Shown here: positions 1 to 64,000 of the stretch, piece by piece
Position numbering within the stretch: position 1 is the first letter of the stretch
Layout: every line of letters starts with the position of its first letter
Assembly: GCF_000006765.1 (NCBI RefSeq)
Contig: NC_002516.2
Reading direction: 5' to 3' (one strand)
Length of the DNA: 64,000 nt
Origin: Pseudomonas aeruginosa PAO1
GTDB lineage: Bacteria > Pseudomonadota > Gammaproteobacteria > Pseudomonadales > Pseudomonadaceae
Position numbers and translations under genes: made by a program
The notes under the pieces: model-generated
What the model was told of the DNA's origin: nothing
Databases searched by the model: none
The model's input: the letters and a program-made list of their open reading frames with translations, nothing else

Positions 1-985
1 CGCGCGGCGCCTGCCGACCTTCTCCGTGGACTTCCCCGGCGAAGGCCGCGGCTTCGTCCCGACGCCCTGGCAAAGCAGCTGGGACGAACCCTATGCGCAG
101 CTGGCGGCGAACTTCCTCGGTACGCCGCACCGTACCGTGCTGGTCGCCCCGGAAGAGGTGCTGGAACAGGACGAGGCGGTGCTCCAGGCCCGCGACCTGC
201 CCGGCTGGGGCGAGCTGGACGCCTCGCTCTACCTGCTGTTCCGCCAGGTCCGCGAGCACACCACGGTGGCACTGTCGGGCGAGTCGGCCGACGAGGTGTT
301 CGGCGGCTACCCGTTCTTCCACGACCCGAGCGCCCTCGCACACGACGGCTTCCCCTGGCTGGCCGGCAAGAGCGGGCCCTGGCAACTGCTGCGGCGGGAG
401 GTCGCCGAACGGGTGGCGGCGCCGGAATACATCCGGGCGCGCTACCGCGAGGCCCTCGCCGAAGTGCCGCGGCTGGATGGCGAGGATGCCGCCCAGCGAC
501 GCCAGCGCGAGGTCGCCTACCTGGCGCTGAGCCGCTGGCTGCCGGCGATGCTCGAACGCAAGGACCGGATGAGCATGGCGGTCGGCCTGGAAGTGCGCGT
601 GCCGTTCTGCGACCACCGCCTGGTGGAGTACGTATGGAACCTGCCCTGGGCGCTGAAGAGCGTCGCCGGGGAAAGCAAGAGCCTGCTGCGCCGGGCCCTG
701 CGCGGGCACCTGCCGCAGGCGATCCTGGAGCGGCGCAAGAGCGGTTTCCCGGCCAACCCCGACCCACGTTACCTGGCGCTGCTGCGCGAGCGGGTCGGCC
801 GCCTGCTCGACGACGGCCGCTCGCCGCTGTTCGAACTGGTGGACGCCGGGCGGGTCCGCCAGGCTCTCGAACAGGGCACGCCGCTGCCCAGCCCGCGTGC
901 CTCGGCGAGCCCGACCGCCGGCCTGGCCTACCTGCTGAACCTGGACCGCTGGCTGACCCGCCATGGGGTCGACATCAGCCTCTGA
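1..985 (+). CDS. Asparagine synthase (glutamine-hydrolysing)-like amidotransferase, C-terminal part (5' end outside window)
   Basis: Motifs LSGESADEVFGGY, KDRMSMAVGLEVRVPFCDH and RKSGFP of the AsnB synthetase domain; the ORF is open from the window edge. Confidence 0.9.
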   Translation, partial: ARRLPTFSVDFPGEGRGFVPTPWQSSWDEPYAQLAANFLGTPHRTVLVAPEEVLEQDEAVLQARDLPGWGELDASLYLLFRQVREHTTVALSGESADEVFGGYPFFHDPSALAHDGFPWLAGKSGPWQLLRREVAERVAAPEYIRARYREALAEVPRLDGEDAAQRRQREVAYLALSRWLPAMLERKDRMSMAVGLEVRVPFCDHRLVEYVWNLPWALKSVAGESKSLLRRALRGHLPQAILERRKSGFPANPDPRYLALLRERVGRLLDDGRSPLFELVDAGRVRQALEQGTPLPSPRASASPTAGLAYLLNLDRWLTRHGVDISL

Positions 986-1012
986 GCGGCACTTTCTTCC
1001 CGGAGGATACTC

Positions 1013-1522
1013 ATGAGCCTTGCCTTGTCCCGTCCCGACAGCGACCTGCTGGCGCGGGTCAGCGATTTCCTCGTCGCCGAAGCCGAGCTGCTCGACGACC
1101 GCCTGCTGGATACCTGGTTCGCGCTGTTCGAGCGCGCCGCACGCTACCGGGTGCTGCCCTTGCAGGAGCAACTGGCCGGCCAGGCGCCGGAGGACAGCCT
1201 GTACATCATCGACGACGACCACGTGCGCCTGCGCGAGCGGGTCGACAGCATCCTCGGCGGGCATACCTGGATGGAGCAGCCGCGCTCGCGCACCCGCCGC
1301 CTGGTGGGCAACGTGCGGCTGAAGCGGGTCGAGGGCGAACTGGTCAGCAGCCGCAGCAACTTCGTCGTCCATCAGTTCCGCAACCGCGAGGCCTGGAGCT
1401 TCGTCGGCGAAGCCAGTCATGTCCTGCGCGACGGCCCCGGGGGCTTGCGCATCGTCTCGCGGGAGATCCGCCTGGACCACGAGACCATCAGCGCCCAGCG
1501 GCGCATCAGCATCATCCTGTGA
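1013..1522 (+). CDS. Aromatic ring-hydroxylating (Rieske) dioxygenase beta subunit
   Basis: 169 aa; EAELLDDR..W, RLRERV, EQPRSRTRRLVGNV and C-terminal R-I-L pattern; GGAGG RBS. Confidence 0.88.
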   Translation: MSLALSRPDSDLLARVSDFLVAEAELLDDRLLDTWFALFERAARYRVLPLQEQLAGQAPEDSLYIIDDDHVRLRERVDSILGGHTWMEQPRSRTRRLVGNVRLKRVEGELVSSRSNFVVHQFRNREAWSFVGEASHVLRDGPGGLRIVSREIRLDHETISAQRRISIIL

Positions 1523-1532
1523 GGCGCCGCCC

Positions 1533-2435
1533 ATGAATACCGATCCGTTGCTGCCCGGCTTCGACTACCTGACCCTGCACACCTCCGCCGCGCGCCTCCG
1601 CGTCGCCGTGAAGGGCAGCGGCCCGCCGCTGCTGCTGTTGCATGGCTATCCGCAGACCCACCTGGCCTGGCATCGCATCGCTCCGCGCCTGGCCGAGGAC
1701 TACAGCGTGGTCCTCGCCGACCTGCGCGGCTATGGCGAATCGCGGGCGCTGGACGAGGAGGGCGCCGACTATTCCAAGGCCGCGCTGGCCCGCGACCAAC
1801 TGGAAACGATGGGCCAGCTAGGCTTCGAACGCTTCGCGGTGATCGGCCACGACCGCGGCGCGCGGGTCGGCTATCGCCTGGCGCTGGACCATCCGCAAGC
1901 GGTCGCGGCCTTCGTCTCGCTGACCGTGGTGCCGATCCTCGACAACTGGGCCGCGGTGAACAAGGTCTTCGCCCTCAACGCCTACCACTGGTTCCTCCTC
2001 GCCCAGCCGTACGACCTGCCGGAGCGCCTGATCGGCGCCGATCCGGAGCACTTCCTCGACTACACCCTGCGACGCATGGCCCAGGGCCGCGACATCTACC
2101 ACCCGCAGGCGCTGGAAAGTTACCGCCGGGCGTTCCGCGACCCCGCCGTGCGCCATGCGATGTGCGAGGACTACCGGGCCGCGGTGGGCGTCGATGCCGA
2201 CGCCGACCAGGCCGATCGCGACGCCGGCCGGCGCCTGCAATGCCCGGTCCAGGTGCTCTGGCAGGAGCGCCCCTACGCCGCCGGGCAGCATCCGCTGGAA
2301 ATCTGGAAGACCTGGGCCGGGCAGGTCGAGGGCGCCGCCATCGGCGCCAGCCACATGCTTCCCGAGGACGCGCCGGACGCCGTGCTGGAGCACCTGCTGG
2401 GGTTTCTCGCCAGCCACCGGGAGGCGCTCCGATGA
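1533..2435 (+). CDS. Alpha/beta hydrolase, haloacetate (fluoroacetate) dehalogenase / epoxide hydrolase family
   Basis: HGYPQTH oxyanion motif, GHDRGARV nucleophile elbow, YHWFLLAQP, EDYRA, catalytic His in SHMLPED; start chosen at MNTDPLL. Confidence 0.85.
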   Translation: MNTDPLLPGFDYLTLHTSAARLRVAVKGSGPPLLLLHGYPQTHLAWHRIAPRLAEDYSVVLADLRGYGESRALDEEGADYSKAALARDQLETMGQLGFERFAVIGHDRGARVGYRLALDHPQAVAAFVSLTVVPILDNWAAVNKVFALNAYHWFLLAQPYDLPERLIGADPEHFLDYTLRRMAQGRDIYHPQALESYRRAFRDPAVRHAMCEDYRAAVGVDADADQADRDAGRRLQCPVQVLWQERPYAAGQHPLEIWKTWAGQVEGAAIGASHMLPEDAPDAVLEHLLGFLASHREALR

Positions 2436-3088
2436 GCGCCGTCGAACGCGATCCGGCGGCGCAGGCGACGCTCTGGCGACAGCGGGTGTTCGAGGTGCAC
2501 GCGGCGATGTCCGCCTACGTCGCCGAGCGCCATCGGCGTGAAGACCTGGGGGACTGGGTGGCGACCAGCGCGCGGATATTCGCCGATCTGCCGGCGACCG
2601 ACGACCTGCGCGCCGAAGCCTGGCAGGCGGTGTTCTTCCGCGCCCAGGCGCTGATCGAACAGTTCATCGTCGCGCGCCCGGCGGATTACCGGCTCGACGA
2701 CTGGGCGCGCGCCACCGCGCGGATCTATCGCGCGCTGGAACCGGCGGGGCGGGGCGATCCGGCCAGCGCCGCCGACCGTCTGGCACGCCAGGCCGCGCTC
2801 TACGGTTCGCGTTTCGAGGTGCAGGCCGAGGCTGACGGGCGCGCGGTATTCCACAACCGTCACTGCGCGATCTGGGACTACCGCGAGCGCGCCCGCGCCC
2901 GAGGCGTGCCGATCACCCTGGAGTCGGCCTGCACCTATTGCACCAAGCTGCTGTCGGCGTTCGTCACCGCCAGCGATTGCCGCGCCGACTGGCGGCTCTA
3001 CGAAGAGCCGCAAGGCCACGGCTGCGTATGGACCATCACGGCGGACAGCCTCAACCAAGGAGCAGGCGTACATGAACGCGATCATTGA
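2432..3088 (+). CDS. Hypothetical protein with HC..C-x2-C motif (V4R / ATC-hydrolase-like fold suspected)
   Basis: ATGA overlap with the upstream gene, typical codon usage, 218 aa. Confidence 0.7.
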   Translation: MSAVERDPAAQATLWRQRVFEVHAAMSAYVAERHRREDLGDWVATSARIFADLPATDDLRAEAWQAVFFRAQALIEQFIVARPADYRLDDWARATARIYRALEPAGRGDPASAADRLARQAALYGSRFEVQAEADGRAVFHNRHCAIWDYRERARARGVPITLESACTYCTKLLSAFVTASDCRADWRLYEEPQGHGCVWTITADSLNQGAGVHERDH

Positions 3089-3920
3089 ACAGGCGCGCAG
3101 CCTGGACGGCTACCAGGATTCCAGCGAACTGCTGCAACGTCGCGACCAGGACTGGGTGCTCGACCGCGCCGGCATCGAGCCGCGCAGCCTGCTCGATCTC
3201 GGCTGCGGCATCGGCTCGCTGCTGCTCGGTGGCGCCCGGCGCTGGCCCGGCCTGCAACGGTTGTGGGGCATCGAACGTTCGCCGCTACGCCTGGAGCAGG
3301 CGCGCGCGCAGTTGCGCGGGGCTGGCGTCGAGGCGCGTCTGCTGGAGGGCGACCTGCTCGACCTGCCGCCGCTGGCGGAACGCTTCGAGCTGATCAGCAT
3401 GACCGCCGTGCTGCACTGGCTGTATCCCGATGAAGAGCGGCTGTTCCGGTGGGTCGCGCGGCACCTCGAGGCGCAGGGGGTATTCCTGTTCACCTCACAC
3501 CATCCGTTCGCCGAGGATGGCCTCGGCGGCGAGGACGACCTGGTCGCCCAGGCCCTGGTCGAGATGGGCCTGGCTGCGCCGGAACGGGTGGCGGCGCTCT
3601 ACGCGGAAGCCGGGCTGCTGCCGATGGGAACCCGCACCCGTGGCCGGGAGGCGTTGCGCGAACGCGTCGAACGACACTTCCGGGTCGACTCCATCGTCTC
3701 CCGCCCGGCGGTCCTGCGTGTCGCCGACTCCGCCGAATACCAGCGTTTCCACGCCGCCACCTTCGGCACCTATTTCGCACCGCTGGTGCCGGCGACGCGC
3801 CTGGAGGAATTCTTCGTCCGCCTCGGGCGGATCGCCGAGCGGCGCATGCAGGCCGACGGACAGGTCAGCGAAATCCCGGTCAGTGTCTGGCGCTGCCGGG
3901 CTCGGGAGGGCGAGGCATAA
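3072..3920 (+). CDS. Class I SAM-dependent methyltransferase
   Basis: Motif I LLDLGCGIG, EGDLLDL, TAVLHW. Confidence 0.88.
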   Translation: MNAIIEQARSLDGYQDSSELLQRRDQDWVLDRAGIEPRSLLDLGCGIGSLLLGGARRWPGLQRLWGIERSPLRLEQARAQLRGAGVEARLLEGDLLDLPPLAERFELISMTAVLHWLYPDEERLFRWVARHLEAQGVFLFTSHHPFAEDGLGGEDDLVAQALVEMGLAAPERVAALYAEAGLLPMGTRTRGREALRERVERHFRVDSIVSRPAVLRVADSAEYQRFHAATFGTYFAPLVPATRLEEFFVRLGRIAERRMQADGQVSEIPVSVWRCRAREGEA

Positions 3921-4011
3921 CCTTATGCGCAATCGGTCTGCCGCGCGGCTGAAAATCGGTACGGGCAATTGCACTCGGTGGCATCCGCAACCGATCAAGG
4001 ATGAACCGACC

Positions 4012-6663
4012 ATGTCCAACCCGCGTTCGCCACGTCTTCGACTTGTCCCCGTGCTCTGCGCGGTCGGCCTGGCCTGCCTTGGCCAGCCCGGCGAGTCGGC
4101 GGCAGAGGAGGTCCGCGCCACCAGCAGCGCCGAGATCCAGCGCTTCGACATCCCGGCCGGCGAACTGGCCCAGGTACTGCTGAGCATAGTCCGCCAGAGT
4201 CGCACCCCGATCGCCTTCGACCAGCACCTGGTGGAGGGCCTGCCGGCACCGGCGATCCAGGGCTCCTACAGCGTCGAGCAGGCGCTGCAGCGGGCCTTGC
4301 AGGGCAGCGGCCTGGAATACAGCCGCAGCGCCGCCGGCGTGCTCAGCCTGCAACGCGCCACGGCGCCGGATGCCGCGCTGCCGGCGGCGAAGCCCGCCGG
4401 GACCCTGGCCACGGTGGTGGTCACCGGCACCCGCAAGGCCGATGTCAAGGCCGGCGAGAGCCTGGCACCGATCGATGTGGTCAGCGCCGAGCAATTGCGC
4501 GACAGTGGTAGCGGCGACCTGCGCGACGCCCTGGTGCGCCTGCTGCCCTCGCTGTCGCGCCAGGCCCAGGCCTACAACGCTTCGGCGCTGACCAACGCGC
4601 AGTCGCTGCGCGGCCTGAGTCCCAACCACGTGCTGGTGCTGGTGAACGGCAAGCGCCGTCACGAGACCGCCAACATCAATGTCAGCGGCGGGCTGCAGAG
4701 CGGCTCCACCGGGGTCGACCTGGATACCATCCCGCTCGCCGCCATCGAGCGCATCGAGGTGCTGCGCGACGGCGCCTCGGCGCAGTACGGCTCGGACGCC
4801 ATCGCCGGGGTGATCAACGTCATCCTCAAGTCGGCCGACCACGGCGGCCGGCTCGCCTACGACAACGGTCGCTACGGCGATGGCGACGGCCTGACCCAGA
4901 ACGGCGGGGTGAATGGCGGCCTGCGTTTCGGCGAGAGCGGTTTCCTCAACCTCAGCGCGCAGTTCCGCGAACAGGCGCGGACCATCCGCGCCGGCATCGA
5001 CCAGCGTACCGGGCACTACGGCAACCCGTCCATCGGCGACCCTTCGCTGCACCGCCAGGCGCTGGCCTACAACGCCGGCGTGGCGCTGGACGACAACGTC
5101 GAGCTGTACAGCTTCGCCACCTATACCCATCGCTCGGTGTCCTCGGCGCAGATCTACCAGTTGCCGTCCCTGGCGCCGCGACTCTATCCGAACGGCTTCA
5201 CCCCGCGCATCACCAGCGACGAGGACGACTATTCGCTGACCCTCGGCGCCCGTGGCGGCGAGCTGTTCGGCGCCTGGGACTGGGACCTCAGTTCGACCTA
5301 CGGTGCCGACCGCCCGGAGATCGGCATGGACCATTCGATCAACCTCGCCCTCTACGGCGAGACCGGCGATTCGCCGCGCTCCTTCGACCTGGCGCGCTAC
5401 AAGGCCACCCAGTGGACCAACAATCTCGACCTGCGCCGCGACTTCGACCTCGCCTGGCTGCCGGCGCCGCTGAATTTCTCCTGGGGCCTGGAGCAGCGCC
5501 GCGAGCTCTACGAGGTCGAGGCCGGCGATCCTTGGTCCTACTACAACGGCGGTTCCAAGGCACTCCCCGGGCAGGCGCCGGCCACCGCCGGACAGTGGAG
5601 CCGCGACGTGCTCGGCGCCTATCTCGACCTGTCCATCGCCCTCGACGAGCGCTGGCAACTGGAGACGGCGGCGCGCTACGAGCACTACAGCGACTTCGGC
5701 AGCACCACCAACGGCAAGCTCGCCAGCCGCTACCGCTTCAGCCCCGAGGTATCGGCGCGGGCCAGTCTCAGCAGCGGCTTCCGCGCGCCGTCGCTGGCCC
5801 AGGAGAACTACACCAGCCTGGGCGTCTCGCCGACCATCGCCAGCGGCCTGCTGGCGGTCAACTCGCCGGCGGCCAGGCTGCTCGGCGCCGAAGACCTGGA
5901 GCCGGAAAAATCGATCAGCTACAACCTCGGCCTGGTGCTCGATCCCTTGCCGGACCTGAACCTGGCCATCGACGCCTATCGCATCGAGATCCGCGACCGC
6001 ATCGTCGACGGTGCCACCTATTCCGGACAGCCGGCGATCGATGCGCTGCGCGCCGGCGGGATCAGCATCCCGGCCGGACTGACCCAGGTCAGCACCCACT
6101 ACATGACCAACGGCGCCGACACCCGTACCCACGGCCTCGACCTCACCGCCAGCTACCTGACCCGGCTCGGCGAGTGGGGCCGGATCGACTGGCGCCTGGG
6201 CGCCAACGTCAATCGCACGAAGCTGGTCAGGAATCATCGCGGGCGCAACGGCCAGCCGCTGCTCAACGACCAGCAGCAGGCCTGGATCACCAGCTCCACG
6301 CCGCGCAGCCAGGTCAGCCTGCAGGCCGACTGGAGTTACCGGCGCTGGGGCCTGACCCTGCGCGAAACGCGCTACAGCAAGACGGTTTCCGAACTGGACT
6401 ACTACACCGGCGAGCATGCCTATTCGACCACGGTCTTCAACCGCTTCGAGAACTCGCCCAAGTACATCACCGACGTTGCCCTGCGCTATGCGGCGAGCCG
6501 CAACCTGACCCTGAGCGCCGGGGCCAACAATCTGTTCGACGTGAAGCCCGACAAGCTGCCGGCCGAGAGCGCCTACCTCGGCTTCAACCAGTACGACACC
6601 TATGCCTCGCAGATCAGCTTCAACGGCGCCTTCTACTACCTCGGCGCGGCCTACACCTTCTAA
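4012..6663 (+). CDS. TonB-dependent receptor/transducer with N-terminal signalling (STN) domain
   Basis: Signal peptide, FDIPAGEL STN domain, TonB box VVVTGTR, plug motif IERIEVLRDGASAQYGSDAIAGVINVI, C-terminal Phe. Confidence 0.93.
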   Translation: MSNPRSPRLRLVPVLCAVGLACLGQPGESAAEEVRATSSAEIQRFDIPAGELAQVLLSIVRQSRTPIAFDQHLVEGLPAPAIQGSYSVEQALQRALQGSGLEYSRSAAGVLSLQRATAPDAALPAAKPAGTLATVVVTGTRKADVKAGESLAPIDVVSAEQLRDSGSGDLRDALVRLLPSLSRQAQAYNASALTNAQSLRGLSPNHVLVLVNGKRRHETANINVSGGLQSGSTGVDLDTIPLAAIERIEVLRDGASAQYGSDAIAGVINVILKSADHGGRLAYDNGRYGDGDGLTQNGGVNGGLRFGESGFLNLSAQFREQARTIRAGIDQRTGHYGNPSIGDPSLHRQALAYNAGVALDDNVELYSFATYTHRSVSSAQIYQLPSLAPRLYPNGFTPRITSDEDDYSLTLGARGGELFGAWDWDLSSTYGADRPEIGMDHSINLALYGETGDSPRSFDLARYKATQWTNNLDLRRDFDLAWLPAPLNFSWGLEQRRELYEVEAGDPWSYYNGGSKALPGQAPATAGQWSRDVLGAYLDLSIALDERWQLETAARYEHYSDFGSTTNGKLASRYRFSPEVSARASLSSGFRAPSLAQENYTSLGVSPTIASGLLAVNSPAARLLGAEDLEPEKSISYNLGLVLDPLPDLNLAIDAYRIEIRDRIVDGATYSGQPAIDALRAGGISIPAGLTQVSTHYMTNGADTRTHGLDLTASYLTRLGEWGRIDWRLGANVNRTKLVRNHRGRNGQPLLNDQQQAWITSSTPRSQVSLQADWSYRRWGLTLRETRYSKTVSELDYYTGEHAYSTTVFNRFENSPKYITDVALRYAASRNLTLSAGANNLFDVKPDKLPAESAYLGFNQYDTYASQISFNGAFYYLGAAYTF

Positions 6664-6675
6664 GGAGGACGAACC

Positions 6676-7755
6676 ATGAGCATCGAACTGCGCGGCGGCG
6701 TGCGCGCCTCCGCAGTCATCGGCGACAGTGCCTTCGCCCGCCAGGCCGCGCGTTTCCTGCCGGACACCCGCAGTCGCGCGGTGAGCGCCTTCGACATCCA
6801 GCAGAAGGCCCGCCTGGAAGAGGCGGACGGCCTCGACGGCGCGCTGTTCACCGTTTCCGCTGCCTGGCCCGACCCCTGGCTGGTCGCCGGCTGGGCTTTG
6901 GCCGCGGCGCCGCGCCTGCGCGCCACCGTCGCGCACCGACCGGGGAGCGCCCAGCCGACCGTTGCCGCGCGCGCCCTGGCCACTCTCGACGGCCTGTCCA
7001 ACGGGCGCGCCGGCGTACACCTGGTGATCGGCTCCAGCGACGCCGACGTGCGCCGCGACGGCGACTTCGCCGACAAGGACGAACGCTACCGGCGCGCCGT
7101 GGAGTACCTGGAGGTCTTCACCCGCGCCCTGGAAAGCCGCGAACCCTTCGACTACCACGGCGAGTTCTACCGGCTGGAGGACGCCGGCAGCGGCTTCCTG
7201 CCGATCCAGCGGCCGCGCCCGCCGCTATCCGTTGGCGGCTCCTCGGCGCAGGCACAACGCCTGGCGGTGCGCTTCGCCGACGTCTACGCCGGCCACTTCG
7301 CCAGCCCCACGCAGACCGCGGAGCTCAAGCGCAGGCTGAACGAGGAGGCGGCGGAGCAGGGACGGCGGCTGAAGTTCTGGAAGCACTTCCAGGTGATCCT
7401 CGGCGACAGTCCGGCGGCGGCCCTGGACATCGCCGAGCACTACCGCCAGGCCGCTTTCGAACTGCTTCTGGCACGGCCCCTCGACGAACTGGCGGCATCG
7501 CCGCAGGTCGCCCGCGACGGCGAGCGCGACCGGCTCGCCCGGCTGGAGCCGGAGGCCTTGCGCGAATGGGTGGCGAATACCGTGCAGCGCAGCTTCGCCG
7601 GGGTGCTGGTGGGCAGCGTCGGCGAGGTGGCGGAACAGATCCTGGCCTTTCATCGCGCCGGCATCGAGATCGTCCAGCTTGAGGCCACCACCGAGAACGC
7701 CGAGGACATCCGCTTGCGCCGCCAACTGATCGAGCGCCTGAGGCGCGTCGCATGA
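6676..7755 (+). CDS. Luciferase-like flavin-dependent monooxygenase (SsuD/MsuD-like)
   Basis: HRPG, LATLDGLSNGR, ERYRRAVEYLEV, FDYHGEFY, GGSS and LVGS motifs. Confidence 0.85.
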   Translation: MSIELRGGVRASAVIGDSAFARQAARFLPDTRSRAVSAFDIQQKARLEEADGLDGALFTVSAAWPDPWLVAGWALAAAPRLRATVAHRPGSAQPTVAARALATLDGLSNGRAGVHLVIGSSDADVRRDGDFADKDERYRRAVEYLEVFTRALESREPFDYHGEFYRLEDAGSGFLPIQRPRPPLSVGGSSAQAQRLAVRFADVYAGHFASPTQTAELKRRLNEEAAEQGRRLKFWKHFQVILGDSPAAALDIAEHYRQAAFELLLARPLDELAASPQVARDGERDRLARLEPEALREWVANTVQRSFAGVLVGSVGEVAEQILAFHRAGIEIVQLEATTENAEDIRLRRQLIERLRRVA

Positions 7756-9035
7756 GCGGCGTCGCCCGCGAGGCCATGGAGGACGTCGCGCCGGCGGCGC
7801 CTGGCGTCGGCGAGTTCGGCGTGGCCAGTTGTGGGGTGCTGCTGGCCTCGGTAGTGGGGGTGATCTTCGGCCCCACCGGGCTGGTGATCAGCAGCTTCTC
7901 GCTGTTCATCGAGCCGATCGCTGCCGACCTGGACTGGGACCGCGGCCAGTCGGCGCTGCCGGTGACCCTGCTGGGCCTGGCGGTAGCCCTGAGCAGCCCG
8001 CTGAAGGGCTGGCTGGTGGATCGCTGGGGCGCGCGCGCCCTGGTCCTGCCGCTGACCGCCGCGCTGGCCCTGTGCCTGGCCAGCCTGGCGCTGGCGCGCA
8101 GCGGCTGGCAGCTATACCTGCTGTTCGCGCTGCTCGGCCTGCTGACGCCGGGCAACATTCCCTATGCGCGGATTCTCGGCGGCTGGTTCGAGCGTCGTCG
8201 CGGCGCGGCCTACGGCATCCTCGGACTCGGCTTCGGCGTCGGCGGGCCGCTGGCGCTGTACCTGGGCAGCGCCTGCATCGACGCCTTCGGCTGGCGCGCC
8301 ACCTTCCTCGTCTATGGCCTGCTCGAAGGCCTCCTGGCGCTGCCGCTGCTCTATGCGTTGTTCCGCGAGCGACCCGGCGACCTGCCGCAGGCGCGGCGCA
8401 CGCCAGCCGACGCGCTGCCCGGAGCGACGCCAGGCCAGGCCTGGCGCTCGGCGGACTTCTGGCTGATCGTCGGCAACCTGATCCTCGGCGTGTTCGCCGT
8501 CACTGGCGTGATGGTGCATGGCGTGCCGCTGTTGCAGGAGCGCGGCCTGTCGCGGGAAGTCGCCACCGACGTGCTGGCGGCGCTGTGGGTCGGCATGATC
8601 GTTTCGCAACCGGCGCTGGGCTACCTGCTGGACCGCTACGACACCCCGCGCATCGCCTTGCCGTTCGCCCTGCTGGCGGCGCTCGGGCTGCTGCTCCTGC
8701 TCCTTGGCGGACCGCCGGCGCTGCTCTGGGGCGCGGTGTTCCTGATCGGCCTGGGCGCCGGCGGCGAGACCGGCACCACCCAGTACTTCGTCAGCCGCTA
8801 CTTCGGCCTGCGCCATTTCAGCGTGATCTATGGCTCGATCCAGCCCTTCACCTTCGCCATCGCCATCAGCCTGGGGTCCTGGCTGCTGGGTTACTTCTAC
8901 GACCGCGCGGGCTCCTACGCGGGCTCGACGCTGGTCCTGCTCGGCGCGTTCGGCGTGGCGGCAGGGCTGCTGGTCATGCTCGGGCGCTATCGCTACGCCA
9001 TCGACGGGGAGGCACGCAGCCATGGGCGAGACTGA
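7752..9035 (+). CDS. MFS transporter
   Basis: About 12 hydrophobic segments; GWLVDRWGAR and GYLLDRYD motif A. Confidence 0.88.
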   Translation: MSGVAREAMEDVAPAAPGVGEFGVASCGVLLASVVGVIFGPTGLVISSFSLFIEPIAADLDWDRGQSALPVTLLGLAVALSSPLKGWLVDRWGARALVLPLTAALALCLASLALARSGWQLYLLFALLGLLTPGNIPYARILGGWFERRRGAAYGILGLGFGVGGPLALYLGSACIDAFGWRATFLVYGLLEGLLALPLLYALFRERPGDLPQARRTPADALPGATPGQAWRSADFWLIVGNLILGVFAVTGVMVHGVPLLQERGLSREVATDVLAALWVGMIVSQPALGYLLDRYDTPRIALPFALLAALGLLLLLLGGPPALLWGAVFLIGLGAGGETGTTQYFVSRYFGLRHFSVIYGSIQPFTFAIAISLGSWLLGYFYDRAGSYAGSTLVLLGAFGVAAGLLVMLGRYRYAIDGEARSHGRD

Positions 9036-10215
9036 ACGGAGCAGGGCGGAGGTCGGCGTCTGGCTGCTGGCCGGACTGGCCTTCGTGGTCGGCACGGTGG
9101 AACTGGTGGTGGCCGGGGTGCTCGACGAACTGGCCGCCAGTTTCGCCGTCAGCCAGGGCCGGGCCGGGTTGCTGATGAGCCTGTACGCGCTGGTCTATGC
9201 GCTGCTCGGCCCGCTGCTGGTCTACCTCAGCGCCGGTATCGAGCGCCGCCGCCTGCTGGCCGGCGCGCTGCTGGTGTTCGTCGGCGCCAACCTGGCCAGC
9301 GCCGCCGCGCCGAGCTTCGCCCTGTTGCTGGCGAGCCGGCTGCTGGTGGCGGCCAGCGCCTCGGTCATCGTGGTGGTGGCGATCACCCTGGCGGTGGCCA
9401 TTGTCGCGCCGGAACGGCGCGGCCGGGCGATCGGTCTGGTGTTCGCCGGCATCGTCGCCTCGCTGGTGCTGGGCGTACCGCTGGGCACCCTGATCGGCGA
9501 GTTCTGGGGCTGGCGTAGCCTGTTCCTGCTGCTCGCCGGGGTCGCGTTGCTCGGCCTGCCGCTGCTCCTGCGCCTGCTGCCGGCCATCCCCGGCGCGCCC
9601 GGCATCGCCCCGGCGGAGCAACTGCGGGCGCTGGCCCGGGGCCGGGTGCCGTTCGCCCACCTGGCATCGCTGTTGCAGATGACCGGCCAGTTCACCGTCT
9701 ACACCTACATCGTGCCGTTCCTGGTCGGCAGCATGGCCCTCGACAAACCGACCATCAGCCTGGTCCTGCTGGTCTACGGGGGCGGCGGCATCCTCGGCGC
9801 GCTGCTCGGCGGACGCGCCGCCGACCGCTGGCCGGGGCCGGCCACCTTCGTCGCCTTCCTGCTCCTGCACGCACTGGCCCTGGTCCTGCTGCCGTTCGCC
9901 ACCGGCGGCCTGCCGCTGCTGCTGGGCGCGGTGGTGTTCTGGTGCGTGTTCAACATGGCGCCGGGGCCGGCGATCCAGAAATACCTGGTGGAACTCAGCC
10001 CGGACACCGCGGCGATCCAGATCAGCCTCAACACCAGCGCGATCCAGCTCGGCGTGGCCCTGGGCGCCTTCATCGGCGCGATCCTGGTGGACCAGGTGGC
10101 GGTGCGCGCGCTCCCCTGGTGGGGCGCCGCGCTGATCCTCGGCGCCGCCGCCTGCGGCTGGCTGTCCGCGCAGCGGCCGGCGGGCACGGCGGACTGCCGG
10201 GAGCGCCTCGATTGA
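9022..10215 (+). CDS. MFS transporter (DHA1/NepI-like efflux)
   Basis: Hydrophobic segments, ERRGRAIG, LGVPLGT, WRSLF; start at MGETERS. Confidence 0.88.
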   Translation: MGETERSRAEVGVWLLAGLAFVVGTVELVVAGVLDELAASFAVSQGRAGLLMSLYALVYALLGPLLVYLSAGIERRRLLAGALLVFVGANLASAAAPSFALLLASRLLVAASASVIVVVAITLAVAIVAPERRGRAIGLVFAGIVASLVLGVPLGTLIGEFWGWRSLFLLLAGVALLGLPLLLRLLPAIPGAPGIAPAEQLRALARGRVPFAHLASLLQMTGQFTVYTYIVPFLVGSMALDKPTISLVLLVYGGGGILGALLGGRAADRWPGPATFVAFLLLHALALVLLPFATGGLPLLLGAVVFWCVFNMAPGPAIQKYLVELSPDTAAIQISLNTSAIQLGVALGAFIGAILVDQVAVRALPWWGAALILGAAACGWLSAQRPAGTADCRERLD

Positions 10216-10317
10216 TTCCCTACCGCGCGTCACGGGAACAGCCCCGGGCGCCGTTCCTCAACCTCCAGGCTCACTACCGCTATCCGTGGCGTGGCCTGCC
10301 AGCAGCGAACGCTTACC

Positions 10318-10827
10318 ATGGATAGCCAAGGCTCCATCAAGAACACCCTGATCGCCCAGTTGTTCCAGCAGAACTACGACTGGCTGTGCAAGAAGCTGTC
10401 CTACCAGACCGGCTGTAGCCACAGCGCCGAAGACCTCGCCGCCGAGGCCTTCCTGCAGGTCTGGATGCTCCCCGACCCGGCGTCGATCCGCTCGCCGCGG
10501 GCGTTCCTCGCGACCATCGCGCAACGCCTGATGTACGAGAGCTGGCGGCGCAAGGACCTGGAGCGCGCCTACCTGCAGATCCTCGCCGAGGCTCCGGAGG
10601 CGGTGCAGCCGTCGCCTCACGAGCAGTGGATGCTGATCGAGAGCCTGCAAGCCATCGACCGCCTGCTCGACGGCCTGTCCGGGCAGGCCAGGGCAGTGTT
10701 CCTGATGAGCCAGCTGGAAGGCCTGACCTACGTGCAGATCGGCGAACGCCTCGGATTGTCCCTGGGGCGCATCCACCAGTTGATGAAGGATGCCTTGCAC
10801 TGCTGCTACCGGGGATTCCAGGAATGA
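10318..10827 (+). CDS. ECF sigma-70 factor, FecI type
   Basis: AEDLAAEAF, PRAFLATIA, region 4 FLMSQLEGLTY. Confidence 0.92.
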   Translation: MDSQGSIKNTLIAQLFQQNYDWLCKKLSYQTGCSHSAEDLAAEAFLQVWMLPDPASIRSPRAFLATIAQRLMYESWRRKDLERAYLQILAEAPEAVQPSPHEQWMLIESLQAIDRLLDGLSGQARAVFLMSQLEGLTYVQIGERLGLSLGRIHQLMKDALHCCYRGFQE

Positions 10828-11780
10828 GCGAGAAGCCGGAACGGCAACGCATCGTCGAGGAGGCCATCGAATGGATGGTGCGCCTGCAATCCGGCGACTT
10901 CAGCGCCGCCGAGGGCGATGCCCTGGAACGCTGGAAGGCGCTGTCGAGCGAGCATGCCGAGGTGTTCCGGCAACTGCTTGGCAGCCTCGCGCCGCTACAG
11001 GACTCGCCCTGGCGCGGCCAGCCGAGCGCTACCGTGCTGCGCGCCCTGGAGCAGCCGTCGAGCCGCCGGCGCTTCGTCGGCGGCGCCCTCGGGCTGTTCG
11101 TCCTGCTCGCCGGCGGCGCCGGCCTGGAGCGCTGGGTCCAGGCCGGCATGGGTCTGCCCGGCGAACTGGCGACAGGCACCGGCGAGCGCCGCGACTGGTT
11201 GCTGGCCGACGGCAGCCGCCTGCGCCTGAACGCGCGGAGCAAGGTGCGACCGCTGCTCGACGGCGCCCAGCGACGCCTGGAGCTGCGGCGCGGCGCGATG
11301 CGCCTGGAAGTGAAGGAGGACCCGCGCGGCGCCTTCGCCCTCGACTGCGCCGCCGGACGGGTGGACTGCGCCAGCGGCAGCCTGCTGCTGGCCGAGGAGC
11401 GCGGGGCGATCCGCCTGGTGACCCTGCGCGGCAGCGCGCGGCTGACCACCGGTGAGGGACGCCAGCTGGCGGTGGCGGCACGACGTAGCCTGCTGTTCGA
11501 TGCCGGCGGCCTGCTCGAACAGGGCCCGATGCAGGCCGGAGAGGATGCCTGGGCCAGCGGCTGGCTGGAGGTCCACGACCGCTCCCTGGCCTGGGTCGCG
11601 GAGGCCTTCCGGCCCTATCTGCCAGGCATCCTCCAGCTCGACGCGGAGATCGCCGGCAACCGCGTCAGCGGTCTGTTCCCGCTGGACGACATGCACACGT
11701 CCCTGGACATGCTCGGACGCAGCCTGCCGATCCGCGTGCTGCGCTACAGCGACTACTGGATCAGCCTGCGCCCCGCCTGA
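10824..11780 (+). CDS. FecR-family anti-sigma / transmembrane sensor
   Basis: EAIEWMVRL, TGTGERR..LADGSRLRLNARS, W..GWL, RVSGLF; ATGA overlap with the sigma gene. Confidence 0.92.
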   Translation: MSEKPERQRIVEEAIEWMVRLQSGDFSAAEGDALERWKALSSEHAEVFRQLLGSLAPLQDSPWRGQPSATVLRALEQPSSRRRFVGGALGLFVLLAGGAGLERWVQAGMGLPGELATGTGERRDWLLADGSRLRLNARSKVRPLLDGAQRRLELRRGAMRLEVKEDPRGAFALDCAAGRVDCASGSLLLAEERGAIRLVTLRGSARLTTGEGRQLAVAARRSLLFDAGGLLEQGPMQAGEDAWASGWLEVHDRSLAWVAEAFRPYLPGILQLDAEIAGNRVSGLFPLDDMHTSLDMLGRSLPIRVLRYSDYWISLRPA

Positions 11781-11781
11781 C

Positions 11782-12627
11782 TCATTCGTCGAAGAACAGC
11801 AGGCAACGCAGTTCGATACTCTGCCGCGGCGGCGCATCGGCCGGGGTGCAGGGATCGTCGAAGGCGGTGTGCGCGCCGAGGCGGGCCTGCGCGTCCTCCC
11901 GCGAATCGTAGATCTTCAGCAGCAGCGCTTCCTCCGGCAGCAGGTGCGGGTAGTAGTACCAGCGGTGCTCCGGGTTGGGCTTGACCGAGTAGGTTTCGCC
12001 CACCTTGTCACGGTACACCAGGTCACTGGCCACCAGGTCGTCGAACGCCAGGCTGCGGGCGTCCAGCAACGCCAGCGGCGCGCGCTGCGCCGGGTGGCCG
12101 AACGGACGCCACAGGTTGACGATCTGGAAGCGTCCGGCCAGGCGCCGTTCGGCGCGTTCCGCCGGCAGGTGGTCGCGGACCCGGCGCGGCGCCGAGCGCA
12201 GGGTCTGGTCGTTGTGCACGTAGCGCACCGGTTCGCGCAGGCCGCGTTCTTCGCGCCCGGCCTGGTCGACGCGCAGCGTGTGGTCGAAGATCACCGCCTC
12301 GGCGGCGCCGGTCAGGCGGCGGAGCAGGGCGATGCTTTCCGGGTAGTAGCGTTCACGAACCTGGGCTTCATCCTCGAAATCGCCCACCGCGCTCGCCTCG
12401 CGCACCAGTTGGAAACCCTCGCGCTCCAGGCTGGCCGGTTGCGCCAGCAGACGCGCATTGCGGATCGCCACCCGGGTCGGCTGCAACAGCGCGCTGCGCT
12501 GCGGCGTCCCGGCAGGGGCCGGATAGGTGTAGGCGACCGGCCGTTGGCCGTTGTCGCGGATATAGTTGACCTCGGCCTCGACCTGCTCCGGCGCGTGCGC
12601 CGGCCATGCGTGTTGCTGGCAACCCAT
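11782..12627 (-). CDS. CmcJ/NvfI-family putative Fe(II)/2-oxoglutarate oxidoreductase
   Basis: FDHTLR, HND (HxD), VNLWRP, AHTAF and RQSIELR motifs. Confidence 0.7.
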   Translation of the reverse strand: MGCQQHAWPAHAPEQVEAEVNYIRDNGQRPVAYTYPAPAGTPQRSALLQPTRVAIRNARLLAQPASLEREGFQLVREASAVGDFEDEAQVRERYYPESIALLRRLTGAAEAVIFDHTLRVDQAGREERGLREPVRYVHNDQTLRSAPRRVRDHLPAERAERRLAGRFQIVNLWRPFGHPAQRAPLALLDARSLAFDDLVASDLVYRDKVGETYSVKPNPEHRWYYYPHLLPEEALLLKIYDSREDAQARLGAHTAFDDPCTPADAPPRQSIELRCLLFFDE

Positions 12628-12775
12628 GTGTCGTTCTCCCGTTGCCAGCGGAGATGCCTCCGCTGCCGCGCCGCCGGATGCCGCGCGTGAACGGCCAATC
12701 TAGCCGCTGGCAGGCGGCGGCGAAACGAACATCGAGCGCTGGCGTCCTGCCTTCGTGGAATAAGCCCGGAGCGGC

Positions 12776-13810
12776 TCAGGACATCGCGTCGAGTCGTCGC
12801 CGCTGGCGATACTGGCGCGGCGTCATGCCTTTCCAGCGCCTGAAGGCATGGCTGAAGTTGGACACCTCGCCGTAGCCGAGGCGCTCGGCGATCTCCTCCA
12901 GGCGAATCGCGCCGGTGGCCAGCAGCTCTTCGGCGAGGGCCTGGCGCACCTCGTCGAGCAACAGGCGGTAGCTGCTGCCCTCGTCGTCCAGGCGGCGACG
13001 CAGGGTACGCACGGTGAGGTGCAGTTCCATGGCCAGGGTCTGCATGTCCGGCAAGTGGCCGGGCGTCCTCAGCAAGCGGTCGCGGATGCGTCCGGCCAGA
13101 CCGCCGCGCACCTGGCGGCGGGCGAGCAGGGCGCGGCACTGCTCCTCGCAGGCGCGCGCCACCTCTGGATTGGCGCCGGGCAGCGGGAGGTCGAGGAAGC
13201 GCCGTTCGAAGACCACCCGGTTGTCCGCCTGGCCGAACGCCGGGCACAGGCCCAGCTCGCGCACGTAGGGCGCGGGATCGGCGGGCGGTGGGCGGCGGAA
13301 GCCGGCGCGGAGGATCGGCAGGCGCTGCCCGGTGAGGTCGCGCTGGATGCGCAGCACGCCACCGGCGTCGCGTTCGAGGAGGAAAATCCGCAGGTCCTCG
13401 GGAATGCCGGCGTCGTCGAGCACCAGGTGCGCTTCATCGTCGTGTACCTCCAGGCGGATGCCATGGAAGGCGAAGGTCAGGTCGAGGTAGCGCAGGCCCA
13501 GTTGCGCGGCGCTGAGGAAGGTCGGGCTGCTGAGCAGGGCGAAGCCCCAGATGCCGTAGGCGTTGAGGTGATAGCGCAGGCCTGCCGCCAGGCCCGGCGC
13601 GCAGGCGTCGCCCAGGTGCCGGACCAGGTTGCGCACTACGCTCAGTTCCTGGGCCGCGTCGATTTCCCCGGAGGGATCGCCGAGCAGGCGGATATCCAGG
13701 CCGCTACCTGCCAGGCACTGCTCCAGGCCGAGGCCGCGGTCGATGCCGAACTGGATCAGCAGGTGCGCGCTGATGGCGCTGCGGCGGGGAGACCAGGGCG
13801 GAGTGGGCAT
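12776..13810 (-). CDS. AraC-family regulator (arabinose-binding-like N-domain, OruR/VqsM type)
   Basis: YGIWGFALLSSPT N-domain; C-terminal double HTH LTVRTLRRRL / LGYGEVSNFSHAFRRW. Confidence 0.92.
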   Translation of the reverse strand: MPTPPWSPRRSAISAHLLIQFGIDRGLGLEQCLAGSGLDIRLLGDPSGEIDAAQELSVVRNLVRHLGDACAPGLAAGLRYHLNAYGIWGFALLSSPTFLSAAQLGLRYLDLTFAFHGIRLEVHDDEAHLVLDDAGIPEDLRIFLLERDAGGVLRIQRDLTGQRLPILRAGFRRPPPADPAPYVRELGLCPAFGQADNRVVFERRFLDLPLPGANPEVARACEEQCRALLARRQVRGGLAGRIRDRLLRTPGHLPDMQTLAMELHLTVRTLRRRLDDEGSSYRLLLDEVRQALAEELLATGAIRLEEIAERLGYGEVSNFSHAFRRWKGMTPRQYRQRRRLDAMS

Positions 13811-13956
13811 GGTGGCGTCCGAGGTTGACCGAAAATCACAACTTTATGTCCGGCCCGGCCATAACGCCAGTCGCCCCGGCGAACTAGGATGCTGCCATCC
13901 GCCGCTGGGCGGAATCGCGCCGGACGGCGTGGCAAGCAACAAACGGGAGCACAACA

Positions 13957-15432
13957 ATGCACAACGAGTCCCGCCCTGAAGCCCCCTTGCGGGTGCTGGT
14001 GGTCGGCGCCGGCTTCGCCGGTCTCGGCTTGGCGATCCGCCTGCGACAGGCAGGCATCGACGATTATCTGGTCCTGGAAAAGGCCGCCGATGTCGGCGGT
14101 TGCTGGCGGGAAAACCGCTACCCGGGCGCCGCCTGCGACGTCCCCTCGCATCTCTATTCGTTTTCCTTCGAGCCGAAGGCCGACTGGTCGCGCAAGTTCG
14201 CCCCGCAGGCGGAAATCCTCGACTACCTGCGGCATTGCGCGGACAAGTACCGTCTGCGCGAGAAGATCCGTTTCCACTGCGAGGTGGAGGAGGCCCGTTT
14301 CGACGCCGGCAGCGGCGAATGGCAGGTGCGCTGCGCCGATGGCCAGACGCTGCGCGCACGGGCCCTGGTCTGCGCCACCGGCCAGTTGAGCCGGCCGCTG
14401 CTGCCGCGCCTGCCCGGCCTGGAGCGCTTCCAGGGTCCGGCGTTCCACTCGGCGAACTGGGACGCCGAGGTCGAGCTGGCCGGCAAGCGGGTCGCGGTGA
14501 TCGGCACCGGAGCCAGCGCCATCCAGTTCGTCCCGCGGATCGCCCCGCAGGTGCAACGCCTGTCGCTGTTCCAGCGCAGCGCGCCTTACGTGATCGCCAA
14601 GCCGGACCGCACCTACGCCGACTGGGAACGCCGCCTGAAGGCGCGCTGGCCGTGGCTGCAACGCCTGGATCGGGGGCTCAAGTACCTGCACCACGAATCG
14701 CGGATGCTCGCCTTCGCGACCTTCCCGGCGCTGATGAAGGTGATGCGGCTGAGCTTCCATCGTCACCTGCACCGGCAGATCGCCGATCCGCAACTGCGCG
14801 CGCGGCTGGTTCCCGACTACCCGCTGGGTTGCAAGCGCATCCTGATCAGCAACGACTATTACCCGGCGCTGGCCAGGAGCAATGTCGAACTGGTCGACAC
14901 GGGCATTCGCGAAGTCACCGAAGACGCCGTGGTCGGCCGTGACGGCCGCCGGCACGAGGTCGACGCGATCATCTTCGGTACCGGCTTCGCCGCCACCGAG
15001 TTCCTCGCCCCGATGCGCATCCTCGGCCTCGACGGACGCGACCTGCGGCAGGCCTGGGCGGATGGCGCGGAAGCCTACAAGGGCATCAGCGTCAGCGGCT
15101 TCCCCAACCTGTTCATCCTTTACGGGCCGAACACCAACCTCGGCCACAACTCCATCGTCTACATGCTGGAAAGCCAGTTCCCCTACGTGCTCGGCTGCCT
15201 GCGCCAGCTCCAGGAGCAGGGCTTGCGCTACCTCGACGTGAAGCCCGAGGTCCAGCGGCGCTTCAACCTGGAGGTGCAACAGGGGTTGCGCCATACCGTC
15301 TGGGAGCGTGGCTGCGACAGCTGGTACAAGACTGCCGCCGGCAAGAACACCAACAACTGGCCGGGCTACACCTTCGTCTATCGCTGGCGTACGCGCCGGC
15401 CGGAGCTTGCCGACTATGACCTGGCCCGCTGA
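13957..15432 (+). CDS. Baeyer-Villiger-type flavin monooxygenase
   Basis: GAGFAG, GGCW..NRYPG, fingerprint FQGPAFHSANW (FxGxxxHxxxW), GTGASA. Confidence 0.92.
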   Translation: MHNESRPEAPLRVLVVGAGFAGLGLAIRLRQAGIDDYLVLEKAADVGGCWRENRYPGAACDVPSHLYSFSFEPKADWSRKFAPQAEILDYLRHCADKYRLREKIRFHCEVEEARFDAGSGEWQVRCADGQTLRARALVCATGQLSRPLLPRLPGLERFQGPAFHSANWDAEVELAGKRVAVIGTGASAIQFVPRIAPQVQRLSLFQRSAPYVIAKPDRTYADWERRLKARWPWLQRLDRGLKYLHHESRMLAFATFPALMKVMRLSFHRHLHRQIADPQLRARLVPDYPLGCKRILISNDYYPALARSNVELVDTGIREVTEDAVVGRDGRRHEVDAIIFGTGFAATEFLAPMRILGLDGRDLRQAWADGAEAYKGISVSGFPNLFILYGPNTNLGHNSIVYMLESQFPYVLGCLRQLQEQGLRYLDVKPEVQRRFNLEVQQGLRHTVWERGCDSWYKTAAGKNTNNWPGYTFVYRWRTRRPELADYDLAR

Positions 15433-15442
15433 AGCGCCCCTG

Positions 15443-16372
15443 ATGTCGCCGCCGCAACGCCTGCGCGCCGGTCTCCTGCGCGGCTGCCTGCGCCTGTTGT
15501 TCCGCGGGCTGGTCCGTCCGCCCATGCCAGTGGCGCTGCAACGCGGCGTGTTGCGCGGGCTGAGCCTGGCGACGCTGGGCGCCGGCGGCGTCGTCCGCGA
15601 GCGCCGCAGCCTCGCCGGCGTGCCCTGCGAGTGGTTGCGGCCGCGCGGGGTGGAGGCGCGGCGCCGGGTGCTCTACCTGCACGGCGGCGCCTACCTGATC
15701 GGCTCGCCGGCGACCCACCGGGCGATCACCACGCACCTGGCCCGGCGTTGCGCCGCCGAGGTCTGCGCGGTGGACTACCGGCGCGCCCCGGAACATCCGT
15801 TCCCCGCCGCCCGCGACGACGCCCTGGCGGTCTACCTGGCATTGCTGGAGGCCGGCCATTCGCCGCGCCGGCTGCTGCTCGCCGGCGACTCCGCGGGCGG
15901 CCACCTGGCGCTGTCCCTGGCCCTGGAGCTGAAGGCGCGCGGCTTGCCGTTGCCGGCCGGGTTGCTGCTGTTCTCGCCCTGGACCGACCTCGGCTGCCAG
16001 CGCCTGCACACGCCGGCGGCCGGCGACCCGCTGCTGTCGCGGGCCTGGCTGGAAAGCGCGGTGCGCCTGCTGCTGCCGGCCGACGCGGAGCCAGGCTCGG
16101 CCGCCTTGTCGCCGCTGCATGCCGACCTGGCGGGGCTGCCGCCGCTGCTGGTACAGGTCGGCGAGGACGAACTGCTGCGCGACGACAGCCTGCGCCTGGC
16201 GCAACGGGCCGGTGAGCAGGGCGTCGCGGTGCGATTGCAGCGCTACGCCGGTTGCTGGCACGTGTTCCAGGCTCATGCCGGCGTGTTGGCCAGCGCCGAC
16301 CGGGCGTTGGACGAGGCGGCCGCGTTCGTCGTCGAATGCAGCGCGGAGGGCGACAGGTGCAGAACATCCTGA
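15443..16372 (+). CDS. HSL-family esterase
   Basis: HGGAY, GDSAGG, SPWTDL, E-L-D and WHVFQ catalytic residues. Confidence 0.9.
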   Translation: MSPPQRLRAGLLRGCLRLLFRGLVRPPMPVALQRGVLRGLSLATLGAGGVVRERRSLAGVPCEWLRPRGVEARRRVLYLHGGAYLIGSPATHRAITTHLARRCAAEVCAVDYRRAPEHPFPAARDDALAVYLALLEAGHSPRRLLLAGDSAGGHLALSLALELKARGLPLPAGLLLFSPWTDLGCQRLHTPAAGDPLLSRAWLESAVRLLLPADAEPGSAALSPLHADLAGLPPLLVQVGEDELLRDDSLRLAQRAGEQGVAVRLQRYAGCWHVFQAHAGVLASADRALDEAAAFVVECSAEGDRCRTS

Positions 16373-17112
16373 TCAGTGGTGCCGCTTCCGGAATCGGCGC
16401 CGCCAGCGCGCGGCTGTTCCACCGCCGGGGCTGGCGGGTCGGTTTGCTGGACATCGATGCCGAGGCGTTGCGCGGCTTGGCCGCGCAACTGCCGGGCGCC
16501 TGGCACCGCGCCGTGGACGTCAGCGAGCCCGACGCGGTCGGCGAGGCGCTTGCGCAGTTCTGTGCCGATGGCCGCCTGCGCCTGCTGTTCAACTGCGCCG
16601 GCGTCCTGCGTTTCGGCCGCTTCGAAGAGGTCGCCCTGGAGGACCACGCGCGGTTGCTGGCGATCAACCTGCATGGCGTCCTCAACTGCTGTCACGCGGC
16701 CTTTCCGTTCCTGCGCGCGACGCCGCAGGCGCAGGTGCTCAACATGGGCTCGGCATCGGGGCTGTATGGCGTACCGGAGATGGCCGTCTACTCGGCCTCG
16801 AAGTTCGCCGTGCGCGGGCTTACCGAGGCGCTGGAGCTGGAATGGCGCCGCCACGGTATTCGTGTGGCCGACCTGATGCCGCCGTTCGTTCGCACGCCGA
16901 TGGTCGCCGGGCAGGCCTACCAGCCGCCGGTGTTGCGTCGCCTGGGGCTGAGACTGGACGCCGAGGATATCGCCGAGGCGGCCTGGCGGCACGCGCACAG
17001 CCGGCGGGTACACCGGCCGGTGGGCGGGTTGTTCACGGCGCTGTACTGGGCTGGGCAGTTGTCTCCGCCGTGGGTGAACCGAGCGGTGATGGCGTGGTTG
17101 TCGCGGGGTTAG
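16357..17112 (+). CDS. Short-chain dehydrogenase/reductase
   Basis: GTG start; SGAASGIG, NCAG, YSASK. Confidence 0.9.
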   Translation: MQNILISGAASGIGAASARLFHRRGWRVGLLDIDAEALRGLAAQLPGAWHRAVDVSEPDAVGEALAQFCADGRLRLLFNCAGVLRFGRFEEVALEDHARLLAINLHGVLNCCHAAFPFLRATPQAQVLNMGSASGLYGVPEMAVYSASKFAVRGLTEALELEWRRHGIRVADLMPPFVRTPMVAGQAYQPPVLRRLGLRLDAEDIAEAAWRHAHSRRVHRPVGGLFTALYWAGQLSPPWVNRAVMAWLSRG

Positions 17113-17332
17113 GCTCTGCGCAGGATGGATAGAACGGATTAAAGCTTGGGTGGGTTTCACGCTGGATGGTCTAGCTGCTTTTCGTGGCTGCCTCGACTTC
17201 TTGTTTCGCCGTCCCAGGCGAGTGAAATCCATGGTAGATCTCGGACCATAGGTATGCCTTAGCCAGGCGCCGGTGCTTATCGCTACCGTTGAGCCCAAGA
17301 GTCCTCCTCGGGTGGGACCGTTGCCTCCCGTA

Positions 17333-18766
17333 TCAAGCACGCATCGTCAGCATCTCTTGGGGGCCTTCGCGTAGGAGCGCTGCCAGGACTGCGAAGCCGT
17401 CAGATAACGTATTCCCCCCTCCTGGGGAATTGCTGACGCTGATTCGAATGGCCTGGGGAAGCGTACCGCGGCCCGTACTAAAGGCCTCTGCGGTGGTGAC
17501 AAGATGCTGCTGTCCGCGCATGCCTTGCTCTATTTCGATGGCGCGCCAGGGGGCTGGCACTTCTACCCAGAAATGCGGACAGCATAGATGGCTGCGATAG
17601 GTCAGGCCCTGCAGCAGGTCCACAACCAGCGCTTGGCGACGCGCGATTTCCCCTCTCTGGTATTCGAGCAGTGCGCTTGCAGTACCGTCCTCGACCCATC
17701 GGCTCGCAATCTCGAGAACCAGTGGTGTCGCCATCCAGCACGAATTGCGAAGCGCTGCTGCCATGCGACTTACCATGGATGCAGGAGCATGAACGTATCC
17801 AACCCGCAATCCTGCAGCGACCGCCTTGCTCATGCCACCGATGAGGATGCCCCGCTCAGGCAGCAGATGGCAGAGAGGGGTGGGGCGTTCGGCCATCAAT
17901 ACAGCATGGGTTTCGTCCTCGATGACGATCAAGCCGTGCTCGCGGCAGATCTTCGCGATTTCCTTCCGCCTGGCGCCTGACATCACTGCAGTGGTCGGGT
18001 TCTGGATGGTGGGTGTGCAGTACAGGGCGGTGATCCTGTTCGTGCGGCAGGCCTCTTCGAGGGCGTCGGGCAGTAGCCCCTCTTCATCCATTTCCAAGCC
18101 GAGCACCTTGATGCCCAACAGTTGCGCGGCACTGATCAGCCCAGGATAGGAGAGCTGCTCCGTTACCAGGGTGTCGCCGGCGCGCAGCATGGCCATAAGC
18201 ACGACGAGCAGACCGTGTTGGCTGCCATTGACGCACAGAATCTGCTGGTGCTCCGCTTGAAACTCACCGTGAGACAGCCATGTTGCTCCCGCTTGCCGGT
18301 GTCGGAGCAGTCCTGTGTCGGGTGTGTAGAGCATTAACTCCTGCAGGAGCTCAGGGGCCGCACTCAATTGCTGAAGGCTGCGGGAAAGCAGTTCGGTCTC
18401 ATTGCCCGGAATATGCATATTCCGGCTCATGTCGTTGCACATCTCGGTGCTGTCTACGAAATTGCGAAAGCCCGCCTCCCGAGCACGTTCTCGACCGCGG
18501 TTGCGGACGAACGTACCGTCGCCGACCCGAGCCTCAACCAGCCCCATGCGCTCCAGCTCACCATAGGCCCGGCTCACCGTGCCCGCGGTCACACCGAGCT
18601 TGTCCGCGAGGATGCGATGTGGCGGCAGCTTGACTCCCTGCCGGAGAACCCCATTGCGAATAGATTCTTCGATGCCCTGGGCCAGCCGTTTGTACTTCAG
18701 GCCGGGCCCTTCTGGTAGGAAGAATCTGAAAATTGAATCGGTGTCAATATTTGCTTTGACCGGCAT
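17333..18766 (-). CDS. MocR/GabR-family regulator (GntR wHTH + PLP aminotransferase-like domain)
   Basis: KLPPHRILADKLGVTAGTVSRAYGEL HTH; EQLSYPG, IEDE, SKAVAAGLRVG. Confidence 0.92.
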   Translation of the reverse strand: MPVKANIDTDSIFRFFLPEGPGLKYKRLAQGIEESIRNGVLRQGVKLPPHRILADKLGVTAGTVSRAYGELERMGLVEARVGDGTFVRNRGRERAREAGFRNFVDSTEMCNDMSRNMHIPGNETELLSRSLQQLSAAPELLQELMLYTPDTGLLRHRQAGATWLSHGEFQAEHQQILCVNGSQHGLLVVLMAMLRAGDTLVTEQLSYPGLISAAQLLGIKVLGLEMDEEGLLPDALEEACRTNRITALYCTPTIQNPTTAVMSGARRKEIAKICREHGLIVIEDETHAVLMAERPTPLCHLLPERGILIGGMSKAVAAGLRVGYVHAPASMVSRMAAALRNSCWMATPLVLEIASRWVEDGTASALLEYQRGEIARRQALVVDLLQGLTYRSHLCCPHFWVEVPAPWRAIEIEQGMRGQQHLVTTAEAFSTGRGTLPQAIRISVSNSPGGGNTLSDGFAVLAALLREGPQEMLTMRA

Positions 18767-18799
18767 ATTTTCTCCGAATTAACCTCAAATAAAGAGGTT
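18732..18799. promoter_or_regulatory. Two inverted repeats in the divergent mocR/eamA control region (candidate operators)
   Basis: ATTGA-N7-TCAAT at 18732-18748 and AACCTC-N7-GAGGTT at 18781-18799, within an AT-rich tract. Confidence 0.45.
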
Positions 18800-18847
18800 T
18801 GATAAGCAATAAAGGGCGTCAATCAAAGAATAACATGGGGGAAAGAC

Positions 18848-19789
18848 GTGCAACTTATGTCAATTCAAGCTCTGACTATCAACAGGCGGCAGGTACGTGT
18901 GGCCAGCCTGGTGACCGCTGTTCTATTTCTAGTGGTGTGTATCAGCTGGGGGACTACCTGGCTCGGCATCAAGATCGCCGTGGAGAGCGTGCCGCCGCTA
19001 ACTGCCGCCGGATTGCGCTTTCTGATCGCATTTCCGCTTTTCCTGCTCTTTGCGCGGCTGCGCCACGAGACGATCTTTTTCCCGCGGCGACTCCTGGCCT
19101 TCTTCGTCTTCGTGACGCTCGGCTACTTCAGCGTGCCCTACTACCTGCTGAACTATGGCGAGCAATACGTCGCTTCAGGTCTTACCGCGCTGCTGTTCAG
19201 CAGCATGCCCGTGTTCATCCTGATCTTCTCCGCGATCTTCCTGCGCGAGCGCATCTACCTGTCGCAGATCCTTGGTATTGCGATTGGCTTCGGCAGCCTG
19301 TTCATGATCATCAGGTCTCAAGGGCTGCATCTGGACTACACGGAGTTGTTAGGCGTACTTGCCATCCTGCTCGCGGCGATCATGCACGCACTCAGCTACG
19401 TCATCACCAAAAGGCAAGGTGCTGACATCGGCGTGATCACCTTCAATACGCTGCCCATTGGCATCGCCGGCTTGGGGCTGTTCATGGCCGGACTCGTGAT
19501 GGAACACCCGAACCTGTCTGCCGTCACAAGCCGATCTTGGGCTGCCCTGATCTATCTCGGTCTGGTGGCATCAGTCGGGGGATTCATCGTGTACTTCTTC
19601 CTGCTCAAGCGTTTGAGTCCCGTTGTGCTGTCGTTTGTCTTCATCATTTTCCCGGTGTTCGCCGTGATCATCGGCGCCTGGTACGAAGGGGTTGCCATCT
19701 CTCGCGAGTTGATTGGCTTCACCGTGCTCCTATTGGCTGGATTTGCCATCACCAAGCTTCCCATCGAGAAGCTGCTCGGCAGGAGGTGA
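18848..19789 (+). CDS. EamA/DMT-family exporter
   Basis: 10 TM segments; WGTTWLGIK, LNYGEQYVASGL, FPVFAVIIG; alternative start 18857. Confidence 0.88.
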   Translation: MQLMSIQALTINRRQVRVASLVTAVLFLVVCISWGTTWLGIKIAVESVPPLTAAGLRFLIAFPLFLLFARLRHETIFFPRRLLAFFVFVTLGYFSVPYYLLNYGEQYVASGLTALLFSSMPVFILIFSAIFLRERIYLSQILGIAIGFGSLFMIIRSQGLHLDYTELLGVLAILLAAIMHALSYVITKRQGADIGVITFNTLPIGIAGLGLFMAGLVMEHPNLSAVTSRSWAALIYLGLVASVGGFIVYFFLLKRLSPVVLSFVFIIFPVFAVIIGAWYEGVAISRELIGFTVLLLAGFAITKLPIEKLLGRR

Positions 19790-19790
19790 C

Positions 19791-20249
19791 ATGAATACGA
19801 ACGTGTTGACCGAGCATGCATTGAGCGTGATCTACAGACACGCCTGCAGGACCTATCCAAGGGAATGCTGCGGATTCGTTCTCGCCGATGCAAAAGTGAA
19901 AGAGGGTACGAACATCCAGGATGAACTGCACATGGCTGACCCCCGGAGGTACCCACGCACGGCCGCCAACGGGTACACGTTTTCCGTGACGGATACCGTA
20001 TTCCTCAACAGCAGCTTCAAGACGTGCAGCCCGGTATCCGTCATCTACCACTCCCACCCGGACGTCGGTGCCTACTTCAGCCGGGAGGATATCGACAAGG
20101 CATTGTATGCCGGGGAGCCAATGCTGCCGGTCGACTACCTGGTTGTTGATGTGGCCGCCGGCAACGTTCGCGGCGCAAAACTGTTTGCCTGGCGCAACGG
20201 ACGCTTTGAATGCACACGAGAGTTCGGGCCATCGAGCCAGGACGAGTAG
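19791..20249 (+). CDS. JAB/MPN+ (Mov34, Mec+-like) Zn metalloprotease
   Basis: YPRECCG glutamate and complete JAMM motif H-S-H-x7-S-x2-D (HSHPDVGAYFSRED); AGGAGG RBS. Confidence 0.9.
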   Translation: MNTNVLTEHALSVIYRHACRTYPRECCGFVLADAKVKEGTNIQDELHMADPRRYPRTAANGYTFSVTDTVFLNSSFKTCSPVSVIYHSHPDVGAYFSREDIDKALYAGEPMLPVDYLVVDVAAGNVRGAKLFAWRNGRFECTREFGPSSQDE

Positions 20250-20271
20250 ACATCTGGCAAGGAGCTGAAAA

Positions 20272-21690
20272 GTGAAGACGGTAATTTTTCCGGAAGTACT
20301 GGTACGGGCCGCCCAACTGGAAGGCGGGCGCCTGGAGGGAGCGGGCTTGACGGTTGGCGAGCTGCTGGCAGGCCTTGCCAGGAAGCATCCTTCATTACTC
20401 GGGCACCTGTATTACGAAAACGGTCAATTGAAAGAACACTTCCTGCTGACCCACAAAGGTTCGCTAGTCAATCTGGATGGCGAGCTTTCCGATGGAGATG
20501 AAGTCGAAGTCATGCTCGCGACATCTGGCGGTTCTGGCGTTGAAGCGTTGAGCGACGAAGAAGTTCAACGCTACGTTCGCCACATCACGTTGCCAGGCGT
20601 TGGCAGGGAAGGCCAGCAGCGCCTGAAGCAGGCCAGGGTGCTGATAATCGGAACGGGCGGCCTGGGTTCGCCCGCTTGCCTTTATCTGGCCGCAGCAGGA
20701 GTGGGCACCATCGGGCTGGTTGACTTTGACGTGGTGGAGTCGAGCAATCTCCAGCGCCAGGTCGTCCATGGCTATAGCACGCTCGGTATGCCGAAGGTTG
20801 AGTCCGCCCAGCGCCGGATGCAGGACCTGAACCCCTACATTGAAGTCGTAACCCACCGTTACGCCATCGACGCGGACAATGCGCAGTCACTGATTCAGAG
20901 CTATGACCTGGTATTGGATGGCACCGACAACTTCGCCACACGTTACTTGGTCAACGCGGTTTGCGCCAAGCTCGGAAAACCACTCGTCTTTGGCGCGATC
21001 TATCGGTTCGAAGGTCAGGTCAGCGTCTTCAATCTGGAGGGAGGCCCCTGCTACCAATGTCTCTTCCCGAACAATCCCCCGCCTGAGATGGCTCCAAGCT
21101 GTAACGCAGGGGGAGTTATTGGTGTGCTGCCTGGAGTGATTGGCCTGCTGCAGGCAACCGAGGCGGTGAAGGCCCTCGTCGGCCTGGGCAAGTCCCTATC
21201 AGGCAGACTTCTTCGATTCGACGCGCTGCTCATGCACTTCAATGAAGTGAAGTTCAATCGGCGCGACGATTGTCCGGCCTGCGGCAAAACCGCTGCAGAG
21301 AATCCCCGCCACTGGAGGGAGGGATTGCTCTGCCAGGCAAGCGCGGCACCGTCGCAACGACTCGACGACGATCGCTATATCGATCCCGGCTGCCTGTTGC
21401 AGTTGATGAAATCCAACAGCGAAAACTATGCCCTTCTGGATGTACGCGACGCGGGCGAGCTCGAAGTGTGCCAGTTGCCGGGGATCGTCCACGTTCCCTT
21501 GAACGAACTCGCCAGCCATTTCGCCAATCTCGACTTCAGTAAGCGCTACATCCTCGTGTGCTACGCCGGCACTCGTGCCGAACGCGCGGCCATACAGCTC
21601 ATGGGGGCAGGGTTCTCCAACGTCCAAGTGCTCGATGGCGGCATGAAGCGATGGGCGAAAGAGATAGAGCAGCACATGCCGATGTACTGA
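20272..21690 (+). CDS. Fusion of MoaD/ThiS/CysO-like ubiquitin-fold sulfur carrier + E1-like adenylyltransferase + rhodanese (MoeZ-like)
   Basis: N-terminal ~87 aa beta-grasp-like domain ending TSGG; GTGGLG, SNLQRQ, DGTDN, CYQC/CPAC Zn pairs, PSC; rhodanese LDVR...CYAGTRA. Confidence 0.88.
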   Translation: MKTVIFPEVLVRAAQLEGGRLEGAGLTVGELLAGLARKHPSLLGHLYYENGQLKEHFLLTHKGSLVNLDGELSDGDEVEVMLATSGGSGVEALSDEEVQRYVRHITLPGVGREGQQRLKQARVLIIGTGGLGSPACLYLAAAGVGTIGLVDFDVVESSNLQRQVVHGYSTLGMPKVESAQRRMQDLNPYIEVVTHRYAIDADNAQSLIQSYDLVLDGTDNFATRYLVNAVCAKLGKPLVFGAIYRFEGQVSVFNLEGGPCYQCLFPNNPPPEMAPSCNAGGVIGVLPGVIGLLQATEAVKALVGLGKSLSGRLLRFDALLMHFNEVKFNRRDDCPACGKTAAENPRHWREGLLCQASAAPSQRLDDDRYIDPGCLLQLMKSNSENYALLDVRDAGELEVCQLPGIVHVPLNELASHFANLDFSKRYILVCYAGTRAERAAIQLMGAGFSNVQVLDGGMKRWAKEIEQHMPMY

Positions 21691-21708
21691 ACCATAGGCA
21701 GGGAAAGC

Positions 21709-22626
21709 ATGATCTACGATTCGCTACTCGATTTAATTGGCGGGACGCCGGTGATACGGCTGAGCAAATTGTCTGCTCGCCTGGGGGTGAGCGTATTCGC
21801 CAAGCTGGAATCCTTCAATCCAGGAGGAAGTCATAAGGCGCGTATCGCGCTCTGGATGATTCTGGATGCCGAACGCAAAGGAATCCTGGTGCGCGGGAAA
21901 GGGCAGACCATTCTCGAGCCGAGCGGGGGAAATACGGGGATTGGACTGGCAATGGCGGGGAACATCCTGGGGTACCGCGTGTCCCTGGTGGTTCCCGACA
22001 ACTACAGCCCTGACAAGAGACAATTGCTCGAGCTGTATGGCGCTCACGTCGTGCTGTCGGATAGCAGAAAAGGGAACAACTCGCATGGCGAGCTGGCAAT
22101 CCAGATACTGCTGGAACATCCGGAGTTCGTCATGCTCAACCAGCAGCGCAATCCAGCCAACCCGCAAGCCCATCGCGAAGCTACAGCCCTGGAAATCCTG
22201 AGGGACTTTGCAGGCCAGCCACCCCCGGACTTCTTCTTCGCTGGCATTGGAACTGGTGGACATATCACGGGTGTTGGAGAGGTGCTGAGGAACCACTGGC
22301 CGGATATGGCCATCTATGGCGTGCAGCCAGAGCAGTGCGACTTGCTCGACGATAGGCACGCATCGCATGAGATTCAGGGACTTTCCATTGGTATCGTGCC
22401 GGAAGTCTGCAACCTCGGCATTGTTACTGGCATGGTCGGGGTGTCGAAATCTGCCTGCTTGTCGATGATCCGGGAAGTCCTGCAAAACGACTCTGTGAGC
22501 ATGGGGTTGTCCTCCGCAGCCAACCTGGTCGCGGTGCTGAACATGGCATCTGCCATGCCGTCAGGCGCTCGTGTACTGACGATGATCTACGATGGCGTCG
22601 AGTCATACATGGACGCTTTTCGATGA
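21709..22626 (+). CDS. PLP-dependent cysteine synthase family enzyme (CysM-like, divergent)
   Basis: AKLESFNPGGSHKAR PLP-Lys, GNTG, GIGTGG, RQLLELYGA. Confidence 0.88.
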   Translation: MIYDSLLDLIGGTPVIRLSKLSARLGVSVFAKLESFNPGGSHKARIALWMILDAERKGILVRGKGQTILEPSGGNTGIGLAMAGNILGYRVSLVVPDNYSPDKRQLLELYGAHVVLSDSRKGNNSHGELAIQILLEHPEFVMLNQQRNPANPQAHREATALEILRDFAGQPPPDFFFAGIGTGGHITGVGEVLRNHWPDMAIYGVQPEQCDLLDDRHASHEIQGLSIGIVPEVCNLGIVTGMVGVSKSACLSMIREVLQNDSVSMGLSSAANLVAVLNMASAMPSGARVLTMIYDGVESYMDAFR

Positions 22627-22659
22627 AGTTGTAGAGCAGAGCACGGCGATAACGCTTGC

Positions 22660-23403
22660 ATGGTCGAAATGAGGTCGCATGCGATGGACAAACTGGTAGG
22701 TAATCTGATGCGCGCGGCATTGATGGAGTGCTGCTCACCCCAACTGGTGGAGCGGATAGTCGCTCATTCGATGTTCGAAGAAGCCAGACGTTGGTGCGAG
22801 GAAGACCTGCAGGCATTCGCCAGCAAGGATCCAGCCGCACAGGGACGGACATCCGACATTGCGTTTGGCTACAGCTCGTTCAAGGCAGTGCTGCACTACC
22901 GGCTTTCCCACATGCTGTGTCTGCGAAGCACATCTGAAGGCGATCCTGAGAGAGCGTTGGAGGCTACCGCGCTCCTGGTCTCCTCTCGTGGAAAGCTCCT
23001 GTCGGGCGCGGAAATCCACCCAAGATGCAAGATTGGCAGTCGATTCATCCTGGACCATGGGCATGGCACGGTCATTGGCGAGACAGCGGTAATCGGTGAT
23101 GACTGTTACATCCTCGGAGGTGTGGTATTGGGGGCAACTGGCATATCGGCTAATCCCGCCGGTAAGCGTCACCCCACCATAGGGAGCCGCGTCCAAATCG
23201 GGGCCTTCACGCGTGTACTGGGTGACATCGCTATCGGCGACGATGTGTTTGTCGGTCCGCATTGTGTCATCAAGGACGACATCCCTGTCGGTTCAGTCGT
23301 AACCCTGCGTTCTGAACTACAGGTCATCCGAGGCCCCCACATAGTTCAGCAACTACAGCCGGCAGCCACGCAGACCCAAATTCAACCAATGGAGGCATCA
23401 TGA
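22660..23403 (+). CDS. Serine O-acetyltransferase-like hexapeptide acyltransferase
   Basis: AEIHPRCKIG, DHGHGTVIGETAVIG, KRHPTIG left-handed beta-helix motifs. Confidence 0.85.
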   Translation: MVEMRSHAMDKLVGNLMRAALMECCSPQLVERIVAHSMFEEARRWCEEDLQAFASKDPAAQGRTSDIAFGYSSFKAVLHYRLSHMLCLRSTSEGDPERALEATALLVSSRGKLLSGAEIHPRCKIGSRFILDHGHGTVIGETAVIGDDCYILGGVVLGATGISANPAGKRHPTIGSRVQIGAFTRVLGDIAIGDDVFVGPHCVIKDDIPVGSVVTLRSELQVIRGPHIVQQLQPAATQTQIQPMEAS

Positions 23404-24134
23404 CGCAGACCGCCTCCCTTTTTCTCCAGGACTCCTACCGGGAAGAGTGTTTGGCGAGAATCACCGATGTCGTTGAAGATGGCCTGCTGCTCGACCAGAC
23501 CGTTTTCTATCCCCAGGGGGGTGGCCAGGCTGGAGACAGTGGTTGGCTGACGCTGGCTGATGGCACGCGGCTCCGGATCGCCGATACACGCAAGGGGACA
23601 GAAGCAGGTGCTGGCAGGGATGCCATCCTGCATATCCCAGCTGAAGGCCAGGCAACCGTTCTCCGAGCAATGAAGCCTGGCGAGGTGGTTCTTGCGCAGA
23701 TCGATTGGGTGCGTCGTTACCGGCACATGCGACTGCATACCGCAGCGCACATGCTCTGTGCTGTCCTGCCCTATCCGGTCAATGGGTGCAGCATCACTGA
23801 TGAGCATGCGCGCCTGGACTTCGTGACGAGTGAACCGCTGTCCCGCGAGGCCATTGATAGCGCCTTGGCGGCAATGGTCGAGGCAGCACATCCGGTTTCG
23901 ATCGACACCATGAGCGACGATGCACTGCGGGCTAGGCCAGATCTGGTGCGCACCATGAGTGTCCAACCTCCGATGGGCGCCGGGCAGGTTCGGTTGGTGA
24001 GTATTAAAGACACCGACCTGCAGCCTTGCGGTGGAACCCATGTGGCGAATACCGAAGAAGTTGGGGTGGTGCGCGTTTCCAAGATGGAGAAGAAATCAGC
24101 GCGCACCCGTAGGGTGGTACTGGTACTGGGTTGA
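23400..24134 (+). CDS. AlaX (AlaXp-M) stand-alone alanyl-tRNA editing protein
   Basis: LDQTVFYPQGGGQAGD, MRLHTAAH (HxxxH) and QPCGGTH (CxxxH) Zn motifs; ATGA overlap. Confidence 0.9.
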   Translation: MTQTASLFLQDSYREECLARITDVVEDGLLLDQTVFYPQGGGQAGDSGWLTLADGTRLRIADTRKGTEAGAGRDAILHIPAEGQATVLRAMKPGEVVLAQIDWVRRYRHMRLHTAAHMLCAVLPYPVNGCSITDEHARLDFVTSEPLSREAIDSALAAMVEAAHPVSIDTMSDDALRARPDLVRTMSVQPPMGAGQVRLVSIKDTDLQPCGGTHVANTEEVGVVRVSKMEKKSARTRRVVLVLG

Positions 24135-24225
24135 GCGACTACCGTCGACATGGCCGTCGGTTTCCCATTCTACGCCACAGGTCACCCTCGCCACGCCCGG
24201 CAGCTCCATGCAATGCCAGAGGGCC

Positions 24226-24624
24226 TCAGGCCGGCAACAACGGCCGACAGGCTTCGACGAAGCGCCGGCAGGCACCCGCACATTCGCGCTCCAGCGGCTC
24301 GTCGCCATCGCAACGCTCGGCGCATGCCAGGGCATAGCGCGCCGCCAGCTCGCAGGCGGCCGGCGCCCATGGGCTGCGGCGCTCCAGCAGTAGGGCGGCG
24401 AGGCGGCAGAGGTCGGCGCAGTCGCCGGCGTGCTGGCGTTGTTCCCTGCTGGACTCGGTGCAGAGCGCCAGGTAGCGCTCGCACGCGCGGATGCAGGCCT
24501 GGGCTGCGAGCCGGCAGCGCTCTTCCGGCGCCTGGGCGGCGGCACCGCCGAGCAGGGCGTCGGCGTCGGTTTCCAGCAGGGAACCGGGGTCTTCGTTTCC
24601 GGGATCGTTGATGGCGCGGGTCAT
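24226..24624 (-). CDS. Cys-rich four-helix-bundle protein (DUF326 / Csp3-like copper storage)
   Basis: Repeated CxxxC and CxxC motifs in helical sequence; AGGAGG RBS. Confidence 0.7.
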   Translation of the reverse strand: MTRAINDPGNEDPGSLLETDADALLGGAAAQAPEERCRLAAQACIRACERYLALCTESSREQRQHAGDCADLCRLAALLLERRSPWAPAACELAARYALACAERCDGDEPLERECAGACRRFVEACRPLLPA

Positions 24625-24666
24625 GGCGGCACCTCCTGGCGATTGCGCCCATGCGGGCCCTGTCCC

Positions 24667-24694
24667 TTGGGCCGGTCGCCCGCGCCGACAGTTC
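24667..24694 (-). promoter_or_regulatory. Candidate AlgU/sigmaE-type promoter for the DUF326 gene
   Basis: GAACTG-N17-CCCAA on the minus strand. Confidence 0.4.
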
Positions 24695-24732
24695 AGTCGA
24701 TTTCGCCGTCGGCACCGCCGCTCGATTGCCTT

Positions 24733-24759
24733 GAACCCTCGCCTGCGGCGCCAGTCCCC
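24733..24759 (+). promoter_or_regulatory. Candidate AlgU/sigmaE-type promoter for the TPP enzyme gene
   Basis: GAACCC-N16-TCCCC. Confidence 0.4.
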
Positions 24760-24794
24760 ATTGGTACGACCCCAGACACGACCAGGAGGCGAGA

Positions 24795-26567
24795 ATGTCC
24801 AGCACGGTTGCCGATCAATTGCTCGAACGCTTGAGCCAGTGGGGGGTGAAGCGCGTCTTCGGCTACCCCGGCGATGGCATCAACGGGATCATGGGCGCCA
24901 TGGGCCGGCGCGCCGAGGCATTCGACTATATCCGCGTGCGCCACGAGGAGATGGCGGCCTTCATGGCCGGCGCCCACGCCAAGTTCACCGGAGAGGTCGG
25001 GGTGTGCCTGGCCACCTCGGGGCCGGGCGCGATCCACCTGCTGAACGGGCTCTACGACGCGCGCATGGATCATCAGCCGGTGCTGGCCATCGTCGGCCAG
25101 CAGGCGGCTACCGCGCTGGGCAGCGACTACCAGCAGGAAGTCGATCTGCAGAGCTTGTTCAAGGACGTTTCCGCCTATGTCGAGACCGTGGTCAGCCCGG
25201 CACAACTGCTCCATGTGCTGGACCGAGCCCTGCGCGTGGCGGTCGGCGAGCGGCAGGTGGCGACGGTGATCGTGCCCAACGACGTGCAACAGATGGCGGC
25301 CCCGAAGCGCCAGCCCCACGAGCACGGCCACGTGATGTCGGCGGTGGGCTTCGTCCAGCCGCGACCCTACGCGCGCGACGCCGACCTGGAGGCCGCCGCG
25401 GCGATCCTCAATCGCGGCCGGCGCGTGGCGATCCTCGCCGGTGCCGGGGCCCTGGGCGCGCACCGGCAACTGGAAGCGGTCGCCGAGCGCCTGGCCGCCG
25501 GAGTGGCCAAGGCGCTCCTGGGCAAGGCGGCGGTTTCCGACGACCTGCCGTACGTGACCGGCTCCATCGGCCTGCTCGGCACCCGCGCCAGCAGCATGCT
25601 GATGGAGCATTGCGACACCCTGCTGATCGTCGGCAGCACTTTCCCCTACAGCGAGTTCCTACCCAAGGCCGGCCAGGCGCGGGCGGTGCAGATCGACCTG
25701 TATCCGCGCAACATCGGTATCCGCTATCCGATCGACCAGGCCTTGCTCGGCGATGCAGGGGAAACCCTGGAGCGCCTGCTGCCGCTGCTCGAGCAGAAAA
25801 AGCACGGTGCCTGGCGCCGCCGGGTCGAGCGGGCGGTGACGGCCAGTCGCGAGGAAGCCCGGCGCCAGGCCGAAGAGCCAGCCGACCCGATCAACCCGCA
25901 GCGGGTATTCCGTTCCTTGTCGGAGCAACTGCCGGACGATGCGATTCTCTGCGGCGACAGCGGCTCGCATACCAACTGGTACGCCCGCGACATCCGCATG
26001 CGCCCGGGCATGCTCGGCTCGCTGTCGGGCAAGCTGGCGACCATGGGCAGCGGCGTGCCCTACGCCATCGCCGCCAAGCTCGCCTATCCGCAGCGGCCGG
26101 TGGTGGCGATGGTCGGCGACGGCGCCATGCAGATGAACGGCAACGCCGAACTGGTCACCGTGCAGCAGTACTGGCAGCGCTGGGACTCGCCGACCTTCAT
26201 CGTGCTGGTGCTGAACAACGGCGATCTCAACCAGGTGACCTGGGAGCAGCGTGCCCTGGCCGGCGATCCGGAGTTCAGCCCGGCGCAGGAAGTGATCGAT
26301 TTCCCCTACGCGCGTTATGCGGACATGCTCGGCTTCAAGGGCATCCGCGTGGATCGCCCGGAGGACATCGACGCCGCCTGGGCCGAGGCCTTCGCCGCCG
26401 ACCGCCCGGTGCTGCTGGAGGTGGTCACCGACCCGAACGTGCCGCCGCTGCCGCCGCACATCAGTTTCGAGCAGGCCAAGCACCTGCTTGGCGCCATGCT
26501 GCAGGACGATCCCAAGCGCTGGGGGGTGATTCGCCAGAGCGCCCGGCAGGTCCTCGCGCGGCACTGA
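24795..26567 (+). CDS. Thiamine pyrophosphate-requiring enzyme (pyruvate oxidase/decarboxylase family)
   Basis: FGYPGDGIN, RHEE, TSGPGAIHLLNGLYDA, TPP motif GDGAMQM...NN. Confidence 0.92.
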   Translation: MSSTVADQLLERLSQWGVKRVFGYPGDGINGIMGAMGRRAEAFDYIRVRHEEMAAFMAGAHAKFTGEVGVCLATSGPGAIHLLNGLYDARMDHQPVLAIVGQQAATALGSDYQQEVDLQSLFKDVSAYVETVVSPAQLLHVLDRALRVAVGERQVATVIVPNDVQQMAAPKRQPHEHGHVMSAVGFVQPRPYARDADLEAAAAILNRGRRVAILAGAGALGAHRQLEAVAERLAAGVAKALLGKAAVSDDLPYVTGSIGLLGTRASSMLMEHCDTLLIVGSTFPYSEFLPKAGQARAVQIDLYPRNIGIRYPIDQALLGDAGETLERLLPLLEQKKHGAWRRRVERAVTASREEARRQAEEPADPINPQRVFRSLSEQLPDDAILCGDSGSHTNWYARDIRMRPGMLGSLSGKLATMGSGVPYAIAAKLAYPQRPVVAMVGDGAMQMNGNAELVTVQQYWQRWDSPTFIVLVLNNGDLNQVTWEQRALAGDPEFSPAQEVIDFPYARYADMLGFKGIRVDRPEDIDAAWAEAFAADRPVLLEVVTDPNVPPLPPHISFEQAKHLLGAMLQDDPKRWGVIRQSARQVLARH

Positions 26568-26585
26568 GCAAGGCGGTCGCGGCGC

Positions 26586-27062
26586 TCAGTCGGCGCGGCC
26601 GCTACGCAACTGGTCGGCCAGTTCGCGGTGGTGGTAGAAGCGCGCCAGCCATTCGTCGGCGAAGCGGCGCAGGTCAGGATCGGCGGAGTCCCGGGCGATT
26701 CCCTCGAAGCGTGCAACCAGACGGTCCTGCTGGCGAATCTGCGCGTCGAGGAAACCGCGCTCGTCGAAGCCGCCGGGAGCGGCGGCCTGCCGTTCGGTCT
26801 GGCGCGGCGAGGGCAGCGCCAAGGCCTTTTCCCCGGCCAGGGCGCGTAACTGGTGGTCGAACTCCTGCTGTTCGGTGAGTACGCGCTTGGCATAGAGCTG
26901 CACCGCCTTGTTTTCGGATCGGCGCATGGCTTGCTCGGCTGCCTCCACCTGGGCCTGGCTGTCGGCCAGGCTGTCGGCGAGCAGGGCGCGGGTATCAGCG
27001 GGTTCGGCCTGGACGGCCAGGGGCAACAGCAGGGCGGCGATCAGTGACAGGCGACTGGGCAT
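26586..27062 (-). CDS. DUF4142-family exported protein
   Basis: Signal peptide (VQA|E), helical ferritin-like pattern similar to the ORF at 55536. Confidence 0.7.
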   Translation of the reverse strand: MPSRLSLIAALLLPLAVQAEPADTRALLADSLADSQAQVEAAEQAMRRSENKAVQLYAKRVLTEQQEFDHQLRALAGEKALALPSPRQTERQAAAPGGFDERGFLDAQIRQQDRLVARFEGIARDSADPDLRRFADEWLARFYHHRELADQLRSGRAD

Positions 27063-27091
27063 GGCGAACCTCCGGACGGGACGAGTGTGCG

Positions 27092-27118
27092 GTGGACGCT
27101 CGCCATACGGCGCCGTTC
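27092..27118 (-). promoter_or_regulatory. Candidate AlgU/sigmaE-type promoter for the DUF4142 gene
   Basis: GAACGG-N16-TCCAC preceded by a T-tract on the minus strand. Confidence 0.45.
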
Positions 27119-27129
27119 AAAAAAACCGC

Positions 27130-28071
27130 CTATGCGTCCCAGGCCGCCAGCAGGCGTCGATGCTCGCGGTGCGCCGCCTCCTGCACCGTCGGCAGCAGCC
27201 GCACCCGCTGGCCTGGCAGGCATTGCGCCAGGCGCGCCAGCGCCAGCGGGGCGAGGGCGCCGAGACGGGGGTAGCCGCCGATGGTCTGCCGGTCGTTGAG
27301 CAGGACGATCGGCTGACCGTCCGGCGGCACCTGCACCGCGCCGAGGGCGATGCCTTCGGAAATCATCGACTGCTGCCGGCATTCCAGGCGCGGGCCGAGC
27401 AGACGTACGCCCATGCGGTCGGCGCGTGTATCCACCTGCCAGTCGCCGTTGAACGCATCGAACAGGCTCATGGCCGGGAAGTCGCCGATCTGCGCGCCGA
27501 GGATCAGCTCCAGGCGCGCTTCGCCGGTGCAGTCCATGATCCGTTCGCTGGGCAGGGGCAGCGCGCGCGGTCGCGCGCCATCGGCCAGCCAGCCGAGGCT
27601 GTCGCCTGCGGCCAGGGCTTTGCCGTCGGCGCGGGGGCCGCCCAGGCCTTCGCGGGCCACCGTGGCCAGGCTGCCCAACTGGCGCTCGCCGGCGAAGCCG
27701 CCGGGCGCCGCCAGGTAGGCGCGGGCGCCCTGGCGCGGGTGGGCGAAGGCCAGGCGCTGGCCGCCGCGCACGGCGAACGCGCCCCAGGCCGGTAGCGGCT
27801 GGCCATCGAGGGTCGCGCCGAGATCGCCGCCGGCCAGGGCCAACCAGCCGTCGGCACGGCAGTCGGCGACGAAACCGCCGAGGGCGATCTCGATCACCGC
27901 GGCGTCCAGGGGATTGCCCAGCAGCCAGTTGGCCCAGCCCATGGACAGCCAGTCGAGGGCGCCGCCCTGGGTCACGCCGAGATGGCGGCAACCGAAGCGG
28001 CCGCGATCCTGCAACTGGACCAGCGGGGTGCTCTGGCACACCCGCAGGCCGCCGTGGATGGAGTCGTTCAT
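27130..28071 (-). CDS. pxpC: 5-oxoprolinase subunit C (KipA/AHS2 family)
   Basis: QDRGRFG, GALD, ADRMGVRL, GAVQVPPDGQPIVLLNDRQTIGGYP. Confidence 0.88.
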   Translation of the reverse strand: MNDSIHGGLRVCQSTPLVQLQDRGRFGCRHLGVTQGGALDWLSMGWANWLLGNPLDAAVIEIALGGFVADCRADGWLALAGGDLGATLDGQPLPAWGAFAVRGGQRLAFAHPRQGARAYLAAPGGFAGERQLGSLATVAREGLGGPRADGKALAAGDSLGWLADGARPRALPLPSERIMDCTGEARLELILGAQIGDFPAMSLFDAFNGDWQVDTRADRMGVRLLGPRLECRQQSMISEGIALGAVQVPPDGQPIVLLNDRQTIGGYPRLGALAPLALARLAQCLPGQRVRLLPTVQEAAHREHRRLLAAWDA

Positions 28072-28781
28072 GCCTGGACCTCCAGGGGCGTGTCGTCGCC
28101 GCCGAGACGGACGAATTCGGCGTGTCCGATGGGTTCGAAACGCACCCGGTCGCCGGCGCGCAGCAGGCTGTAGCCGTCCAGGGTGAGGTCGAACAGGCGC
28201 ACCGGGCAGCGCCCGAGCAGGTTCCAGCCGCCTGGCGAGGCCTGCGGATAGACCGCCGTCTGGCGCTCGGCGATGCCGACGCTGCCGGCGGCGATGCGTT
28301 GCCGGGGAGTCGCCAGACGGGGTGCCGCCAGGGCTTCCTCGACCAGCCCCATGAAGGCGAAGCCGGGGCTGAAACCGAGGGCGAAGACCCGGTACTCGCG
28401 CTGGCTGTGGCGGCGGATCAGCTCGGCGACGCCGAGCTGCTTGCGCCGCGCCAGGGGGGCCAGGTCGGGGCCGACCCGCGGGTCGTACCAGGTCGGCAGG
28501 ATGTGCAGACGGCCGCCGTCCTGGCGTTTCGGGCGCAAGTCGGACAGCGCCGCGGCGATCCGCGCGCGGGCCTCGCCAGGGTCGAGCTGGAGCAGGTCGT
28601 ATTGCAGGAGCAGGGTGGTGTAGGACGGCACCAGGTCGAGCAGGGCGGCGCCGAACGCCGCCCGCAGGTTTTCCTCCGCCGCCAGCAGCCAGGGCATGTT
28701 GGCTTCGTCGATGCGCTCGAACAGGCGCAGGACGAAGCTGTCGATGGCGGCCACCTCGATGCGCGGTTGCGGTTGGCTCAT
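28068..28781 (-). CDS. pxpB: 5-oxoprolinase subunit B (KipI/AHS1 family)
   Basis: [43 protein letters not shown]. Confidence 0.9.
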
Positions 28782-29521
28782 GCCGCCTCCAGGGCGTCGC
28801 GGATGCGCCGCACCGCAGCCAGCGAGGCGGGGTTGTCGCCGTGTACGCAGAGGGTCTGCGCCTCCAGCGCCAGGGCGCTGCCGTCGCTGGCTCGCAGCGC
28901 CGCGCCACGGGCCAGCAGGAGGGCCTGGGCGAGCACCGTCTCGGCGTCGTGGTGTACCGCGCCGGGCTGGCTGCGCGAGACCAGGTAGCCGGCGCCGTCG
29001 TAGGCGCGGTCGGCGAACGCCTCGAACCACAGCTCGATGCCGTGGGCCTCGCCCAGCGCGCGCGCCGCGGTGTTGTCGCGGGTGCTCATCAGCATCAGCG
29101 GCAGGGTGCGGTCGTAGGCCGCCAGTGCGCGCAGCACGGCGGCGAGGATCGCCGGGTCGCGCATCATGTCCTGGTACAGGGCGCCATGCGGCTTGACGTA
29201 GCGTACCCGCGTGCCCTGGGCGCGGCAGAGTCCGTCGAGGGCGCCGATCTGGTAGAGCAGCAGGTCTTCCACTTCCTGCGCCGAGCAGGCCAGCGAGCGC
29301 CGGCCGAAGCCGACCAGGTCGGGGTAGCCGGGGTGCGCGCCGATGCGCACGCCATGCTCCACCGCCAGGGCCACGGTGCGGCGCATGGTGCCGGGATCGC
29401 CGGCGTGGAAGCCGCAGGCGATGTTGGCGCAATCGATCAGCGGCATCACCTCGGCGTCCAGGCCCATGCGCCAGGCACCGAAGCTCTCGCCGATATCGCA
29501 GTTCAACAACAGGTTGTTCAT
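28778..29521 (-). CDS. pxpA: 5-oxoprolinase subunit A (LamB/YcsF family)
   Basis: [44 protein letters not shown]. Confidence 0.92.
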
Positions 29522-29553
29522 GCAGGTTCCTTCAGGTCATTGCTCGCCGGACC

Positions 29554-30783
29554 TCACCACAGCGCCAGGCTGTAGCTGAGGATCAGGCGATTTTCGTCGA
29601 GGTCGTTGGCGAAATTCGAACGCACCGTGGCGTTGCGCCATTTCACCCCGAGGTTCTTCAGCGGCCCGCTCTGCACCACGTAGCCGAGGTCGGTGTTGCG
29701 TTCCCATTCCTTGCCGTCGTTGGCCGCGCCGCGGGCGACGTTGTCGCCGGAGACGTAGCGGCTCATGAAGCTCAGGCCGGGCAGGCCGAGCGCGCCGAAA
29801 TCGTAGTCGTAGCGCAGTTGCCAGGAACGCTCGTCGACGTTGCCGAAGTCGCCGATCTGGATGAAGTTGACCAGGTACGGGTCGCTGCCGGCGATGTAGG
29901 GATAGGGATCGTCGCCACTGATCCGCTGGTAGCCGGCGGCCACCGCGTGGGCGCCCAGGCGCAGGCTGAAGAGGGCGCCGAAGGCGCGGTTGTCCAGTTC
30001 GCGGAAGCCGCCGTCCTCGCTGGCCCGGGCGAAGCGCAGGTCGCTCTTGAGCGAACGCTGTCCGCCGAGGTCGAGGGTGTGTACCAGGCCGGCGAAGGTC
30101 TGTCGGTAGATGTCCTTGAGCCGACCCTGGTGCAGGCTGGCGGTCAGCGCCGGGGTCAGGCGATAGTCGCCGCCGGCGAAGTCGAAGGCATCGCTGCGCC
30201 CGCCGATGCGGTTGGCGCTGAACACCTGGTAGTCGCTGGAGCTGTTCAGCTTGTTGCGGTCCAGGTGCGCGCCGCGCAGGGTCAGGCCGTCGATCTCCTG
30301 CACGTCGAGCAGCGCGCCACGGAACAGTTCCGGCAGCAGGCGGGTGTCGTTGGCCGAGACCAGCGGGCTCTTGAAGTGCAGCGCGCCGACCTTGAGCAGG
30401 CTGTTGGAGACCCGCGCCTTGGCGGTCAGGCCGAGCTTGGCGTAGTCATCCTGGGAGCCGCCGGCGGAGCCGTCGGCCGGCAGCAGCCCGGTTCCTCCGC
30501 TGCCGCTGCCGGAGTCGAGCTTGAAGCCGAGCAGGCCGATGGCGTCGACGCCGAAGCCGACGGTGCCTTCGCTGAAGCCGGACTCCAGGCGCAGGAGGAA
30601 GCCCTGCGCCCATTCGTCGGCGTTGTCGCGCGCGCCGCTCTGGCGGAAGTCGCGATTGAAGTAGAAGTTGCGCAGTTCGAGGCTGGCGTGGCTGTCCTCG
30701 ACCAGGTCGGCCTGGGCGAGCAGCGGCCAGCCCAGCCCGCTGCCGGCGAGCAGCGCGGCAGCCAGGCGGGGAGTGGGATGCAT
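29554..30783 (-). CDS. opdO: OprD-family outer-membrane porin (pyroglutamate porin)
   Basis: LELRNFYFNRD, EWAQGF, DERSWQLRYDYDF, WERNTD, DENRLILSY; context with pxpABC. Confidence 0.88.
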   Translation of the reverse strand: MHPTPRLAAALLAGSGLGWPLLAQADLVEDSHASLELRNFYFNRDFRQSGARDNADEWAQGFLLRLESGFSEGTVGFGVDAIGLLGFKLDSGSGSGGTGLLPADGSAGGSQDDYAKLGLTAKARVSNSLLKVGALHFKSPLVSANDTRLLPELFRGALLDVQEIDGLTLRGAHLDRNKLNSSSDYQVFSANRIGGRSDAFDFAGGDYRLTPALTASLHQGRLKDIYRQTFAGLVHTLDLGGQRSLKSDLRFARASEDGGFRELDNRAFGALFSLRLGAHAVAAGYQRISGDDPYPYIAGSDPYLVNFIQIGDFGNVDERSWQLRYDYDFGALGLPGLSFMSRYVSGDNVARGAANDGKEWERNTDLGYVVQSGPLKNLGVKWRNATVRSNFANDLDENRLILSYSLALW

Positions 30784-30807
30784 GCTGGGATTTCCTCGGT
30801 CGACGGC

Positions 30808-32091
30808 TCAGAGTTCCAGTTGCTTGCCGCGGGTTTCCGGCAGGCTGAGGGCGGCGAGGATCACCACGCCGTAGGAGACCGCGGCGAAGGCGCCGATCCC
30901 CAGGCCCAGCGAGAGCTTCTGGCCGAGCATGCCGATCAGCATCGGGAACAGCGCGGCGATGGCGCGCCCGGCGTTGTAGCAGAAGCCCTGGCCGGAGCCG
31001 CGGATGCGGGTTGGGAACAGTTCGGTGAGGAACGAGCCCATGCCGCTGAAGATGCCCGAGGCGAAGAAGCCGAGCGGGAAGCCGAGCCAGAGCATGGCGC
31101 CGTTGCTCACCGGCAACTGGGTGTAGAGCAGGACCACGGTGAAGGAGCCGACGGCGAACAGGACGAAGTTCTTCTTGCGCCCGATCAGGTCGGTGAGGAA
31201 GGCACTGACCACGTAGCCGACGTAGGAGCCGAGGATCACCATCGCCAGGTAGCCGCTGGTGCCGAGCACGGTCAGCCCGCGTTCGGTCTTGAGGAAGGTC
31301 GGCAGCCAGGCGGTGATGGCGTAGTAGCCGCCGAGCGCGCCGGTGGTCAGCAGCGAGGCGCGCAGGGTGATGCTGAGCATCCCGGGGGCGAAGATCTCGT
31401 AGAAGCTGACCTTGTCGGCGCCCTGGTTGCGTTGCCTGGCCTCGCGGTAGATCTCCGGTTCCTTGACCAGCCGGCGTACCACCAGGACGAACAGCGCCGG
31501 CAACAGGCCGAGCATGAACAGCGCGCGCCAGGCCTCTTCCGGCGGCAGCAGGCTGAACATCAGCGAGTATAGGATGGCGGTGAGGCCCCAGCCGATGGCC
31601 CAGCCGGACTGCACCAGGCCGACCGCCTTGCCGCGGTCGCGGGCCTTGATCACTTCGCCGATGAGTACCGCGCCGGCGGTCCATTCGCCACCGAAGCCGA
31701 AGCCCATCAGGGTCCGTGCGACCAGCAACTGCTCGTAGTTCTGCGCGAGGCCGCAGAGGAAGGTGAAGAAGGCGAACCAGAGCACCGTCAGTTGCAGGGT
31801 CAGCACCCGGCCGATGCGGTCGGAGAGGATCCCGGCGATCCAGCCGCCGGCGGCGGAGGCGAGCAGGGTCATGGTGTGGATGAAGCCGGCTTCGCCGGTG
31901 CCGATCCCCCACAGGGCGATCAGGGTAGGGATCACGAAGCTGAGCATCTGGGTGTCCATGCCGTCCAGGCCGTAGCCGATCTTGCAGCTCCAGAAGGCCC
32001 GGCGTTCCTGCTTGTCGAGGGCGCGATACCAGCCGAAATGACCGTCCCGGGAAGCGTCCGGGCCGGCGTCGAGGGTCATGTGTTTTTCCAT
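30808..32091 (-). CDS. MFS transporter (aromatic acid/sugar-acid type)
   Basis: LDGMD, GILSDRIGR, GFGFGGEW, TELFPTRIR; alternative start 32079. Confidence 0.9.
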   Translation of the reverse strand: MEKHMTLDAGPDASRDGHFGWYRALDKQERRAFWSCKIGYGLDGMDTQMLSFVIPTLIALWGIGTGEAGFIHTMTLLASAAGGWIAGILSDRIGRVLTLQLTVLWFAFFTFLCGLAQNYEQLLVARTLMGFGFGGEWTAGAVLIGEVIKARDRGKAVGLVQSGWAIGWGLTAILYSLMFSLLPPEEAWRALFMLGLLPALFVLVVRRLVKEPEIYREARQRNQGADKVSFYEIFAPGMLSITLRASLLTTGALGGYYAITAWLPTFLKTERGLTVLGTSGYLAMVILGSYVGYVVSAFLTDLIGRKKNFVLFAVGSFTVVLLYTQLPVSNGAMLWLGFPLGFFASGIFSGMGSFLTELFPTRIRGSGQGFCYNAGRAIAALFPMLIGMLGQKLSLGLGIGAFAAVSYGVVILAALSLPETRGKQLEL

Positions 32092-32333
32092 GGGGGCACC
32101 GATCGTCGTTATTGGTGTTATGAAGATTCGGTGGGCGCCGTCGCACCCGGTGGTCGCATTCTTCGAGGCTGGCCAGCGAGCGTCCAACTAATTTATGCGG
32201 CCGCCGGGGATAAGAAATTTCGATGGCGGAGCAGGCCGTCATGCGTCGATCATGTGCCGCCGGAAGGTGGGCGCTGGCATGGAAGCTGCTCGCTCCCGCC
32301 ACCTTGTGTCCCTTGCCCGTCGGTACCCGCCAC

Positions 32334-33287
32334 ATGAACCTGAAATTCCTCGAGACCTTCGTCTGGGTCGCGCGCCTGAAGAGCTTCCGCCTCACCGCGG
32401 AGAAGCTGTTCAGCACCCAGGCTTCCATTTCCAGCCGGATCGCCGTGCTGGAGGACGAACTCGGCGTGAAACTGTTCGTCCGCGACTCGCGCGGCGTGAC
32501 CCTGACCCCGGAAGGCGACAAGGTACTGGCCTACGCCGAGCGGATGATGGACACCATGCACGCGCTGAAGCAGTCGCTCGACACCGGCGCCAGCACCCAG
32601 GGACGGATTCGTATCGGCGCCATGGACACGGTCATCCACACCTGGCTGAGCCCGTTGGTGGCCAGGGTCACGGAAACCTTCCCGGCGGTGGAGATCGAGC
32701 TGATGGCGGACACCGCGCGCAACCTCTCCGAGCAGTTGCAGAAGGGCTACCTGGACCTGATCTTCCAGACCGACTCGCTGCGCCACGAGTCGGTGCTGAA
32801 CCTCGAACTGGGCAGCTATCCGCTGCGCTGGATCGTTTCCACCGGCTCGATCTACCACCGCGACTACGCCTCGCTGGCGGACCTGGCGCGGGAGCGGGTG
32901 GTGACCTTCTCCAAGCACTCGCGGCCGCACCAGGACGTGCTCGGCCTGCTGCACGCCAACGGCGTCGCGGCGCCGCGCCTGAACTGCGTGAACTCGGTGG
33001 CGGCGATGACCCGCCTGCTGCGCGACGGCTTCGGCGTCGGCGCTTTGCCGCCGGCGCTGGTCAGCCAGGAACTGGAACGCGGCGAACTGACCCTGCTGCG
33101 CCTCGGCCCGCCGCCGCCGAACCTGCCGGTGGTGGTGTCCTGGCGCGGCGGCACCGGCCTGGAACTGGTGGACGAAGTGGTGGAGCTGAGCAAGGCGGTG
33201 CTGGCCGACTACGCGGCCAACGTCGGCCCGGAGTGCATGCTCCTGGCGCCGCTGAAGAAAGGAGTGGGGCGGCTGCGTTCGCGCTGA
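32334..33287 (+). CDS. LysR-family regulator
   Basis: MNLKFLETF...[24 protein letters not shown]. Confidence 0.93.
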
Positions 33288-33393
33288 TTCGGATTTTCCG
33301 ATCGCCCCTGGCGGAAAAATCTCGTTGGACGCTGACCGCCGTCCGCTTCTACAAACCTGCCAACAACGACGTCCGCCAGCGCACGGAGCCGCC

Positions 33394-34191
33394 ATGCCCG
33401 AACCGACCTTCCACGAACTCGCGCAACTGCCGCCGCCGGTCCTGCGCCAACTGATCCGCCGCGGCGACTACACCGGCCATACCAGCGGCCTCGGCCAGCG
33501 CCACTTGCAGGCCAACCTGGTGATCCTGCAGAAATCCTGGGCCGACGAGTTCCTTCGCTTCTGTGCCCTGAACCCCCGGGCCTGCCCGCTGCTCGACGTC
33601 AGCGAACCCGGCTCGCCGCACTTCGCCAGGCTCGGCGCGGATATCGACGTGCGCAGCGACCTGCCGCGCTACAGGGTGCATCGACGCGGTCAGGAGCCCG
33701 TCGAGGTGAGCGACATCGGCACCTTCTGGGAGGCGGATTTCGTCGCCTTCGCCATCGGCTGCTCGTTCTCCTTCGAACAGGCGTTGCTCGACGCCGGCAT
33801 CGGCCTGCGCCACCTCGAGCTGGGGCGCAACGTGACGATGTACCGCAGCTCCATCGCTACCCGGCCGAGCGGTCGCCTGGCCGGGCCCACGGTGGTATCG
33901 ATGCGGCCGTTGAAGGCCGCCGAGGCGATCCGGGCGATCCAGGTCACCAGCCGCTTCCCTATGACCCATGGCGCACCGCTGCACCTGGGCGATCCGGCGC
34001 TGATCGGCATCCGCGATCTGGCGCGGCCCGACTACGGCGACCCGGTGCCGCTCGCGGCGGACGAGATCCCGCTGTTCTGGGCCTGCGGGGTCACGCCCCA
34101 GGCGGTGCTCGCCGAGGTTCAGCCGGAGCTGTACATCAGTCACGCGCCGGGGCACATGCTGGTCAGCGACCGACTCTACGACGAGCTCTGA
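33394..34191 (+). CDS. DUF1445 / YcsI / D-glutamate cyclase-family protein
   Basis: [53 protein letters not shown]. Confidence 0.85.
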
Positions 34192-35156
34192 GAGGCGTCG
34201 TCCTTCGCCGGACCGGGGATGATCGCCAGGTGGCGCAGGGCATCCGGCTCCAGGCTGTAGCTCTTGCCGCTCGGCGCTTCGATGAGCCGCCCGAGGGCGT
34301 AGAGGGTGAAGTAGCGCACCGTTTCGGCGCAACCGAGGATGTCTTCGAGGTAGCGCCGATGCGGATAGCCCTGCAAGGTTTCCGGAGCGACGTAGAGGAA
34401 TACCGGCTTGCCGTCGATGCGGTCGCGGAACTTGAAGCGGAAGCCCTGCGGCCGGCTCGGCGCACCGTAGCGCCGGACCAGGTCGGCGCCGCCGTAGAAT
34501 ACCTTGCCGGCGCTGCCCGGGGTGGCATAGCCGATGTGCTGGAAATAGGCGCGCAGCGGTATCCGGCCGAGGCCGCTGATGCGGATGTCCAGTTGCTTGA
34601 ACTCTTCCGCCGGCAGCTCGGCGCGGGCCTGGCGGAAGGTGTCGACGAGCTGTTCGAAATCGCGGGTGCGCCGCCGCCGTTGCGTTCTCTGCCGAGGCGC
34701 GGCGGGAGCGTCGGCGCGCACTGCGGCGGAGGCCGGCGGCTGTTCCTCGGCGTCCGGGTCCGCTGGTGGCGGCGCGGCTTCCTCGGCGATGGCCGGATCG
34801 AATTCCTCGACGTAGGCGTCCAGCTTGTCGCGGATGCGCCGCTGGCCGGCCTCCTCGGCGGATTCGCCCGGGCGCAGAGCGTCCTCGTCGTCCTCGACGA
34901 ACCACTCGCAGTTCGGCAGGTGGGTGGAGTGCGGGAACTTGCTGAAGTGCGCGGCCTTGCGGGTGTCCTGCGGCAGCTTGTCGTAGTTGCTCGCCGATAC
35001 CTTGATCCCCTGTGCCCGGCACCCTTCGCTGGAGCAGAGGAAGTCGAAGCGTTTGCGCGGCTCGGCCTGGGAGAAGTATTCGCGGCGGGCACTGGCGATG
35101 GAGATCACCCGATCCAGTTGCACGCAGTAGGCCAGTGCTATCCGTTTGAACGCCAT
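34176..35156 (-). CDS. Hypothetical protein with N-terminal C-x4-C...H-x3-C Zn-finger-like motif
   Basis: 326 aa ORF, host-like codon usage, acidic/Pro-rich linker. Confidence 0.7.
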
Positions 35157-35264
35157 GTTCCCAGTCCTTCCGCCGGTTCGAGCGGGCCATTATGGCGCCT
35201 GGCGATGGGTAGGCAAGCCGGCGGCCTCCCGCGCCTGCCGAAGCCGGACGCACGGCCTCGCTCG

Positions 35265-35301
35265 AATTCAAGCGCAAGAACCGGAGTTCTTGCGCTTGAA
35301 T
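35265..35301. promoter_or_regulatory. Ada box embedded in a perfect 16-bp inverted repeat
   Basis: AAT-N6-GCAA at 35265-35277; arms ATTCAAGCGCAAGAAC (35266-35281) and GTTCTTGCGCTTGAAT (35286-35301), loop CGGA. Confidence 0.75.
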
Positions 35302-35347
35302 GGCGAATTAGTCTGCGGGCATCATCCGCTCCCACAGGGGAAACGCC

Positions 35348-36424
<1,077 letters not shown>

Positions 36425-36457
36425 ACCCAAGGCCAGGCGATACGCGGCCCGGAATGC

Positions 36458-36481
36458 AAAAAGCCCACTCGATGGTGGGCT
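36458..36481 (-). terminator. Rho-independent terminator for the minus-strand DUF2790 gene
   Basis: Minus strand AGCCCAC-CATCGA-GTGGGCT hairpin followed by a T run. Confidence 0.65.
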
Positions 36482-36590
36482 CTATGCAATGGGGCGCTGG
36501 TCCTTCAGCTGGTTCCAGTATCCATGTCAGCGGTGAAAATTTCGTGAAATGAAACGACAACCCTGACCGTTCGTCCTTTCCTCCGTCGTT

Positions 36591-36833
36591 TCATTCGTCG
36601 CTGCACGCACGCGCCTGCTTCAGGTAGTGCAACACCTGGCGCTCGCCGTGGGAGTCCAGGTACACCAGGGTGGCGCGCACCACCTGGCAGGTATCGCTGG
36701 GCGCCTCGTCGACGCTCAGCACCCTGGCCACGTCCAGCGGCATGCCGTAGACGTAGTCGGCAGTCGCCGCACCGGCGATGGCCGGCACCAGCAGTAGTGC
36801 GACGCAGCAGAGGTAGAGCTTGGCTCGGTTCAT
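36591..36833 (-). CDS. Small exported DUF2790-family protein
   Basis: Signal peptide, YVYGMPLDVARV, C-x-V, YLDSHG. Confidence 0.75.
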   Translation of the reverse strand: MNRAKLYLCCVALLLVPAIAGAATADYVYGMPLDVARVLSVDEAPSDTCQVVRATLVYLDSHGERQVLHYLKQARACSDE

Positions 36834-36958
36834 GGACGGTATCTCTCCATCCCCCCGCGAAGCGACGGCGCAAGGGCGCCGCCGACGCCATGGGTGGAAC
36901 CCGCTTCGTCGGTCGCGACGGGTTCGCCACCTCCGTCCAGCAGTATAGGATGACGGTC

Positions 36959-38059
36959 TCAGTGCGGCTTGATCGCCACCTTCAGTACGTTGTCACGCTG
37001 GTTGGCGAACAGGTCGTAAGCGGCGACGATGTCGTCGAGGCGGTATTCGTGGCTGACCAAAGGCCCGAGGTTGACCCGGCCCGAAGCCACGATATTGAGC
37101 AGTCGGCGCATGCGCTCCTTGCCGCCGGGGCACAGCGCGGTATTGATCCGGTGGTCGCCGAGGCCGGCGGCGAAGGCCGACAACGGAATCGTCAGGTCTT
37201 CCGAATAGACCCCGAGGCTGGAAAGGGTGCCGCCGGGCTTGAGCACCCTCAGGGCGGTCTCGAAGGTCGATTGCGTACCGAGTGCCTCGATCGAAGCATC
37301 CACGCCGCGCCCGCCGGTGAGTTTGAGAATTTCCTCGATCACGTCGCACTCCCTGAAGTTCAGCGTGACGTCGGCGCCCATTCCACGGGCGATATCGAGG
37401 CGATGGGCGTTGCCGTCGATGGCGATGATCGTGCTGGCGCCCAGCAGCCGGGCGCCGGCGGTGGCGCACAGGCCTATGGGACCCTGGGCGAAGATCGCCA
37501 CGCTATCGCCGATGCGGATGTTGGCGTTCTCCGCGCCCTTGAAGCCCGTGGACATGATGTCCGGACACATCAGCACCTGTTCGTCGCTGAGACCATCGGG
37601 TATGGGGGCAAGGTTGGCCTGAGCGTCGGGAACCAGCACATACTCGGCCTGGGTGCCGTCGATCAGGTTGCCGAAGCGCCAACCGGCGGTCGCCTTGTAG
37701 CCATGGCAGGCGCAACGGCCGGATTCCACCAGGTAGCTGCCGTCCTGCGACGGTACGCCGTCCTGGGCGGCATAGGAGTTGAAGTTGGGGCAGATGGCAC
37801 CGGCGATCACGCGTTGGCCTTCGCGGTAGCCGACCACCGCGCTGCCGAGCTTTTCGATGATCCCGACCGGCTCGTGGCCCACCGTCAGGCCGGGCGCGAC
37901 CGGATACTCGCCCTTGAGGATGTGCACGTCGGTGCCGCAGAGCGTGGTGGTGGTGATGCGCACCAATGCATCGTTCGGCCCCACGTCGGGAATCGGCTTG
38001 TCGACCAGCTCGATACGGCCGGGCTGGATGAATACGGCGGCTTTCATCATCTTGCTCAT
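36959..38059 (-). CDS. Zn-dependent NAD(P) alcohol dehydrogenase (MDR family)
   Basis: CGTD, GHE, GTQAEY, DIMSTG, QGPIG, CPGG. Confidence 0.93.
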   Translation of the reverse strand: MSKMMKAAVFIQPGRIELVDKPIPDVGPNDALVRITTTTLCGTDVHILKGEYPVAPGLTVGHEPVGIIEKLGSAVVGYREGQRVIAGAICPNFNSYAAQDGVPSQDGSYLVESGRCACHGYKATAGWRFGNLIDGTQAEYVLVPDAQANLAPIPDGLSDEQVLMCPDIMSTGFKGAENANIRIGDSVAIFAQGPIGLCATAGARLLGASTIIAIDGNAHRLDIARGMGADVTLNFRECDVIEEILKLTGGRGVDASIEALGTQSTFETALRVLKPGGTLSSLGVYSEDLTIPLSAFAAGLGDHRINTALCPGGKERMRRLLNIVASGRVNLGPLVSHEYRLDDIVAAYDLFANQRDNVLKVAIKPH

Positions 38060-38391
38060 GGAGCATCCTCACGGGTGGAGGCCCTGGGGCGGCACGGGGC
38101 GGGAAAGAACGGACGGATGCCAGGACAGTGGCGGAATTGCCGTCCGATGTCCTTGATATGGGTCATGGCCGCGATGGACGCGGGTTCGCGAAGTACCGAC
38201 CTGGCGTTTTTGCTGGGAAATGTCCTCGCCCGGTTCGCTGCGGAACTACCCAAGCCCCTTCGCTGTGGCTTGGGTCGACGCTGAACGCGGGAGGGCGGGG
38301 GCGTTGCACCCATGTCGGGAGTTCGCCGCGGCGGGCCGACGCTGCGCTCTTGGCAAAGGCAGCGTCGGGCCTTGGCCCAAAGGCTATCGCC

Positions 38392-38820
38392 TCAGGCCTT
38401 GCTCGCGGCCAGATAGGAGGCCAGGCGCCGGCCCATCTCCTCGCCGAGGGCCTGGAGGCCGCTCATGGGACGGACCATCACTTCGAAGTCGACGATCCGG
38501 CCGTCGTCGTCGAAGCGGATCATGTCGATGCCTTTCAGTTCGCGTTCGCCGACCCGTGCGCTGAATTCCAGCACCACGCTGCGGCCGTCGGCGCTGGCCA
38601 ACTGGCGGTGATAGGCGAAATCCTCGAAGACCGTGAGCACGGTATTCAGGATCATCGAGACCACCGGTGCGCCGGCATACGGCTTGTGCGCCATCGGCGA
38701 GCGGAACACGGCGTCGGGGTGCAGCAGGCGCGGCAACCCGGAGAGGTCGCGGCGGGCGATCAGCCCGTGCCATTCGGCGAGGGTGGCGGCGGCGTTGGCT
38801 TCGAGCGGCAGGCTGGTCAT
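38392..38820 (-). CDS. NTF2/SnoaL-like protein
   Basis: LHPDAVFRSP, LEFSARVG, GIDMIRFDDDGRIVDFEVMVRP. Confidence 0.8.
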   Translation of the reverse strand: MTSLPLEANAAATLAEWHGLIARRDLSGLPRLLHPDAVFRSPMAHKPYAGAPVVSMILNTVLTVFEDFAYHRQLASADGRSVVLEFSARVGERELKGIDMIRFDDDGRIVDFEVMVRPMSGLQALGEEMGRRLASYLAASKA

Positions 38821-38967
38821 ACGGTGGCTCCTCTGGCGGGTGCTGGACTGTATCCCCGGGGCGGCCTGGGGCCGGTTGCGGGGCGGAGCCTCACCATAGG
38901 TTGCGGGAAAGGCCTCGCTCAATGATCGAAAGTGACGGAAGACTGATCCTCGCGCGCAACCTATGAC

Positions 38968-39873
38968 TCAGCCCTGTTCGATCTGCACGATCTGCTCGCG
39001 TAGCCATTGCAGGCCGGGCGTCGCTTCCTGCTGGCGATGCCAGATCAGGTTGACCTGCACCGGGGCCATCTCGAAGGGGACGTCCGCCAGTTGCAAACCA
39101 TGGCTGCCGGCGAAGCGCTCGGCCAGGCGGCGTGGCACGGTGCCGAGCAGCTCGGTGCTGGCGACGATGGCCGGGATGGTCAGGTAGTGAGGCACCAGCA
39201 ATTGCACCTGGCGCTGCACCCTGGCCGAGCCGAGGACGATCTCCAGCGGACTGCCGCGCCCGACCCGCGGCAGGATCGAGACGTGCTGCGCGGCCTCGTA
39301 GGCCGCGCGGTCGAGGCCGCCGCGGAAGGCCGGATGGCCCTGCCGGCCGATCACCACCAGGCGTTCCTCGCCGACCGGCCGGTAGGCCAGCTCGGGCTCG
39401 TCGAAGTACAGGTAGTCGATCGCCAGGTCGAGTTCGCCGCTGGCCAGTTGCGCCGGGATCGAGGCGCCTTCGTCGGGACGTACCTCCAGCGTCACCCGCG
39501 GGGCCAGGGTCTTCAGGCGGGTCACCAGGCCCGGCAGCAGGCGCAACTGGGCATAGTCGTTCATCGTCAGGCGAAAGGTCCGCGCAGTGTGCGGATCGAA
39601 GGTTTCCTGGGAGCCAAGGCCGGCCTGCAGCAGATGCAGGGCCTGGCGCACCGGCACGTACAGGGCGAGGGCGGCGGCGGTGGGTTCCAGGCCCTTGGCG
39701 GCGCGCCGGAACAGCGGCTGGTCGAGCTGTTCGCGCAGGCGGGCGAGGGCGTTGCTCACCGCCGGCTGGCTGCGATGCAGGCGGATCGCCGCGCGCGACA
39801 GGTTGCGTTCGCGCATCAGGGCATCGAAGACCAGAAGCAGGTTGAGGTCGAGCTGCTGCAAGTTCAGCTTCAT
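38968..39873 (-). CDS. LysR-family regulator (LeuO/NodD-like)
   Basis: LDLNLLLVFDAL...SQPAVSNALARLR. Confidence 0.93.
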   Translation of the reverse strand: MKLNLQQLDLNLLLVFDALMRERNLSRAAIRLHRSQPAVSNALARLREQLDQPLFRRAAKGLEPTAAALALYVPVRQALHLLQAGLGSQETFDPHTARTFRLTMNDYAQLRLLPGLVTRLKTLAPRVTLEVRPDEGASIPAQLASGELDLAIDYLYFDEPELAYRPVGEERLVVIGRQGHPAFRGGLDRAAYEAAQHVSILPRVGRGSPLEIVLGSARVQRQVQLLVPHYLTIPAIVASTELLGTVPRRLAERFAGSHGLQLADVPFEMAPVQVNLIWHRQQEATPGLQWLREQIVQIEQG

Positions 39874-40007
39874 GAATAATCCTCATTCTATTTATCCATT
39901 ACCCTGATAAGACTGGCATCGCTACACTCGAATGCAAGCCCTTCCGCCCCGGCGGATCGGCCCGGTTCGCGGCCCAGCCAATAACAATCACACGCGAGAT
40001 GCCGACC

Positions 40008-41135
40008 ATGTCCTTCGATCCCCAACCCTTTCGCCAGCAGTACCGCGCGGCCATCCGGCCCGGCTACAACCCCTGGCTGCACGCCGGCTTCGTCCTCGCC
40101 TACGGCGGCGCCTGGATCGTCTTCTTCCTCTCCCGGCTCGAGCAGCCGAGCCTGCTGGAATGGCTGACGGTGCCGGCCGCGCTGGTGTTCTTCAACTGGG
40201 GCGAGTACCGCATCCACAAGTCCCTCGGCCACCACAAGCACCCGCTGGGGCGGATGTTCTACAAGCGCCATACCGGCGACCACCACAGCTTCTTCGTCGC
40301 CGGCCAGATGCGCTACGAACAGGCCCGCGACTGGCGGGTGATCCTGTTCCCGGCCTGGCTGGTGGTGGTCTTCAGCCTCGGCGCGCTGCTCGCCTGGAGC
40401 CTGCTCGGCCTGCTGAACGACAACCTCGCCGCGCTGTTCGCCGCGACCCTGCTGCTGGGCTACCTCAGCTACGAGATCTTCCACGCCTGCGAACACCTGC
40501 CGCCGGAGCATCCGCTCAGCCGTCTGCCGTGGATCCGCCACATGCGCCGCCTGCACGAACTGCATCACCGTCGCGAGCTGATGCAGACGCACAACTTCAA
40601 CCTGGTCTTCCCGTTGATGGACTGGTGCTACGGTACCCTCCACTGGGAAGCGGAAACCGCCGAGGAGCACGCCATGACCCGCATGCAGCACCGAATCGAG
40701 ATCGCCCGCGGGCCCGAGGCGACCCTCGCCTACGCCGCCAGCCCGGGGCTCTGGCCGGAATGGCATCCCTCGTCGTTGCGGGTCGACGGCGCCGCTGGCC
40801 CGCTGCCGGCCGGCGCGCGCTTCGAGGAGGACATCCACGCCGGCGGCCGCGCCGGGCACTTGTCCTGGACGGTGGTCGAGTACCAGCCGGGACACCTGTG
40901 GCGCGCCAACGCCCGTGGCGACCGGGGGCTGCACCTGCGCCTGAGCTACGAATGCCAGCCGAGCGCGGCCGGCACCCGCTTCGTGCGCACCCTGGAATAC
41001 CGCTTCGACGGCTGGTCGATGCGCCTGGCCAACCTGTTCCTGCTGCGCCGTCGCATCGAACGCGAGTCGGAGGAGTCCATGCACCGCCTGCGTCGGGTCG
41101 CCGAGGCGCGGATAGCGGCGGCGGAAAGCGTATGA
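40008..41135 (+). CDS. Sterol desaturase/fatty-acid hydroxylase domain fused to SRPBCC (START-like) domain
   Basis: His boxes HKSLGH, HTGDHH, HACEH, HELHH; C-terminal WPEWHP...EED...RTLEY. Confidence 0.8.
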   Translation: MSFDPQPFRQQYRAAIRPGYNPWLHAGFVLAYGGAWIVFFLSRLEQPSLLEWLTVPAALVFFNWGEYRIHKSLGHHKHPLGRMFYKRHTGDHHSFFVAGQMRYEQARDWRVILFPAWLVVVFSLGALLAWSLLGLLNDNLAALFAATLLLGYLSYEIFHACEHLPPEHPLSRLPWIRHMRRLHELHHRRELMQTHNFNLVFPLMDWCYGTLHWEAETAEEHAMTRMQHRIEIARGPEATLAYAASPGLWPEWHPSSLRVDGAAGPLPAGARFEEDIHAGGRAGHLSWTVVEYQPGHLWRANARGDRGLHLRLSYECQPSAAGTRFVRTLEYRFDGWSMRLANLFLLRRRIERESEESMHRLRRVAEARIAAAESV

Positions 41136-41171
41136 TCGGGGTCCGCGGGGGCGGATCGCAGAAGGACACCG

Positions 41172-42104
41172 ATGAACAAGTTTGCCGAAATGACCACCTT
41201 CGTCAGCGTGGTCGACGCCCATAGCTTCTCCGAGGCCGCCCGCCGCCTGGGCACCACCAAGTCGCAAGTCAGCCAGCGTATCCAGCAACTGGAGAGGCGC
41301 CTGGGCCGGGTGCTGCTGAACCGCACCCGGCCGCTGAGTCTCACCGACCCCGGTCGCACCTACTACGAACATGCCTGCCGCCTGCTACAGGAGCTGGAGC
41401 AGGCGGAAGCCTCGGTGCTCGACGCCGACGACGACCTGCGCGGCCAGTTGCGCCTCTCCGCGCCGCTGGCCTTCACTCCGCGCTACCTGGCGCCGCTGCT
41501 GGCGCGCTTCGCCGAGCGCCATCCGCAATTGCGGGTGGACGTGCAGGCCGACGATCGTTTCGTCAACCTCCAGGAACCGCGCTTCGACATGGCCCTGCGC
41601 ATGGGCCGGCTGGACGACTCCTGCCTGGTGGCGCGGCCGATCACCGCCAACCGCCACCTGCTCTGCGCCAGTCCCGACTACCTGGCGCGGCATGGCGTGC
41701 CGCAGCATCCCGAGGAATTACAGGCGCACGACGGGCTGGTCTACTACAACCGCGAGCCCGGCGGCATGCTCTGTCTGCCGGTGGACGGCGAACCGGCCTC
41801 GTTCCGCATCCGGGTGAGGATGCGCACCGACTCCGGGCACCAGTTGCTCGAAGGTGCGCGCGCCGGGCTCGGCCTGGCGATCCTGCCGAGCTTCCTGGCC
41901 GCCGATGCCTTGCTGGCCGGCGAGCTGCTGCCGGTCCTGCCTGGCTACTCGCCGGACGGCGGGCAGGTTTCCGTGGTCTACCGCAAGACCCAACGGACGC
42001 CCCGGAAGATCCTCGTCCTCGGCCAGTTCCTCGAAGAGGAAATCGGCGATCCGGCACCCTGGGACCGCGCGCTCATCGAGCGTGGCCTGTTGCCGCCGGG
42101 CTGA
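41172..42104 (+). CDS. LysR-family regulator (CrgA-like)
   Basis: HSFSEAARRLG..KSQVSQRIQQLE; substrate-binding domain. Confidence 0.93.
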   Translation: MNKFAEMTTFVSVVDAHSFSEAARRLGTTKSQVSQRIQQLERRLGRVLLNRTRPLSLTDPGRTYYEHACRLLQELEQAEASVLDADDDLRGQLRLSAPLAFTPRYLAPLLARFAERHPQLRVDVQADDRFVNLQEPRFDMALRMGRLDDSCLVARPITANRHLLCASPDYLARHGVPQHPEELQAHDGLVYYNREPGGMLCLPVDGEPASFRIRVRMRTDSGHQLLEGARAGLGLAILPSFLAADALLAGELLPVLPGYSPDGGQVSVVYRKTQRTPRKILVLGQFLEEEIGDPAPWDRALIERGLLPPG

Positions 42105-42105
42105 G

Positions 42106-42120
42106 TTCGGAAAAACCGAA
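42106..42120. promoter_or_regulatory. Candidate LysR T-N11-A site upstream of the GMC gene
   Basis: TTCGG-AAAAA-CCGAA palindrome. Confidence 0.4.
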
Positions 42121-42208
42121 CCAGCGGTTCGCCTTCCGCTGTCTGTCGCCGAGGGCGCGCCGGGCATAGCGTTGCTCCCGTCAATCGATCTGGATACGGG
42201 AGAACCCC

Positions 42209-43846
42209 ATGCACCAACCCGAAAACCCGGCGCGCCGCACCTTGCTGGCGCAGACCGTCGCCGGCTCCGCCGCGCTCGCCCTGGGCTCGCTGCTCGGCGG
42301 CGCGCCCGGCGTGGCCAGCGCCACGGCGGAAACGCCCCGCAAGGCCTTCGATGGCGGCAGGATCGATGTGCTGATCGTCGGCGGCGGCTCCGCCGGCGCG
42401 GTCCTCGCCCGGCGCCTGAGCGAGCGCGGCGACCGCCGGGTACTGTTGCTGGAAGCCGGCCAGGCCTATCCGGCCTGGGACTACCCCAGGATCATCGCCA
42501 GCAGCGACAGCGTCGGCGGCGACCCCTCCAGCGACTGGGGCTACCAGTCCCAACCGGGGGCGATCGGGCACCCGATCCATGCGATCCGCGGCAAGGTCCT
42601 CGGCGGCAGCTCGGCGATCAACGGCGCGGTGGCGATCCGCGCGCGGCGCGAAGACTTCGCCCGCTGGAACCTGCCGGGCTGGTCCTACGACGACCTGTTG
42701 CCGGCGTTCCGCCGCCTGGAGACCCGCCAGGGCGGCGACCCGGCCCTGCACGGCGGGGACGGACCGCTGCCGGTGCGGCAACTGAGCCGCGCCGATCTCT
42801 CGCTGATGCAGAGGGCCTTCGTCGACGCCACCCTGGCCAACGGTTTCAAGGCCATCGCCGATTTCGACGGCGCCGACGCCAACGGCGTCGGGCCGTACCC
42901 GATGAATGTCGTCAACGGTGTGCGCGTCAACACCGGCATGGCCTACCTCGACAACGCCGTGCGCGCTCGCGCCAACCTGTCGATCCGCGGCGACGCGCTG
43001 GTCGACCGGGTGCTCTTCGAAGGCAAGCGCGCGGTGGGCGTGCGCCTGGCCTCCGGCGAGGAAATCCACGCCGGCGAAGTGATCCTCAGCGCCGGCGCCT
43101 ACGGCAGCCCGGCGATCCTGCTGCGCTCCGGTGTCGGCCCGGCCGACGAGCTGAAGGCGCTGTCGATCCCGTTGCTTGCCGACTTGCCGGTGGGCCGCCG
43201 GCTCAAGGACCATCCGTTCTACTACAACGCCTATGCCGCCCGGCCGGAGCGCATCGGCGCGCAGTCGCCGGTGATCGGCGCCAAGCTCTGGACCCATAGC
43301 TCGCGGGCGCAGAACGGCGAGCTGGACCTGCACATCACCGCCACCCACCTGTTCCCCGCCGAGATGAGCCCGACTGGGGTCGGCTTCGTCCTCGCCGTGG
43401 CCCTGACCCGGCCGCAATCGCTGGGCAGTGTGCGCCTGGCCAGCCGCGACCCGGCCGTCGCGCCGCTGATCGACCTGAACTTCCTCGCCGAGGCCGAAGA
43501 CCGCGCGCGGTTGCTGGAAGGGGTCAAGCTGGCGCGCCGGATAGGCCGCAGCGAACCGCTCGCCGGGCTGATCCACGCCGAACTCGGGCCGGGGCCCGAG
43601 GCACGCAGCGATGCGCAGATCGAAGCGGCGATCCGCGCCACCCTCGATACCTACCACCACCCGACCTCCAGCGCGCCGATGGGCCGCGCCGGCGAGCGCT
43701 GGGCGGTGGTCGACCTGGAGGGCAGGGTGCATGGCCTGCAAGGATTGCGGGTGATCGACGCCTCGATCTTCCCCGATGCCATTTCGGTGGCCACCAACAT
43801 CACCACCATCGCCGTTGCCGAGCACCTCGCGCAGCGCATCGCCTGA
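42209..43846 (+). CDS. GMC-family flavin oxidoreductase with Tat signal peptide
   Basis: ARRTLL twin-Arg leader; GGGSAG, GKVLGGSSAING, YHHP, GLRVIDAS. Confidence 0.9.
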   Translation: MHQPENPARRTLLAQTVAGSAALALGSLLGGAPGVASATAETPRKAFDGGRIDVLIVGGGSAGAVLARRLSERGDRRVLLLEAGQAYPAWDYPRIIASSDSVGGDPSSDWGYQSQPGAIGHPIHAIRGKVLGGSSAINGAVAIRARREDFARWNLPGWSYDDLLPAFRRLETRQGGDPALHGGDGPLPVRQLSRADLSLMQRAFVDATLANGFKAIADFDGADANGVGPYPMNVVNGVRVNTGMAYLDNAVRARANLSIRGDALVDRVLFEGKRAVGVRLASGEEIHAGEVILSAGAYGSPAILLRSGVGPADELKALSIPLLADLPVGRRLKDHPFYYNAYAARPERIGAQSPVIGAKLWTHSSRAQNGELDLHITATHLFPAEMSPTGVGFVLAVALTRPQSLGSVRLASRDPAVAPLIDLNFLAEAEDRARLLEGVKLARRIGRSEPLAGLIHAELGPGPEARSDAQIEAAIRATLDTYHHPTSSAPMGRAGERWAVVDLEGRVHGLQGLRVIDASIFPDAISVATNITTIAVAEHLAQRIA

Positions 43847-43867
43847 CCGACCCAGGAGAACTTGCAG

Positions 43868-45316
43868 ATGAACGGACACGCCAGACACTGGATCGACGGC
43901 GCATGGCTCGATTCCGCGCAGCGGGGACAATCCTTCGACCCCGCCAGCGGCCAGCCGATCGGCACCTACGCCGACGGCGGGCGGGCCGAGGCCGACGCGG
44001 CGATCGCCGCCGCTGTGCGCGCCTTCGAAGATGGTCCCTGGAAGGACGACCACGCGCTGCGCGCGAAAGCCCTGGAGGAAATCGCCGCGGCCTTCGAGCG
44101 GCATGCCGATGCGCTCATCGACCTGCTTGCCCTGGAGAACGGCAAGATCAAGCCCGAGGCTGCCTTCGAGGTCGGCATGGTGCCGGGCAAGCTGCGCTAC
44201 TACGCCGGCCTGGCGCGCAGCGAACGGGGCGCCAGCGGCACGCCGCGCCCCGACGTGGTGTCGCTGGTGCTGCGCGAGCCGATGGGCGTCGCCGGCATCA
44301 TCGTGCCGTGGAATTCACCGGTGGTGCTGATGATCCGCTCCCTGGCGCCGGCGCTGGCCGCCGGTACCACCACGGTGGTGAAGATGCCGGGGCAGACCGC
44401 GCAGACCAACGCCATGGTCGCGCGGATCATCGCCGAAGCGCCGTCGCTGCCTGCCGGGGCGGTGAACATCTTCAGCGAATCGGGTTCCGAAGGCGCCCGG
44501 CGATTGATCGACGCGGCCGAGGTGCCGGTGATCAGCTTCACCGGCTCGAGCGCCACCGGCCGAGCGATTTCCGCCGCCGGCGCGCGGCACCTGAAGCGCT
44601 TCGGCCTGGAACTGGGCGGCAAGACACCGCACCTGGTGTTCGACGACGCCGACCTGGACGCCGCCTTGCCCGTGCTGGAGAAGTCGCTGACGGTGTTCGC
44701 CGGGCAGTTCTGCATGACCGGTTCGCGCCTGCTGGTGCAGCGCGGCGTTGCCGAACGGCTACGCGAACGCCTGGCGCAGCGCCTGGAAAACCTGCGCGTG
44801 GGGCCGGCGGCGGACCCGCGCAGCGACATGGGGCCGCTGATCGACAAGGCCAACGTCGAGCGCGTCGAGCGAGCCGTACGCCAGGCCATCGCCGCCGGCG
44901 CGCGGGTGGTGGTCCGCGGCGGCCCGGTAACCGAGGGCGAGCTGGCGGCCGGCGCCTTCTACCGTCCGACCCTGCTGGAGGTCGATGATCCGGACCTGGA
45001 CATCGTGCAACAGGAAACCTTCGGACCGGTGCTGACCCTGCAGGTATTCGAGCACGAGGAGGAGGGCGTCGCCCTGGCCAACCGCAGCGAGTACGGGCTG
45101 GCGGCCGGGGTCTGGACCCGCGATGTCGCGCGTGCCTTCCGGGTGGCGCGGAAGATTCGCGCCGGCACCGTGTGGATCAACGACTGGGCCAAGGTCTACG
45201 ACGAATTCGAGGAGGGCGGCTACCGCCAGTCCGGCCTCGGCCGGCTGAACGGGGTCGCCGCCCTGGACGACTTCGTCGAATACAAGCACATCAGCCTGAC
45301 CACCGGCGCGGCCTGA
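43868..45316 (+). CDS. Aldehyde dehydrogenase
   Basis: PWNSP, FTGS, ELGGK, GQFC (catalytic Cys), ETFGP; alternative TTG start 43862. Confidence 0.93.
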   Translation: MNGHARHWIDGAWLDSAQRGQSFDPASGQPIGTYADGGRAEADAAIAAAVRAFEDGPWKDDHALRAKALEEIAAAFERHADALIDLLALENGKIKPEAAFEVGMVPGKLRYYAGLARSERGASGTPRPDVVSLVLREPMGVAGIIVPWNSPVVLMIRSLAPALAAGTTTVVKMPGQTAQTNAMVARIIAEAPSLPAGAVNIFSESGSEGARRLIDAAEVPVISFTGSSATGRAISAAGARHLKRFGLELGGKTPHLVFDDADLDAALPVLEKSLTVFAGQFCMTGSRLLVQRGVAERLRERLAQRLENLRVGPAADPRSDMGPLIDKANVERVERAVRQAIAAGARVVVRGGPVTEGELAAGAFYRPTLLEVDDPDLDIVQQETFGPVLTLQVFEHEEEGVALANRSEYGLAAGVWTRDVARAFRVARKIRAGTVWINDWAKVYDEFEEGGYRQSGLGRLNGVAALDDFVEYKHISLTTGAA

Positions 45317-45351
45317 GCCTGGGCGAGCGGTGCGGCCGACGGCGCCGCCCG

Positions 45352-45987
45352 CTACTCCCAGGAGCGGGAATACACGTGTTCGCGGAACAGCTCGGGCAAT
45401 CCGGAAACCTGCTTGAAACGCAGCACCTCGTCATTGTCCATGCCCAGTTCGCGGGCCACGTCGGCCTCGCTCCAGCCGGCCTTGAGCAGGGTCACCACGA
45501 TCGCCGTCATCGGCAATACGCCGTGCACGCCGCGTGCTCGGTTGTGGCGGATGGTGGCGGCGATGCGCTCGCTGTCGCCTTCACGCCCGGCGCGTATCGC
45601 GGCGATCGGCAGGTAGCCGTGCAGACGCTGGCGCAGCGCGCCCTTGGCGCTGCCCACGCGCAGGCGGTGAAAGCCGTCGACCACCTCGTAGCGCCCGTCG
45701 GCCTGCGGATAGGCGACGATGGGCTGGGTGAATCCGTCGGACTCGATGGACAGCCTCAGCAGTCGCATCTCCGGTGGCGCGACGGTATTGGGGTTGTAGT
45801 CGTTGCCGGCGACGCGCTCGGCACGCACCCACTGCACGCAATCGACCGGCTCTTCGGCGAACGGACTGTGCGCGTGGAGCAGCCGGCGGATCCGGTTGAT
45901 GGCTTCAATCCGCTCGGCAAGCGGCAACCCGTGCAGTTCGCCGAACAGCGCCTCGGCTCGCTCCGTCAGTGTCTTTGTCTGTGCCAT
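45352..45987 (-). CDS. cgrC: ParB-like N-domain protein (IbrB/YbdM type), cupA regulator C
   Basis: NDYNPN, GFTQPIV, VVDGFHR, TIRHNRARG. Confidence 0.88.
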   Translation of the reverse strand: MAQTKTLTERAEALFGELHGLPLAERIEAINRIRRLLHAHSPFAEEPVDCVQWVRAERVAGNDYNPNTVAPPEMRLLRLSIESDGFTQPIVAYPQADGRYEVVDGFHRLRVGSAKGALRQRLHGYLPIAAIRAGREGDSERIAATIRHNRARGVHGVLPMTAIVVTLLKAGWSEADVARELGMDNDEVLRFKQVSGLPELFREHVYSRSWE

Positions 45988-46417
45988 GGGCTTTCCTCAT
46001 GAGCGTCACCCAGCTACCCCGGGTGGAATGCACGGCGAAGCCGTGCGGTTCGAGAAGGCGCGCGCAGGCCTGGGGCGCGCGGGTGGTACAGGCCAGCCCG
46101 AGTTGGTCGACATGCCCGAGGACCCGCTCGCGCAGGGTGCGGAACAGCCCGCGACCGCGCGCTTCCGCACGCAGGTAGGCATCGCGCAGGCGAACCACGT
46201 CGGGATGTTGCTCCAGGCTGACGAACCCCAGTATCCGCGTGTCCCCCTGGCGGCGGAGCACGAACCAGCGGTGGTAGGGACCGTCGCTCAGCGGGTAGCC
46301 GCCGCATTCGCGGCGCACCCGGGCGCTGGCGAAGAAGCGGCCCATGCTGGCGAAGAAGGCGGCCTCGTCGTCGAACGAGCGCCACTGCAGGATCTCGCAG
46401 TCTTGCGGGCGGATCAC
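45905..46417 (-). CDS. cgrB: GNAT-family acetyltransferase, cupA regulator B
   Basis: GTG start overlapping the cgrA stop (GTGA); YLRAEARGRGLF acetyl-CoA motif. Confidence 0.75.
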   Translation of the reverse strand: MIRPQDCEILQWRSFDDEAAFFASMGRFFASARVRRECGGYPLSDGPYHRWFVLRRQGDTRILGFVSLEQHPDVVRLRDAYLRAEARGRGLFRTLRERVLGHVDQLGLACTTRAPQACARLLEPHGFAVHSTRGSWVTLMRKAHGTDKDTDGASRGAVRRTARVAACRAD

Positions 46418-47640
46418 GAGCGCTTCTCCCGACCGGGGACCAGTCTGTCGATATCGGCCTGGGAGAAGCCGAAGGACAGCGAGCGGGCCATGTCCTGCTT
46501 CAGCAGGGATAGCGCGATACGCCGCCAGGACGGCTGCTTGCGACGATTCTCCAGGGCCGGGATCCCCGCGTCCGGCCAGATGGCAAGGGGATAGTCGTGC
46601 TGCTTCCACCAGAGGATGAAACGCTCGATGCGCCGCTGGTAGATGCCGCGCAGAGGCGGCGGCATGCTGCGCAGGAGGAACTGGCTGTACTCGCGCCAGG
46701 TGCCGAAGGAGGGCGGCAGGCCAAGGCCGCCACGGTAGCCGAGGAAGCGCTGGCGACAATAGCGCGCCCCATAGTTGGCGCCGGCGACGCGCCGGACTAC
46801 CTTGAACCAGGTGCGTGGCTCGATCCGGTGGAACAGGTCGAGGCCCTTGCGCTGGTCGTCGCCATAGGGCTGGCAGATGCGCATCTGCGAGAACGGCACG
46901 CCGGCGCGGTACATCTGGTCGTAGAGGCGGTTATAGGCGTAGCCGTGGTCGGCGACGCAACGCCAGAGATCCTCGAAACGCCAGTCGTAGATCGGGAAGA
47001 AGCTCACCGCCTGCGGGTTGGCCCGGTCGCGCGCGCTCCAGGCCAGCGGCGCGGAGCCGCCCGGCGGCGTCCAGGCGCATTGTTTCGCCCGGCTCCTGCG
47101 CTTGACCGCCAGGTAGCGATTGAGCGATTCGTCCGAACGGATGCCGACCAGGAACGCGGTAGGCTCTTCCCTGGCCAGCCAGGCGTTGAAGCCGGCGACG
47201 AACTCCTCGAACTCCATGCGGTAGCGGTAGAAGGGGAAGAACGCCGGGTCGCTGATCACCCCTCGCTGCTTCGGTAGCGGGCGCACCCAGTCGGCCTCGG
47301 CGCCGGGCTCCCAGCAGCACCAGTAGGGTTCCTCCAGGCTGGAGGCGTTGCGCAGGTTGAGTGGCAGACAGACCCACCAGGGGCGTACGTCGGGACGCCC
47401 GAGCATCTCGCTGACGTGATCGATGGTGGCCTGGTACTGCCCCTCCAGGTCGATGAACAGTACGTCCACCGGGCTGCGTCCCAACTCGCGTGCCACGTCC
47501 AGCGCCAATTGCAGGGTGACCGAGCTGTCCTTGCCACCGGAGAAGGCGACACAGACGCGCTCGAAGTTCCGGAATACCAGTCGGAGGCGGGATAGGGTTG
47601 CGGCATGCACATCGGCATCCTGGTAATGCTTGCCTGCCAT
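46414..47640 (-). CDS. cgrA: PAPS-reductase-like / DUF3440 protein (IbrA/YbdN type), cupA regulator A
   Basis: PP-loop FSGGKDS, GIRSDES, PIYDW, MRICQPYG. Confidence 0.9.
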   Translation of the reverse strand: MAGKHYQDADVHAATLSRLRLVFRNFERVCVAFSGGKDSSVTLQLALDVARELGRSPVDVLFIDLEGQYQATIDHVSEMLGRPDVRPWWVCLPLNLRNASSLEEPYWCCWEPGAEADWVRPLPKQRGVISDPAFFPFYRYRMEFEEFVAGFNAWLAREEPTAFLVGIRSDESLNRYLAVKRRSRAKQCAWTPPGGSAPLAWSARDRANPQAVSFFPIYDWRFEDLWRCVADHGYAYNRLYDQMYRAGVPFSQMRICQPYGDDQRKGLDLFHRIEPRTWFKVVRRVAGANYGARYCRQRFLGYRGGLGLPPSFGTWREYSQFLLRSMPPPLRGIYQRRIERFILWWKQHDYPLAIWPDAGIPALENRRKQPSWRRIALSLLKQDMARSLSFGFSQADIDRLVPGREKRS

Positions 47641-48492
47641 GGGTGCGAACCTCTTCTTTTAATAACTATTGAGGGAGACCGTTGCGACGACGGTCCATGT
47701 GCAATGTTTGTTTCGGAGTTTCTCCAGGCTATTTTTTCGAGAGTCGCGGCAGCCGGCACGTTCGGCGACGTTGGACTCCGAATCAGTGGATAACGGAAAT
47801 ATGTCCAGGCACTTGGCAGAGCGACGACCAACAGGCCCGACAACTGTCGTGCAGGAACTTTTTCAATGCTAGGCGAAGCCGTGGTTCGAGTTGTTGACTT
47901 GTCGCAAGACGGATTCTCCGAACAGCATCGGCGCAGCGCCCACTTGCAACGAGAGTGCGCACGCCGCCGTTGGCACTCGTCTGCGCACCGGACTTCTGAG
48001 CGGCGGCGGAAAAAGCTTGCTGCGCAAGGAGAAGCGCCTGCGGGTGAACATGGAAATTGCCCGGGAAAAGTCGACGGTAATTATTCGTTGAATAACAGGG
48101 AAGTGCATACTCCAACTTGGAAGTTAACTGCATGGCACCATCCATGCATTACACGGATGACGGTTTTTATTATAAGTCCAAACTGGCGAAGACAAGCAAG
48201 AGAGGCCGGGATGCCAGAGTTCCATAGTCGGAAATACAAGCGTTGCAATGTCGACGGATAGCACGAAGAGGCGGCGGTACCCTGCGAAACGAGGCAATTC
48301 CCCGAATGGCGGGTACTCGAACGGATTTATAAGTCCGCCGTTCGGCGTTCACCTCGACGCCTGTGCACGGGATACTTATATCGGTGGTTCGCACCACTGA
48401 TTATCGATTTGAACTCGTTCGAGTCTTTACCGCGTTCCCGGCCGAAATAAAAGGCGGGTGGACGATTATTGCCTCACACAAGGAACATAGGC
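47641..48492. promoter_or_regulatory. Long AT-richer divergent cgrA/cupA1 control region
   Basis: 852 bp with no credible CDS; imperfect Anr/FNR-like TTGAC-N4-CGCAA at 47894-47907; small inverted repeats at 48111-48121 and 48129-48148. Confidence 0.7.
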
Positions 48493-49044
48493 ATGACCAG
48501 AACTTCGAACCCATGCGCAGTGGTATTGGCCTTTGCGGCAATTGCCGCTTCGGGAACCGCGATGGCGGCAAACACTATCACATTCAGCGGCGAAGTGACC
48601 GACCAGACCTGCCAGGTCGCGGTCAACGGCTTCACCGACCCCACGGTGATCCTCGACAGCGTACCGGTGAGCGCCCTCGATGGCGCAGTGGGCCGCAGCG
48701 CCGGCGAAACCGCCTTCACCCTGCAACTCACCGATTGCGTCGCGCCGACGGCCGACGAGCATTTCACCACCCTGTTCCAGGCCACCAACCCCAGCGCCGC
48801 CGGGAACCTGGTGAACACCGCCGCCAGCGGCGCGACGGGCGTGGCGCTGCAATTGCTCGATAGCGTCGGCGGCAACCCGGTCGACCTGGCCGGCGGCGCG
48901 GCGGTGCCCGCCGGCGACATCGTGCTCGCCAACGGAGCCACCAGCACCAGCTACGACTACGCGGTGCAGTACGTCTCCGAAGCGGCGACCGTGACGCCCG
49001 GTCCGGTACTCGGCGTCGTGACCTACACGCTGCGTTACGAGTGA
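48493..49044 (+). CDS. cupA1: Chaperone-usher fimbrial major subunit
   Basis: Signal peptide, ITFSGEVTDQTC, two Cys, penultimate Tyr (TLRYE). Confidence 0.93.
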   Translation: MTRTSNPCAVVLAFAAIAASGTAMAANTITFSGEVTDQTCQVAVNGFTDPTVILDSVPVSALDGAVGRSAGETAFTLQLTDCVAPTADEHFTTLFQATNPSAAGNLVNTAASGATGVALQLLDSVGGNPVDLAGGAAVPAGDIVLANGATSTSYDYAVQYVSEAATVTPGPVLGVVTYTLRYE

Positions 49045-49131
49045 ATGCCGGCGGCGCATGCGCCGCCCCTTCCTTTTCCCAGCACTAAAGCCGGGCCCGG
49101 TCGCTGGACCGTGCCCGGCCAGGTAAGCCGC

Positions 49132-49878
49132 ATGCCCAGACATTCGTACCGATCCGGCAGGACATCGGCGCTTCTGCTCGTCCTGCTGGCGAGCATCGCC
49201 CAGGCGCGGGCAAGCGTGGTGGTGACCGGGACCCGGGTGATCTATCCCGGCGAGGCACGGGAGAAGACCGTGCAACTGAGCAATCGCGATGCGTTTCCCA
49301 ACGTCGTCCAGGCCTGGGTCGACATCGACGCCCCGGACGCGCCGCCGGACCAGGCGGACGCGCCGTTCCTGGTCAACCCGGCGGTATTCCGCATGGCCCC
49401 GGACAGCGGCCAGACGCTGCGCATCGTCTACACCGGGCAGGGCCTGCCGGGCGATCGCGAATCGCTGTTCCATCTCAACGTCCTGCAGATCCCGCCACGC
49501 AACAGCAGCCATGCGGATCGGAACCAGATGCTGCTGATGCTGCGCAATCGCCTGAAGCTGTTCTACCGCCCGGCGGGCATCCAGGGCCGTCCCGAGGACC
49601 TGCCCGGGCAACTGCGTTTCGCACTGGTCCGGCGCAGCGCCGGCTGGGCGGTGCGGGTGGACAACCCGAGCGGCTACTACGCCTCGTTCGCCAGCGCCAC
49701 GCTCAGCGTCGGCCAGCGCCGCTGGCGCTTGCGCAGCGGCATGCTGGAGCCGCGCAGCCATGCCGAATGGCAGGCCGAAACCCGAGAAGCCCTGCCGCCG
49801 GGACGCGTGCGCCTGCACGCGCTGCTGATCAACGACTACGGCGCCCATATGGATATCCGTCATGACCTATCGCCATGA
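49132..49878 (+). CDS. cupA2: Fimbrial chaperone
   Basis: GTRVIYP, VQAWVD, DRESLFHLNVLQIPP, RLKLFYRP, NPSGYY. Confidence 0.93.
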   Translation: MPRHSYRSGRTSALLLVLLASIAQARASVVVTGTRVIYPGEAREKTVQLSNRDAFPNVVQAWVDIDAPDAPPDQADAPFLVNPAVFRMAPDSGQTLRIVYTGQGLPGDRESLFHLNVLQIPPRNSSHADRNQMLLMLRNRLKLFYRPAGIQGRPEDLPGQLRFALVRRSAGWAVRVDNPSGYYASFASATLSVGQRRWRLRSGMLEPRSHAEWQAETREALPPGRVRLHALLINDYGAHMDIRHDLSP

Positions 49879-52480
49879 ACGCCGCTGCCGCACCGGCACG
49901 GCCCTGATGGCGGGCGGCATGGCGCTGGCGGCGAGCGCCTTCGGTCATGCCCAGCCCGGCTACGAATTCGATGATCGCCTGTTGCTCGGCTCTTCCCTGG
50001 GCGGCGGCGACCTGTCGCGCTTCAACCAGGACGGTCGGATCGATCCGGGTCGCTATCACGTCGATGTCTACCTCAACGAGCGCTTCGCCAGCCGCAGCGA
50101 AGTGAGTTTCCGCGCCAACCCCGCCAGCGGCGCGGTGGAGCCCTGCCTCGACGAAGACTTCCTGCGCCAGCGCCTCGGCGCCAAGCCTGGTGACGATCCG
50201 CGCAAGAGCGGCGACGGGCGCCACTGCGCCTTTCTCGGTGCACGCCTGCCCGGCTCGCGGTTCAGCCTGGACGTCGCCCGCCTGCGCCTGGATCTCTCGG
50301 TGCCGCAAGCCTTGCTCGACCTCAAGCCGCGCGGCTACGTCAGCCCCGAGGAGTGGGACGCCGGCGACAGCATGGGCTTCGTCAACTACGACACCAACCT
50401 CTATCGCTCCGAATACCGCGGCGGCGAATCGGGACGATCGGACTACGCCTATGTCGGCCTGAACAGCGGCATCAACCTCGGCCTGTGGCGTTTGCGCCAC
50501 CAGTCCAACTACACCTATTCCCGCTACAACGGGCAGGCCAGGCGCAAGTGGAACAGCATCCGCACCTATGCCCAGCGCGCCTTGCCGGCCTGGCGCAGCG
50601 AACTGACGGCGGGGGAGAGCTACACCGCCGGCAACCTGCTCGGCAGCATCGGCTACCGCGGCCTGAGCCTGGCTACCGACGACCGCATGCTGCCCGAGTC
50701 CCTGCGCCGCTATGCGCCGCAGGTGCGCGGCACCGCGGCCACCGCGGCGCGGGTGGTGATCAGCCAGAACGGCAGGAAGATCCGCGAGGTGAATGTCGCC
50801 CCCGGTCCGTTCGTCATCGACGATCTCTACGACAGCGCCTATGCCGGCGATCTGGATGTCCAGGTGTTCGAAGCCGATGGCAGCGTATCGAGCTTCAGCG
50901 TGCCGTTCGCCTCGGTCCCGGAGTCCATGCGTCCCGGCCTGTCGCGCTACAGCTTCACCCTGGGCCAGGCGCGCCAGTATGGCGACGGCGACGACCTGTT
51001 CGCCGACTTCACCTACCAGCGCGGCATGAGCAACGCCCTGACCGCCAACCTGGGACTGCGTGTCGCCGACGACTACCTGGCCATGCTGGGCGGCGGCGTC
51101 CTCGCCACCCGCTTCGGCGCCTTCGGCCTGAACAGCACCTATTCCAGCGCACGCGTCGAGGATGGCGCGCGCAAGCAGGGCTGGCGCATCGGGCTCGACT
51201 ACAGCCGGACCTTCCAGCCCACCGGCACTACCCTGACCCTGGCCGGCTACCGCTATTCCACCGAAGGCTACCGCGAACTCGGCGACGTGCTCGGCTCGCG
51301 CGACGCACTGCGCCACGGGGACACCTGGGATTCCGGCAGCTACAAGCAGCGCAACCAGTTCAACCTGCTGGTGAGCCAGGCCCTCGGCGGTTACGGCAAC
51401 CTCTATCTTTCCGGCTCCTCCAGCGATTTCTACGACGGCAAGAGCCGCGACACCCAATTGCAGTTCGGCTACTCCAATACCTGGGGGCAGTTGAGCTACA
51501 ACCTCGCCTGGTCGCGGCAGACCACCACCTACTACCAGGAGCAGGGCGACCAGGACCCTGGCGTCGAGCTGCTCCGGCGCGACCGGCGCAGCGGCCAGCG
51601 CAACGACACCCTGACCCTCAGCGTCTCCATGCCGCTGGGTTCTTCCAGTCGGGCGCCGACGCTCAGCGCCATGGCTACCCGGCGCTCCGGCGACAGCCGT
51701 GGCGGCAGCCTGCAAACCGGGCTGAACGGTACGCTGGGCGACGAGCGTACCTGGAGCTACGCGCTGTCCGCCAACCGCGACAGCGAGGTCGCCGACACCA
51801 CCTGGAACGGCACGTTGCAGAAGCAGGCGGCGCTGGCCACCGTGAATGCCGGCTATGCCCAGGGCGATCGCTACCGGCAATACAGCGGCGGCATCCGTGG
51901 CGCGCTGGTCGCCCACCGCGACGGGCTGACCCTTGGCCCCAGCGTCGGCGATACCTTCGCCCTGGTCGAGGCCAAGGGCGCCAGCGGTGCCGCGATACGC
52001 GGCGGGCAGGGCGCGCGCATCGACGGCAACGGCTATGCGCTGGCCCCCTCGCTGTCGCCCTATCGCTACAACCCGATCTCACTCGATCCCGTTGGCATCG
52101 ATCCCGACGCCGAACTGCTGGAAACCGAGCGCAAGGTCGCGCCCTACGCCGGTGCCAGCGTGCGCGTGACGTTCAGGACGCTGACCGGCCATCCGCTGCT
52201 GATCCAGGCGCGGCGCGAGGACGGCAGTGTGCTGCCGCTCGGCGCCGTGGTGGTCGACGACGGCGGGGCGGCCATCGGCATGGTCGGGCAGGGCGGCCAG
52301 GTCTATGCGCGCGCGGAAAACCAGCGGGGCAGGTTGCTGGTGCAATGGGGAACGGCGCGCAAGGAGCGTTGCGAGTTGCCCTACGACCTGGCCGGTGTGT
52401 CTCGCGACCAGGCGCTGATCCGCCTGCGCGGCACCTGCCGGGCAGCCACCACCGACTCCAACCTGGAGAACGCCAGATGA
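49862..52480 (+). CDS. cupA3: Fimbrial usher
   Basis: PGRYHVDVYLN, LDLSVPQ, GINLGLWRLR, DDRMLP, VAPGPFVIDDL, GMVGQGGQVY. Confidence 0.95.
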   Translation: MTYRHERRCRTGTALMAGGMALAASAFGHAQPGYEFDDRLLLGSSLGGGDLSRFNQDGRIDPGRYHVDVYLNERFASRSEVSFRANPASGAVEPCLDEDFLRQRLGAKPGDDPRKSGDGRHCAFLGARLPGSRFSLDVARLRLDLSVPQALLDLKPRGYVSPEEWDAGDSMGFVNYDTNLYRSEYRGGESGRSDYAYVGLNSGINLGLWRLRHQSNYTYSRYNGQARRKWNSIRTYAQRALPAWRSELTAGESYTAGNLLGSIGYRGLSLATDDRMLPESLRRYAPQVRGTAATAARVVISQNGRKIREVNVAPGPFVIDDLYDSAYAGDLDVQVFEADGSVSSFSVPFASVPESMRPGLSRYSFTLGQARQYGDGDDLFADFTYQRGMSNALTANLGLRVADDYLAMLGGGVLATRFGAFGLNSTYSSARVEDGARKQGWRIGLDYSRTFQPTGTTLTLAGYRYSTEGYRELGDVLGSRDALRHGDTWDSGSYKQRNQFNLLVSQALGGYGNLYLSGSSSDFYDGKSRDTQLQFGYSNTWGQLSYNLAWSRQTTTYYQEQGDQDPGVELLRRDRRSGQRNDTLTLSVSMPLGSSSRAPTLSAMATRRSGDSRGGSLQTGLNGTLGDERTWSYALSANRDSEVADTTWNGTLQKQAALATVNAGYAQGDRYRQYSGGIRGALVAHRDGLTLGPSVGDTFALVEAKGASGAAIRGGQGARIDGNGYALAPSLSPYRYNPISLDPVGIDPDAELLETERKVAPYAGASVRVTFRTLTGHPLLIQARREDGSVLPLGAVVVDDGGAAIGMVGQGGQVYARAENQRGRLLVQWGTARKERCELPYDLAGVSRDQALIRLRGTCRAATTDSNLENAR

Positions 52481-53838
52481 ACCGCACGCTTCCCCTGCTG
52501 CCCGCGCTGGCCCTCGGCGTGTTGCTGGGGCTTCCCGCCAGTGGCCAGGCGACTTGCTACCGGGTCACCTCGGTAGGCAGCGAGACGACCACCTCGAACA
52601 CCCAGATCCGCCCAGGCGAAGGTACCGCCGGCAGCTGGACCGGCGCCTGCGACACCTGCAATGGCTCGCTCGGCCTGCCCAGCGTGGTCAACGTCAGCGA
52701 CGAGAGTTTCCAGCCCTATCCGACGCTCATCGCCAGCGCGGTGGCGCCGCTGACCCAGTACGGCGCCACCGGCGGCTACGACCCCGAACGGGTGTTCTTC
52801 CGCTGTAGCGCCGGGGACGCCGTCTACGAGATGTTTTCTACCAACGGCGACGATCTCTATAGCGGCTACTACACCGGCGCCGATACGGTGGGCAACGACA
52901 TCGGCCTGCAGGATGCCTACCGGACCGCCTGGCCCAACGTGCTGCTGCGCCTGACCAACGTCGAGACGGGGGAAACCATCACGCCGATCTGGAAGGAGCG
53001 CCAGCTCTCCGGGCTGGACATAGACTCGCGCGGCTTCCAGCTGGTCAAGGCGAAGAACCTCGCAGCGGTACGCGCCGAGCTGTACAGCGCGCCGCTGGAG
53101 GCGATCCGCTACTACTCGCCGACGATCCTCTCGCAGCCCTATTCCTACACCCAGCCGGCGGCCTACATCGCCATCAAGGGGCCGGGCCTGACCGCGCCGA
53201 CCGTCGGCCAGGCGCACGTGGGCGGCAACTGGGGCGGCTGGTACAGCAACTGGCCGGGTGCCATCGGGCTGTACCGCTACGTGACCCTGAAACGCTATCC
53301 CACCTGCGCGGTGATGACGGTCACCCCGCACGTGCAGTTCCCGTCCATCACCCTGGCCGAGATCGATAGCGGCGGCGTGCGCGAGGCGCCCTTCGAACTC
53401 ACCTTCAAGTGCCAGAGCGGCATGACCAACGGCACCGGGGCCGGCGCCACGGCGCTGGGCATCCGCGTGTCCAGCGGGGCCCTGGCGGCCAGCCCGGCGC
53501 TGGGCCTGGTCAACGCCAGTGGCGGACTGTCCTACCTGCTCTCCGACCGTTATGGGGAGCCGGGCATTGCCCGTGGGGTCGGCATCCGCATCTACCGCGA
53601 CGGCACGCCGATGACGCTCCTGGCCAACGAGAACTCCGCCGGCGGCAGCAACGCCGAGGCCACCGGCTGGTACCCCGCCATCGGTGGCGCGACCCAGGCC
53701 AACGGCGGTAGCGGCGGCATCGACCTGTACCGCGAAACCTTCCGCGCGCGCCTGGAGAAACTCGCGCTCGGCAGCCAGCCCGGCGTCACGGCGGGGCGAG
53801 TCGAGGCCACGGCGCAGGTGGTTATCCGTGTCCAGTAG
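52477..53838 (+). CDS. cupA4: Fimbrial tip adhesin
   Basis: Signal peptide, large N-domain plus pilin C-domain (C..VTPHVQF, ATAQVVIRVQ); ATGA overlap. Confidence 0.88.
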   Translation: MNRTLPLLPALALGVLLGLPASGQATCYRVTSVGSETTTSNTQIRPGEGTAGSWTGACDTCNGSLGLPSVVNVSDESFQPYPTLIASAVAPLTQYGATGGYDPERVFFRCSAGDAVYEMFSTNGDDLYSGYYTGADTVGNDIGLQDAYRTAWPNVLLRLTNVETGETITPIWKERQLSGLDIDSRGFQLVKAKNLAAVRAELYSAPLEAIRYYSPTILSQPYSYTQPAAYIAIKGPGLTAPTVGQAHVGGNWGGWYSNWPGAIGLYRYVTLKRYPTCAVMTVTPHVQFPSITLAEIDSGGVREAPFELTFKCQSGMTNGTGAGATALGIRVSSGALAASPALGLVNASGGLSYLLSDRYGEPGIARGVGIRIYRDGTPMTLLANENSAGGSNAEATGWYPAIGGATQANGGSGGIDLYRETFRARLEKLALGSQPGVTAGRVEATAQVVIRVQ

Positions 53839-54541
53839 GCGCGCGCTCGCGCTGCTGGCCATGCTTTGCCTCGCGCCGACGAGCGAGGCCGGAGTGACCG
53901 CGGAGCGCACCCGCCTGGTGTTCGTGGAGGGCCAGCGCGAGGCCTCGTTGCTGCTGGTCAACCAGAATCCCTACCCGGTGCTGGTGCAGGCGTGGGTCGA
54001 TGACGGCGCCCTCGACGGCGAACCGGATACCGCGCTGGCTCCGTTCCTGCCGCTGCCGCCCGTATTCCGCCTGGAGCCGGGACGCCAGCGCAGCCTGCGC
54101 CTGCTGGCTACCGGCCAGGCCCAGGCACGGGATCGCGAATCGCTGTACTGGCTGAACATCTACGAGATCCCCCCGCAAGCCACCGCCGAGGCCGCTGGCC
54201 GGCCCCGGCTCACGGTCACCCTGCGAACCCAGATGAAGGTGCTGTACCGCCCGCACGGCCTGCATCCGCACGCCGAGGACGCGGCCGCCGAACTGGGCTT
54301 CGCGCTGCGCGACGAGACCCTGCGGGTGGACAACCCGACGCCGTACTTCGTGTCCCTGGCGGGGCTGGCGCTGGAGATAGGGGAGACGCGCCTGGATCTG
54401 CCCGGAACGCTGCTGGCTCCGCGCTCGCAACGACGCCTCGGCCTGCCGCGGCGGGTGGACGGCGGGACGCGCGGCGAGGTGGCGTTCGACTGGATCGACG
54501 ACAACGGCGTCAGCCGCCAGGAAAGGAAAGCTCTACAGTGA
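53828..54541 (+). CDS. cupA5: Second fimbrial chaperone
   Basis: RTRLVF, LVQAWVD, DRESLYWLNIYEIPP, QMKVLYRP, NPTPYF. Confidence 0.92.
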   Translation: MSSRRALALLAMLCLAPTSEAGVTAERTRLVFVEGQREASLLLVNQNPYPVLVQAWVDDGALDGEPDTALAPFLPLPPVFRLEPGRQRSLRLLATGQAQARDRESLYWLNIYEIPPQATAEAAGRPRLTVTLRTQMKVLYRPHGLHPHAEDAAAELGFALRDETLRVDNPTPYFVSLAGLALEIGETRLDLPGTLLAPRSQRRLGLPRRVDGGTRGEVAFDWIDDNGVSRQERKALQ

Positions 54542-55395
54542 ACGGTTCCCCACAGGCTCGCCAGCACGAGCACCCACCGGCCGTTGCCGCCTCCCTGGCC
54601 GGCGACCTGCGCCTCGCCCGGCGTTTCCAGGCCGCCCTGGCGCGCGGTCGGGTGCGCCTGGACTGGCAGGCCGTACGGCATGCCGGGCATCCGGAATGGG
54701 AGCCGCTCTACCGGGAAACCCTGCTCAGGGTTACGGCCGCCAGCGGCGAGCCGCCGTTGCCGACCCAGGAACTGATCCTGGCGCTGGAGCGGCTCGGCCT
54801 GGTACGCCTGCTCGATCGCTGCGTGCTGGGCACGGTCCTCGACCGGCTGAACGCCGAGCCTACCTTGCGCCTGGCCTGCAACCTGTCGCGCCAGAGCGCG
54901 GCGATGGATGCCTGGTGGGAAGCGGTCTGCCGATGGCTGGCCGCCCGTCCGCAGGTGGCACGGAGGCTGACGCTGGAGCTGACCGAGACCGCCGTGGGCG
55001 AGAGAGTCGCGACCCGGGAGTTCATCCGACGCCTGCGCGAACATGGCGTGCGCATCGCGATAGACGACTTCGGCGCGGCGCACAACAACCTGGACTTCGT
55101 TCTCGATGCCCGTCCCGATGTGATCAAGATCGATTGCCGGTATACCCGCGAAGCACGTCGCTCGGCGAAGGGCGCCGAAGTGCTGCGCCATCTGCTGGCC
55201 CTGTGCCGCGAACTGGCGCCCTGCGTGGTCCTGGAAGGTCTCGAGGAGGACGATGCGTTCGCCCGGCTGCCGACCGGGGACGTCTATCTCCAGGGCAACG
55301 CGATCGCGCCGCCGATGCGGGTCGAACCGCCGCTGTCCGTACGCCGGCCGAAGAGCCGGGCGCGGATCGAGGCGCTGGCGAGCCGCCAGGGGTGA
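54538..55395 (+). CDS. Stand-alone EAL-domain protein (c-di-GMP phosphodiesterase family)
   Basis: ETLLR, NLS, ELTE, IDDFG, IKID, EGLE, QG. Confidence 0.88.
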   Translation: MNGSPQARQHEHPPAVAASLAGDLRLARRFQAALARGRVRLDWQAVRHAGHPEWEPLYRETLLRVTAASGEPPLPTQELILALERLGLVRLLDRCVLGTVLDRLNAEPTLRLACNLSRQSAAMDAWWEAVCRWLAARPQVARRLTLELTETAVGERVATREFIRRLREHGVRIAIDDFGAAHNNLDFVLDARPDVIKIDCRYTREARRSAKGAEVLRHLLALCRELAPCVVLEGLEEDDAFARLPTGDVYLQGNAIAPPMRVEPPLSVRRPKSRARIEALASRQG

Positions 55396-55436
55396 CCGGG
55401 GAGGGCGCCCGGCCTGGCACGGTCGGCGAAAAATCT

Positions 55437-55463
55437 GAACGGTCGGCCGGCGGCGCCGTCACA
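55437..55463 (+). promoter_or_regulatory. Candidate AlgU/sigmaE-type promoter
   Basis: GAACGG-N16-TCACA preceded by an A-tract. Confidence 0.45.
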
Positions 55464-55535
55464 GCAGCGACGATGCCGAGGTGCGTTGTGCCGAAGTCCC
55501 GGCATTTTTTCCCTGTCACGCCAACGGAGTCGACC

Positions 55536-56060
55536 ATGAACAGAGCAATCAGCCTTCCCCTCAAGGGAGCCGCCTGGCTCCTGCTGGTCCTGGCCCTGCC
55601 TTTCGCCAACGCCCAGGACATGAACAAGACCGCGCCACAGACCTTCGTCAGCGAGGCCTCGGCGGCCGGCGTAGCGGAAATCGAAGCCGGCAAGATGGCG
55701 CTGGAAAAGAGCACCGCCGCCGATGTGAAGGTATTCGCCAAGCAGATGATCGACGACCACGGCAAGGTCAACGCCGAACTGCGCAGCCTGGCCGAGCGCA
55801 AGAAACTGGAGGTCGAAGACGACGCCAGCCTGACCGACAAGGCCAAGGCGACCCTGCTCGACCTGCGCGACGCCTCCTTCGACCCGGCCTACGCCAATAA
55901 CCAGGTGGCGGCTCACGAAAAAGCCGTGGAACTGTTCACCCAGGCCGCGGACAACCTGACCGACCCGGAACTGCAGGCATTCGCCAAGACCCATCTGCCG
56001 GCCCTGAAGCATCACCTGGAGATGGCCCGCGCGCTGGCCAAGGCGCACCCATCCAAGTAA
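55536..56060 (+). CDS. DUF4142-family exported protein
   Basis: Signal peptide; FVSEAS...EIEAGKMA...FAKQMIDDH...NNQVAAHEKAV...HHLEMA. Confidence 0.85.
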   Translation: MNRAISLPLKGAAWLLLVLALPFANAQDMNKTAPQTFVSEASAAGVAEIEAGKMALEKSTAADVKVFAKQMIDDHGKVNAELRSLAERKKLEVEDDASLTDKAKATLLDLRDASFDPAYANNQVAAHEKAVELFTQAADNLTDPELQAFAKTHLPALKHHLEMARALAKAHPSK

Positions 56061-56088
56061 CGCCCCCGCGGGCGGAGCCTGGCCAGGC

Positions 56089-57453
56089 ATGAGTTTCAGC
56101 CTGTGGTTGCTGGTACTGGGCTGCATCCTGCTGACGCTCGGCCTGGCTTCGGCCTACCTGCGCCTGCTGCCGGTCAGCACGTCGTTCATCTACCTGCTGT
56201 TCGGCCTGGCCATCGGCCCGGCCGGGCTGCACGCCTGGCGCAGCGGCCTGGCGGACATCAGCGGCTGGTTCGAACACCTCAGCGAGGCGGCGTTGCTGAT
56301 CTCGCTGTTCATCGGCGGCCTCAAGCTGCGCCTGCCGTTGCGCTCGCCGGCCTGGACCGCTGCCTGGCTGCTGGCCGGACCAGTCCTGCTCGGCTGTATC
56401 CTCGGCCTTACCCTGGGCGCGCATTTCCTGTTCGGCCTGGACTGGGGGCTGGCCTTGCTGGTCGCGGCGATCCTCGCGCCCACCGATCCGGTGCTGGCCA
56501 GCGACATCCAGGTCAACCACGCCGGCGACGACGACCGCCTGCGCTACGCCGTATCCGGCGAGGCGGGACTCAACGACGGCATCGCCTTTCCCTTCGTCAT
56601 CGCCGCCCTGCTGCTGATCGGTCAGGGCGGCGGCCTGCCCGGGGAGTTCGACCGCAGCGGCCTGGACTGGCTGCTGCGCGACGTGCTCTGGGCGATTCCG
56701 CTCGGCCTGCTGGTGGGCTATTGCCTGGGCCATGGTCTCGGCCGCCTGGCCATCCACCTGCGGGCGCGGCACACCGACACCTCGGTGTCGGCCAACGACT
56801 TCCTCGCCCTGGCGCTGATCGCGCTGTCCTATGTCGGCGCCGACGCACTGGGCGGCTGGGGCTTCCTCGCCAGCTTCGCCGCCGGGATCGGCCTGCGCCA
56901 CGCCGAGGTGGCGACGCTGGGGCGCGCCTCGGCACCGGCCGAGGCGCAGGCGGCCGCCGCCGACGTGCGCGAGGCAGGGCAGGCCAGCGGCGCCATCGAG
57001 TACGGCGCCGACCGCAGCGAACACCCGAAGGTGGCGGCCGGCGCGGTGATGCTCGACGTGCTCTCCTTCGGCAACCTGCTGGAGCGCTCGCTGGAAGTGC
57101 TGCTGGTGACCCTGCTCGGCGCCATGCTCTACCAGCACTGGGACTGGCGCGCGCTGCCGCTGGCGCTGCTGCTGTTCTGCGTGTGCCGGCCGGCGATGGT
57201 CTGGCTGCTGGTCGGCCGGCGGCTGATGCACCCGGCGCAGCGGCGCCTGCTCGGCTGGTTCGGCATCCGCGGCATCGGCAGCCTGTACTACCTCAGCTAC
57301 GCGCTGAACCAGGGGCTGCCTACGGCGCTCGCGCATACCGCCAGCGACCTGGTGCTGAGCCTCGTCGCCCTGAGCATCTGCGTGCACGGCCTGAGCATCC
57401 AGCCGCTGCTGATGCGCCACGCGCGCAGCGTCAGTCGCCGCGATCGGGAATGA
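56089..57453 (+). CDS. CPA1 cation:proton antiporter (NhaP-like)
   Basis: APTDPVLA, SGEAGLNDG, WFGIRGIGSLYY. Confidence 0.9.
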   Translation: MSFSLWLLVLGCILLTLGLASAYLRLLPVSTSFIYLLFGLAIGPAGLHAWRSGLADISGWFEHLSEAALLISLFIGGLKLRLPLRSPAWTAAWLLAGPVLLGCILGLTLGAHFLFGLDWGLALLVAAILAPTDPVLASDIQVNHAGDDDRLRYAVSGEAGLNDGIAFPFVIAALLLIGQGGGLPGEFDRSGLDWLLRDVLWAIPLGLLVGYCLGHGLGRLAIHLRARHTDTSVSANDFLALALIALSYVGADALGGWGFLASFAAGIGLRHAEVATLGRASAPAEAQAAAADVREAGQASGAIEYGADRSEHPKVAAGAVMLDVLSFGNLLERSLEVLLVTLLGAMLYQHWDWRALPLALLLFCVCRPAMVWLLVGRRLMHPAQRRLLGWFGIRGIGSLYYLSYALNQGLPTALAHTASDLVLSLVALSICVHGLSIQPLLMRHARSVSRRDRE

Positions 57454-57880
57454 TCGAGATCTTGCCGTTCTTCTCGAGGATGGCGAAGCGGATCTGCTCC
57501 ATGCGTTCCAGGCCCTGGGTCTCGCGGGCGGCCAGGAGAATGTCTTCCTCGCGCAGGCGGGCCTCGGCCAGGCGTGCGTGCAATGGCCTGCCGTACTCGA
57601 CGATGAGCGTCGGTGAGCCCTCGATCAGGGTGTCGAGCTTCGGATGGCGCAGCTTGAGCAGGGACAGACCGACGTCGATGACGATCAGGGTGATGATCAC
57701 CAGTACCGCGTTGACCAGCGAGAAGTCGTCGCCCAGCAGCGCCTGCTGGGTGGCTTCGCCGATGATCATCAGCAGCAGCAGGTCGAAGGTGGTGATGTCG
57801 GTCAGTGAACGCCGCCCGGCGATGCGGAAGAGTACCAGCAGGACCAGGTAGAGCGCGGCGGCTCGCAGTATGGAATCCAT
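57431..57880 (-). CDS. DUF421/YetF-family membrane protein
   Basis: GRRSL..ITTFDLLLL, EGSPTLIV, AILEKNGKISII. Confidence 0.85.
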   Translation of the reverse strand: MDSILRAAALYLVLLVLFRIAGRRSLTDITTFDLLLLMIIGEATQQALLGDDFSLVNAVLVIITLIVIDVGLSLLKLRHPKLDTLIEGSPTLIVEYGRPLHARLAEARLREEDILLAARETQGLERMEQIRFAILEKNGKISIIPDRGD

Positions 57881-57905
57881 CGTGCGCCTCCTCGGAACGG
57901 ATGAC

Positions 57906-58430
57906 TCAGGGGTAGATGAACTGGTCGAAGGCCAGGCTCTCGCCGGCGAACTCCAGTCGACTGGCGACTTCGCCGAGCTGGTTCGGCAACAACGTCAGGA
58001 ACAGGCTCAGGCGACCGTCTTCGTCGAGCCTTCCCTCCAGTTCCAGGCCACCCCGCCAGCTGTGACTGCGCAGTGGTTGCGGTTGCAGGCTCTGGATGCT
58101 GTGCGCCTGTAGCAGTCCGCCGCCCAGGCGCACGCCAACTTCGGTGCCCGGCGCGCCGCGCAGATCGATGCGCAGGCGGCTGGCGGCGCCGCTGCGTTCG
58201 AAACGCTCGTAGGCCAGGGTCAGCCTGCCGCTGTCGCTGACCAGCGTCCGCGAACTCAGAGGCCCGCCGGCGAACACCCCGGTCAGCGCCAGGAGGATCA
58301 CCCCGAGCAGGACCCACAGGCCCGCCCGTTCGAAACGCCAGGCGCGGCGCTGGCTTTCCAGGCGCTCCGGGATCGGATACTCGCGCTGGTCGAACGCATC
58401 GTCTGCGGCGTCTTCTGGGGCAGGGCGCAT
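57906..58430 (-). CDS. Conserved hypothetical membrane protein, usual partner of DUF421
   Basis: One TM segment, YERFER, ends QFIYP; coupled to the DUF421 gene. Confidence 0.7.
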   Translation of the reverse strand: MRPAPEDAADDAFDQREYPIPERLESQRRAWRFERAGLWVLLGVILLALTGVFAGGPLSSRTLVSDSGRLTLAYERFERSGAASRLRIDLRGAPGTEVGVRLGGGLLQAHSIQSLQPQPLRSHSWRGGLELEGRLDEDGRLSLFLTLLPNQLGEVASRLEFAGESLAFDQFIYP

Positions 58431-58678
58431 GGCTGGCTCCTTCGCTCGCGGTCTCTCAGGCTGGACCCCGGTCGACGTGGTTGGTGCCGGCGGGCTTACC
58501 AGCGGTCCGCGCGGGTCGGGCAATCTGCACGATGAACAGGCGCCTTCCGGGCACTCTGCTGATCGCACTTTGCGATCAGTCCGCGCCCAATCGCCGTGGT
58601 CACGCTGCTCCGGCGCAAGCGGGGCGGACGGCGCGAACCTTGCAGCGAAGCCTTCCTGACAATCCGACAGGGAGAACC

Positions 58679-59068
58679 ATGGTGAACGGAGAAAACAAGA
58701 TCGTCCTGGTCCTCGAAGAACACGCCGACCAGCTCTGGCGGATCGAGGAATTCCTCCTCGATCGAGGCTACGCGGTGCTCAGCGCGGCGAGTCGCGACGA
58801 AGCCCTCGACCACCTGGCCTCGGACGCGGTGATCGACCTGTTCCTGCTCAGCGAGCAGCTCGAAGGTCCTCTGAGCGGCAGCATGCTCATCGAAACCAGC
58901 CTGCCGGTGCGCCCGCGGATGCGGGTGATCCTGCTCAGCGACAGCGCTCGCGTCGGCATCGACCCGGCGGCACCCTATCCGGTGCTGCTCAAACCGGTGA
59001 CCCTGGAGGAACTGGGGAAAGCCATCGACATGGTCCTGCACAGCGCGCCGGTCTGCCCCGGCGTCTGA
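58679..59068 (+). CDS. Atypical single-domain response-regulator receiver
   Basis: IVLVLEE, AASRDEALDHL, IDLFLL, VILLS, LLKPV; GGAGA RBS. Confidence 0.75.
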   Translation: MVNGENKIVLVLEEHADQLWRIEEFLLDRGYAVLSAASRDEALDHLASDAVIDLFLLSEQLEGPLSGSMLIETSLPVRPRMRVILLSDSARVGIDPAAPYPVLLKPVTLEELGKAIDMVLHSAPVCPGV

Positions 59069-59085
59069 GCACCGAGGAGCCCACC

Positions 59086-61608
59086 ATGCCCAGCAGCAAG
59101 CCGCTCGCCGAGTACGCCCGCAAGCGCGATTTCCGCCAGACCCCGGAGCCCAGCGGCCGCAAGCCTCGCAAGGACAGCACCGGGCTGCTCCGCTATTGCG
59201 TCCAGAAGCACGACGCCAGCCGCCTGCACTACGACTTCCGCCTGGAGCTGGATGGCACCCTGAAGAGCTGGGCGGTGCCCAAGGGGCCGTGCCTCGACCC
59301 GGCGGTGAAGCGGCTCGCGGTGCAGGTTGAGGACCATCCGCTGGACTATGCCGATTTCGAAGGCAGCATCCCCCAGGGGCACTACGGCGCCGGCGATGTC
59401 ATCGTCTGGGACCGAGGCGCCTGGACGCCTCTGGACGATCCGCGCGAGGGCCTGGAAAAGGGCCATCTCAGCTTCGCCCTGGATGGCGAGAAACTCTCCG
59501 GGCGTTGGCACCTGATCCGCACCAACCTGCGCGGCAAGCAGTCCCAGTGGTTCCTGGTCAAGGCCAAGGACGGCGAGGCGCGCAGCCTGGATCGCTTCGA
59601 CGTGCTGAAGGAGCGTCCCGACAGCGTGCTCAGCGAGCGTACGCTGCTGCCCCGCCATGGCGAAGCCGCCACGCCCGCGGCCAGGCCGGCGCGACGCGGC
59701 AAGAGCGGGGGGAAGACGCCGATGCCCGAGTGGATCGCCCCCGAGCTGGCCAGCCTGGTCGAGCAGCCTCCGCGAGGGGAGTGGGCCTACGAACTCAAGC
59801 TGGACGGCTATCGGCTGATGAGCCGCATCGAAGACGGCCACGTGCGCCTGCTGACCCGCAACGGCCATGACTGGACCGAACGCCTGCCACACCTGGAGAA
59901 GGCCTTGGCCGGGCTCGGTCTGCAGCGCAGTTGGCTGGACGGCGAACTGGTCGTCCTCGACGAGGAGGGTCGACCGGACTTCCAGGCCCTGCAGAACGCC
60001 TTCGAGGAAGGTCGCGGCGAGAACATCCTGTACGTCCTCTTCGACCTGCCGTACCACGAAGGCGAGGATCTGCGCGATGTCGCCCTGGAGGAGCGCCGCG
60101 CGCGCCTGGAGGCGCTGCTGGAAGGGCGAGACGAAGACCCGCTGCGGTTCTCCGCGACGCTCGCGGAAGACCCCCGCGACCTGCTGGCCAGCGCCTGCAA
60201 GCTCGGTCTCGAAGGCGTGATCGGCAAGCGTCTGGGCAGCGCCTACCGTTCGCGCCGCAGCAACGACTGGATCAAGCTGAAGTGCCAGTTGCGCCAGGAG
60301 TTCGTGATCGTCGGCTATACCGAGCCGAAGGGCTCTCGCCGGCATATCGGCGCCTTGCTGCTCGGCCTCTACAGCCCTGACGAGGAGCGCCGGCTGCGCT
60401 ATGCCGGCAAGGTCGGCAGCGGCTTCACCGCGGCCAGCCTGAAGAAGGTCCGTGAGCGCCTGGAACCCCTCGCGGTCCGCTCCAGCCCATTGGCGAAGGT
60501 GCCGCCGGCGCGCGAGACCGGGTCGGTGCAGTGGGTGCGCCCGCAACAGCTGTGCGAGGTTTCCTATGCGCAGATGACCCGTGGCGGGATCATCCGCCAG
60601 GCAGTGTTCCACGGCTTGCGCGAAGACAAGCCGGCGCGCGAGGTGACCGGCGAGCGTCCCGCCGGCCCGCCGCCGCTGCGCGGCGCGCGCAAGGCCAGCG
60701 CCGGTGCGTCGCGGGCGGCCACCGCCGGCGTGCGCATCAGCCATCCGCAGCGGCTGATCGACCCGTCGATCCAGGCCAGCAAGCTGGAACTCGCCGAGTT
60801 CCATGCGCGCTACGCCGACCTGCTCCTGCGCGACCTGCGCGAGCGCCCGGTGTCGCTGGTGCGCGGCCCCGACGGAATCGGCGGCGAACTGTTCTTCCAG
60901 AAGCACGCGGCGCGCCTGAAGATCCCCGGCATCGTCCAGCTCGACCCGGCGCTCGATCCCGGTCATCCGCCGCTGTTGCAAATCCGCAGCGCCGAGGCGC
61001 TGGTCGGCGCGGTGCAGATGGGCAGCATCGAATTCCATACCTGGAACGCCAGCCTGGCCAACCTGGAGCGGCCCGACCGTTTCGTCCTCGACCTCGACCC
61101 GGACCCGGCGCTGCCGTGGAAGCGCATGCTCGAAGCGACCCAGCTGAGCCTGACGTTGCTCGACGAGCTGGGCCTGCGCGCCTTCCTCAAGACCAGCGGC
61201 GGCAAGGGCATGCACCTGCTGGTGCCGCTGGAGCGCCGGCATGGCTGGGACGAGGTCAAGGATTTCGCCCAGGCCATCTCCCAGCACTTGGCGCGCCTGA
61301 TGCCGGAGCGTTTCTCGGCGGTTTCCGGGCCGCGCAACCGGGTCGGCAAGATCTTCGTCGACTACCTGCGCAACAGCCGCGGCGCCAGCACCGTGGCCGC
61401 CTACTCGGTGCGCGCCCGCGAAGGGTTGCCGGTGTCGGTACCGGTGTTCCGCGAGGAACTCGACTCGCTGCAGGGCGCCAACCAATGGAACCTGCGCAGT
61501 CTGCCGCAGCGCCTCGACGAACTCGCCGGCGACGATCCCTGGGCCGACTACGCCGGCACCCGCCAGCGCATCAGCGCGGCCATGCGGCGCCAGCTCGGGC
61601 GCGGCTGA
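59086..61608 (+). CDS. ligD: NHEJ DNA ligase D (phosphoesterase-ligase-polymerase)
   Basis: KRDFRQTPEP, QKHDASRLHYDFRLE, ELKLDGYR, EGVIGK, WIKLK, FFQKH, PDRFVLDLDP, KTSGGKG. Confidence 0.96.
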   Translation: MPSSKPLAEYARKRDFRQTPEPSGRKPRKDSTGLLRYCVQKHDASRLHYDFRLELDGTLKSWAVPKGPCLDPAVKRLAVQVEDHPLDYADFEGSIPQGHYGAGDVIVWDRGAWTPLDDPREGLEKGHLSFALDGEKLSGRWHLIRTNLRGKQSQWFLVKAKDGEARSLDRFDVLKERPDSVLSERTLLPRHGEAATPAARPARRGKSGGKTPMPEWIAPELASLVEQPPRGEWAYELKLDGYRLMSRIEDGHVRLLTRNGHDWTERLPHLEKALAGLGLQRSWLDGELVVLDEEGRPDFQALQNAFEEGRGENILYVLFDLPYHEGEDLRDVALEERRARLEALLEGRDEDPLRFSATLAEDPRDLLASACKLGLEGVIGKRLGSAYRSRRSNDWIKLKCQLRQEFVIVGYTEPKGSRRHIGALLLGLYSPDEERRLRYAGKVGSGFTAASLKKVRERLEPLAVRSSPLAKVPPARETGSVQWVRPQQLCEVSYAQMTRGGIIRQAVFHGLREDKPAREVTGERPAGPPPLRGARKASAGASRAATAGVRISHPQRLIDPSIQASKLELAEFHARYADLLLRDLRERPVSLVRGPDGIGGELFFQKHAARLKIPGIVQLDPALDPGHPPLLQIRSAEALVGAVQMGSIEFHTWNASLANLERPDRFVLDLDPDPALPWKRMLEATQLSLTLLDELGLRAFLKTSGGKGMHLLVPLERRHGWDEVKDFAQAISQHLARLMPERFSAVSGPRNRVGKIFVDYLRNSRGASTVAAYSVRAREGLPVSVPVFREELDSLQGANQWNLRSLPQRLDELAGDDPWADYAGTRQRISAAMRRQLGRG

Positions 61609-61626
61609 CCGTCCGCGAAAAAGGCG

Positions 61627-61654
61627 GAACTCCCCCGGCGCACAGGGCCTCCAC
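61627..61654 (+). promoter_or_regulatory. Candidate AlgU/sigmaE-type promoter
   Basis: GAACTC-N17-TCCAC preceded by an A-tract. Confidence 0.45.
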
Positions 61655-61683
61655 CGTGCAACGAGATGCCGAGGAGGCCCCCG

Positions 61684-61898
61684 ATGGATACCGCCTACCT
61701 GATCCTCGCGCTGCTGGTCCTGTTGCTCCTGGTGGATGCCTGGGCCATCAACAGCGTGCTCCGCAGCGACACTCCGCCAGTCGCAAGCTCGGCTGGTCGC
61801 TGCTGATCCTGCTCCTGCCCGTGCTCGGCCTGGTCCTCTGGGGCTGGACCGGCCCCCGTGGCTTGCGCCCGGTGACCTCGCCGGAACACAGCAAGTGA
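61684..61898 (+). pseudogene. Small PLDc_N-type membrane protein with a 1-nt frameshift
   Basis: Frame from ATG 61684 (MDTAYLILALLVLLLLVDAWAINSVLRSD) stops at 61806; the family-like tail (SASRKLGWSLLILLLPVLGLVLWGWTGP) continues in the -1 frame to 61898. Confidence 0.8.
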
Positions 61899-61917
61899 AC
61901 CCCACTGGAGACTGCCC

Positions 61918-62157
61918 ATGAACAGCGAAACCTGTGCCTGTCCCAAATGCACCTGCCAGCCCGGCGCCGATGCCGTCGAACGCGACGGCCAGCACTATTG
62001 CTGCGCGGCCTGCGCCAGCGGCCACCCCCAGGGCGAGCCGTGTCGCGACGCCGATTGCCCCTGTGGCGGCACCACCCGGCCCCAGGTGGCGGAGGATCGC
62101 CAGCTGGACGACGCGTTGAAGGAGACCTTTCCCGCCAGCGACCCGATCTCGCCCTGA
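61918..62157 (+). CDS. Bacterial metallothionein (Pseudomonas type with acidic C-terminal tail)
   Basis: CACPKCTC, YCCAACASGH, C..ADCPC; tail LKETFPASDPISP. Confidence 0.9.
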   Translation: MNSETCACPKCTCQPGADAVERDGQHYCCAACASGHPQGEPCRDADCPCGGTTRPQVAEDRQLDDALKETFPASDPISP

Positions 62158-62167
62158 GGAGCGTGCC

Positions 62168-62716
62168 ATGCCCGACCTGCAACTCGCGGACGAGGCCTCT
62201 CGCCTGGTGGCCTACCTGCGTAGCGCCGACCTCAGCCTGATCACTGCGGAATCCTGTACTGCCGGGCAGATCAGCGCCGAACTGTCGGCGGTGGCCGGCA
62301 GCGGCAAGGTGATGGAAGGCGGCTTCGTCGTCTATTCGCCGGCGGCCAAGCTTGCCCTGCTGGGGCTCGACCCGAACTGGCTGGAGCGTTTCAACCTGAC
62401 CAGCGTGGAGGTCGCCGAGGCCATGGCCAGGGCGGCCCTGCAACGCAGTCCGGCGAGCGCCGCGCTGGCGGTCACGGGGTTGCTCGGCAGTGAAGCGAAG
62501 GACGGCATCCCGCCCGGTACCGTGTGCTTCGCCTGGGCCTTCCGGTTGCCCGCCGGCCTCGCCCTGTTCTCGCGCCGCGAGCGCTTCCACGGCGACCCCG
62601 CGCGGATGCGCCGGGAAGCCACCCGCTGGGCGCTGCGGCGCCTGCCCGAATTCCATCAACGCGCCTTGCGCGGCGAACGCGCCCTGAGGCGTCCGACAGA
62701 GAGGAAACCACCATGA
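62168..62716 (+). CDS. CinA C-terminal / PncC-like protein
   Basis: TAESCTAG, YSPAAK, SVEVAEAMA, AVTG, GTVCFAW. Confidence 0.85.
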   Translation: MPDLQLADEASRLVAYLRSADLSLITAESCTAGQISAELSAVAGSGKVMEGGFVVYSPAAKLALLGLDPNWLERFNLTSVEVAEAMARAALQRSPASAALAVTGLLGSEAKDGIPPGTVCFAWAFRLPAGLALFSRRERFHGDPARMRREATRWALRRLPEFHQRALRGERALRRPTERKPP

Positions 62717-63573
62717 GCGAACAGCGACAGACCCTGCCGGCGCAGCACCAGGACCAACGTCCCGGCCACGAAAGCCAGATGCAGCCGAAGCCGGAGTTCG
62801 TTTCCGCCGATTACCGTCCGGCGGCCAAGCTGGAGGGTAAGGTGGCCCTGGTCACCGGCGGCGACAGTGGTATCGGCCGCGCGGTGGCGGTGGCTTTCGC
62901 CCGCGAGAAGGCGGATGTGGTGCTGGTCTACCTGGATGAGAACGAAGACGCGGCGAAGACCCGCGAGATCATCGAGTCGCTCGGCCGCCAGTGCCTGGCG
63001 TTCGCCGGCGACGTCGCCGACGCCGGCTTCTGCCGCCAGGTTGTGGACACGCTAAGGCAGAAATGGGGGCGCCTCGACGTGCTGGTCAACAACGCCGGCG
63101 AGCAGCATCCGCAGGCGCGCCTGGAGGACATCAGCGAAGAGCAGTGGGAGAAGACCTTCCGCACCAACATCTTCGGCATGTTCCAGTTGACCAAGGCGGC
63201 CCTGCCGCTGATGGGCAAGGGCGGGGCGATCATCAACACCACCTCGATCACCGCCTACAAGGGCAACCCCCAGCTGATCGACTATTCCTCGACCAAGGGC
63301 GCGATCACCTCGTTCACCCGGTCGCTGTCGATGAACCTGGTCAACCGCGGCATCCGCGTCAACGCCGTGGCCCCGGGCCCGATCTGGACGCCGCTGATCC
63401 CGTCCACCTTCAGCGCCGAGAAGGTCGCCCACTTCGGCGCGGATACGCCGATGGGCCGGCCCGGCCAGCCGGAAGAGCTGGCCGCCAGCTACGTCTACCT
63501 GGCCTGTAACGACTCGTCCTACGTCAGCGGCCAGGTGCTGCACGTCAACGGCGGTACGGTAGTCAACGGCTGA
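62713..63573 (+). CDS. General-stress SDR oxidoreductase (YhxC/YghA type)
   Basis: TGGDSGIGRA, NNAGEQH, YSSTKGAI, VAPGPIWTPL. Confidence 0.93.
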   Translation: MSEQRQTLPAQHQDQRPGHESQMQPKPEFVSADYRPAAKLEGKVALVTGGDSGIGRAVAVAFAREKADVVLVYLDENEDAAKTREIIESLGRQCLAFAGDVADAGFCRQVVDTLRQKWGRLDVLVNNAGEQHPQARLEDISEEQWEKTFRTNIFGMFQLTKAALPLMGKGGAIINTTSITAYKGNPQLIDYSSTKGAITSFTRSLSMNLVNRGIRVNAVAPGPIWTPLIPSTFSAEKVAHFGADTPMGRPGQPEELAASYVYLACNDSSYVSGQVLHVNGGTVVNG

Positions 63574-63592
63574 GGCGCCCCGGCGACCGCGT

Positions 63593-63781
63593 TCACTCGC
63601 GTGCCGCCGCCGGCAGCAGGGGGTAGACCCGCACCGCGCTCAGACGCTGCGGGAACAGCAGGGGATAGCAGAGTTGCAGGCGAACGTGCGCCTCGCTGGT
63701 GCTGAGGGTTGGCGCGAAAGTGGTGAGCACGGTCCGGCCGGGTTGTCCGGCGTCTGAGAAATGAACCATGAAAGCCTGCAT
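63593..63781 (-). CDS. Small hypothetical protein (62 aa)
   Basis: AGGAG RBS 8 nt upstream of ATG; fills the gap convergent with the SDR. Confidence 0.5.
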   Translation of the reverse strand: MQAFMVHFSDAGQPGRTVLTTFAPTLSTSEAHVRLQLCYPLLFPQRLSAVRVYPLLPAAARE

Positions 63782-63947
63782 CGGAGCGCTCCTGCCGGGA
63801 TACGGGAAAGGTCACTGCTCAGTGAAGCTGCGCTCCAGCTCTCGCGCCAGTCCGCACACCGACCGTTGGCAACGGCATTCCTCCCGACTGACGCCGGCGC
63901 CCGGCGGTTCCGTCGTGCGGACAGGCGGGCCGCCGGCGAAAAAGAAT

Positions 63948-63974
63948 GAACCATCGCGGCCGCCGCGACTCCGC
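63948..63974 (+). promoter_or_regulatory. Candidate AlgU/sigmaE-type promoter for a gene beyond the window
   Basis: GAACCA-N16-TCCGC preceded by an A-tract. Confidence 0.4.
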
Positions 63975-64000
63975 TTCTAGGTAGCCGGAACGGCCGGCCG

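Follow-up and report, generated by a model that had tools for sequence, protein, structure and literature searches.

In this study, a stretch of 64,000 nucleotides from Pseudomonas aeruginosa PAO1 (the window) was analysed, and the gene run at its start was recognised, from gene order, product names and one near-identical protein named P. aeruginosa, as the already published PA2083–PA2094 locus. The order and products of the 12 genes correspond one for one to published PA2083 to PA2094, and a 6.3-Mb genome (G001) matches the window at 100% identity across 1.5 kb. The locus looks like a siderophore system, but its switch is sulfur starvation rather than iron starvation. We give about an even chance to the explanation that, gated by surface signalling, it imports an organosulfur compound (probably an aromatic carboxylate) and removes the sulfur. 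The locus itself, its induction by sulfur starvation and the tie of PA2093 to sulfate limitation were already known. Four points are new: a core of the locus is conserved across phyla; the core proteins are depleted of Cys and Met in both phyla, a composition that marks sulfur-starvation proteins; a promoter architecture that occurs nowhere else in the genome is common to the receptor gene and a distant paralog; and the monooxygenase lacks the catalytic Arg/His pair of SsuD.

All genes listed in an earlier sequence-only reading of the window were found on the + strand using Pfam scans, and every one of them is real; a 218-aa gene at 2432–3088 had been overlooked. The same reading had described a tight, coupled gene run, and this was borne out by overlaps and short gaps read straight from the sequence. 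ATGA overlaps were located at 2432, 7752 and 10824, longer overlaps at 3072 (17 nt) and 9022 (14 nt), and gaps of 10–27 nt at the other junctions, leaving only two real intergenic gaps: 91 nt 5′ of the receptor gene and 102 nt 5′ of the sigma gene. A search of 13 kb gave no sigma-70 promoter, and the one terminator-like match lies within a coding region and is below chance (shuffle expectation 3.9). In P. aeruginosa the kynurenine genes adjoin the locus, and this adjacency is not kept in Pseudomonas sp. LRF_L74 or Methylosinus.

The first gene, cut by the window edge (2–985), encodes the Asn synthase C-terminal domain of an AsnB-like glutamine-dependent amidotransferase (PA2084-like; Pfam Asn_synthase, E 4.5e-83). 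Its glutaminase domain and the Rieske alpha subunit lie just upstream of window position 1 and were recovered from the near-identical genome G001, in which the complete amidotransferase has 610 aa, with an N-terminal GATase_7 domain (E 2.8e-45) and an MCG nucleophile. The N-terminal Cys nucleophile, GATase domain and Asn_synthase domain are those of class II (Ntn) AsnB-type enzymes. A paralog at ~67 kb in the same genome, which we take to be PhzH (phenazine tailoring), is likewise a full-length class II glutamine amidotransferase with an N-terminal Cys nucleophile, and this likeness suggests, by analogy, that the window enzyme may amidate an aromatic carboxylate. However, the window enzyme is nearer to its actinobacterial cluster orthologs (55% identity) than to this paralog (44% over 606 residues), and it belongs to a sulfur-regulated locus without phenazine genes.

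Both the alpha and beta subunits of a three-component Rieske oxygenase are present. The alpha subunit, with Rieske and catalytic domains (Rieske and Ring_hydroxyl_A in the domain scan), is encoded off-window at L003:1476–2750 on the − strand; of the named families, the large subunits of benzoate and anthranilate 1,2-dioxygenase come nearest to it, each match falling well short of its cut-off. The beta subunit (PA2085-like; Pfam Ring_hydroxyl_B, E 4.6e-43) is encoded at 1013–1522. No cognate reductase or ferredoxin was found in the locus or its flanks, and the oxygenase must therefore borrow one. The gene at 1533–2435 encodes an alpha/beta hydrolase of the Asp-nucleophile type (epoxide-hydrolase or dehalogenase-like, PA2086-like; Pfam Abhydrolase_1, E 6.6e-25), whose HGYP and GHDRG motifs were read directly in the sequence; just 12 of 80 related loci have this hydrolase next to the core. 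A class I SAM-dependent methyltransferase (PA2088-like, 3072–3920; Pfam Methyltransf_25/11, E 1e-14) is 40–49% identical to its actinobacterial orthologs; among NCBIfam names it comes nearest to the carboxyl O-methyltransferases Tam and BioC, well short of either cut-off.

Between the hydrolase and methyltransferase genes, the overlooked 218-aa protein (PA2087-like) has an H-NOX/V4R-like fold and four invariant Cys, and it is the most cluster-specific gene product (hereafter the Cys4 protein). It has no sequence match in Pfam, NCBIfam or PDB. Across 18 homologs H144, C145, C167, C170 and C198 are invariant. The AF2 model (pLDDT 84.7) gave full-length fold matches only to H-NOX proteins, and these were weak (Foldseek E 1e-3, TM 0.4; VIA Z 7.8). 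In Methylosinus, the Cys4 protein is fused in frame to the methyltransferase. The automatic UniProt name of PA2087 is L-2-amino-thiazoline-4-carboxylate (ATC) hydrolase. The protein resembles the ATC hydrolase family PF14196 in size and in language-model similarity (0.88–0.91) to clusters so named, but its four invariant Cys are without a described counterpart, and none of the 18 homologs matched the PF14196 profile even at E 10. The relation is thus a lead only; if real, it would imply thiazoline-ring chemistry.

The luciferase-like flavin monooxygenase (PA2090-like, 6676–7755; Pfam Bac_luciferase, E 1.4e-47) is a divergent relative of SsuD and MsuD, which are its best PDB matches (E 1e-36), and it scored 152–153 bits in the NCBIfam equivalog tests for SsuD and MsuD, against cut-offs of 518 and 510. 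At the positions that we take to form the SsuD active site (Cys54, Arg226, His228 and Arg297 in E. coli numbering), 47 orthologs have Trp, His, Gln (Thr in actinobacteria) and Arg, so that Arg297 alone is retained. Desulfonation is not assured, because Cys54 and the Arg226/His228 pair are missing and the score is far under the SsuD cut-off. Beyond the initiator, the protein has no Cys or Met (0 of 358).

The receptor gene (4012–6663) encodes an 883-aa TonB-dependent transducer (PA2089/OptL-like; Pfam STN, Plug and TonB_dep_Rec_b-barrel) with an N-terminal STN signalling domain before the plug (residues ~67–115 of 883, Pfam E 8.5e-11). It contains 2 Cys and 2 Met, shows weak family matches to heme, FepA-type and B12 receptors, and has a 65%-identical paralog elsewhere in the genome. 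An MFS transporter of the oxalate/formate-lactate (OFA) type (PA2091-like, 7752–9035; Pfam MFS_1), with lactate and oxalate/formate transporters as nearest NCBIfam families, is probably the inner-membrane importer that partners the receptor. Receptor and OFA-type MFS are duplicated as a unit, a 60%-identical MFS copy following the paralogous receptor, and LRF_L74 also has an OFA-MFS copy 3′ of its second receptor. The second MFS transporter (PA2092-like, 9022–10215; Pfam MFS_1) is of the DHA1 efflux type, nearest in NCBIfam to SotB, Cmx/CmrA and MxcK, and is probably an exporter. The FecI-type ECF sigma factor (PA2093-like, 10318–10827; Pfam Sigma70_r2 and Sigma70_r4) is coupled through the ATGA overlap to a FecR-type transmembrane anti-sigma factor (PA2094-like, 10824–11780; Pfam DUF4880 and FecR). 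All domain evidence fits a cell-surface signalling circuit of STN receptor and FecI/FecR pair, as the sequence-only reading had proposed.

The control region of the receptor gene (3915–3976, + strand) contains the palindrome GCATAACCTTATGC (3915–3928) and the motif CTGAAAA-N13-ATTGCACTC (3949–3976), which ends 35 nt upstream of the receptor ATG. The motif is kept at four receptor genes in two species, namely, both LRF_L74 receptors and the P. aeruginosa receptor and its paralog. It matches once in the window against 0.01 expected; in the whole 6.3-Mb genome G001 the motif has 3 matches and the palindrome 2 sites, and controls have 0. The motif is a candidate ECF-dependent promoter, although a further copy, on the wrong strand, precedes the Rieske operon and the assignment is consequently not secure. 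Conserved blocks, e.g. TTATTAGCTAA, were also found 5′ of the Rieske gene. Ahead of the sigma gene, interspecies conservation marks a 33-nt block (10266–10298, + strand) that is 100% identical in LRF_L74, whose flanking proteins are only 56–84% identical; this block matches no Rfam family.

In published data, sulfur starvation induces the whole block. RNA-seq log2FC values reach +3.0 to +4.6 (8- to 24-fold) for PA2083, 2084, 2086, 2087, 2089, 2090, 2093 and 2094, and proteome log2FC values +1.2 to +4.0 for PA2083–87, 2089, 2090 and 2093, while the pyoverdine (pvd) and pyochelin (pch) genes drop ~8- to 16-fold in the same data (PMC12581299 supplements). A tie of PA2093 to sulfate limitation and the label 'extracellular sulfate locus' are both in print (PMC6555301). 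Induction under S limitation, a check that the sequence-only reading had put forward, is thereby answered at both the RNA and the protein level (PMC12581299, PMC6555301). The block is also co-regulated in published PA14 data, and the published data sets place it in the sulfate-starvation-induced (SSI) regulon.

The ten structural proteins have a pooled Cys+Met content of 1.26%, compared with a window median of 2.8% (Mann-Whitney p 0.0015); depletion of these residues is an established property of SSI proteins. The monooxygenase stands at 0.00% and the receptor at 0.45%, a value that weighs less because outer-membrane proteins are Cys-poor as a class. The ECF sigma factor (5.4%) is not depleted, as expected of a regulator. 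Among actinobacterial orthologs (~78 loci), the content is 0.19% in SBP, 0.27% in LLM, 0.38% in ATPase, 0.71% in MTase, 0.86% in MFS, 1.15% in HpaB and 1.20% in AsnB, and 2.0% in flanking genes.

The core recurs in ~77 actinobacterial species (Streptomyces-type) and in Methylosinus, so that the co-conservation in other genomes for which the sequence-only reading had proposed a search does exist. It comprises the Cys4 protein, an AsnB-like amidotransferase, an aromatic oxygenase, a methyltransferase, an SsuD-like monooxygenase, a high-affinity importer and a Cmx-like MFS. In actinobacteria, HpaB plus a flavin reductase stand in for the Rieske enzyme; the amidotransferase, the methyltransferase and the monooxygenase are retained, as are the Cys4 protein and the transporters. 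A high-affinity importer always adjoins the core, in actinobacteria as an ABC system. The MFS beside the actinobacterial clusters matches Cmx/CmrA best, the family of the Pseudomonas DHA1-type MFS, and all three lineages (Pseudomonas, Methylosinus and actinobacteria) retain an exporter-type MFS of this family next to the core.

Under the import and desulfurisation explanation, sulfur limitation would lead to transcription of the whole block, including the sigma/anti-sigma pair. An extracellular organosulfur compound, probably an aromatic carboxylate, would then be bound by the STN receptor PA2089/OptL, which would signal through the FecR-type PA2094 to the ECF sigma factor PA2093; the sigma factor would boost the receptor promoter here and at the paralogous receptor–MFS module elsewhere in the genome. 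The compound is predicted to cross the outer membrane via the receptor and the inner membrane via the OFA-type MFS. Sulfur would be released by the Rieske alpha/beta oxygenase and by the divergent SsuD-like flavin monooxygenase, after which the hydrolase, the amidotransferase and the methyltransferase (the last together with its Cys4 partner) may modify the carbon skeleton, and the remainder would be expelled through the DHA1-type MFS. Several features argue against this explanation: ATP-dependent amidation and SAM-dependent methylation are unusual for scavenging and look biosynthetic, the Cmx-like exporter conserved with the core in all three lineages fits product secretion as well as by-product disposal, and the locus has a Rieske oxygenase without its reductase or ferredoxin.

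The sequence-only reading had called the locus an orphan system that either makes, exports and recaptures a molecule or catabolises one. With PA2083–PA2094 published, it is no orphan, and the evidence favours neither half decisively. In the biosynthetic version, which we hold to be distinctly the less probable, a sulfur-scavenging metabolite is made under sulfur starvation: a four-enzyme module (amidotransferase, aromatic oxygenase, and methyltransferase plus Cys4 protein) would turn a primary aromatic acid into a small aromatic metabolite by hydroxylation, amidation and methylation, and the DHA1 MFS would secrete it to capture or mobilise sulfur species outside the cell. The loaded form would re-enter via the receptor and OFA MFS (an ABC importer in actinobacteria), be sensed by the surface-signalling circuit and be stripped of its sulfur by the SsuD-like monooxygenase. 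Tailoring by an amidotransferase, a methyltransferase and a hydroxylase is typical of biosynthesis, as the paralog presumed to be PhzH illustrates; the exporter-type MFS and the ever-adjacent importer fit such a cycle, all these proteins, the exporter included, are Cys/Met-depleted, and self-induction through receptor and ECF/FecR is the classic logic for recapturing a secreted chelator of one's own. On the other side, a scaffold-forming enzyme is absent: neither an NRPS/NIS synthetase was found in the window locus or 13 kb upstream, nor any other such enzyme in window 1–13 kb or 13 kb upstream. The hydrolase and oxygenases are equally compatible with catabolism, and the exporter may serve to expel the skeleton that is left once the sulfur has been removed. 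To our knowledge, a sulfur-capturing metabolite of this kind occurs in no organism, and we know of no such metabolite reported from the much-studied P. aeruginosa. Somewhat more doubtful still is the bolder proposal that the seven-part module is the sulfur counterpart of a siderophore system, in which sulfur-starved cells would secrete a small aromatic metabolite to capture or mobilise sulfur from outside, reimport and surface-sense its loaded form, and free the sulfur inside; if true, P. aeruginosa, Methylosinus and many Streptomyces and Kitasatospora species would have a sulfur siderophore-like system in common.

A siderophore or other metal chelator, catechol-type through the oxygenase, with sulfur-starvation induction as a side effect, is very improbable. 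The siderophore-like layout and the receptor's weak matches to heme, FepA-type and B12 receptors speak for it, as does a preprint that suggests, from docking only, iron or B12 uptake by the paralog PA2590. However, nothing in the locus matches the 19-mer Fur consensus at better than 12/19, this best match falling within a coding region, and together with the missing NRPS/NIS synthetase this indicates that it is not an iron system; the sequence-only reading was right on both absences and in seeing no obvious iron product. The locus rises while the pyoverdine and pyochelin genes fall, plasmid-expressed PA2089 gave no sensitisation to siderophore–drug conjugates in published work, and the sulfur-sparing composition is kept across phyla. 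Equally little credence is given to an aromatic catabolic operon for carbon that stands by chance beside an unrelated transport and regulation cassette. Such an operon would account for the hydrolase, the relation of Rieske alpha/beta to benzoate/anthranilate dioxygenases, the adjoining kynurenine genes and the automatic clustering of the locus under xylene/chlorobenzene degradation. But a ring-cleavage dioxygenase, a dihydrodiol dehydrogenase and a reductase component are all absent, the kynurenine adjacency is not kept in LRF_L74 or Methylosinus, actinobacteria exchange the Rieske enzyme and retain the rest of the core, and the inducer is sulfur starvation and not a carbon source.

Among known systems, FecA–FecR–FecI and the P. 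aeruginosa Fox, Fiu, Fpv and Hxu systems resemble the locus in their STN-extended transducer, FecR-type anti-sigma factor, translationally coupled FecI-type sigma factor and dedicated promoter 5′ of the receptor gene, which is putative here. Unlike them, the locus has no Fur box before sigma or receptor gene, responds to sulfur rather than iron starvation and holds its receptor within an enzyme operon, and one sigma/anti-sigma pair appears to serve two receptor–MFS modules with a private promoter architecture. The sulfur systems ssuEADCBF, msuEDC, sfnFG, tauABCD and atsA are alike in induction by sulfur limitation, Cys/Met-poor proteins and a luciferase-like flavin monooxygenase with MsuD and SsuD as nearest solved relatives. 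In contrast to these, the Pseudomonas locus is predicted to import via a TonB receptor and MFS instead of an ABC system and to be gated by surface signalling; it lacks a flavin reductase, has a monooxygenase without SsuD Cys54, Arg226 and His228, and alone includes an amidotransferase, a methyltransferase, a Cys4 protein and a Rieske oxygenase. If a metabolite is made, exported and recaptured, the opine-metallophore systems staphylopine Cnt and pseudopaline CntOLMI would be a parallel in overall logic: a few enzymes build on a primary metabolite, a dedicated exporter secretes the product, and reimport runs through a TonB receptor in Gram-negatives or, in Gram-positives, a family-5 solute-binding ABC system. 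Their enzymes are unrelated, however, and they are under zinc/metal control, whereas the window locus is controlled by sulfur.

Over its first 11.8 kb the window has a G+C content of about 70% and is densely packed with genes, all on the same strand. According to Pfam scans and direct reading of the junctions, these genes encode an Asn-synthase domain truncated at the window edge (2-985), a Rieske beta subunit (1013-1522), an alpha/beta hydrolase of the Asp-nucleophile type with HGYP and GHDRG motifs (1533-2435), a 218-aa protein with four invariant cysteines, hereafter the Cys4 protein (2432-3088), a SAM methyltransferase (3072-3920), a TonB receptor with STN, Plug and barrel domains (4012-6663), a luciferase-like monooxygenase (6676-7755), an OFA-type MFS transporter as probable importer (7752-9035), a DHA1-type MFS transporter as probable exporter (9022-10215), an ECF sigma factor (10318-10827) and a FecR-type anti-sigma factor (10824-11780), all on the (+) strand. 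Neighbouring genes overlap by ATGA at three junctions and over a longer stretch at two, and only two true intergenic gaps were found, 5′ of the receptor gene and 5′ of the sigma gene. Scanning of the locus detected no sigma-70 promoter consensus and a single terminator-like match, located within a gene; by chance, shuffled sequence would give 3.9. The map, the tight junctions and these scans thereby confirmed the packed run that a sequence-only reading had described at 1-11780; every gene listed there is present, and the 218-aa gene at 2432-3088 had been overlooked.

The left edge of the window lies inside the operon. The upstream flank was therefore taken from G001, a near-identical genome in one contig that matches the first 1.5 kb of the window at 100% identity; it adds the glutaminase domain of the amidotransferase (MCG start), a Rieske alpha subunit, an Lrp/AsnC regulator and then a kynureninase gene. 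Counted from Rieske alpha, the 12 genes correspond one for one, in order and product, to PA2083-PA2094, with the Rieske subunit in position 1 (PA2083), followed by asparagine synthetase (2, PA2084), the small subunit (3, PA2085), epoxide hydrolase (4, PA2086), ‘ATC hydrolase’ (5, PA2087), the STN receptor (7, PA2089, published as OptL), the luciferase-like protein (8, PA2090) and the ECF sigma factor (11, PA2093). A near-identical protein fragment carries the NCBI label P. aeruginosa. On gene order, product names and this one named fragment, we regard the assignment of the locus to P. aeruginosa PA2083-PA2094 as secure.

Beyond the locus, the kynureninase gene and two RoxA-like di-heme cytochrome c genes lie on the opposite strand of the upstream flank (L003:4206-5456, 7304-9178 and 9194-11122, all (+)). 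A functional link to kynurenine was rejected, because the adjacency of kynR and kynU to the locus is missing in Pseudomonas sp. LRF_L74 and Methylosinus. On the other side, a 281-aa ORF without a family (11782-12627, (−)) and an AraC-type regulator with an arabinose-binding-like domain (12776-13810, (−)) are convergent with the locus. Further into the window, the G+C content falls from about 70% to 57-61% over 3 kb (17000-20000), a stretch that may be foreign DNA.

PA2083-PA2094 has been termed a predicted ‘extracellular sulfate locus’ (PMC6555301), and a passage of the same paper, citing Tralau 2007, states that sulfate limitation induces PA2093. In sulfur-starved PAO1, the RNA log2 fold changes were +4.59 for PA2083, +3.69 for PA2084, +3.27 for PA2086, +3.19 for PA2087, +3.02 for PA2089, +3.64 for PA2090, +3.28 for PA2093 and +3.20 for PA2094, and the protein log2 fold changes ranged from +1.2 to +4.0 for PA2083-87, PA2089, PA2090 and PA2093 (PMC12581299 supplements). 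The sulfur-starvation table (PMC12581299) also shows the pyoverdine and pyochelin genes about 3 log2 units lower. The block is co-regulated in PA14 as well. These published RNA and protein data already answer, in favour of sulfur, the comparison of induction under different nutrient limitations that the sequence-only reading had proposed. The layout of the locus is siderophore-like; the nutrient is sulfur.

RNA libraries comprised 24 runs in the form of contigs, and in the four examined the contigs cover 2400-5717; their common break at about 5690-5718 more likely reflects a repeat shared with a paralog than a transcript end.

Proteins made under sulfur starvation are low in Cys and Met. These two residues number 0 of 358 after the initiator in the monooxygenase, 1 of 169 in the Rieske beta subunit, 7 of 610 in the amidotransferase and 4 of 883 in the receptor, whose low content weighs less than that of the others because a scarcity of Cys is common to outer-membrane proteins in general. 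Taken together, the ten structural proteins contain 1.26% Cys+Met; the median of 33 other ORFs in the window is 2.8%, and a one-sided Mann-Whitney test gave p 0.0015. The depletion is absent from the regulators of the locus, and the Cys4 protein retains its invariant cysteines. Other Cys/Met-poor ORFs of the window are an OprD-family porin (29554-30783, (−), 0.25%), probably as a class effect, a DUF4142 protein (26586-27062, (−), 0.64%) and a GMC oxidoreductase (42209-43846, (+), 0.92%).

The closest solved structures to the monooxygenase are MsuD and SsuD (E 1e-36), and the protein scores 152 bits against an SsuD-family cut-off of 518. At the positions of the SsuD active-site residues Cys54, Arg226, His228 and Arg297 (E. 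coli numbering), it carries Trp, His, Gln/Thr and Arg, a pattern kept in 47 orthologs; it is a separate subfamily, for which the label ‘sulfonatase’ is not established. Benzoate and anthranilate dioxygenases are nearest to Rieske alpha, yet it falls far under their cut-offs, and no Rieske reductase is encoded near the locus. The amidotransferase has its Cys nucleophile and shares 44% identity with a paralog, presumably PhzH, encoded at about 67 kb in the same genome; the likeness suggests that it amidates an aromatic acid. The closest named families of the methyltransferase, at weak similarity, are the carboxyl O-methyltransferases Tam and BioC.

No family was found for the Cys4 protein by Pfam, other profile and structure-sequence searches. 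Its invariant residues are H144, C145, C167, C170 and C198, and its AF2 model (pLDDT 84.7) was matched over the full length, by Foldseek and VIA-align, to H-NOX proteins only, so weakly that no function can be deduced. Language-model similarity and the automatic UniProt name suggest an ATC hydrolase; the corresponding Pfam profile gave no support, and this relation is a lead only. A single 539-aa open frame of Methylosinus sp. Sm6 (L005:9938-11557) joins the Cys4 protein to the methyltransferase, and this natural fusion is the only evidence for their putative partnership; a complex prediction with a score of 0.00 counts neither for nor against binding. A tetrapyrrole substrate, considered from weak BchO, heme-receptor and H-NOX likenesses, was dropped for having no sulfur link.

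Alignment of receptor-gene upstream regions revealed two common elements, the palindrome GCATAA-NN-TTATGC and, 20 nt downstream of it, the motif CTGAAAA-N13-ATTGCACTC, which ends about 35 nt 5′ of the start codon. A count over the 6.3 Mb of G001 gave three copies of the motif and two palindrome sites, with 0 matches to reversed-pattern controls. Both elements are present at a second receptor locus, where an STN receptor of 65% identity is followed by an OFA-type MFS transporter of 60% identity (L084:3820-7795; G001:C1:2563320-2567295), and this recurrence indicates that the receptor and importer are one import unit. Next to the paralogous module, which is without a sigma/anti-sigma pair of its own, are a gene for a LuxR-type regulator of 268 aa and, in convergent orientation, an AraC gene whose product is 34% identical to the AraC-type regulator at 12776-13810. 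The module probably corresponds to PA2590 and the adjacent gene; PA2590 has also been linked to PA2093 (PMC6555301), and a preprint describes a PA2590 transposon mutant whose bacterial burden was reduced in a model of corneal infection. Such an arrangement would be expected of a private ECF-dependent promoter combined with a dedicated dimeric regulator, and transcription of the receptor gene is predicted to start near 3983, about 7 nt past ATTGCACTC. A third copy of the motif is found about 150 nt 5′ of the gene for Rieske alpha, on the other strand (L003:2900-2924, (+)), and is conserved in LRF_L74 (L004:5138-5162, (−)); it may act as a divergent promoter or bind a factor. The G+C-rich region 5′ of the sigma gene contains a 33-nt block (10266-10298) that is flanked by CAGGC/GCCTG inverted ends and 100% conserved in LRF_L74, and for which an Rfam search returned no family. 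A sigma-54 promoter 5′ of the Rieske gene was rejected by eye for wrong spacing and absent conservation.

Relatives were sought with the 218-aa protein in one genome per species, giving 110, of which 80 loci were retrieved and their content determined by tblastn of all locus proteins. LRF_L74 has the full cluster including ECF and FecR genes, with an extra receptor and OFA-type MFS pair upstream. Methylosinus sp. Sm6 has all enzymes, both MFS transporters, the monooxygenase and two receptors without STN, with no sigma gene within range of the cluster; a phage-integrase fragment just 5′ (L005:4061-4798) hints at an island. The core was also detected in about 77 actinobacterial species (Streptomyces, Kitasatospora and others) in the order Cys4 protein, amidotransferase (53-58% identical to that of the window), flavin reductase, HpaB-type hydroxylase and methyltransferase. 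Usually a family-5 solute-binding ABC importer is encoded divergently from it, with two luciferase-like enzymes after the importer, of which one is an ortholog of the monooxygenase of the window and the other F420-type; these loci also carry regulators of the MmyB and LuxR types as well as a Cmx-like MFS transporter. Because Rieske gives way to the non-homologous HpaB and the remaining core is retained, the comparison argues for an aromatic hydroxylation step common to both module types. Cys/Met depletion recurs in the actinobacterial proteins, with median contents of 0.19% for SBP, 0.27% for LLM, 0.38% for ATPase, 0.57% for permease, 0.71% for MTase, 0.86% for MFS, 1.15% for HpaB and 1.20% for AsnB, against 2.0% for flanking genes and 2.07% for the MmyB regulator. 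In the genus of the window, narrowly defined, only 1 of 34 species has the Cys4 gene; this patchy distribution, together with the Methylosinus integrase, suggests that the module may have spread horizontally. No described Streptomyces counterpart was found in a literature search.

We favour, with about as much belief as doubt, a system in which surface signalling would gate the import of an organosulfur compound and the oxygenases would release its sulfur. The main rival is a biosynthetic scheme in which a product is made, exported and recaptured; the amidotransferase, the methyltransferase and the conserved exporter suit it at least as naturally. Overall we regard the biosynthetic scheme as rather unlikely. 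An iron chelator would fit the siderophore-like layout; the sequence-only reading had seen neither a Fur box before the receptor nor an NRPS/NIS synthetase, and indeed the best fit to the 19-mer Fur consensus across the whole locus was 12/19, within genes, and no NRPS or NIS enzyme was found in the locus. Iron chelation is highly improbable, and a carbon-catabolic operon has about as slight a chance; the rest of the probability is given to no reading.

Both the locus and its response to sulfur starvation are in the literature, and the finding itself is therefore not new. What is sharpened here is the question of its chemistry. The same core is present in three distant lineages, with an amidotransferase about 55% identical across phyla, a sulfur-sparing composition, and an importer and exporter, which places it among the more widespread sulfur-starvation modules without a known substrate. 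The locus may also bear on P. aeruginosa infection: it is induced under conditions mimicking sulfur limitation, and PA2590, with its corneal-burden phenotype, has the putative private promoter in common with PA2089. Once its ligand is defined, this would be the first cell-surface signalling system of P. aeruginosa with a proven non-metal nutrient signal.

Follow-up and report, generated by a model that had tools for sequence, protein, structure and literature searches.

The locus at the start of the window (the whole 64-kb stretch of P. aeruginosa PAO1 DNA that was analysed) is, judged from its sequence, PA2083-PA2094, and its regulation by sulfur starvation is established. It is probably a sulfur-starvation-induced organosulfur acquisition system under cell-surface signalling, and it is plausible that its products import an organosulfur ligand and desulfurise it. 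PA numbers were assigned by species, gene order and domains rather than by aligning the window with the PAO1 record; the genes follow one another as in PA2084-PA2094, and P. aeruginosa proteins are 99-100% identical to those of the locus. The features are collected in Table 1.

Table 1. Genes and candidate regulatory elements of the locus, in window positions
Feature	Position	Strand	Basis
3' part of asparagine-synthase-like amidotransferase gene (PA2084-like)	1..985	+	PF00733, E=4.5e-83; truncated by the window start
Ring-hydroxylating dioxygenase beta (small) subunit, PA2085-like, 169 aa	1013..1522	+	PF00866 (Ring_hydroxyl_B), E=4.6e-43
Alpha/beta-fold hydrolase (epoxide hydrolase / haloalkane dehalogenase-like), PA2086-like	1533..2435	+	PF00561, E=4.9e-25
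Rare-family protein, PA2087-like, 218 aa, Cys-rich	2432..3088	+	Alignment; AF2 model
SAM-dependent methyltransferase, PA2088-like	3072..3920	+	PF13649, E=1.2e-14
Perfect 12-bp palindrome CATAACCTTATG, candidate activator site	3916..3927	.	Conserved sequence and spacing
Candidate ECF (FecI-type) promoter GCTGAAAA-N11-AATTGCACTC	3948..3976	+	Conserved at five TBDR promoters
TonB-dependent transducer (STN, plug and barrel), PA2089/OptL-like, 883 aa	4012..6663	+	PF07660, PF07715, PF00593
Luciferase-like (LLM) flavin monooxygenase, PA2090-like, 359 aa	6676..7755	+	PF00296, E=1.4e-47, residues 39-330
MFS transporter 1 (oxalate/formate- and lactate-type), PA2091-like	7752..9035	+	PF07690; NF049980, 113.8 bits
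MFS transporter 2 (DHA1 / efflux-type), PA2092-like	9022..10215	+	PF07690; top NCBIfam matches sugar-efflux and Cmx-type
33-nt element 5' of the sigma gene	10266..10298	+	Sequence conservation
FecI-type ECF sigma factor, PA2093-like	10318..10827	+	NF009177, 334.8 bits (cutoff 266)
FecR-type anti-sigma factor, PA2094-like	10824..11780	+	PF16220 and PF04773

The amidotransferase-like protein has a complete 609-aa orthologue in L001, where a Rieske alpha subunit lies ahead of it. The upstream genes (asparagine-synthase-like, methyltransferase, Rieske oxygenase and hydrolase) look as strongly biosynthetic as catabolic. None of the 23 members of the PA2087-like family had a Pfam match. Their alignment revealed five invariant residues, H144, C145, C167, C170 and C198, and the protein probably carries a metal site. 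The top Foldseek matches of its AF2 model (pLDDT 88.7) were H-NOX domains (E~7e-4, TM~0.4), and an H-NOX/V4R/Bet3-like fold is predicted. MFS transporter 1 is the probable inner-membrane importer. For the sigma gene, ATG 10318 was preferred to GTG 10291; the NF009177 match begins at residue 11 of the long form, and the ATG is kept in L001. The sigma and anti-sigma genes overlap by 4 nt. Domain and family profile searches detected no flavin reductase or ABC transporter gene in 1-11780.

The earlier note had proposed sulfur starvation from the composition of three proteins, and direct translation reproduced all of its Cys and Met counts. The only Cys residues of the receptor, Cys16 and Cys22, lie in the hydrophobic core of the predicted N-terminal signal peptide (MSNPRSPRLRLVPVLCAVGLACLGQPGESAA, followed by EE), and of its three Met two are internal. 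The mature receptor has no Cys and two Met (2 of ~853 residues). The monooxygenase has no Cys and no Met other than the initiator (0 of the other 358 residues), and the beta subunit has no Cys and one internal Met. The comparison set for these counts was 41 genes with GC3 support from the remainder of the window, 13,469 residues in total, in which Cys makes up 1.04%, internal Met 1.43% and Cys+Met 2.46%. The receptor, at 0.45% Cys+Met, was strongly depleted (4 observed vs 21.7 expected, binomial P=3.4e-6), as was the LLM at 0% (0 vs 8.8, P=1.3e-4). Depletion of the beta subunit was not significant on its own against the same genes (1 vs 4.1, P=0.08). The remaining genes of the cluster were not depleted against this background either: the asparagine-synthase-like protein contains 1.25% Cys+Met (not significantly depleted), the two MFS transporters 1.6-1.8%, the hydrolase 2.0%, the methyltransferase 2.1%, the anti-sigma factor 2.5% and the 218-aa Cys-rich protein 2.75%, and the ECF sigma factor is sulfur-rich at 6.2%. 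Since only the receptor and the LLM are depleted and the rest of the cluster is normal, the extreme sulfur sparing described in the earlier note fits these two adjacent genes and not the entire locus.

Low sulfur could be a mere property of a family or compartment (beta-barrels, TIM-barrel LLMs) and say nothing about function. Outer-membrane barrels are sulfur-poor anyway, so that low sulfur in one of them, taken alone, is weak evidence; the OprD-family porin in the window has no Cys and one Met (0.24%). Close relatives of both proteins are also all sulfur-poor. The median Cys+Met of 114 TBDR relatives was 0.48%, with no Cys in the mature protein in 106 of them, and the 120 closest LLM homologues all had 1.3% or less. 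Sulfur content is thus formally typical of the close families, an outcome that the earlier note had set down as speaking against its idea. This does not refute the idea, because the close families sit in sulfur-scavenging clusters and distant LLM clades are normal: more distant LLMs are bimodal in sulfur content, with entire clades at 2-4.7% Cys+Met. The E. coli receptors FhuA, FecA and FepA contain 1.7-2.0%, and a fimbrial usher in the window 1.72%. Cytoplasmic enzymes, ABC permeases and binding proteins beside the relatives are also below 1%, and the published induction by sulfur starvation contradicts a mere family or compartment effect, which we regard as highly improbable.

In other phyla, the close relatives of the receptor and LLM belong to uptake clusters that are poor in sulfur. 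TBDR relatives on Collimonas-like and Paraburkholderia contigs have as neighbours LLMs, binding proteins of SsuA/NMT1 type and acyl-CoA-dehydrogenase-like genes, almost all of which contain less than 1% Cys+Met. A Kitasatospora homologue belongs to an operon of an Opp-type ABC transporter and two LLMs in which every protein has 0-0.9%. Copies of MFS1, 54-61% identical, come after the TBDR in L020, L022 and L017, and the Pseudomonas sp. LRF_L74 locus lies next to a sigma-54 activator and four LLM genes. A four-gene module, MFS1-MFS2-TBDR-LLM, is conserved in Methylosinus (MFS2 copy 58% identical). It lies beside a nitroreductase-family gene, a neighbour seen only in Methylosinus, which could be a flavin reductase.

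The earlier note had called the monooxygenase SsuD-like. It does belong to the LLM TIM-barrel family (PF00296), and its nearest PDB entries are MsuD (7jv3) and SsuD (1m41), both at E~1e-36. A true SsuD/MsuD was rejected by score (152.1 vs 518.2 bits for TIGR03565; 153.4 vs 510 for NF001939), and the protein also fell under the SfnG family threshold. We take the active-site and sulfonate-binding residues of SsuD to be H11, C54, W196, R226, H228, R297, Y331 and H333 (E. coli numbering, matched to the E. coli sequence). In an L-INS-i alignment, H11 is replaced by A, C54 by W64, W196 by H207, R226 by H237, H228 by Q239, Y331 by T338 and H333 by E340; Q304 stands at R297, which may nevertheless be kept as the adjacent R305. 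Overall, 6 or 7 of the 8 signature residues are changed, and a pairwise HMMER alignment agreed. Seven of the eight are conserved in each of three true SsuD-like proteins (P0329, P0342 and P0359), with C54, W196, R226, H228, Y331 and H333 present in all three. In the tree, the window LLM falls in a 37-member clade (99% support; 33 of 37 sulfur-poor), apart from SsuD and from a clade whose members all have normal sulfur content. Because the sulfonate-binding residues of SsuD are absent, the substrate would not be a simple alkanesulfonate bound in the manner of SsuD.

That absence also fits a detoxification or oxidative-stress module, in which a xenobiotic without sulfur or a metabolite damaged by peroxide would be the substrate of the LLM and of the Rieske and hydrolase enzymes, and these would be induced alongside the antioxidant response to sulfur starvation. 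Antioxidant genes are indeed co-induced when PAO1 is starved of sulfur, and STRING labels the cluster 'xylene/chlorobenzene degradation'. The extreme sulfur sparing points instead to sulfur acquisition, and members of both families are repeatedly found beside binding proteins of SsuA type, SfnB/DszC-like dehydrogenases and further uptake proteins low in sulfur, which makes this module distinctly unlikely.

Published expression data bear directly on the regulation. In the RNA-seq and proteome data reported for PAO1 in 2025, PA2083-PA2094 were ~8-12-fold up in sulfur-free compared to sulfate medium (RNA log2FC ~3.0-3.6); protein log2FC was 1.2-4.0, and the RNA values were 3.02 for PA2089, 3.64 for PA2090, 3.44 for PA2091, 3.28 for PA2093 and 3.20 for PA2094. 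The pvd and pch genes (pyoverdine, pyochelin) were down in the same sulfur-free medium. Induction of PA2093 by sulfate limitation was reported in 2007, according to a citing paper, and earlier papers, as quoted elsewhere, already named the locus sulfate-regulated. The link to sulfur starvation was therefore known before the earlier note, which inferred it correctly from sequence alone; a failure to respond to sulfate starvation, which the note had said would count against it, is the opposite of what these data show.

The same data weigh against ordinary iron or siderophore cell-surface signalling, the reading of the automatic annotation ('iron complex outer membrane receptor', FecI-like sigma). 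All components of a FecIRA system are present, many receptor homologues bear iron-receptor names, and one publication uses PA2093 as an 'iron-related' ECF reference. The receptor matches a 2600-member P. aeruginosa protein cluster at 100% identity and has an STN domain N-terminal to the plug (PF07660, E=5.9e-11, residues 67-115). However, it scored below the cutoff for TonB-dependent siderophore receptors (TIGR01783; 79.7 vs 223.5 bits) and reached no curated TBDR family cutoff among the NCBIfam-type models searched. No Fur box was found at the sigma gene, where the top intergenic match to the Fur consensus was 10/19, under the background of matches in coding sequence. With the locus raised and the pyoverdine and pyochelin genes lowered by sulfur starvation, we give the iron reading very little credence, and the earlier note's choice of sulfur over iron is borne out.

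Conserved elements precede the receptor operon. The palindrome CATAACCTTATG lies ahead of the candidate -35 at a distance of exactly 20 nt and recurs, with identical sequence and spacing, upstream of five TBDR genes in three Pseudomonas species; the 64-kb window holds one copy. The candidate promoter GCTGAAAA-N11-AATTGCACTC is kept at 5 of 5 TBDR promoters compared, and its candidate -35 (GAAAAT) is similar to GGAAAAT of E. coli PfecA. A FecI-like conserved candidate promoter is present at both receptor operons (PA2089 and PA2590), and in a metagenome scan the complete composite of palindrome and promoter was restricted to PA2089-type and PA2590-type promoters. Pseudomonas sp. LRF_L74 has an identical copy of the 33-nt element ahead of the sigma gene, and P. 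synxantha a partly conserved one.

We propose the following mechanism. When sulfur is limiting, the FecI-type sigma factor and its FecR-type anti-sigma partner would be expressed more strongly. The sigma factor would fire the candidate promoters ahead of two operons, receptor-LLM-MFS-MFS and a paralogous PA2590-MFS pair, probably assisted by a putative dimeric activator on the palindrome. An organosulfur compound that is bulky or scarce, and that may come from mucin, from the host or from the environment, would cross the outer membrane through the TonB-dependent transducer, which would also signal its own occupancy to the anti-sigma factor. Transfer into the cytoplasm would fall to the lactate/oxalate-type MFS. 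There the LLM would oxidise the compound and free usable sulfur from it, drawing FMNH2 from a reductase whose gene lies elsewhere; the carbon skeleton, by then without sulfur, may leave through the efflux-type MFS. The proteins made in bulk would be the receptor and the enzyme, and with Cys and Met purged from both, making them would cost almost no sulfur.

The medium in which PAO1 induction was recorded lacked sulfate, Cys and Met and contained zero organosulfur ligand. Induction of the operon in such a medium is not predicted by strictly ligand-gated signalling, and it would fit a ligand made by the cell itself: starved of sulfur, the cell would use PA2083-PA2088, the Cys4 protein among them, to make a small metabolite for secretion through the efflux-type MFS, and the receptor, importer MFS and LLM would recover and process it, with the receptor signalling its presence as for pyoverdine via FpvA-FpvR. 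One MFS is of an efflux type (DHA1/Cmx/MxcK-like), enzymes like those encoded upstream are often met in biosynthetic clusters, and biosynthesis genes, exporter, TBDR and ECF pair together give the layout of a siderophore locus. The Methylosinus core, however, has both MFS transporters, the TBDR and the LLM yet none of the PA2083-88 genes (asparagine-synthase-like, methyltransferase, Rieske oxygenase, hydrolase), TBDR relatives without signalling domains occur in plainly catabolic sulfur clusters, and higher sigma expression alone would also explain ligand-free induction. We therefore consider a self-made ligand unlikely, although less so than a detoxification module. In an extended form, similarly doubtful, the locus would do for sulfur what a siderophore system does for iron: the exported PA2083-88 metabolite would be sensed and re-imported, itself or in a sulfur-loaded form, via two sulfur-free TonB transducers served by one ECF sigma factor, and the sulfur would then be stripped off by non-SsuD chemistry, the work of an LLM from a clade not characterised before. 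A weaker version would be a first cell-surface signalling system for an organosulfur nutrient, with a second activator at the conserved palindrome.

Under the favoured reading, acquisition of an organosulfur nutrient, the default 'iron receptor / FecI' annotation of PA2089-PA2094 is corrected. A sulfur-starvation regulon can be recognised in raw sequence by its amino-acid composition alone, and here the composition-based call agrees with transcriptome and proteome data that were not used in making it.

The PA2090-like enzyme shares the LLM TIM-barrel family with SsuD, MsuD and SfnG (ssuEADCBF, msuEDC, sfnG), which are likewise sulfur-starvation-induced and sulfur-poor (E. coli SsuD 1.05%, SsuA 0.94%, SsuE 0%). 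It differs in forming its own well-supported clade, in the changes C54W, W196H, R226H, H228Q, Y331T and H333E, and in having no adjacent flavin reductase or ABC transporter, the proposed uptake being by TonB receptor and MFS. SftP, encoded in Pseudomonas atsACBR-sftR-atsK-sftP, has, according to Kertesz-laboratory work, a role in sulfate-ester use; it is a sulfur-regulated TonB-dependent receptor for organosulfur rather than iron, as PA2089 is proposed to be. Its partners are a sulfatase/dioxygenase and a LysR regulator, whereas the receptor described here has an STN domain, an ECF sigma/anti-sigma pair and an LLM. With FecIRA and FpvA-FpvR-FpvI the locus shares the STN-domain transducer, the FecR-type anti-sigma factor, the FecI-type sigma factor and the PfecA-like -35. 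In contrast to those systems it has no Fur box, sulfur regulation replaces iron, an extra conserved palindrome lies near -60, and two receptors (PA2089 and PA2590) are proposed to serve one sigma/anti-sigma pair. Tralau and co-workers are said to have described, in 2007, five P. aeruginosa islands with products low in Cys and Met. Depletion of Cys and Met in proteins made under sulfur limitation is a principle that has been reviewed and applied in the literature. The receptor and LLM show the same depletion as sulfate-starvation-induced (SSI) low-sulfur proteins, combining low Cys+Met with induction, and are a particularly clean example of this class with no difference in principle.

At the start of the window, 12 kb with ~70% G+C carry closely packed genes, all on the plus strand. 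The closest database proteins are from P. aeruginosa (99-100% identity), and the gene order and domain content agree with the annotations of PA2083-PA2094 in a published PAO1 table. The genes of the window were therefore treated as PA2084-PA2094, a numbering taken from species, gene order and domains and not from alignment to the PAO1 record. Some P. aeruginosa genomes have an annotated 1196-aa protein in which methyltransferase domains are fused to the receptor (database relatives P0121 and P0122), which suggests that in those strains an indel or a fusion in the annotation spans the 3920-4012 gap.

Genes, gaps and candidate regulatory sites at the start of the window
Feature	Position	Strand	Remark
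Asparagine-synthase-like gene	..985	+	truncated by window start
Ring-hydroxylating dioxygenase beta subunit	1013-1522	+	
Alpha/beta hydrolase	1533-2435	+	
218-aa protein	2432-3088	+	without Pfam match
SAM methyltransferase	3072-3920	+	
Perfect palindrome CATAACCTTATG	3916-3927		overlaps methyltransferase stop codon; fixed 20 nt from FecI-like promoter
Candidate FecI-like promoter	3948-3976		composite conserved at five receptor genes
Gap, 91 nt	between methyltransferase and receptor		
TonB-dependent receptor (TBDR)	4012-6663	+	N-terminal STN signalling domain
Luciferase-like monooxygenase (LLM)	6676-7755	+	
Two MFS transporters (MFS1, MFS2)	7752-9035 and 9022-10215	+	
Gap, 102 nt	between MFS2 and ECF sigma gene		
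FecI-type ECF sigma factor	10318-10827	+	
FecR-type anti-sigma factor	10824-11780	+	

An earlier note had read the locus as a sulfur-starvation system whose ECF signalling responds to a sulfur ligand and not to iron. In a 2025 PAO1 study, growth medium free of sulfur was set against that medium supplemented with 500 µM sulfate. The RNA log2 fold changes, positive when up in starvation, were 3.18 for PA2085, 3.27 for PA2086, 3.02 for PA2089, 3.64 for PA2090, 3.44 for PA2091, 3.28 for PA2093 and 3.20 for PA2094, and PA2083-PA2093 were up by log2 1.2-4.0 in the proteome. According to a 2019 paper, induction of PA2093 by sulfate limitation was reported by Tralau et al. 2007, and PA2083-PA2094 had earlier been termed the 'extracellular sulfate locus', with PA2090 as a 'putative sulphonatase'. 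Since induction of PA2083-PA2094 at both RNA and protein level and the naming as a sulfate locus are published, the main inference of the note is correct and already known. Iron was also rightly set aside. In the tables of the 2025 study, pvdD, pchR and related iron genes were down in sulfur starvation, opposite to the locus. No Fur box was found in the intergenic regions, where the best match (10/19) was below chance matches within coding sequence, and the receptor reached only 79.7 bits against a siderophore-receptor model with a cutoff of 223.5. The interpretation of regulation by sulfur starvation is right; the mechanism of import and desulfurisation proposed with it is plausible.

The principle of sulfur sparing is established in the literature. 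The Cys and Met counts stated previously for the receptor, the LLM and the beta subunit were all reproduced. Cys is absent from the LLM and from the beta subunit; the former has no Met beyond the initiator and the latter a single internal one. The receptor has two internal Met, and its two Cys (C16 and C22) both fall within the hydrophobic core of the predicted signal peptide. The references for ranking Cys+Met content were E. coli controls and a background of 41 GC3-supported genes from other parts of the window (Cys 1.04%, internal Met 1.43%). Against the 41-gene background, depletion held for the receptor (4 observed, 21.7 expected, P=3e-6) and the LLM (0 observed, 8.8 expected, P=1e-4), but not for the beta subunit (1 observed, 4.1 expected, P=0.08). 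Values in the rest of the cluster are unremarkable (1.25-2.75%), apart from a sulfur-rich ECF sigma factor (6.2%), so the extreme sparing is limited to two adjacent genes. Of all products of the locus, the receptor and the LLM are presumably made in the largest amounts. Tralau et al. 2007 are said to have already remarked on the lower Cys and Met content of induced islands.

The low sulfur content of the receptor is partly attributable to its family or compartment. The window also encodes an OprD-family porin (29554-30783, minus strand) with a single internal Met and no Cys (0.24%), which shows that outer-membrane barrels can be sulfur-poor with no evident tie to a sulfur regulon. Other outer-membrane controls were richer, namely a fimbrial usher (1.72%) and E. 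coli FhuA, FecA and FepA (1.7-2.0%), with values four to eight times that of the window receptor. The usher (49862-52480; Usher, PapC_N and PapC_C domains) belongs to a CupA-like fimbrial cluster at 48520-54541, in which gene sizes at first glance mimic an ECF/anti-sigma/receptor trio. A second ECF/anti-sigma/TBDR set at 48.5-52.5 kb, considered as an in-window control, was rejected because the Pfam domains were those of a CupA-like chaperone-usher cluster, and the region therefore served solely as an outer-membrane control.

The sulfur content of relatives was compared for both families. Among the closest 114 receptor relatives (51-100% identity), median Cys+Met is 0.48%, and Cys is missing from the mature part in 106. 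Each of the closest 120 LLM homologues, from Actinobacteria and Alpha-, Beta- and Gammaproteobacteria and with identity down to 35%, has at most 1.3%, the majority 0-0.6%. Close relatives are thus all or mostly poor, but more distant LLMs, from an exhaustive representative search, are bimodal (0-0.8% versus 2-4.7%). Sulfur content is strongly clustered on the LLM tree, and each of 500 shuffles required more changes than were observed. The clade of the window LLM (37 sequences, 99% support) is sulfur-poor in 33 members and is distinct both from true SsuD and from a clade in which all 13 members are normal in sulfur. Low sulfur content is thus not inherent to the LLM fold.

A scan of genome contigs yielded a sole close locus, in Pseudomonas sp. 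LRF_L74; those of P. synxantha and Methylosinus were retrieved by exact-protein look-up. LRF_L74 has the entire cluster including the Rieske alpha subunit, and its locus adjoins a sigma-54 activator, four further LLM genes and SurE (L001 14232-20457). In P. synxantha the cluster is directly followed by a second pair of STN receptor and MFS transporter. The second pair of P. aeruginosa (receptor 64% and MFS 61% identical to the window copies) lies at a separate site beside a GerE/LuxR-family regulator, near genes with the Pfam domains of an AraC-family regulator, an FAD monooxygenase, a GerE-type response regulator and uvrC. We take this pair to be PA2590/PA2589, and its neighbours are presumably vqsR, pqsH and gacA. 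Methylosinus has the order MFS1-MFS2-TBDR-TBDR-LLM-nitroreductase-amidase, with 54% (MFS1), 58% (MFS2), 40% (receptor) and 58% (LLM) identity to the window proteins, which marks these four genes as the conserved core. In Kitasatospora, the LLM is preceded by an Opp-type ABC importer and a second LLM, and all proteins of the operon, even the permeases, have 0-0.9% Cys+Met. Receptor relatives without the signalling domain occur in Collimonas-like and Paraburkholderia contigs beside three to five LLM genes, SsuA/NMT1-type binding proteins and acyl-CoA-dehydrogenase-like genes, nearly all of whose products are below 1% Cys+Met; the Collimonas-like contig encodes an 848-aa TonB receptor with no Cys and no internal Met (L023 13664-16210). 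Both families are thus recurrent members of sulfur-poor uptake clusters. The main rival, that the ligand of the receptor is made by the cell itself, is favoured by induction of the operon without any external organosulfur compound, by the efflux type of one MFS and by the biosynthetic appearance of PA2083-88, but those genes are absent from the conserved core elsewhere, and we consider this reading unlikely.

The region upstream of the receptor contains a composite of the palindrome CATAA(SS)TTATG, 20 nt, GCTGAAAA, ~11 nt and AATTGCACTC. Its spacing is identical upstream of all five receptor genes compared (the window, LRF_L74, two of P. synxantha and PA2590), and the candidate -35 is similar to that of the E. 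coli fecA promoter (GGAAAAT). Palindrome and promoter motif each occur once in the 64-kb window. Among 92 stretches returned by a metagenome scan, the full composite occurred 11 times, each time at a PA2089-type or PA2590-type promoter. From these motifs we infer that both receptor operons may share an ECF promoter, with the palindrome as a putative site for a second, dimeric regulator. Upstream of the ECF sigma gene, a 33-nt element (10266-10298) that contains no Fur box is identical in LRF_L74 and partly conserved in P. synxantha. A sigma-54 promoter at this element was rejected, as by eye the GG-N10-GC spacing is not kept in the LRF_L74 locus. A scan of 1-12800 for sigma-70 promoters and terminators gave no useful match.

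The 218-aa protein belongs to a rare family of Pseudomonas and actinomycetes with invariant H144, C145, C167, C170 and C198 (H-C...C-x-x-C...C). Its AF2 model is confident, and a fold search gave a weak resemblance to H-NOX/V4R/Bet3-type folds. The name L-ATC hydrolase, used for the family in some databases, was not reproduced, with 0 of 23 members matching the Pfam model at E<=1. Elsewhere in the window, a low-GC island (17333-24134; 57-58% versus ~70% G+C) encodes a MocR-type regulator, an EamA transporter, a ThiS-ThiF-rhodanese fusion, a cysteine-synthase-like PALP enzyme, a hexapeptide acetyltransferase and an AlaX-like protein, a gene set that resembles a sulfur-carrier (thiocarboxylate) pathway. 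Apart from the EamA transporter (2.2% Cys+Met), the proteins of the island are sulfur-rich (4.5-5.7%). A GC3-supported ORF of 174 aa (57906-58430, minus strand) lacks Cys, internal Met and any Pfam match and has a single predicted hydrophobic segment.

The closest structures to the LLM are MsuD and SsuD (E~1e-36). The enzyme had been called SsuD-like, but it is not a true SsuD: it scores below the cutoffs for SsuD (152 versus 518 bits) and SfnG (96 versus 383 bits), has six or seven SsuD signature residues replaced and falls in a separate clade. Eight signature residues described in the literature, with their positions confirmed in the E. coli protein, were compared in an L-INS-i alignment, in which true SsuD-like representatives each have seven. 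The window LLM has W64 for C54, H207 for W196, H237 for R226, Q239 for H228, T338 for Y331 and E340 for H333. Only the loop arginine R297 is possibly retained, as R305; its apparent loss, a gap in a fast MAFFT alignment of 190 LLMs, was rejected because HMMER pairwise and L-INS-i alignments show the adjacent Arg305. The Trp at the C54 position is kept across the immediate clade (the closest ~70 homologues, with identity down to ~45%). Judged by its sequence, the enzyme is best described as belonging to an uncharacterised clade of LLMs in the sulfur-starvation response, distinct from SsuD.

Follow-up and report, generated by a model that had tools for sequence, protein, structure and literature searches.

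Positions 17333-24134 of the window (the whole 64,000-nucleotide stretch of Pseudomonas aeruginosa PAO1 DNA that was analysed) carry a horizontally acquired seven-gene cassette that I read, with a probability of roughly 55%, as a stand-alone unit that assembles L-cysteine on a protein sulfur carrier and is run by its own PLP-dependent MocR regulator. The regulator diverges from a tight operon encoding an EamA transporter, a JAB protease, a ThiS/ThiF/rhodanese fusion, a CysK-like enzyme, a serine acetyltransferase (SAT)-like enzyme and AlaX. All seven genes were found by Pfam and NCBIfam profile searches, with strong domain matches (Table 1). By annotation and gene order the locus is PA2100-PA2106, annotated genes of PAO1 (PMC9431628, PMC9866376), the identity of PA2100 as mdrR2 being taken from the literature (PMC9431628). 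To call the system undescribed, as an earlier sequence-only reading did, is therefore too strong. Moreover, its carrier/E1-rhodanese/JAB/cysteine-synthase core was catalogued in 2006 as an operon type listed for "Paer" (PMC1779556, Table 1 row 4c), and a 2026 survey counted 1,562 AlaX genes that share their location with genes for cysteine biosynthesis (PMC13149037); both core and gene link were left uncharacterised there.

Table 1 Features of the acquired island, with positions in the window.
Feature	Positions	Strand	Evidence
Acquired island	17108..24222		7115 bp (about 7.1 kb), in place of a 409-bp REP-like spacer
MocR/GabR-type regulator, PA2100 (mdrR2)	17333..18766	-	Pfam GntR 1.8e-15, Aminotran_1_2 3e-25
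Putative divergent promoter/operator region	18767..18847		81 bp; suggested by words common to orthologues
EamA/DMT transporter, PA2101	18848..19789	+	Pfam EamA 1.6e-42, two repeats
JAB/JAMM metalloprotease, PA2102	19791..20249	+	Prok-JAB 5.5e-19
Carrier/E1 fusion, PA2103	20272..21690	+	ThiS 1e-5, ThiF 5.8e-84, Rhodanese 1.2e-14
Ubiquitin-like sulfur-carrier domain, PA2103 residues 1-87, end ...ATSGG	20272..20532	+	ThiS
Linker, E1-like adenylyltransferase (residues about 101-335) and rhodanese (about 382-463), PA2103	20533..21690	+	ThiF, Rhodanese
PLP-dependent CysK-like O-acetylserine sulfhydrylase homologue, PA2104	21709..22626	+	PALP 2.2e-71
SAT-like hexapeptide enzyme, PA2105	22660..23403	+	Hexapep 2.3e-16; TIGR01172 cysE 141 bits
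AlaX-type tRNA editing protein (deacylase), PA2106	23400..24134	+	tRNA_SAD 1.4e-12; AlaXM 186 bits

The gene content, the tight coupling and the divergent regulator that had been claimed were all borne out. The plus-strand genes are separated by 1, 22, 18 and 33 nt and then overlap by the 4 nt ATGA, in which the start of PA2106 meets the stop codon of the SAT gene. The JAB gene starts at ATG 19791, preceded by AGGAGG and lying outside the EamA gene, which corrects earlier coordinates. Two starts are less certain: that of EamA is GTG 18848 or possibly ATG 18857 (MSIQ..., as the orthologues have), and that of the SAT-like protein is either 22660 or 22684 (the protein has 239 or 231 amino acids in public annotations). 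The 81-bp gap between regulator and EamA is a putative divergent promoter/operator region, as judged from AATTAACCT and GTCAAT-like words that type-A orthologous regions have in common at this position; a simple sigma-70 scan of the gap found no promoter. PA2100 itself joins a GntR winged helix to a fold-type-I aminotransferase-like PLP domain, and its nearest named family is EhuR (452 bits, under the 480-bit cut-off). PA2101 scores far short of the thresholds set for the YedA, EamA and YddG families.

The foreign origin proposed for this DNA was confirmed on two counts. The GC content of the island (17108-24222) is 58.1%, as compared to 69.3% in the rest of the window, and P. aeruginosa genomes occur both with and without it. 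Two genomes carry the island (100% and 99.8% identical), and four are judged from gene content to be free of it. In two of the latter the 409-bp spacer was measured, flanked by the SDR and Csp genes that border the island in the window, and the alignment of one of these empty sites to the window ends at 17107 and restarts at 24223. A search of the island borders for flanking repeats, tRNA genes and mobility genes found none.

Lack of conservation as a unit had been named beforehand as a ground for refuting the proposal, and that ground falls away. All seven genes recur in unchanged order in 25 alpha-, beta- and gammaproteobacterial loci, from hosts that include Pseudomonas, Burkholderia, Paraburkholderia, Bordetella, Allohahella and Rhodopseudomonas, and the flanks are always different and unrelated. 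The exporter and the tRNA-editing enzyme accompany the cassette in every case. Each catalytic motif checked is retained in all 23 cassette sequences that were compared, among them the PLP lysine of the regulator in (S/M)(L/M)SK, E26(CCGF), H88-S-H90-P-D and S98-x-x-D101 of the JAB protease, G86-G87 of the carrier, and GGGQ, HTxxH and CGGTH of AlaX. Beyond the full cassette, the CysK-like, carrier and E1-rhodanese genes co-occur across phyla, with the SAT between them in some Chloroflexota.

The N-terminal domain of the fused protein PA2103 exceeds the Pfam ThiS cut-off (26.5 versus 22.5 bits), is homologous to the GG-terminated proteins SAMP1 and MoaD, and aligns end to end with SAMP1 (chain 3po0), both having an SGG terminus. 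In the AF2 model a beta-grasp fold at residues 1-83 (block-mean pLDDT 75-92) is followed by a disordered stretch (84-103), so that the invariant Gly-Gly is followed by a disordered linker. A free-standing 95-residue ThiS-family protein of Chloroflexota, ending in ITGG, is 32% identical to the carrier domain (E 2e-10); its gene precedes the E1 gene, and its stop codon is in frame with that gene. In the P. fluorescens group the JAB protease is itself fused to the N-terminus of the carrier-E1 protein (619-620 residues), and many Pseudomonas species have such a fusion. The E1-rhodanese part conserves GTGGLGS, C260xxC263, C277, C334xxC337 and the rhodanese C430.

Two other uses of this protein have been weighed. 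If it served tagging of the SAMP or TtuB type, the E1 would conjugate the freed carrier to targets and JAB would remove it, thereby regulating the neighbouring enzymes. The likeness of the carrier to SAMP1, the match of the E1 to the model of SAMP-activating UbaA (324 bits) and a weak match of JAB to the desampylase model are in keeping with this, but the three scores are all under their cut-offs (324 against 450, 22 against 130, 27 against 60), an E2-like gene is absent, and a role in sulfur transfer is indicated both by the rhodanese, whose active-site cysteine never varies, and by the CysK-like and SAT genes that always accompany it. I consider tagging very improbable. Least credible of all is the annotation "MoeB" taken at its word, by which the E1 would serve molybdopterin or thiamine biosynthesis beside unrelated neighbours. 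MoeB models are indeed the top NCBIfam matches (430 and 402 bits), but these fall under the full-length MoeB/MoeZ equivalog cut-offs of 449 and 633, and only a short MoeB "subfamily" model is exceeded (316 versus 266); a MoeZ model gives 395 bits against a cut-off of 647. Furthermore, genes for MoaE, a MoaD partner and ThiG/ThiH are absent from all annotated cassettes, the seven genes move as a block, and Iyer et al. kept this operon class separate from the cofactor pathways (PMC1779556).

The two putative enzymes of cysteine synthesis have ordinary active-site motifs. PA2104 retains K43, PSGGNTG, QQRNxANP, GIGTGGH(I/V)TG and G(I/L/M)SSAAN, the motifs of O-acetylserine sulfhydrylases, while scoring below the cut-offs of the cysKM (TIGR01136, 271 bits) and cysK (258 bits) models. 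The nearest solved structures are those of CysK enzymes and DcsD, with Mycobacterium tuberculosis CysM lower (5e-48), and since PA2104 resembles that CysM no more closely than it does DcsD or an ordinary CysK, it is gene context that suggests the use of a protein thiocarboxylate. PA2105 aligns to solved SATs and keeps the serine-binding and catalytic residues (DPA, (E/D)IH, (L/I)DH, RHP), but differs from CysE in being a short form that ends in ...QPMEAS and lacks the C-terminal Ile tail; its cysE score lies under the cut-off of 210.65 bits. As all NCBIfam equivalog scores are below their cut-offs, including the AlaXM score of PA2106 (cut-off 300 bits), no enzyme of the cassette counts as the orthologue of a characterised one. 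A tailoring enzyme was sought in the 25 loci and found in none; with the canonical motifs of SAT and CysK-like enzyme, this suggests that the encoded chemistry ends in L-cysteine, and it leaves the non-proteinogenic thio-amino acid proposed earlier with no genetic basis in the cassette.

From characterised relatives I infer the following scheme, which agrees with the carrier-thiocarboxylate logic and JAB processing proposed earlier. The SAT-like enzyme would acetylate L-serine to O-acetylserine. JAB would cut PA2103 after Gly87, releasing a ubiquitin-like carrier of 87 residues that ends in Gly-Gly, much as the activity of MoaX requires cleavage of its fused MoaD after Gly-Gly (PMC4326299). 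The E1 domain would adenylate this C-terminus, and the persulfide of rhodanese Cys430 would convert it to a thiocarboxylate. The CysK-like enzyme would turn O-acetylserine into aminoacrylate, to which the thiocarboxylate would add, and an S-to-N acyl shift would yield a carrier with a C-terminal cysteine, from which JAB would hydrolyse L-cysteine and so regenerate the carrier. EamA may export surplus O-acetylserine or cysteine, AlaX may guard translation during abnormal serine or pathway amino-acid pools, and MocR may respond to one of the pathway's amino compounds. The thiocarboxylate logic would be that of the mycobacterial CysO/CysM/Mec/MoeZ route, from which the cassette would differ in using O-acetylserine rather than O-phosphoserine and in a carrier fused to its own E1.

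Some published data are in keeping with the cysteine reading. Overexpression of RpoH raises PA2101-2104 and PA2106 jointly (PMC9866376), and N-acetylcysteine raises PA2100-2103 (PMC9431628). A cysK cysM double mutant of PAO1 grows only minimally and with delay without cysteine, which the authors put down either to reverse transsulfuration or to additional cysteine synthases of low activity (PMC12800425, PMC12895370), PA2104 and PA1061 being named as such synthases in one of these papers. Against the reading, the island gave the mutant no useful rescue on sulfate minimal medium (PMC12895370); it is either silent in those conditions or no source of bulk cysteine.

It is not obvious why cysteine synthesis by itself should require AlaX, which counts against the cysteine reading. 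The known editor for cysteine mischarging is YbaK. Yet AlaX directly follows SAT in all 25 cassettes, including the one with the pair in reverse orientation (L005), and the cassette proteins split over two or three separate AlaX lineages (an AU test spoke against a shared origin of types A and B at p = 0.026, and type C, in L005, is set apart by branches with 99% support). AlaX is thus functionally tied to the operon. PA2106, which also matches the C-terminal part of tRNA-synt_2c and is 100% identical to an "alanyl-tRNA editing protein [P. aeruginosa]", is of type A, which nests among housekeeping AlaX of Burkholderiaceae (60-63% identity to the syntenic proteins of Pandoraea and Burkholderia) and so argues for ordinary AlaX chemistry, not a new specificity.

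A minority reading, which I hold unlikely, is that the cassette produces a non-proteinogenic amino acid for export, as antimetabolite or signal, and that AlaX protects the producer by clearing tRNA mischarged with the product or an intermediate such as O-acetylserine. Such self-protection has recent experimental precedent in AlaX-marked clusters with the same architecture of regulator, transporter, tRNA deacylase and few enzymes (PMC13149037), with BesG in the case of beta-ethynylserine and AlfB in that of hydroxymethionine. No other cassette protein is as well conserved as EamA (64-88% identity to that of PAO1); AlaX is strictly conserved and translationally coupled to SAT; types B and C lie on long branches; and P. 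aeruginosa already possesses cysK, cysM and cysE (PMC12800425, PMC13256707), so that housekeeping cysteine does not need the island. Against this stand the canonical enzyme motifs, the lack of tailoring enzymes and the placement of type A; in addition, the 2026 survey put cysteine-context AlaX in a large cluster with most characterised AlaX and counted it as primary metabolism (PMC13149037).

Less likely again is that the cassette exists to relieve excess serine or O-acetylserine: SAT and carrier route would drain serine into cysteine, EamA would export O-acetylserine or cysteine, AlaX would remove Ser-tRNA(Ala), its canonical substrate (PMC13149037; PMC11260482), and MocR would sense serine or O-acetylserine. 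The constancy of the SAT-AlaX pair, both of which recognise a seryl moiety, the seeming interchangeability of generic AlaX lineages in the cassette and the kinship of MocR to EhuR, an ectoine-utilisation regulator, fit this, but a serine drain would need no elaborate sulfur relay of carrier, E1 and JAB, and the proposal largely overlaps the cysteine reading, the sole difference being the flux that is taken as the "purpose". On the cysteine reading, the three accessory genes (for EamA, AlaX and MocR) are best read, by way of rationalisation, as coping with the overflow of a flux, dedicated and probably unregulated, from serine through O-acetylserine to cysteine.

All seven genes that the sequence-only reading had placed between 17333 and 24134 are present, each with strong domain matches. 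The plus-strand genes are separated by gaps of 1, 22, 18 and 33 nt, the last pair overlaps by 4 nt, and an AGGAGG lies upstream of the JAB start. I will refer to the genes by the locus tags PA2100 to PA2106, assigned from published tables and the PAO1 gene map. The AlaX product is, by protein comparison, 100% identical to "alanyl-tRNA editing protein [Pseudomonas aeruginosa]", and gene order and annotations agree with the published listings for PAO1 PA2100 (mdrR2) to PA2106 (PMC9431628, PMC9866376).

Genes of the cassette, and the C-terminal extension found in some of its serine-acetyltransferase-like (SAT) proteins (L004 is a P. fluorescens-group locus; the other L numbers are further fetched loci)
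Feature	Location	Strand	Evidence
MocR-type regulator (PA2100, mdrR2)	within 17333-24134	-	strong domain matches
EamA (PA2101)	within 17333-24134	+	strong domain matches
JAB/JAMM protease (PA2102)	within 17333-24134	+	strong domain matches
ThiS + ThiF + rhodanese fusion, 472 residues (PA2103)	within 17333-24134	+	strong domain matches
CysK-like PLP enzyme (PA2104)	within 17333-24134	+	strong domain matches
Serine-acetyltransferase-like hexapeptide protein (PA2105)	within 17333-24134	+	strong domain matches
AlaX-type editing protein (PA2106)	within 17333-24134	+	strong domain matches
SAT C-terminal extension	L004:13071-13370; also L006-L017, L019, L023, L041, L088, L089

The GC content drops across the region from about 69-70% to 57-59%. 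A TPP-enzyme protein encoded beside the island occurs on many P. aeruginosa chromosomes, and its neighbor context places the island in two of the loci examined (L090 and L093); four others (L091, L092, L094 and L095) are free of it by gene content. When the empty site of L092 was aligned to the window, identity ended at 17107 and resumed at 24223, so the island spans 17108-24222, or 7115 bp. The claim that the genes stand on foreign DNA is thus borne out both by the composition of the island (58.1% GC, as compared to 69.3% in the rest of the window) and by the empty site in other P. aeruginosa. In the island's place, L092 and L094 have 409 bp of spacer DNA carrying REP-like palindromes and flanked by the convergent SDR and Csp genes; in L092 (9020-9428) the spacer holds two copies of the REP-like palindrome TTATCCGCC...GGCGGATAAC. 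Directly to the right of the island (24226-24624, minus strand) is the gene for a cysteine-rich protein of 132 aa (Csp/DUF326, in the copper-storage four-helix-bundle family), which belongs to the host DNA and is present with and without the island.

I found no tRNA gene at the borders of the island, no meaningful flanking repeats, direct or inverted, and no integrase, transposase or other mobility gene associated with it. There was no Rfam match within the island at E-values up to 0.1, nor any across the whole window at gathering scores, and promoter and terminator scans gave nothing exceeding shuffled expectation. The literature searched contained nothing linking PA2099 or PA2107 to genomic plasticity. 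The "ND" entries of a paper on N-acetylcysteine might be taken to mean that strain PA14 lacks the island, but this was rejected, since ND there stands for "not determined" and not "absent".

Two other stretches of the window are unusual in composition. About 0.8 kb at 47640-48465 is non-coding, with GC content down to 53%. To its left is a PAPS-reductase-like/DUF3440 gene (46414-47640, minus strand) and to its right a gene beyond which come a PapD-type fimbrial chaperone (49045-49878) and an open reading frame of 872 aa; the stretch is probably the cupA fimbrial promoter region. In the region 7000-11000 the AT skew is strongly negative, with 2-kb windows reaching -0.335.

Loci resembling the island were gathered by alignment of PA2103 homologues in species-representative genomes and from the contexts of AlaX, SAT and E1 homologues. 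A search for the same neighborhood in other taxa, suggested by the sequence-only reading, recovered the cassette in 25 loci from multiple genera, all seven genes lying within 6.1-6.5 kb. The hosts are Bordetella genomosp. 1, Burkholderia cepacia, Paraburkholderia ribeironis and P. sediminicola, Pseudomonas chlororaphis and P. indica, some fifteen species of the P. fluorescens group, Allohahella marinimesophila, a Rhodopseudomonas MAG and a metagenome contig. Order and orientation are uniform, the sole exception being P. sediminicola, in which the SAT-AlaX pair is inverted. The genes flanking the cassette differ wherever flanks were called, and the cassette therefore moves as a unit. Of the seven proteins, EamA is the most similar to its PAO1 counterpart (64-88% identity) and SAT and AlaX, both encoded at the 3' end, are the least similar; all catalytic motifs checked are retained in the 23 sequences compared.

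Residues 1-87 of the fusion protein PA2103 match the ThiS family with a Pfam score exceeding the cut-off and align to the very end of SAMP1, both terminating in SGG. In the AF2 model, a beta-grasp fold (residues 1-83) is followed by a disordered stretch (84-103) that includes the invariant Gly86-Gly87. The Gly-Gly is retained in 23 of 23 sequences, yet it is internal in the fusion; since a thiocarboxylate needs a free C-terminus, a cut after Gly87 is required. The rest of the protein matches ThiF (5.8e-84) and Rhodanese (1.2e-14), and it scores 395 with the MoeZ equivalog, below the cut-off of 647. The E1 motifs (GTGGLGS, two CxxC pairs and C277) and the rhodanese C430 are kept in all 23 sequences. 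The same is true of the protease motif E...HxHx7Sx2D (E...HSHPD...SxxD) in the JAB protein (Prok-JAB, 5.5e-19), which, being co-conserved, would be the obvious protease to free the carrier.

The carrier domain has a free-standing homolog (E = 2e-10) in a Chloroflexota genome, a 95-residue ThiS-family protein ending in ITGG, whose gene is directly before an E1-rhodanese gene and near CysK-like and SAT genes. At this Chloroflexota MAG locus (L033:9926-11410), the carrier gene ends ...ITGG-stop and is in frame with the E1-rhodanese gene, which starts 19 nt later; loss of the single in-frame stop codon would create a fusion of the Pseudomonas type. In the P. fluorescens group, fusion goes further, with JAB placed ahead of the carrier to give JAB-carrier-E1-rhodanese proteins of 619-620 residues. 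This single polypeptide is encoded at L004:9551-11410 and at 14 other P. fluorescens-group loci; in two loci (L023 and L041) its reading frame is broken, by pseudogene formation or assembly error. At a Blastocatellia MAG locus (L025:7677-12414), the CysK-like/(JAB)/carrier-E1-rhodanese core is flanked by genes for a 1-Cys peroxiredoxin and a 2OG-Fe(II) oxygenase, which hints at a link to oxidative stress.

A comparable arrangement is MoaX of M. tuberculosis (MoaD-MoaE), also a carrier fused to a partner enzyme, whose activity needs a cut of the fused MoaD after its Gly-Gly (PMC4326299). There, however, the partner is MoaE and the pathway a different one, and the carrier of the cassette has its candidate protease, JAB, encoded next door or in the same polypeptide. 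Neither MoaE nor ThiG/ThiH, the partner genes of molybdopterin and thiamine sulfur transfer, occur in the island or in any cassette with called genes.

Canonical O-acetylserine sulfhydrylases have a PLP lysine, an Asn-loop (TSGNTG), a GTGG phosphate loop (GTGGT) and SS(G/A)A. The CysK-like enzyme keeps K43, PSGGNTG, GIGTGGH(I/V)TG and G(I/L/M)SSAAN in the 23 sequences, the clade having SGGNTG for TSGNTG and GTGGH for GTGGT. It falls below the curated cut-offs for cysKM (271 vs. 344), cysK (258 vs. 351) and cysM (201 vs. 394). In comparisons with solved structures, chains of M. tuberculosis CysM gave 5e-48 to 2e-47, and many CysK structures and DcsD gave better matches (8e-63 to 1e-56), so no specific relationship to the O-phosphoserine-using CysM was found. 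A CysK-type enzyme seems to have been recruited independently to a carrier relay. In other phyla, the CysK-like gene repeatedly adjoins the carrier-E1-rhodanese gene, with SAT between them in some Chloroflexota.

Serine binding and catalysis in the SATs of E. coli and H. influenzae depend on the Asp of DPA, the Asp-His of LDH and the Arg-His of RHP. The cassette SAT aligns to solved SATs, and DPA, (E/D)IH, (L/I)DH and RHP are kept in the 23 sequences, the residue preceding IHP being Glu in most of them. The protein scores 141 with TIGR01172, short of the cut-off (210.65). Its C-terminus is ...QPMEAS and so lacks the Ile-ending tail by which CysE docks into CysK (PMC12895370); the SAT may therefore escape the usual control. 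Papers that mention PA2105 and PA2104 list them only as paralogues yet to be studied (PMC13256707, PMC12800425).

In most cassettes outside P. aeruginosa, Bordetella and Burkholderiaceae, SAT is about 330 aa long, with about 95 extra C-terminal residues. The tail of this extension ends in -(I/V)GG in 16 of the 17 long forms examined, an ending that made it a candidate for a second sulfur carrier. The candidate was rejected: the extension has no Pfam match, its AF2 model shows a beta domain of seven strands (a beta-sandwich) with a helix and a disordered tail, and Foldseek returned only weak Ig-like matches and no beta-grasp. My guess is that it might dock into the active site of the CysK-like enzyme, like the tail of CysE.

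The model for what these proteins do is the established carrier-protein cysteine pathway of M. tuberculosis (O'Leary et al. 2008, as cited in PMC12895370). In the mechanism that seems most likely, with every chemical step drawn from characterized relatives, SAT would make O-acetylserine, JAB would release the carrier from PA2103, and the E1 and rhodanese domains would form the carrier thiocarboxylate. The CysK-like enzyme would add this thiocarboxylate to the aminoacrylate derived from O-acetylserine, and after an acyl shift JAB would liberate L-cysteine. The likeness to the mycobacterial CysO/CysM/Mec+/MoeZ extends to a ubiquitin-like carrier with Gly-Gly, an E1 with C-terminal rhodanese, a JAMM protease, a PLP beta-replacement enzyme of the CysK/CysM family and the predicted release of L-cysteine from a carrier-Cys adduct. 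The island differs in that its carrier is fused N-terminally to E1 (in some species JAB is too) and needs to be cut free, that SAT is encoded in the operon, which implies O-acetylserine rather than O-phosphoserine, and that its PLP enzyme is no nearer to CysM than to CysK. Furthermore, EamA, AlaX and MocR are fixed members of the cassette, which is horizontally mobile and has proteobacterial hosts.

Parts of this system have been noticed before. The "Type 4c" operons of Iyer, Burroughs and Aravind (2006; PMC1779556, Table 1), listed for "Paer" and other phyla, have the same core, comprising a ThiS/MoaD-like carrier, E1 fused to rhodanese, JAB and cysteine synthase, all uncharacterized. I take the "Paer" operon to be the present locus; the catalog, however, mentions neither acetyltransferases nor alanyl-tRNA-related genes and did not put function to the test. 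In the homocysteine routes of Wolinella (HcyS/HcyD/HcyF/MetY) and Streptomyces (MetO/MetM/Mec/MoeZ), the carrier thiocarboxylate is likewise the sulfur nucleophile of a PLP enzyme, and a JAMM protease both matures the carrier precursor and frees the product (PMC13759103), but O-acetyl- or O-phospho-homoserine is converted to homocysteine, by MetY or threonine-synthase-like enzymes. The thioquinolobactin (Qbs) and PDTC (Pdt) thiocarboxylate siderophore systems of Pseudomonas share E1-rhodanese, a small carrier and a carrier-trimming JAB (PMC1779556), but need an AMP-ligase to activate a small-molecule carboxylate; the island has none and has the CysK/SAT pair instead. With CysE/CysK and EamA (YdeD) of E. 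coli the island shares SAT catalytic residues, the O-acetylserine sulfhydrylase fold and a DMT-family transporter; its SAT, unlike CysE, lacks the Ile tail, and both its enzymes are below equivalog cut-offs. I found no literature that joins thiocarboxylate, JAMM, O-acetylserine and EamA.

There remain the three accessory genes. The EamA transporter reaches 45 bits with the EamA exporter model (cut-off 472) and matches no named subfamily; its family includes exporters of O-acetylserine and of cysteine. The MocR protein has an N-terminal GntR winged helix-turn-helix and an aminotransferase-fold domain, with the PLP lysine (SK) kept in the 23 sequences. Its closest named relative is EhuR, the regulator of ectoine utilization, of which it is not a member (452 vs. 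a cut-off of 480).

AlaX is present in 25 of 25 cassettes, directly after SAT each time. The motifs HTxxH (HTAAH), CGGTH and GGGQ are kept in 23 of 23 sequences, from all three lineages, and the score with the archaeal AlaXM equivalog is 186 (cut-off 300). Type A proteins (PA2106 and those of Bordetella, B. cepacia, P. ribeironis and P. chlororaphis) are 60-75% identical to the housekeeping AlaX of Burkholderiaceae, which in Pandoraea and B. stagnalis has the conserved context globin-AlaX-DUF924. In a broad tree, sampled from a representative library, type A falls beside these housekeeping genes, type B (the P. fluorescens group, P. indica, Allohahella, Rhodopseudomonas and the locus L089) is placed elsewhere, and P. 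sediminicola AlaX falls in a third clade, set off by branches with 99% support. A tree from close matches alone had put all cassette AlaX in a single clade, a result overturned by the broader sampling. Constraining types A and B to one group lowers the log-likelihood by 78 units (p-AU 0.026, for a group picked after the tree had been seen and with both trees built by a quick method). Different AlaX genes seem to have taken over this position in the operon. Since all of them keep the editing motifs, this argues that ordinary AlaX-type deacylation may be what the operon needs, without specifying the aminoacyl-tRNA substrate.

Millar et al. (2026; PMC13149037) independently report 1,562 AlaX, 11% of the main AlaX cluster, near cysteine-biosynthesis genes, with co-occurrence above 90%, an association that the authors term intriguing and class as primary metabolism. 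It is very probably the association seen in the present cassette, although their main text has no carrier, E1 or JAB relay, no exporter and no experiment on this group. The same source proved that other clustered AlaX shield producers from their own non-canonical amino acids, and its pattern of regulator, transporter and deacylase is matched by a reading in which the cassette exports an amino-acid product and AlaX provides self-protection. No cassette gene supports that reading, and I consider it unlikely. The thio-amino acid proposed from the sequence fares no better: no tailoring enzyme occurs in any of the cassettes (25 loci), so the encoded chemistry ends at cysteine. It is similarly doubtful that AlaX, instead of being a spare housekeeping editor, is a deacylase dedicated to the pathway, like BesG or AlfB, acting on tRNA mischarged with the operon's excess amino acid (O-acetylserine or an exported cysteine-family compound). 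Were it so, PA2101-PA2106 would encode a secreted amino-acid product rather than an internal supply of cysteine, and a sulfur relay of the ubiquitin-like kind would be tied, in a cassette widespread among proteobacteria, to export and to self-protection in translation.

I prefer to read EamA, AlaX and MocR as overflow control, which they would exert round an unregulated flux from serine through O-acetylserine to cysteine. This reading draws on the missing CysE tail of SAT, the exporters of the EamA family, the kinship of MocR with EhuR and the seryl group that SAT and AlaX would both recognize.

In published expression data, overexpression of RpoH raises PA2101-2104 and PA2106 by 2.2- to 4.3-fold (PMC9866376), and N-acetylcysteine, there mainly a zinc chelator, raises PA2100-2103 (PMC9431628). 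A cysK cysM double mutant of PAO1 is a near-auxotroph on sulfate with late recovery, for which PA2104 and PA1061 are the authors' candidates (PMC12800425, PMC12895370). The near-auxotrophy implies that under standard conditions the island is not a housekeeping source of cysteine; it may act as a source conditionally. The literature searched yielded no experimental test of PA2101-PA2106.

The system had been put forward as a candidate undescribed one, which is too strong. The core enzymology is already known from mycobacteria, and the link between AlaX and cysteine was noted in 2026. As far as I could find, however, the strictly conserved seven-gene cassette is new, as are its presence/absence polymorphism in P. 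aeruginosa with exact borders and the placing of the published efflux regulator mdrR2 as the cassette's own regulator. The same would hold for the putative self-processing fused carrier, the predicted O-acetylserine form of the carrier route and a SAT-AlaX module with apparently repeated recruitment of AlaX.

The cassette sits in PAO1, among the best-studied of bacteria. mdrR2, so far known solely for its effects on efflux pumps and biofilm, is here placed in an accessory seven-gene unit that is missing from some P. aeruginosa strains. AlaX, constant in the cassette and apparently recruited repeatedly, poses a puzzle of translation fidelity: why should a cysteine-type pathway need an alanyl-tRNA editor? 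If the proposed mechanism holds, the mycobacterial carrier-protein route to cysteine extends to the proteobacteria, where it would run on O-acetylserine and a fused, self-processing carrier, and P. aeruginosa would gain a third, sulfide-independent source of cysteine, which would bear on efforts that target cysteine synthesis.
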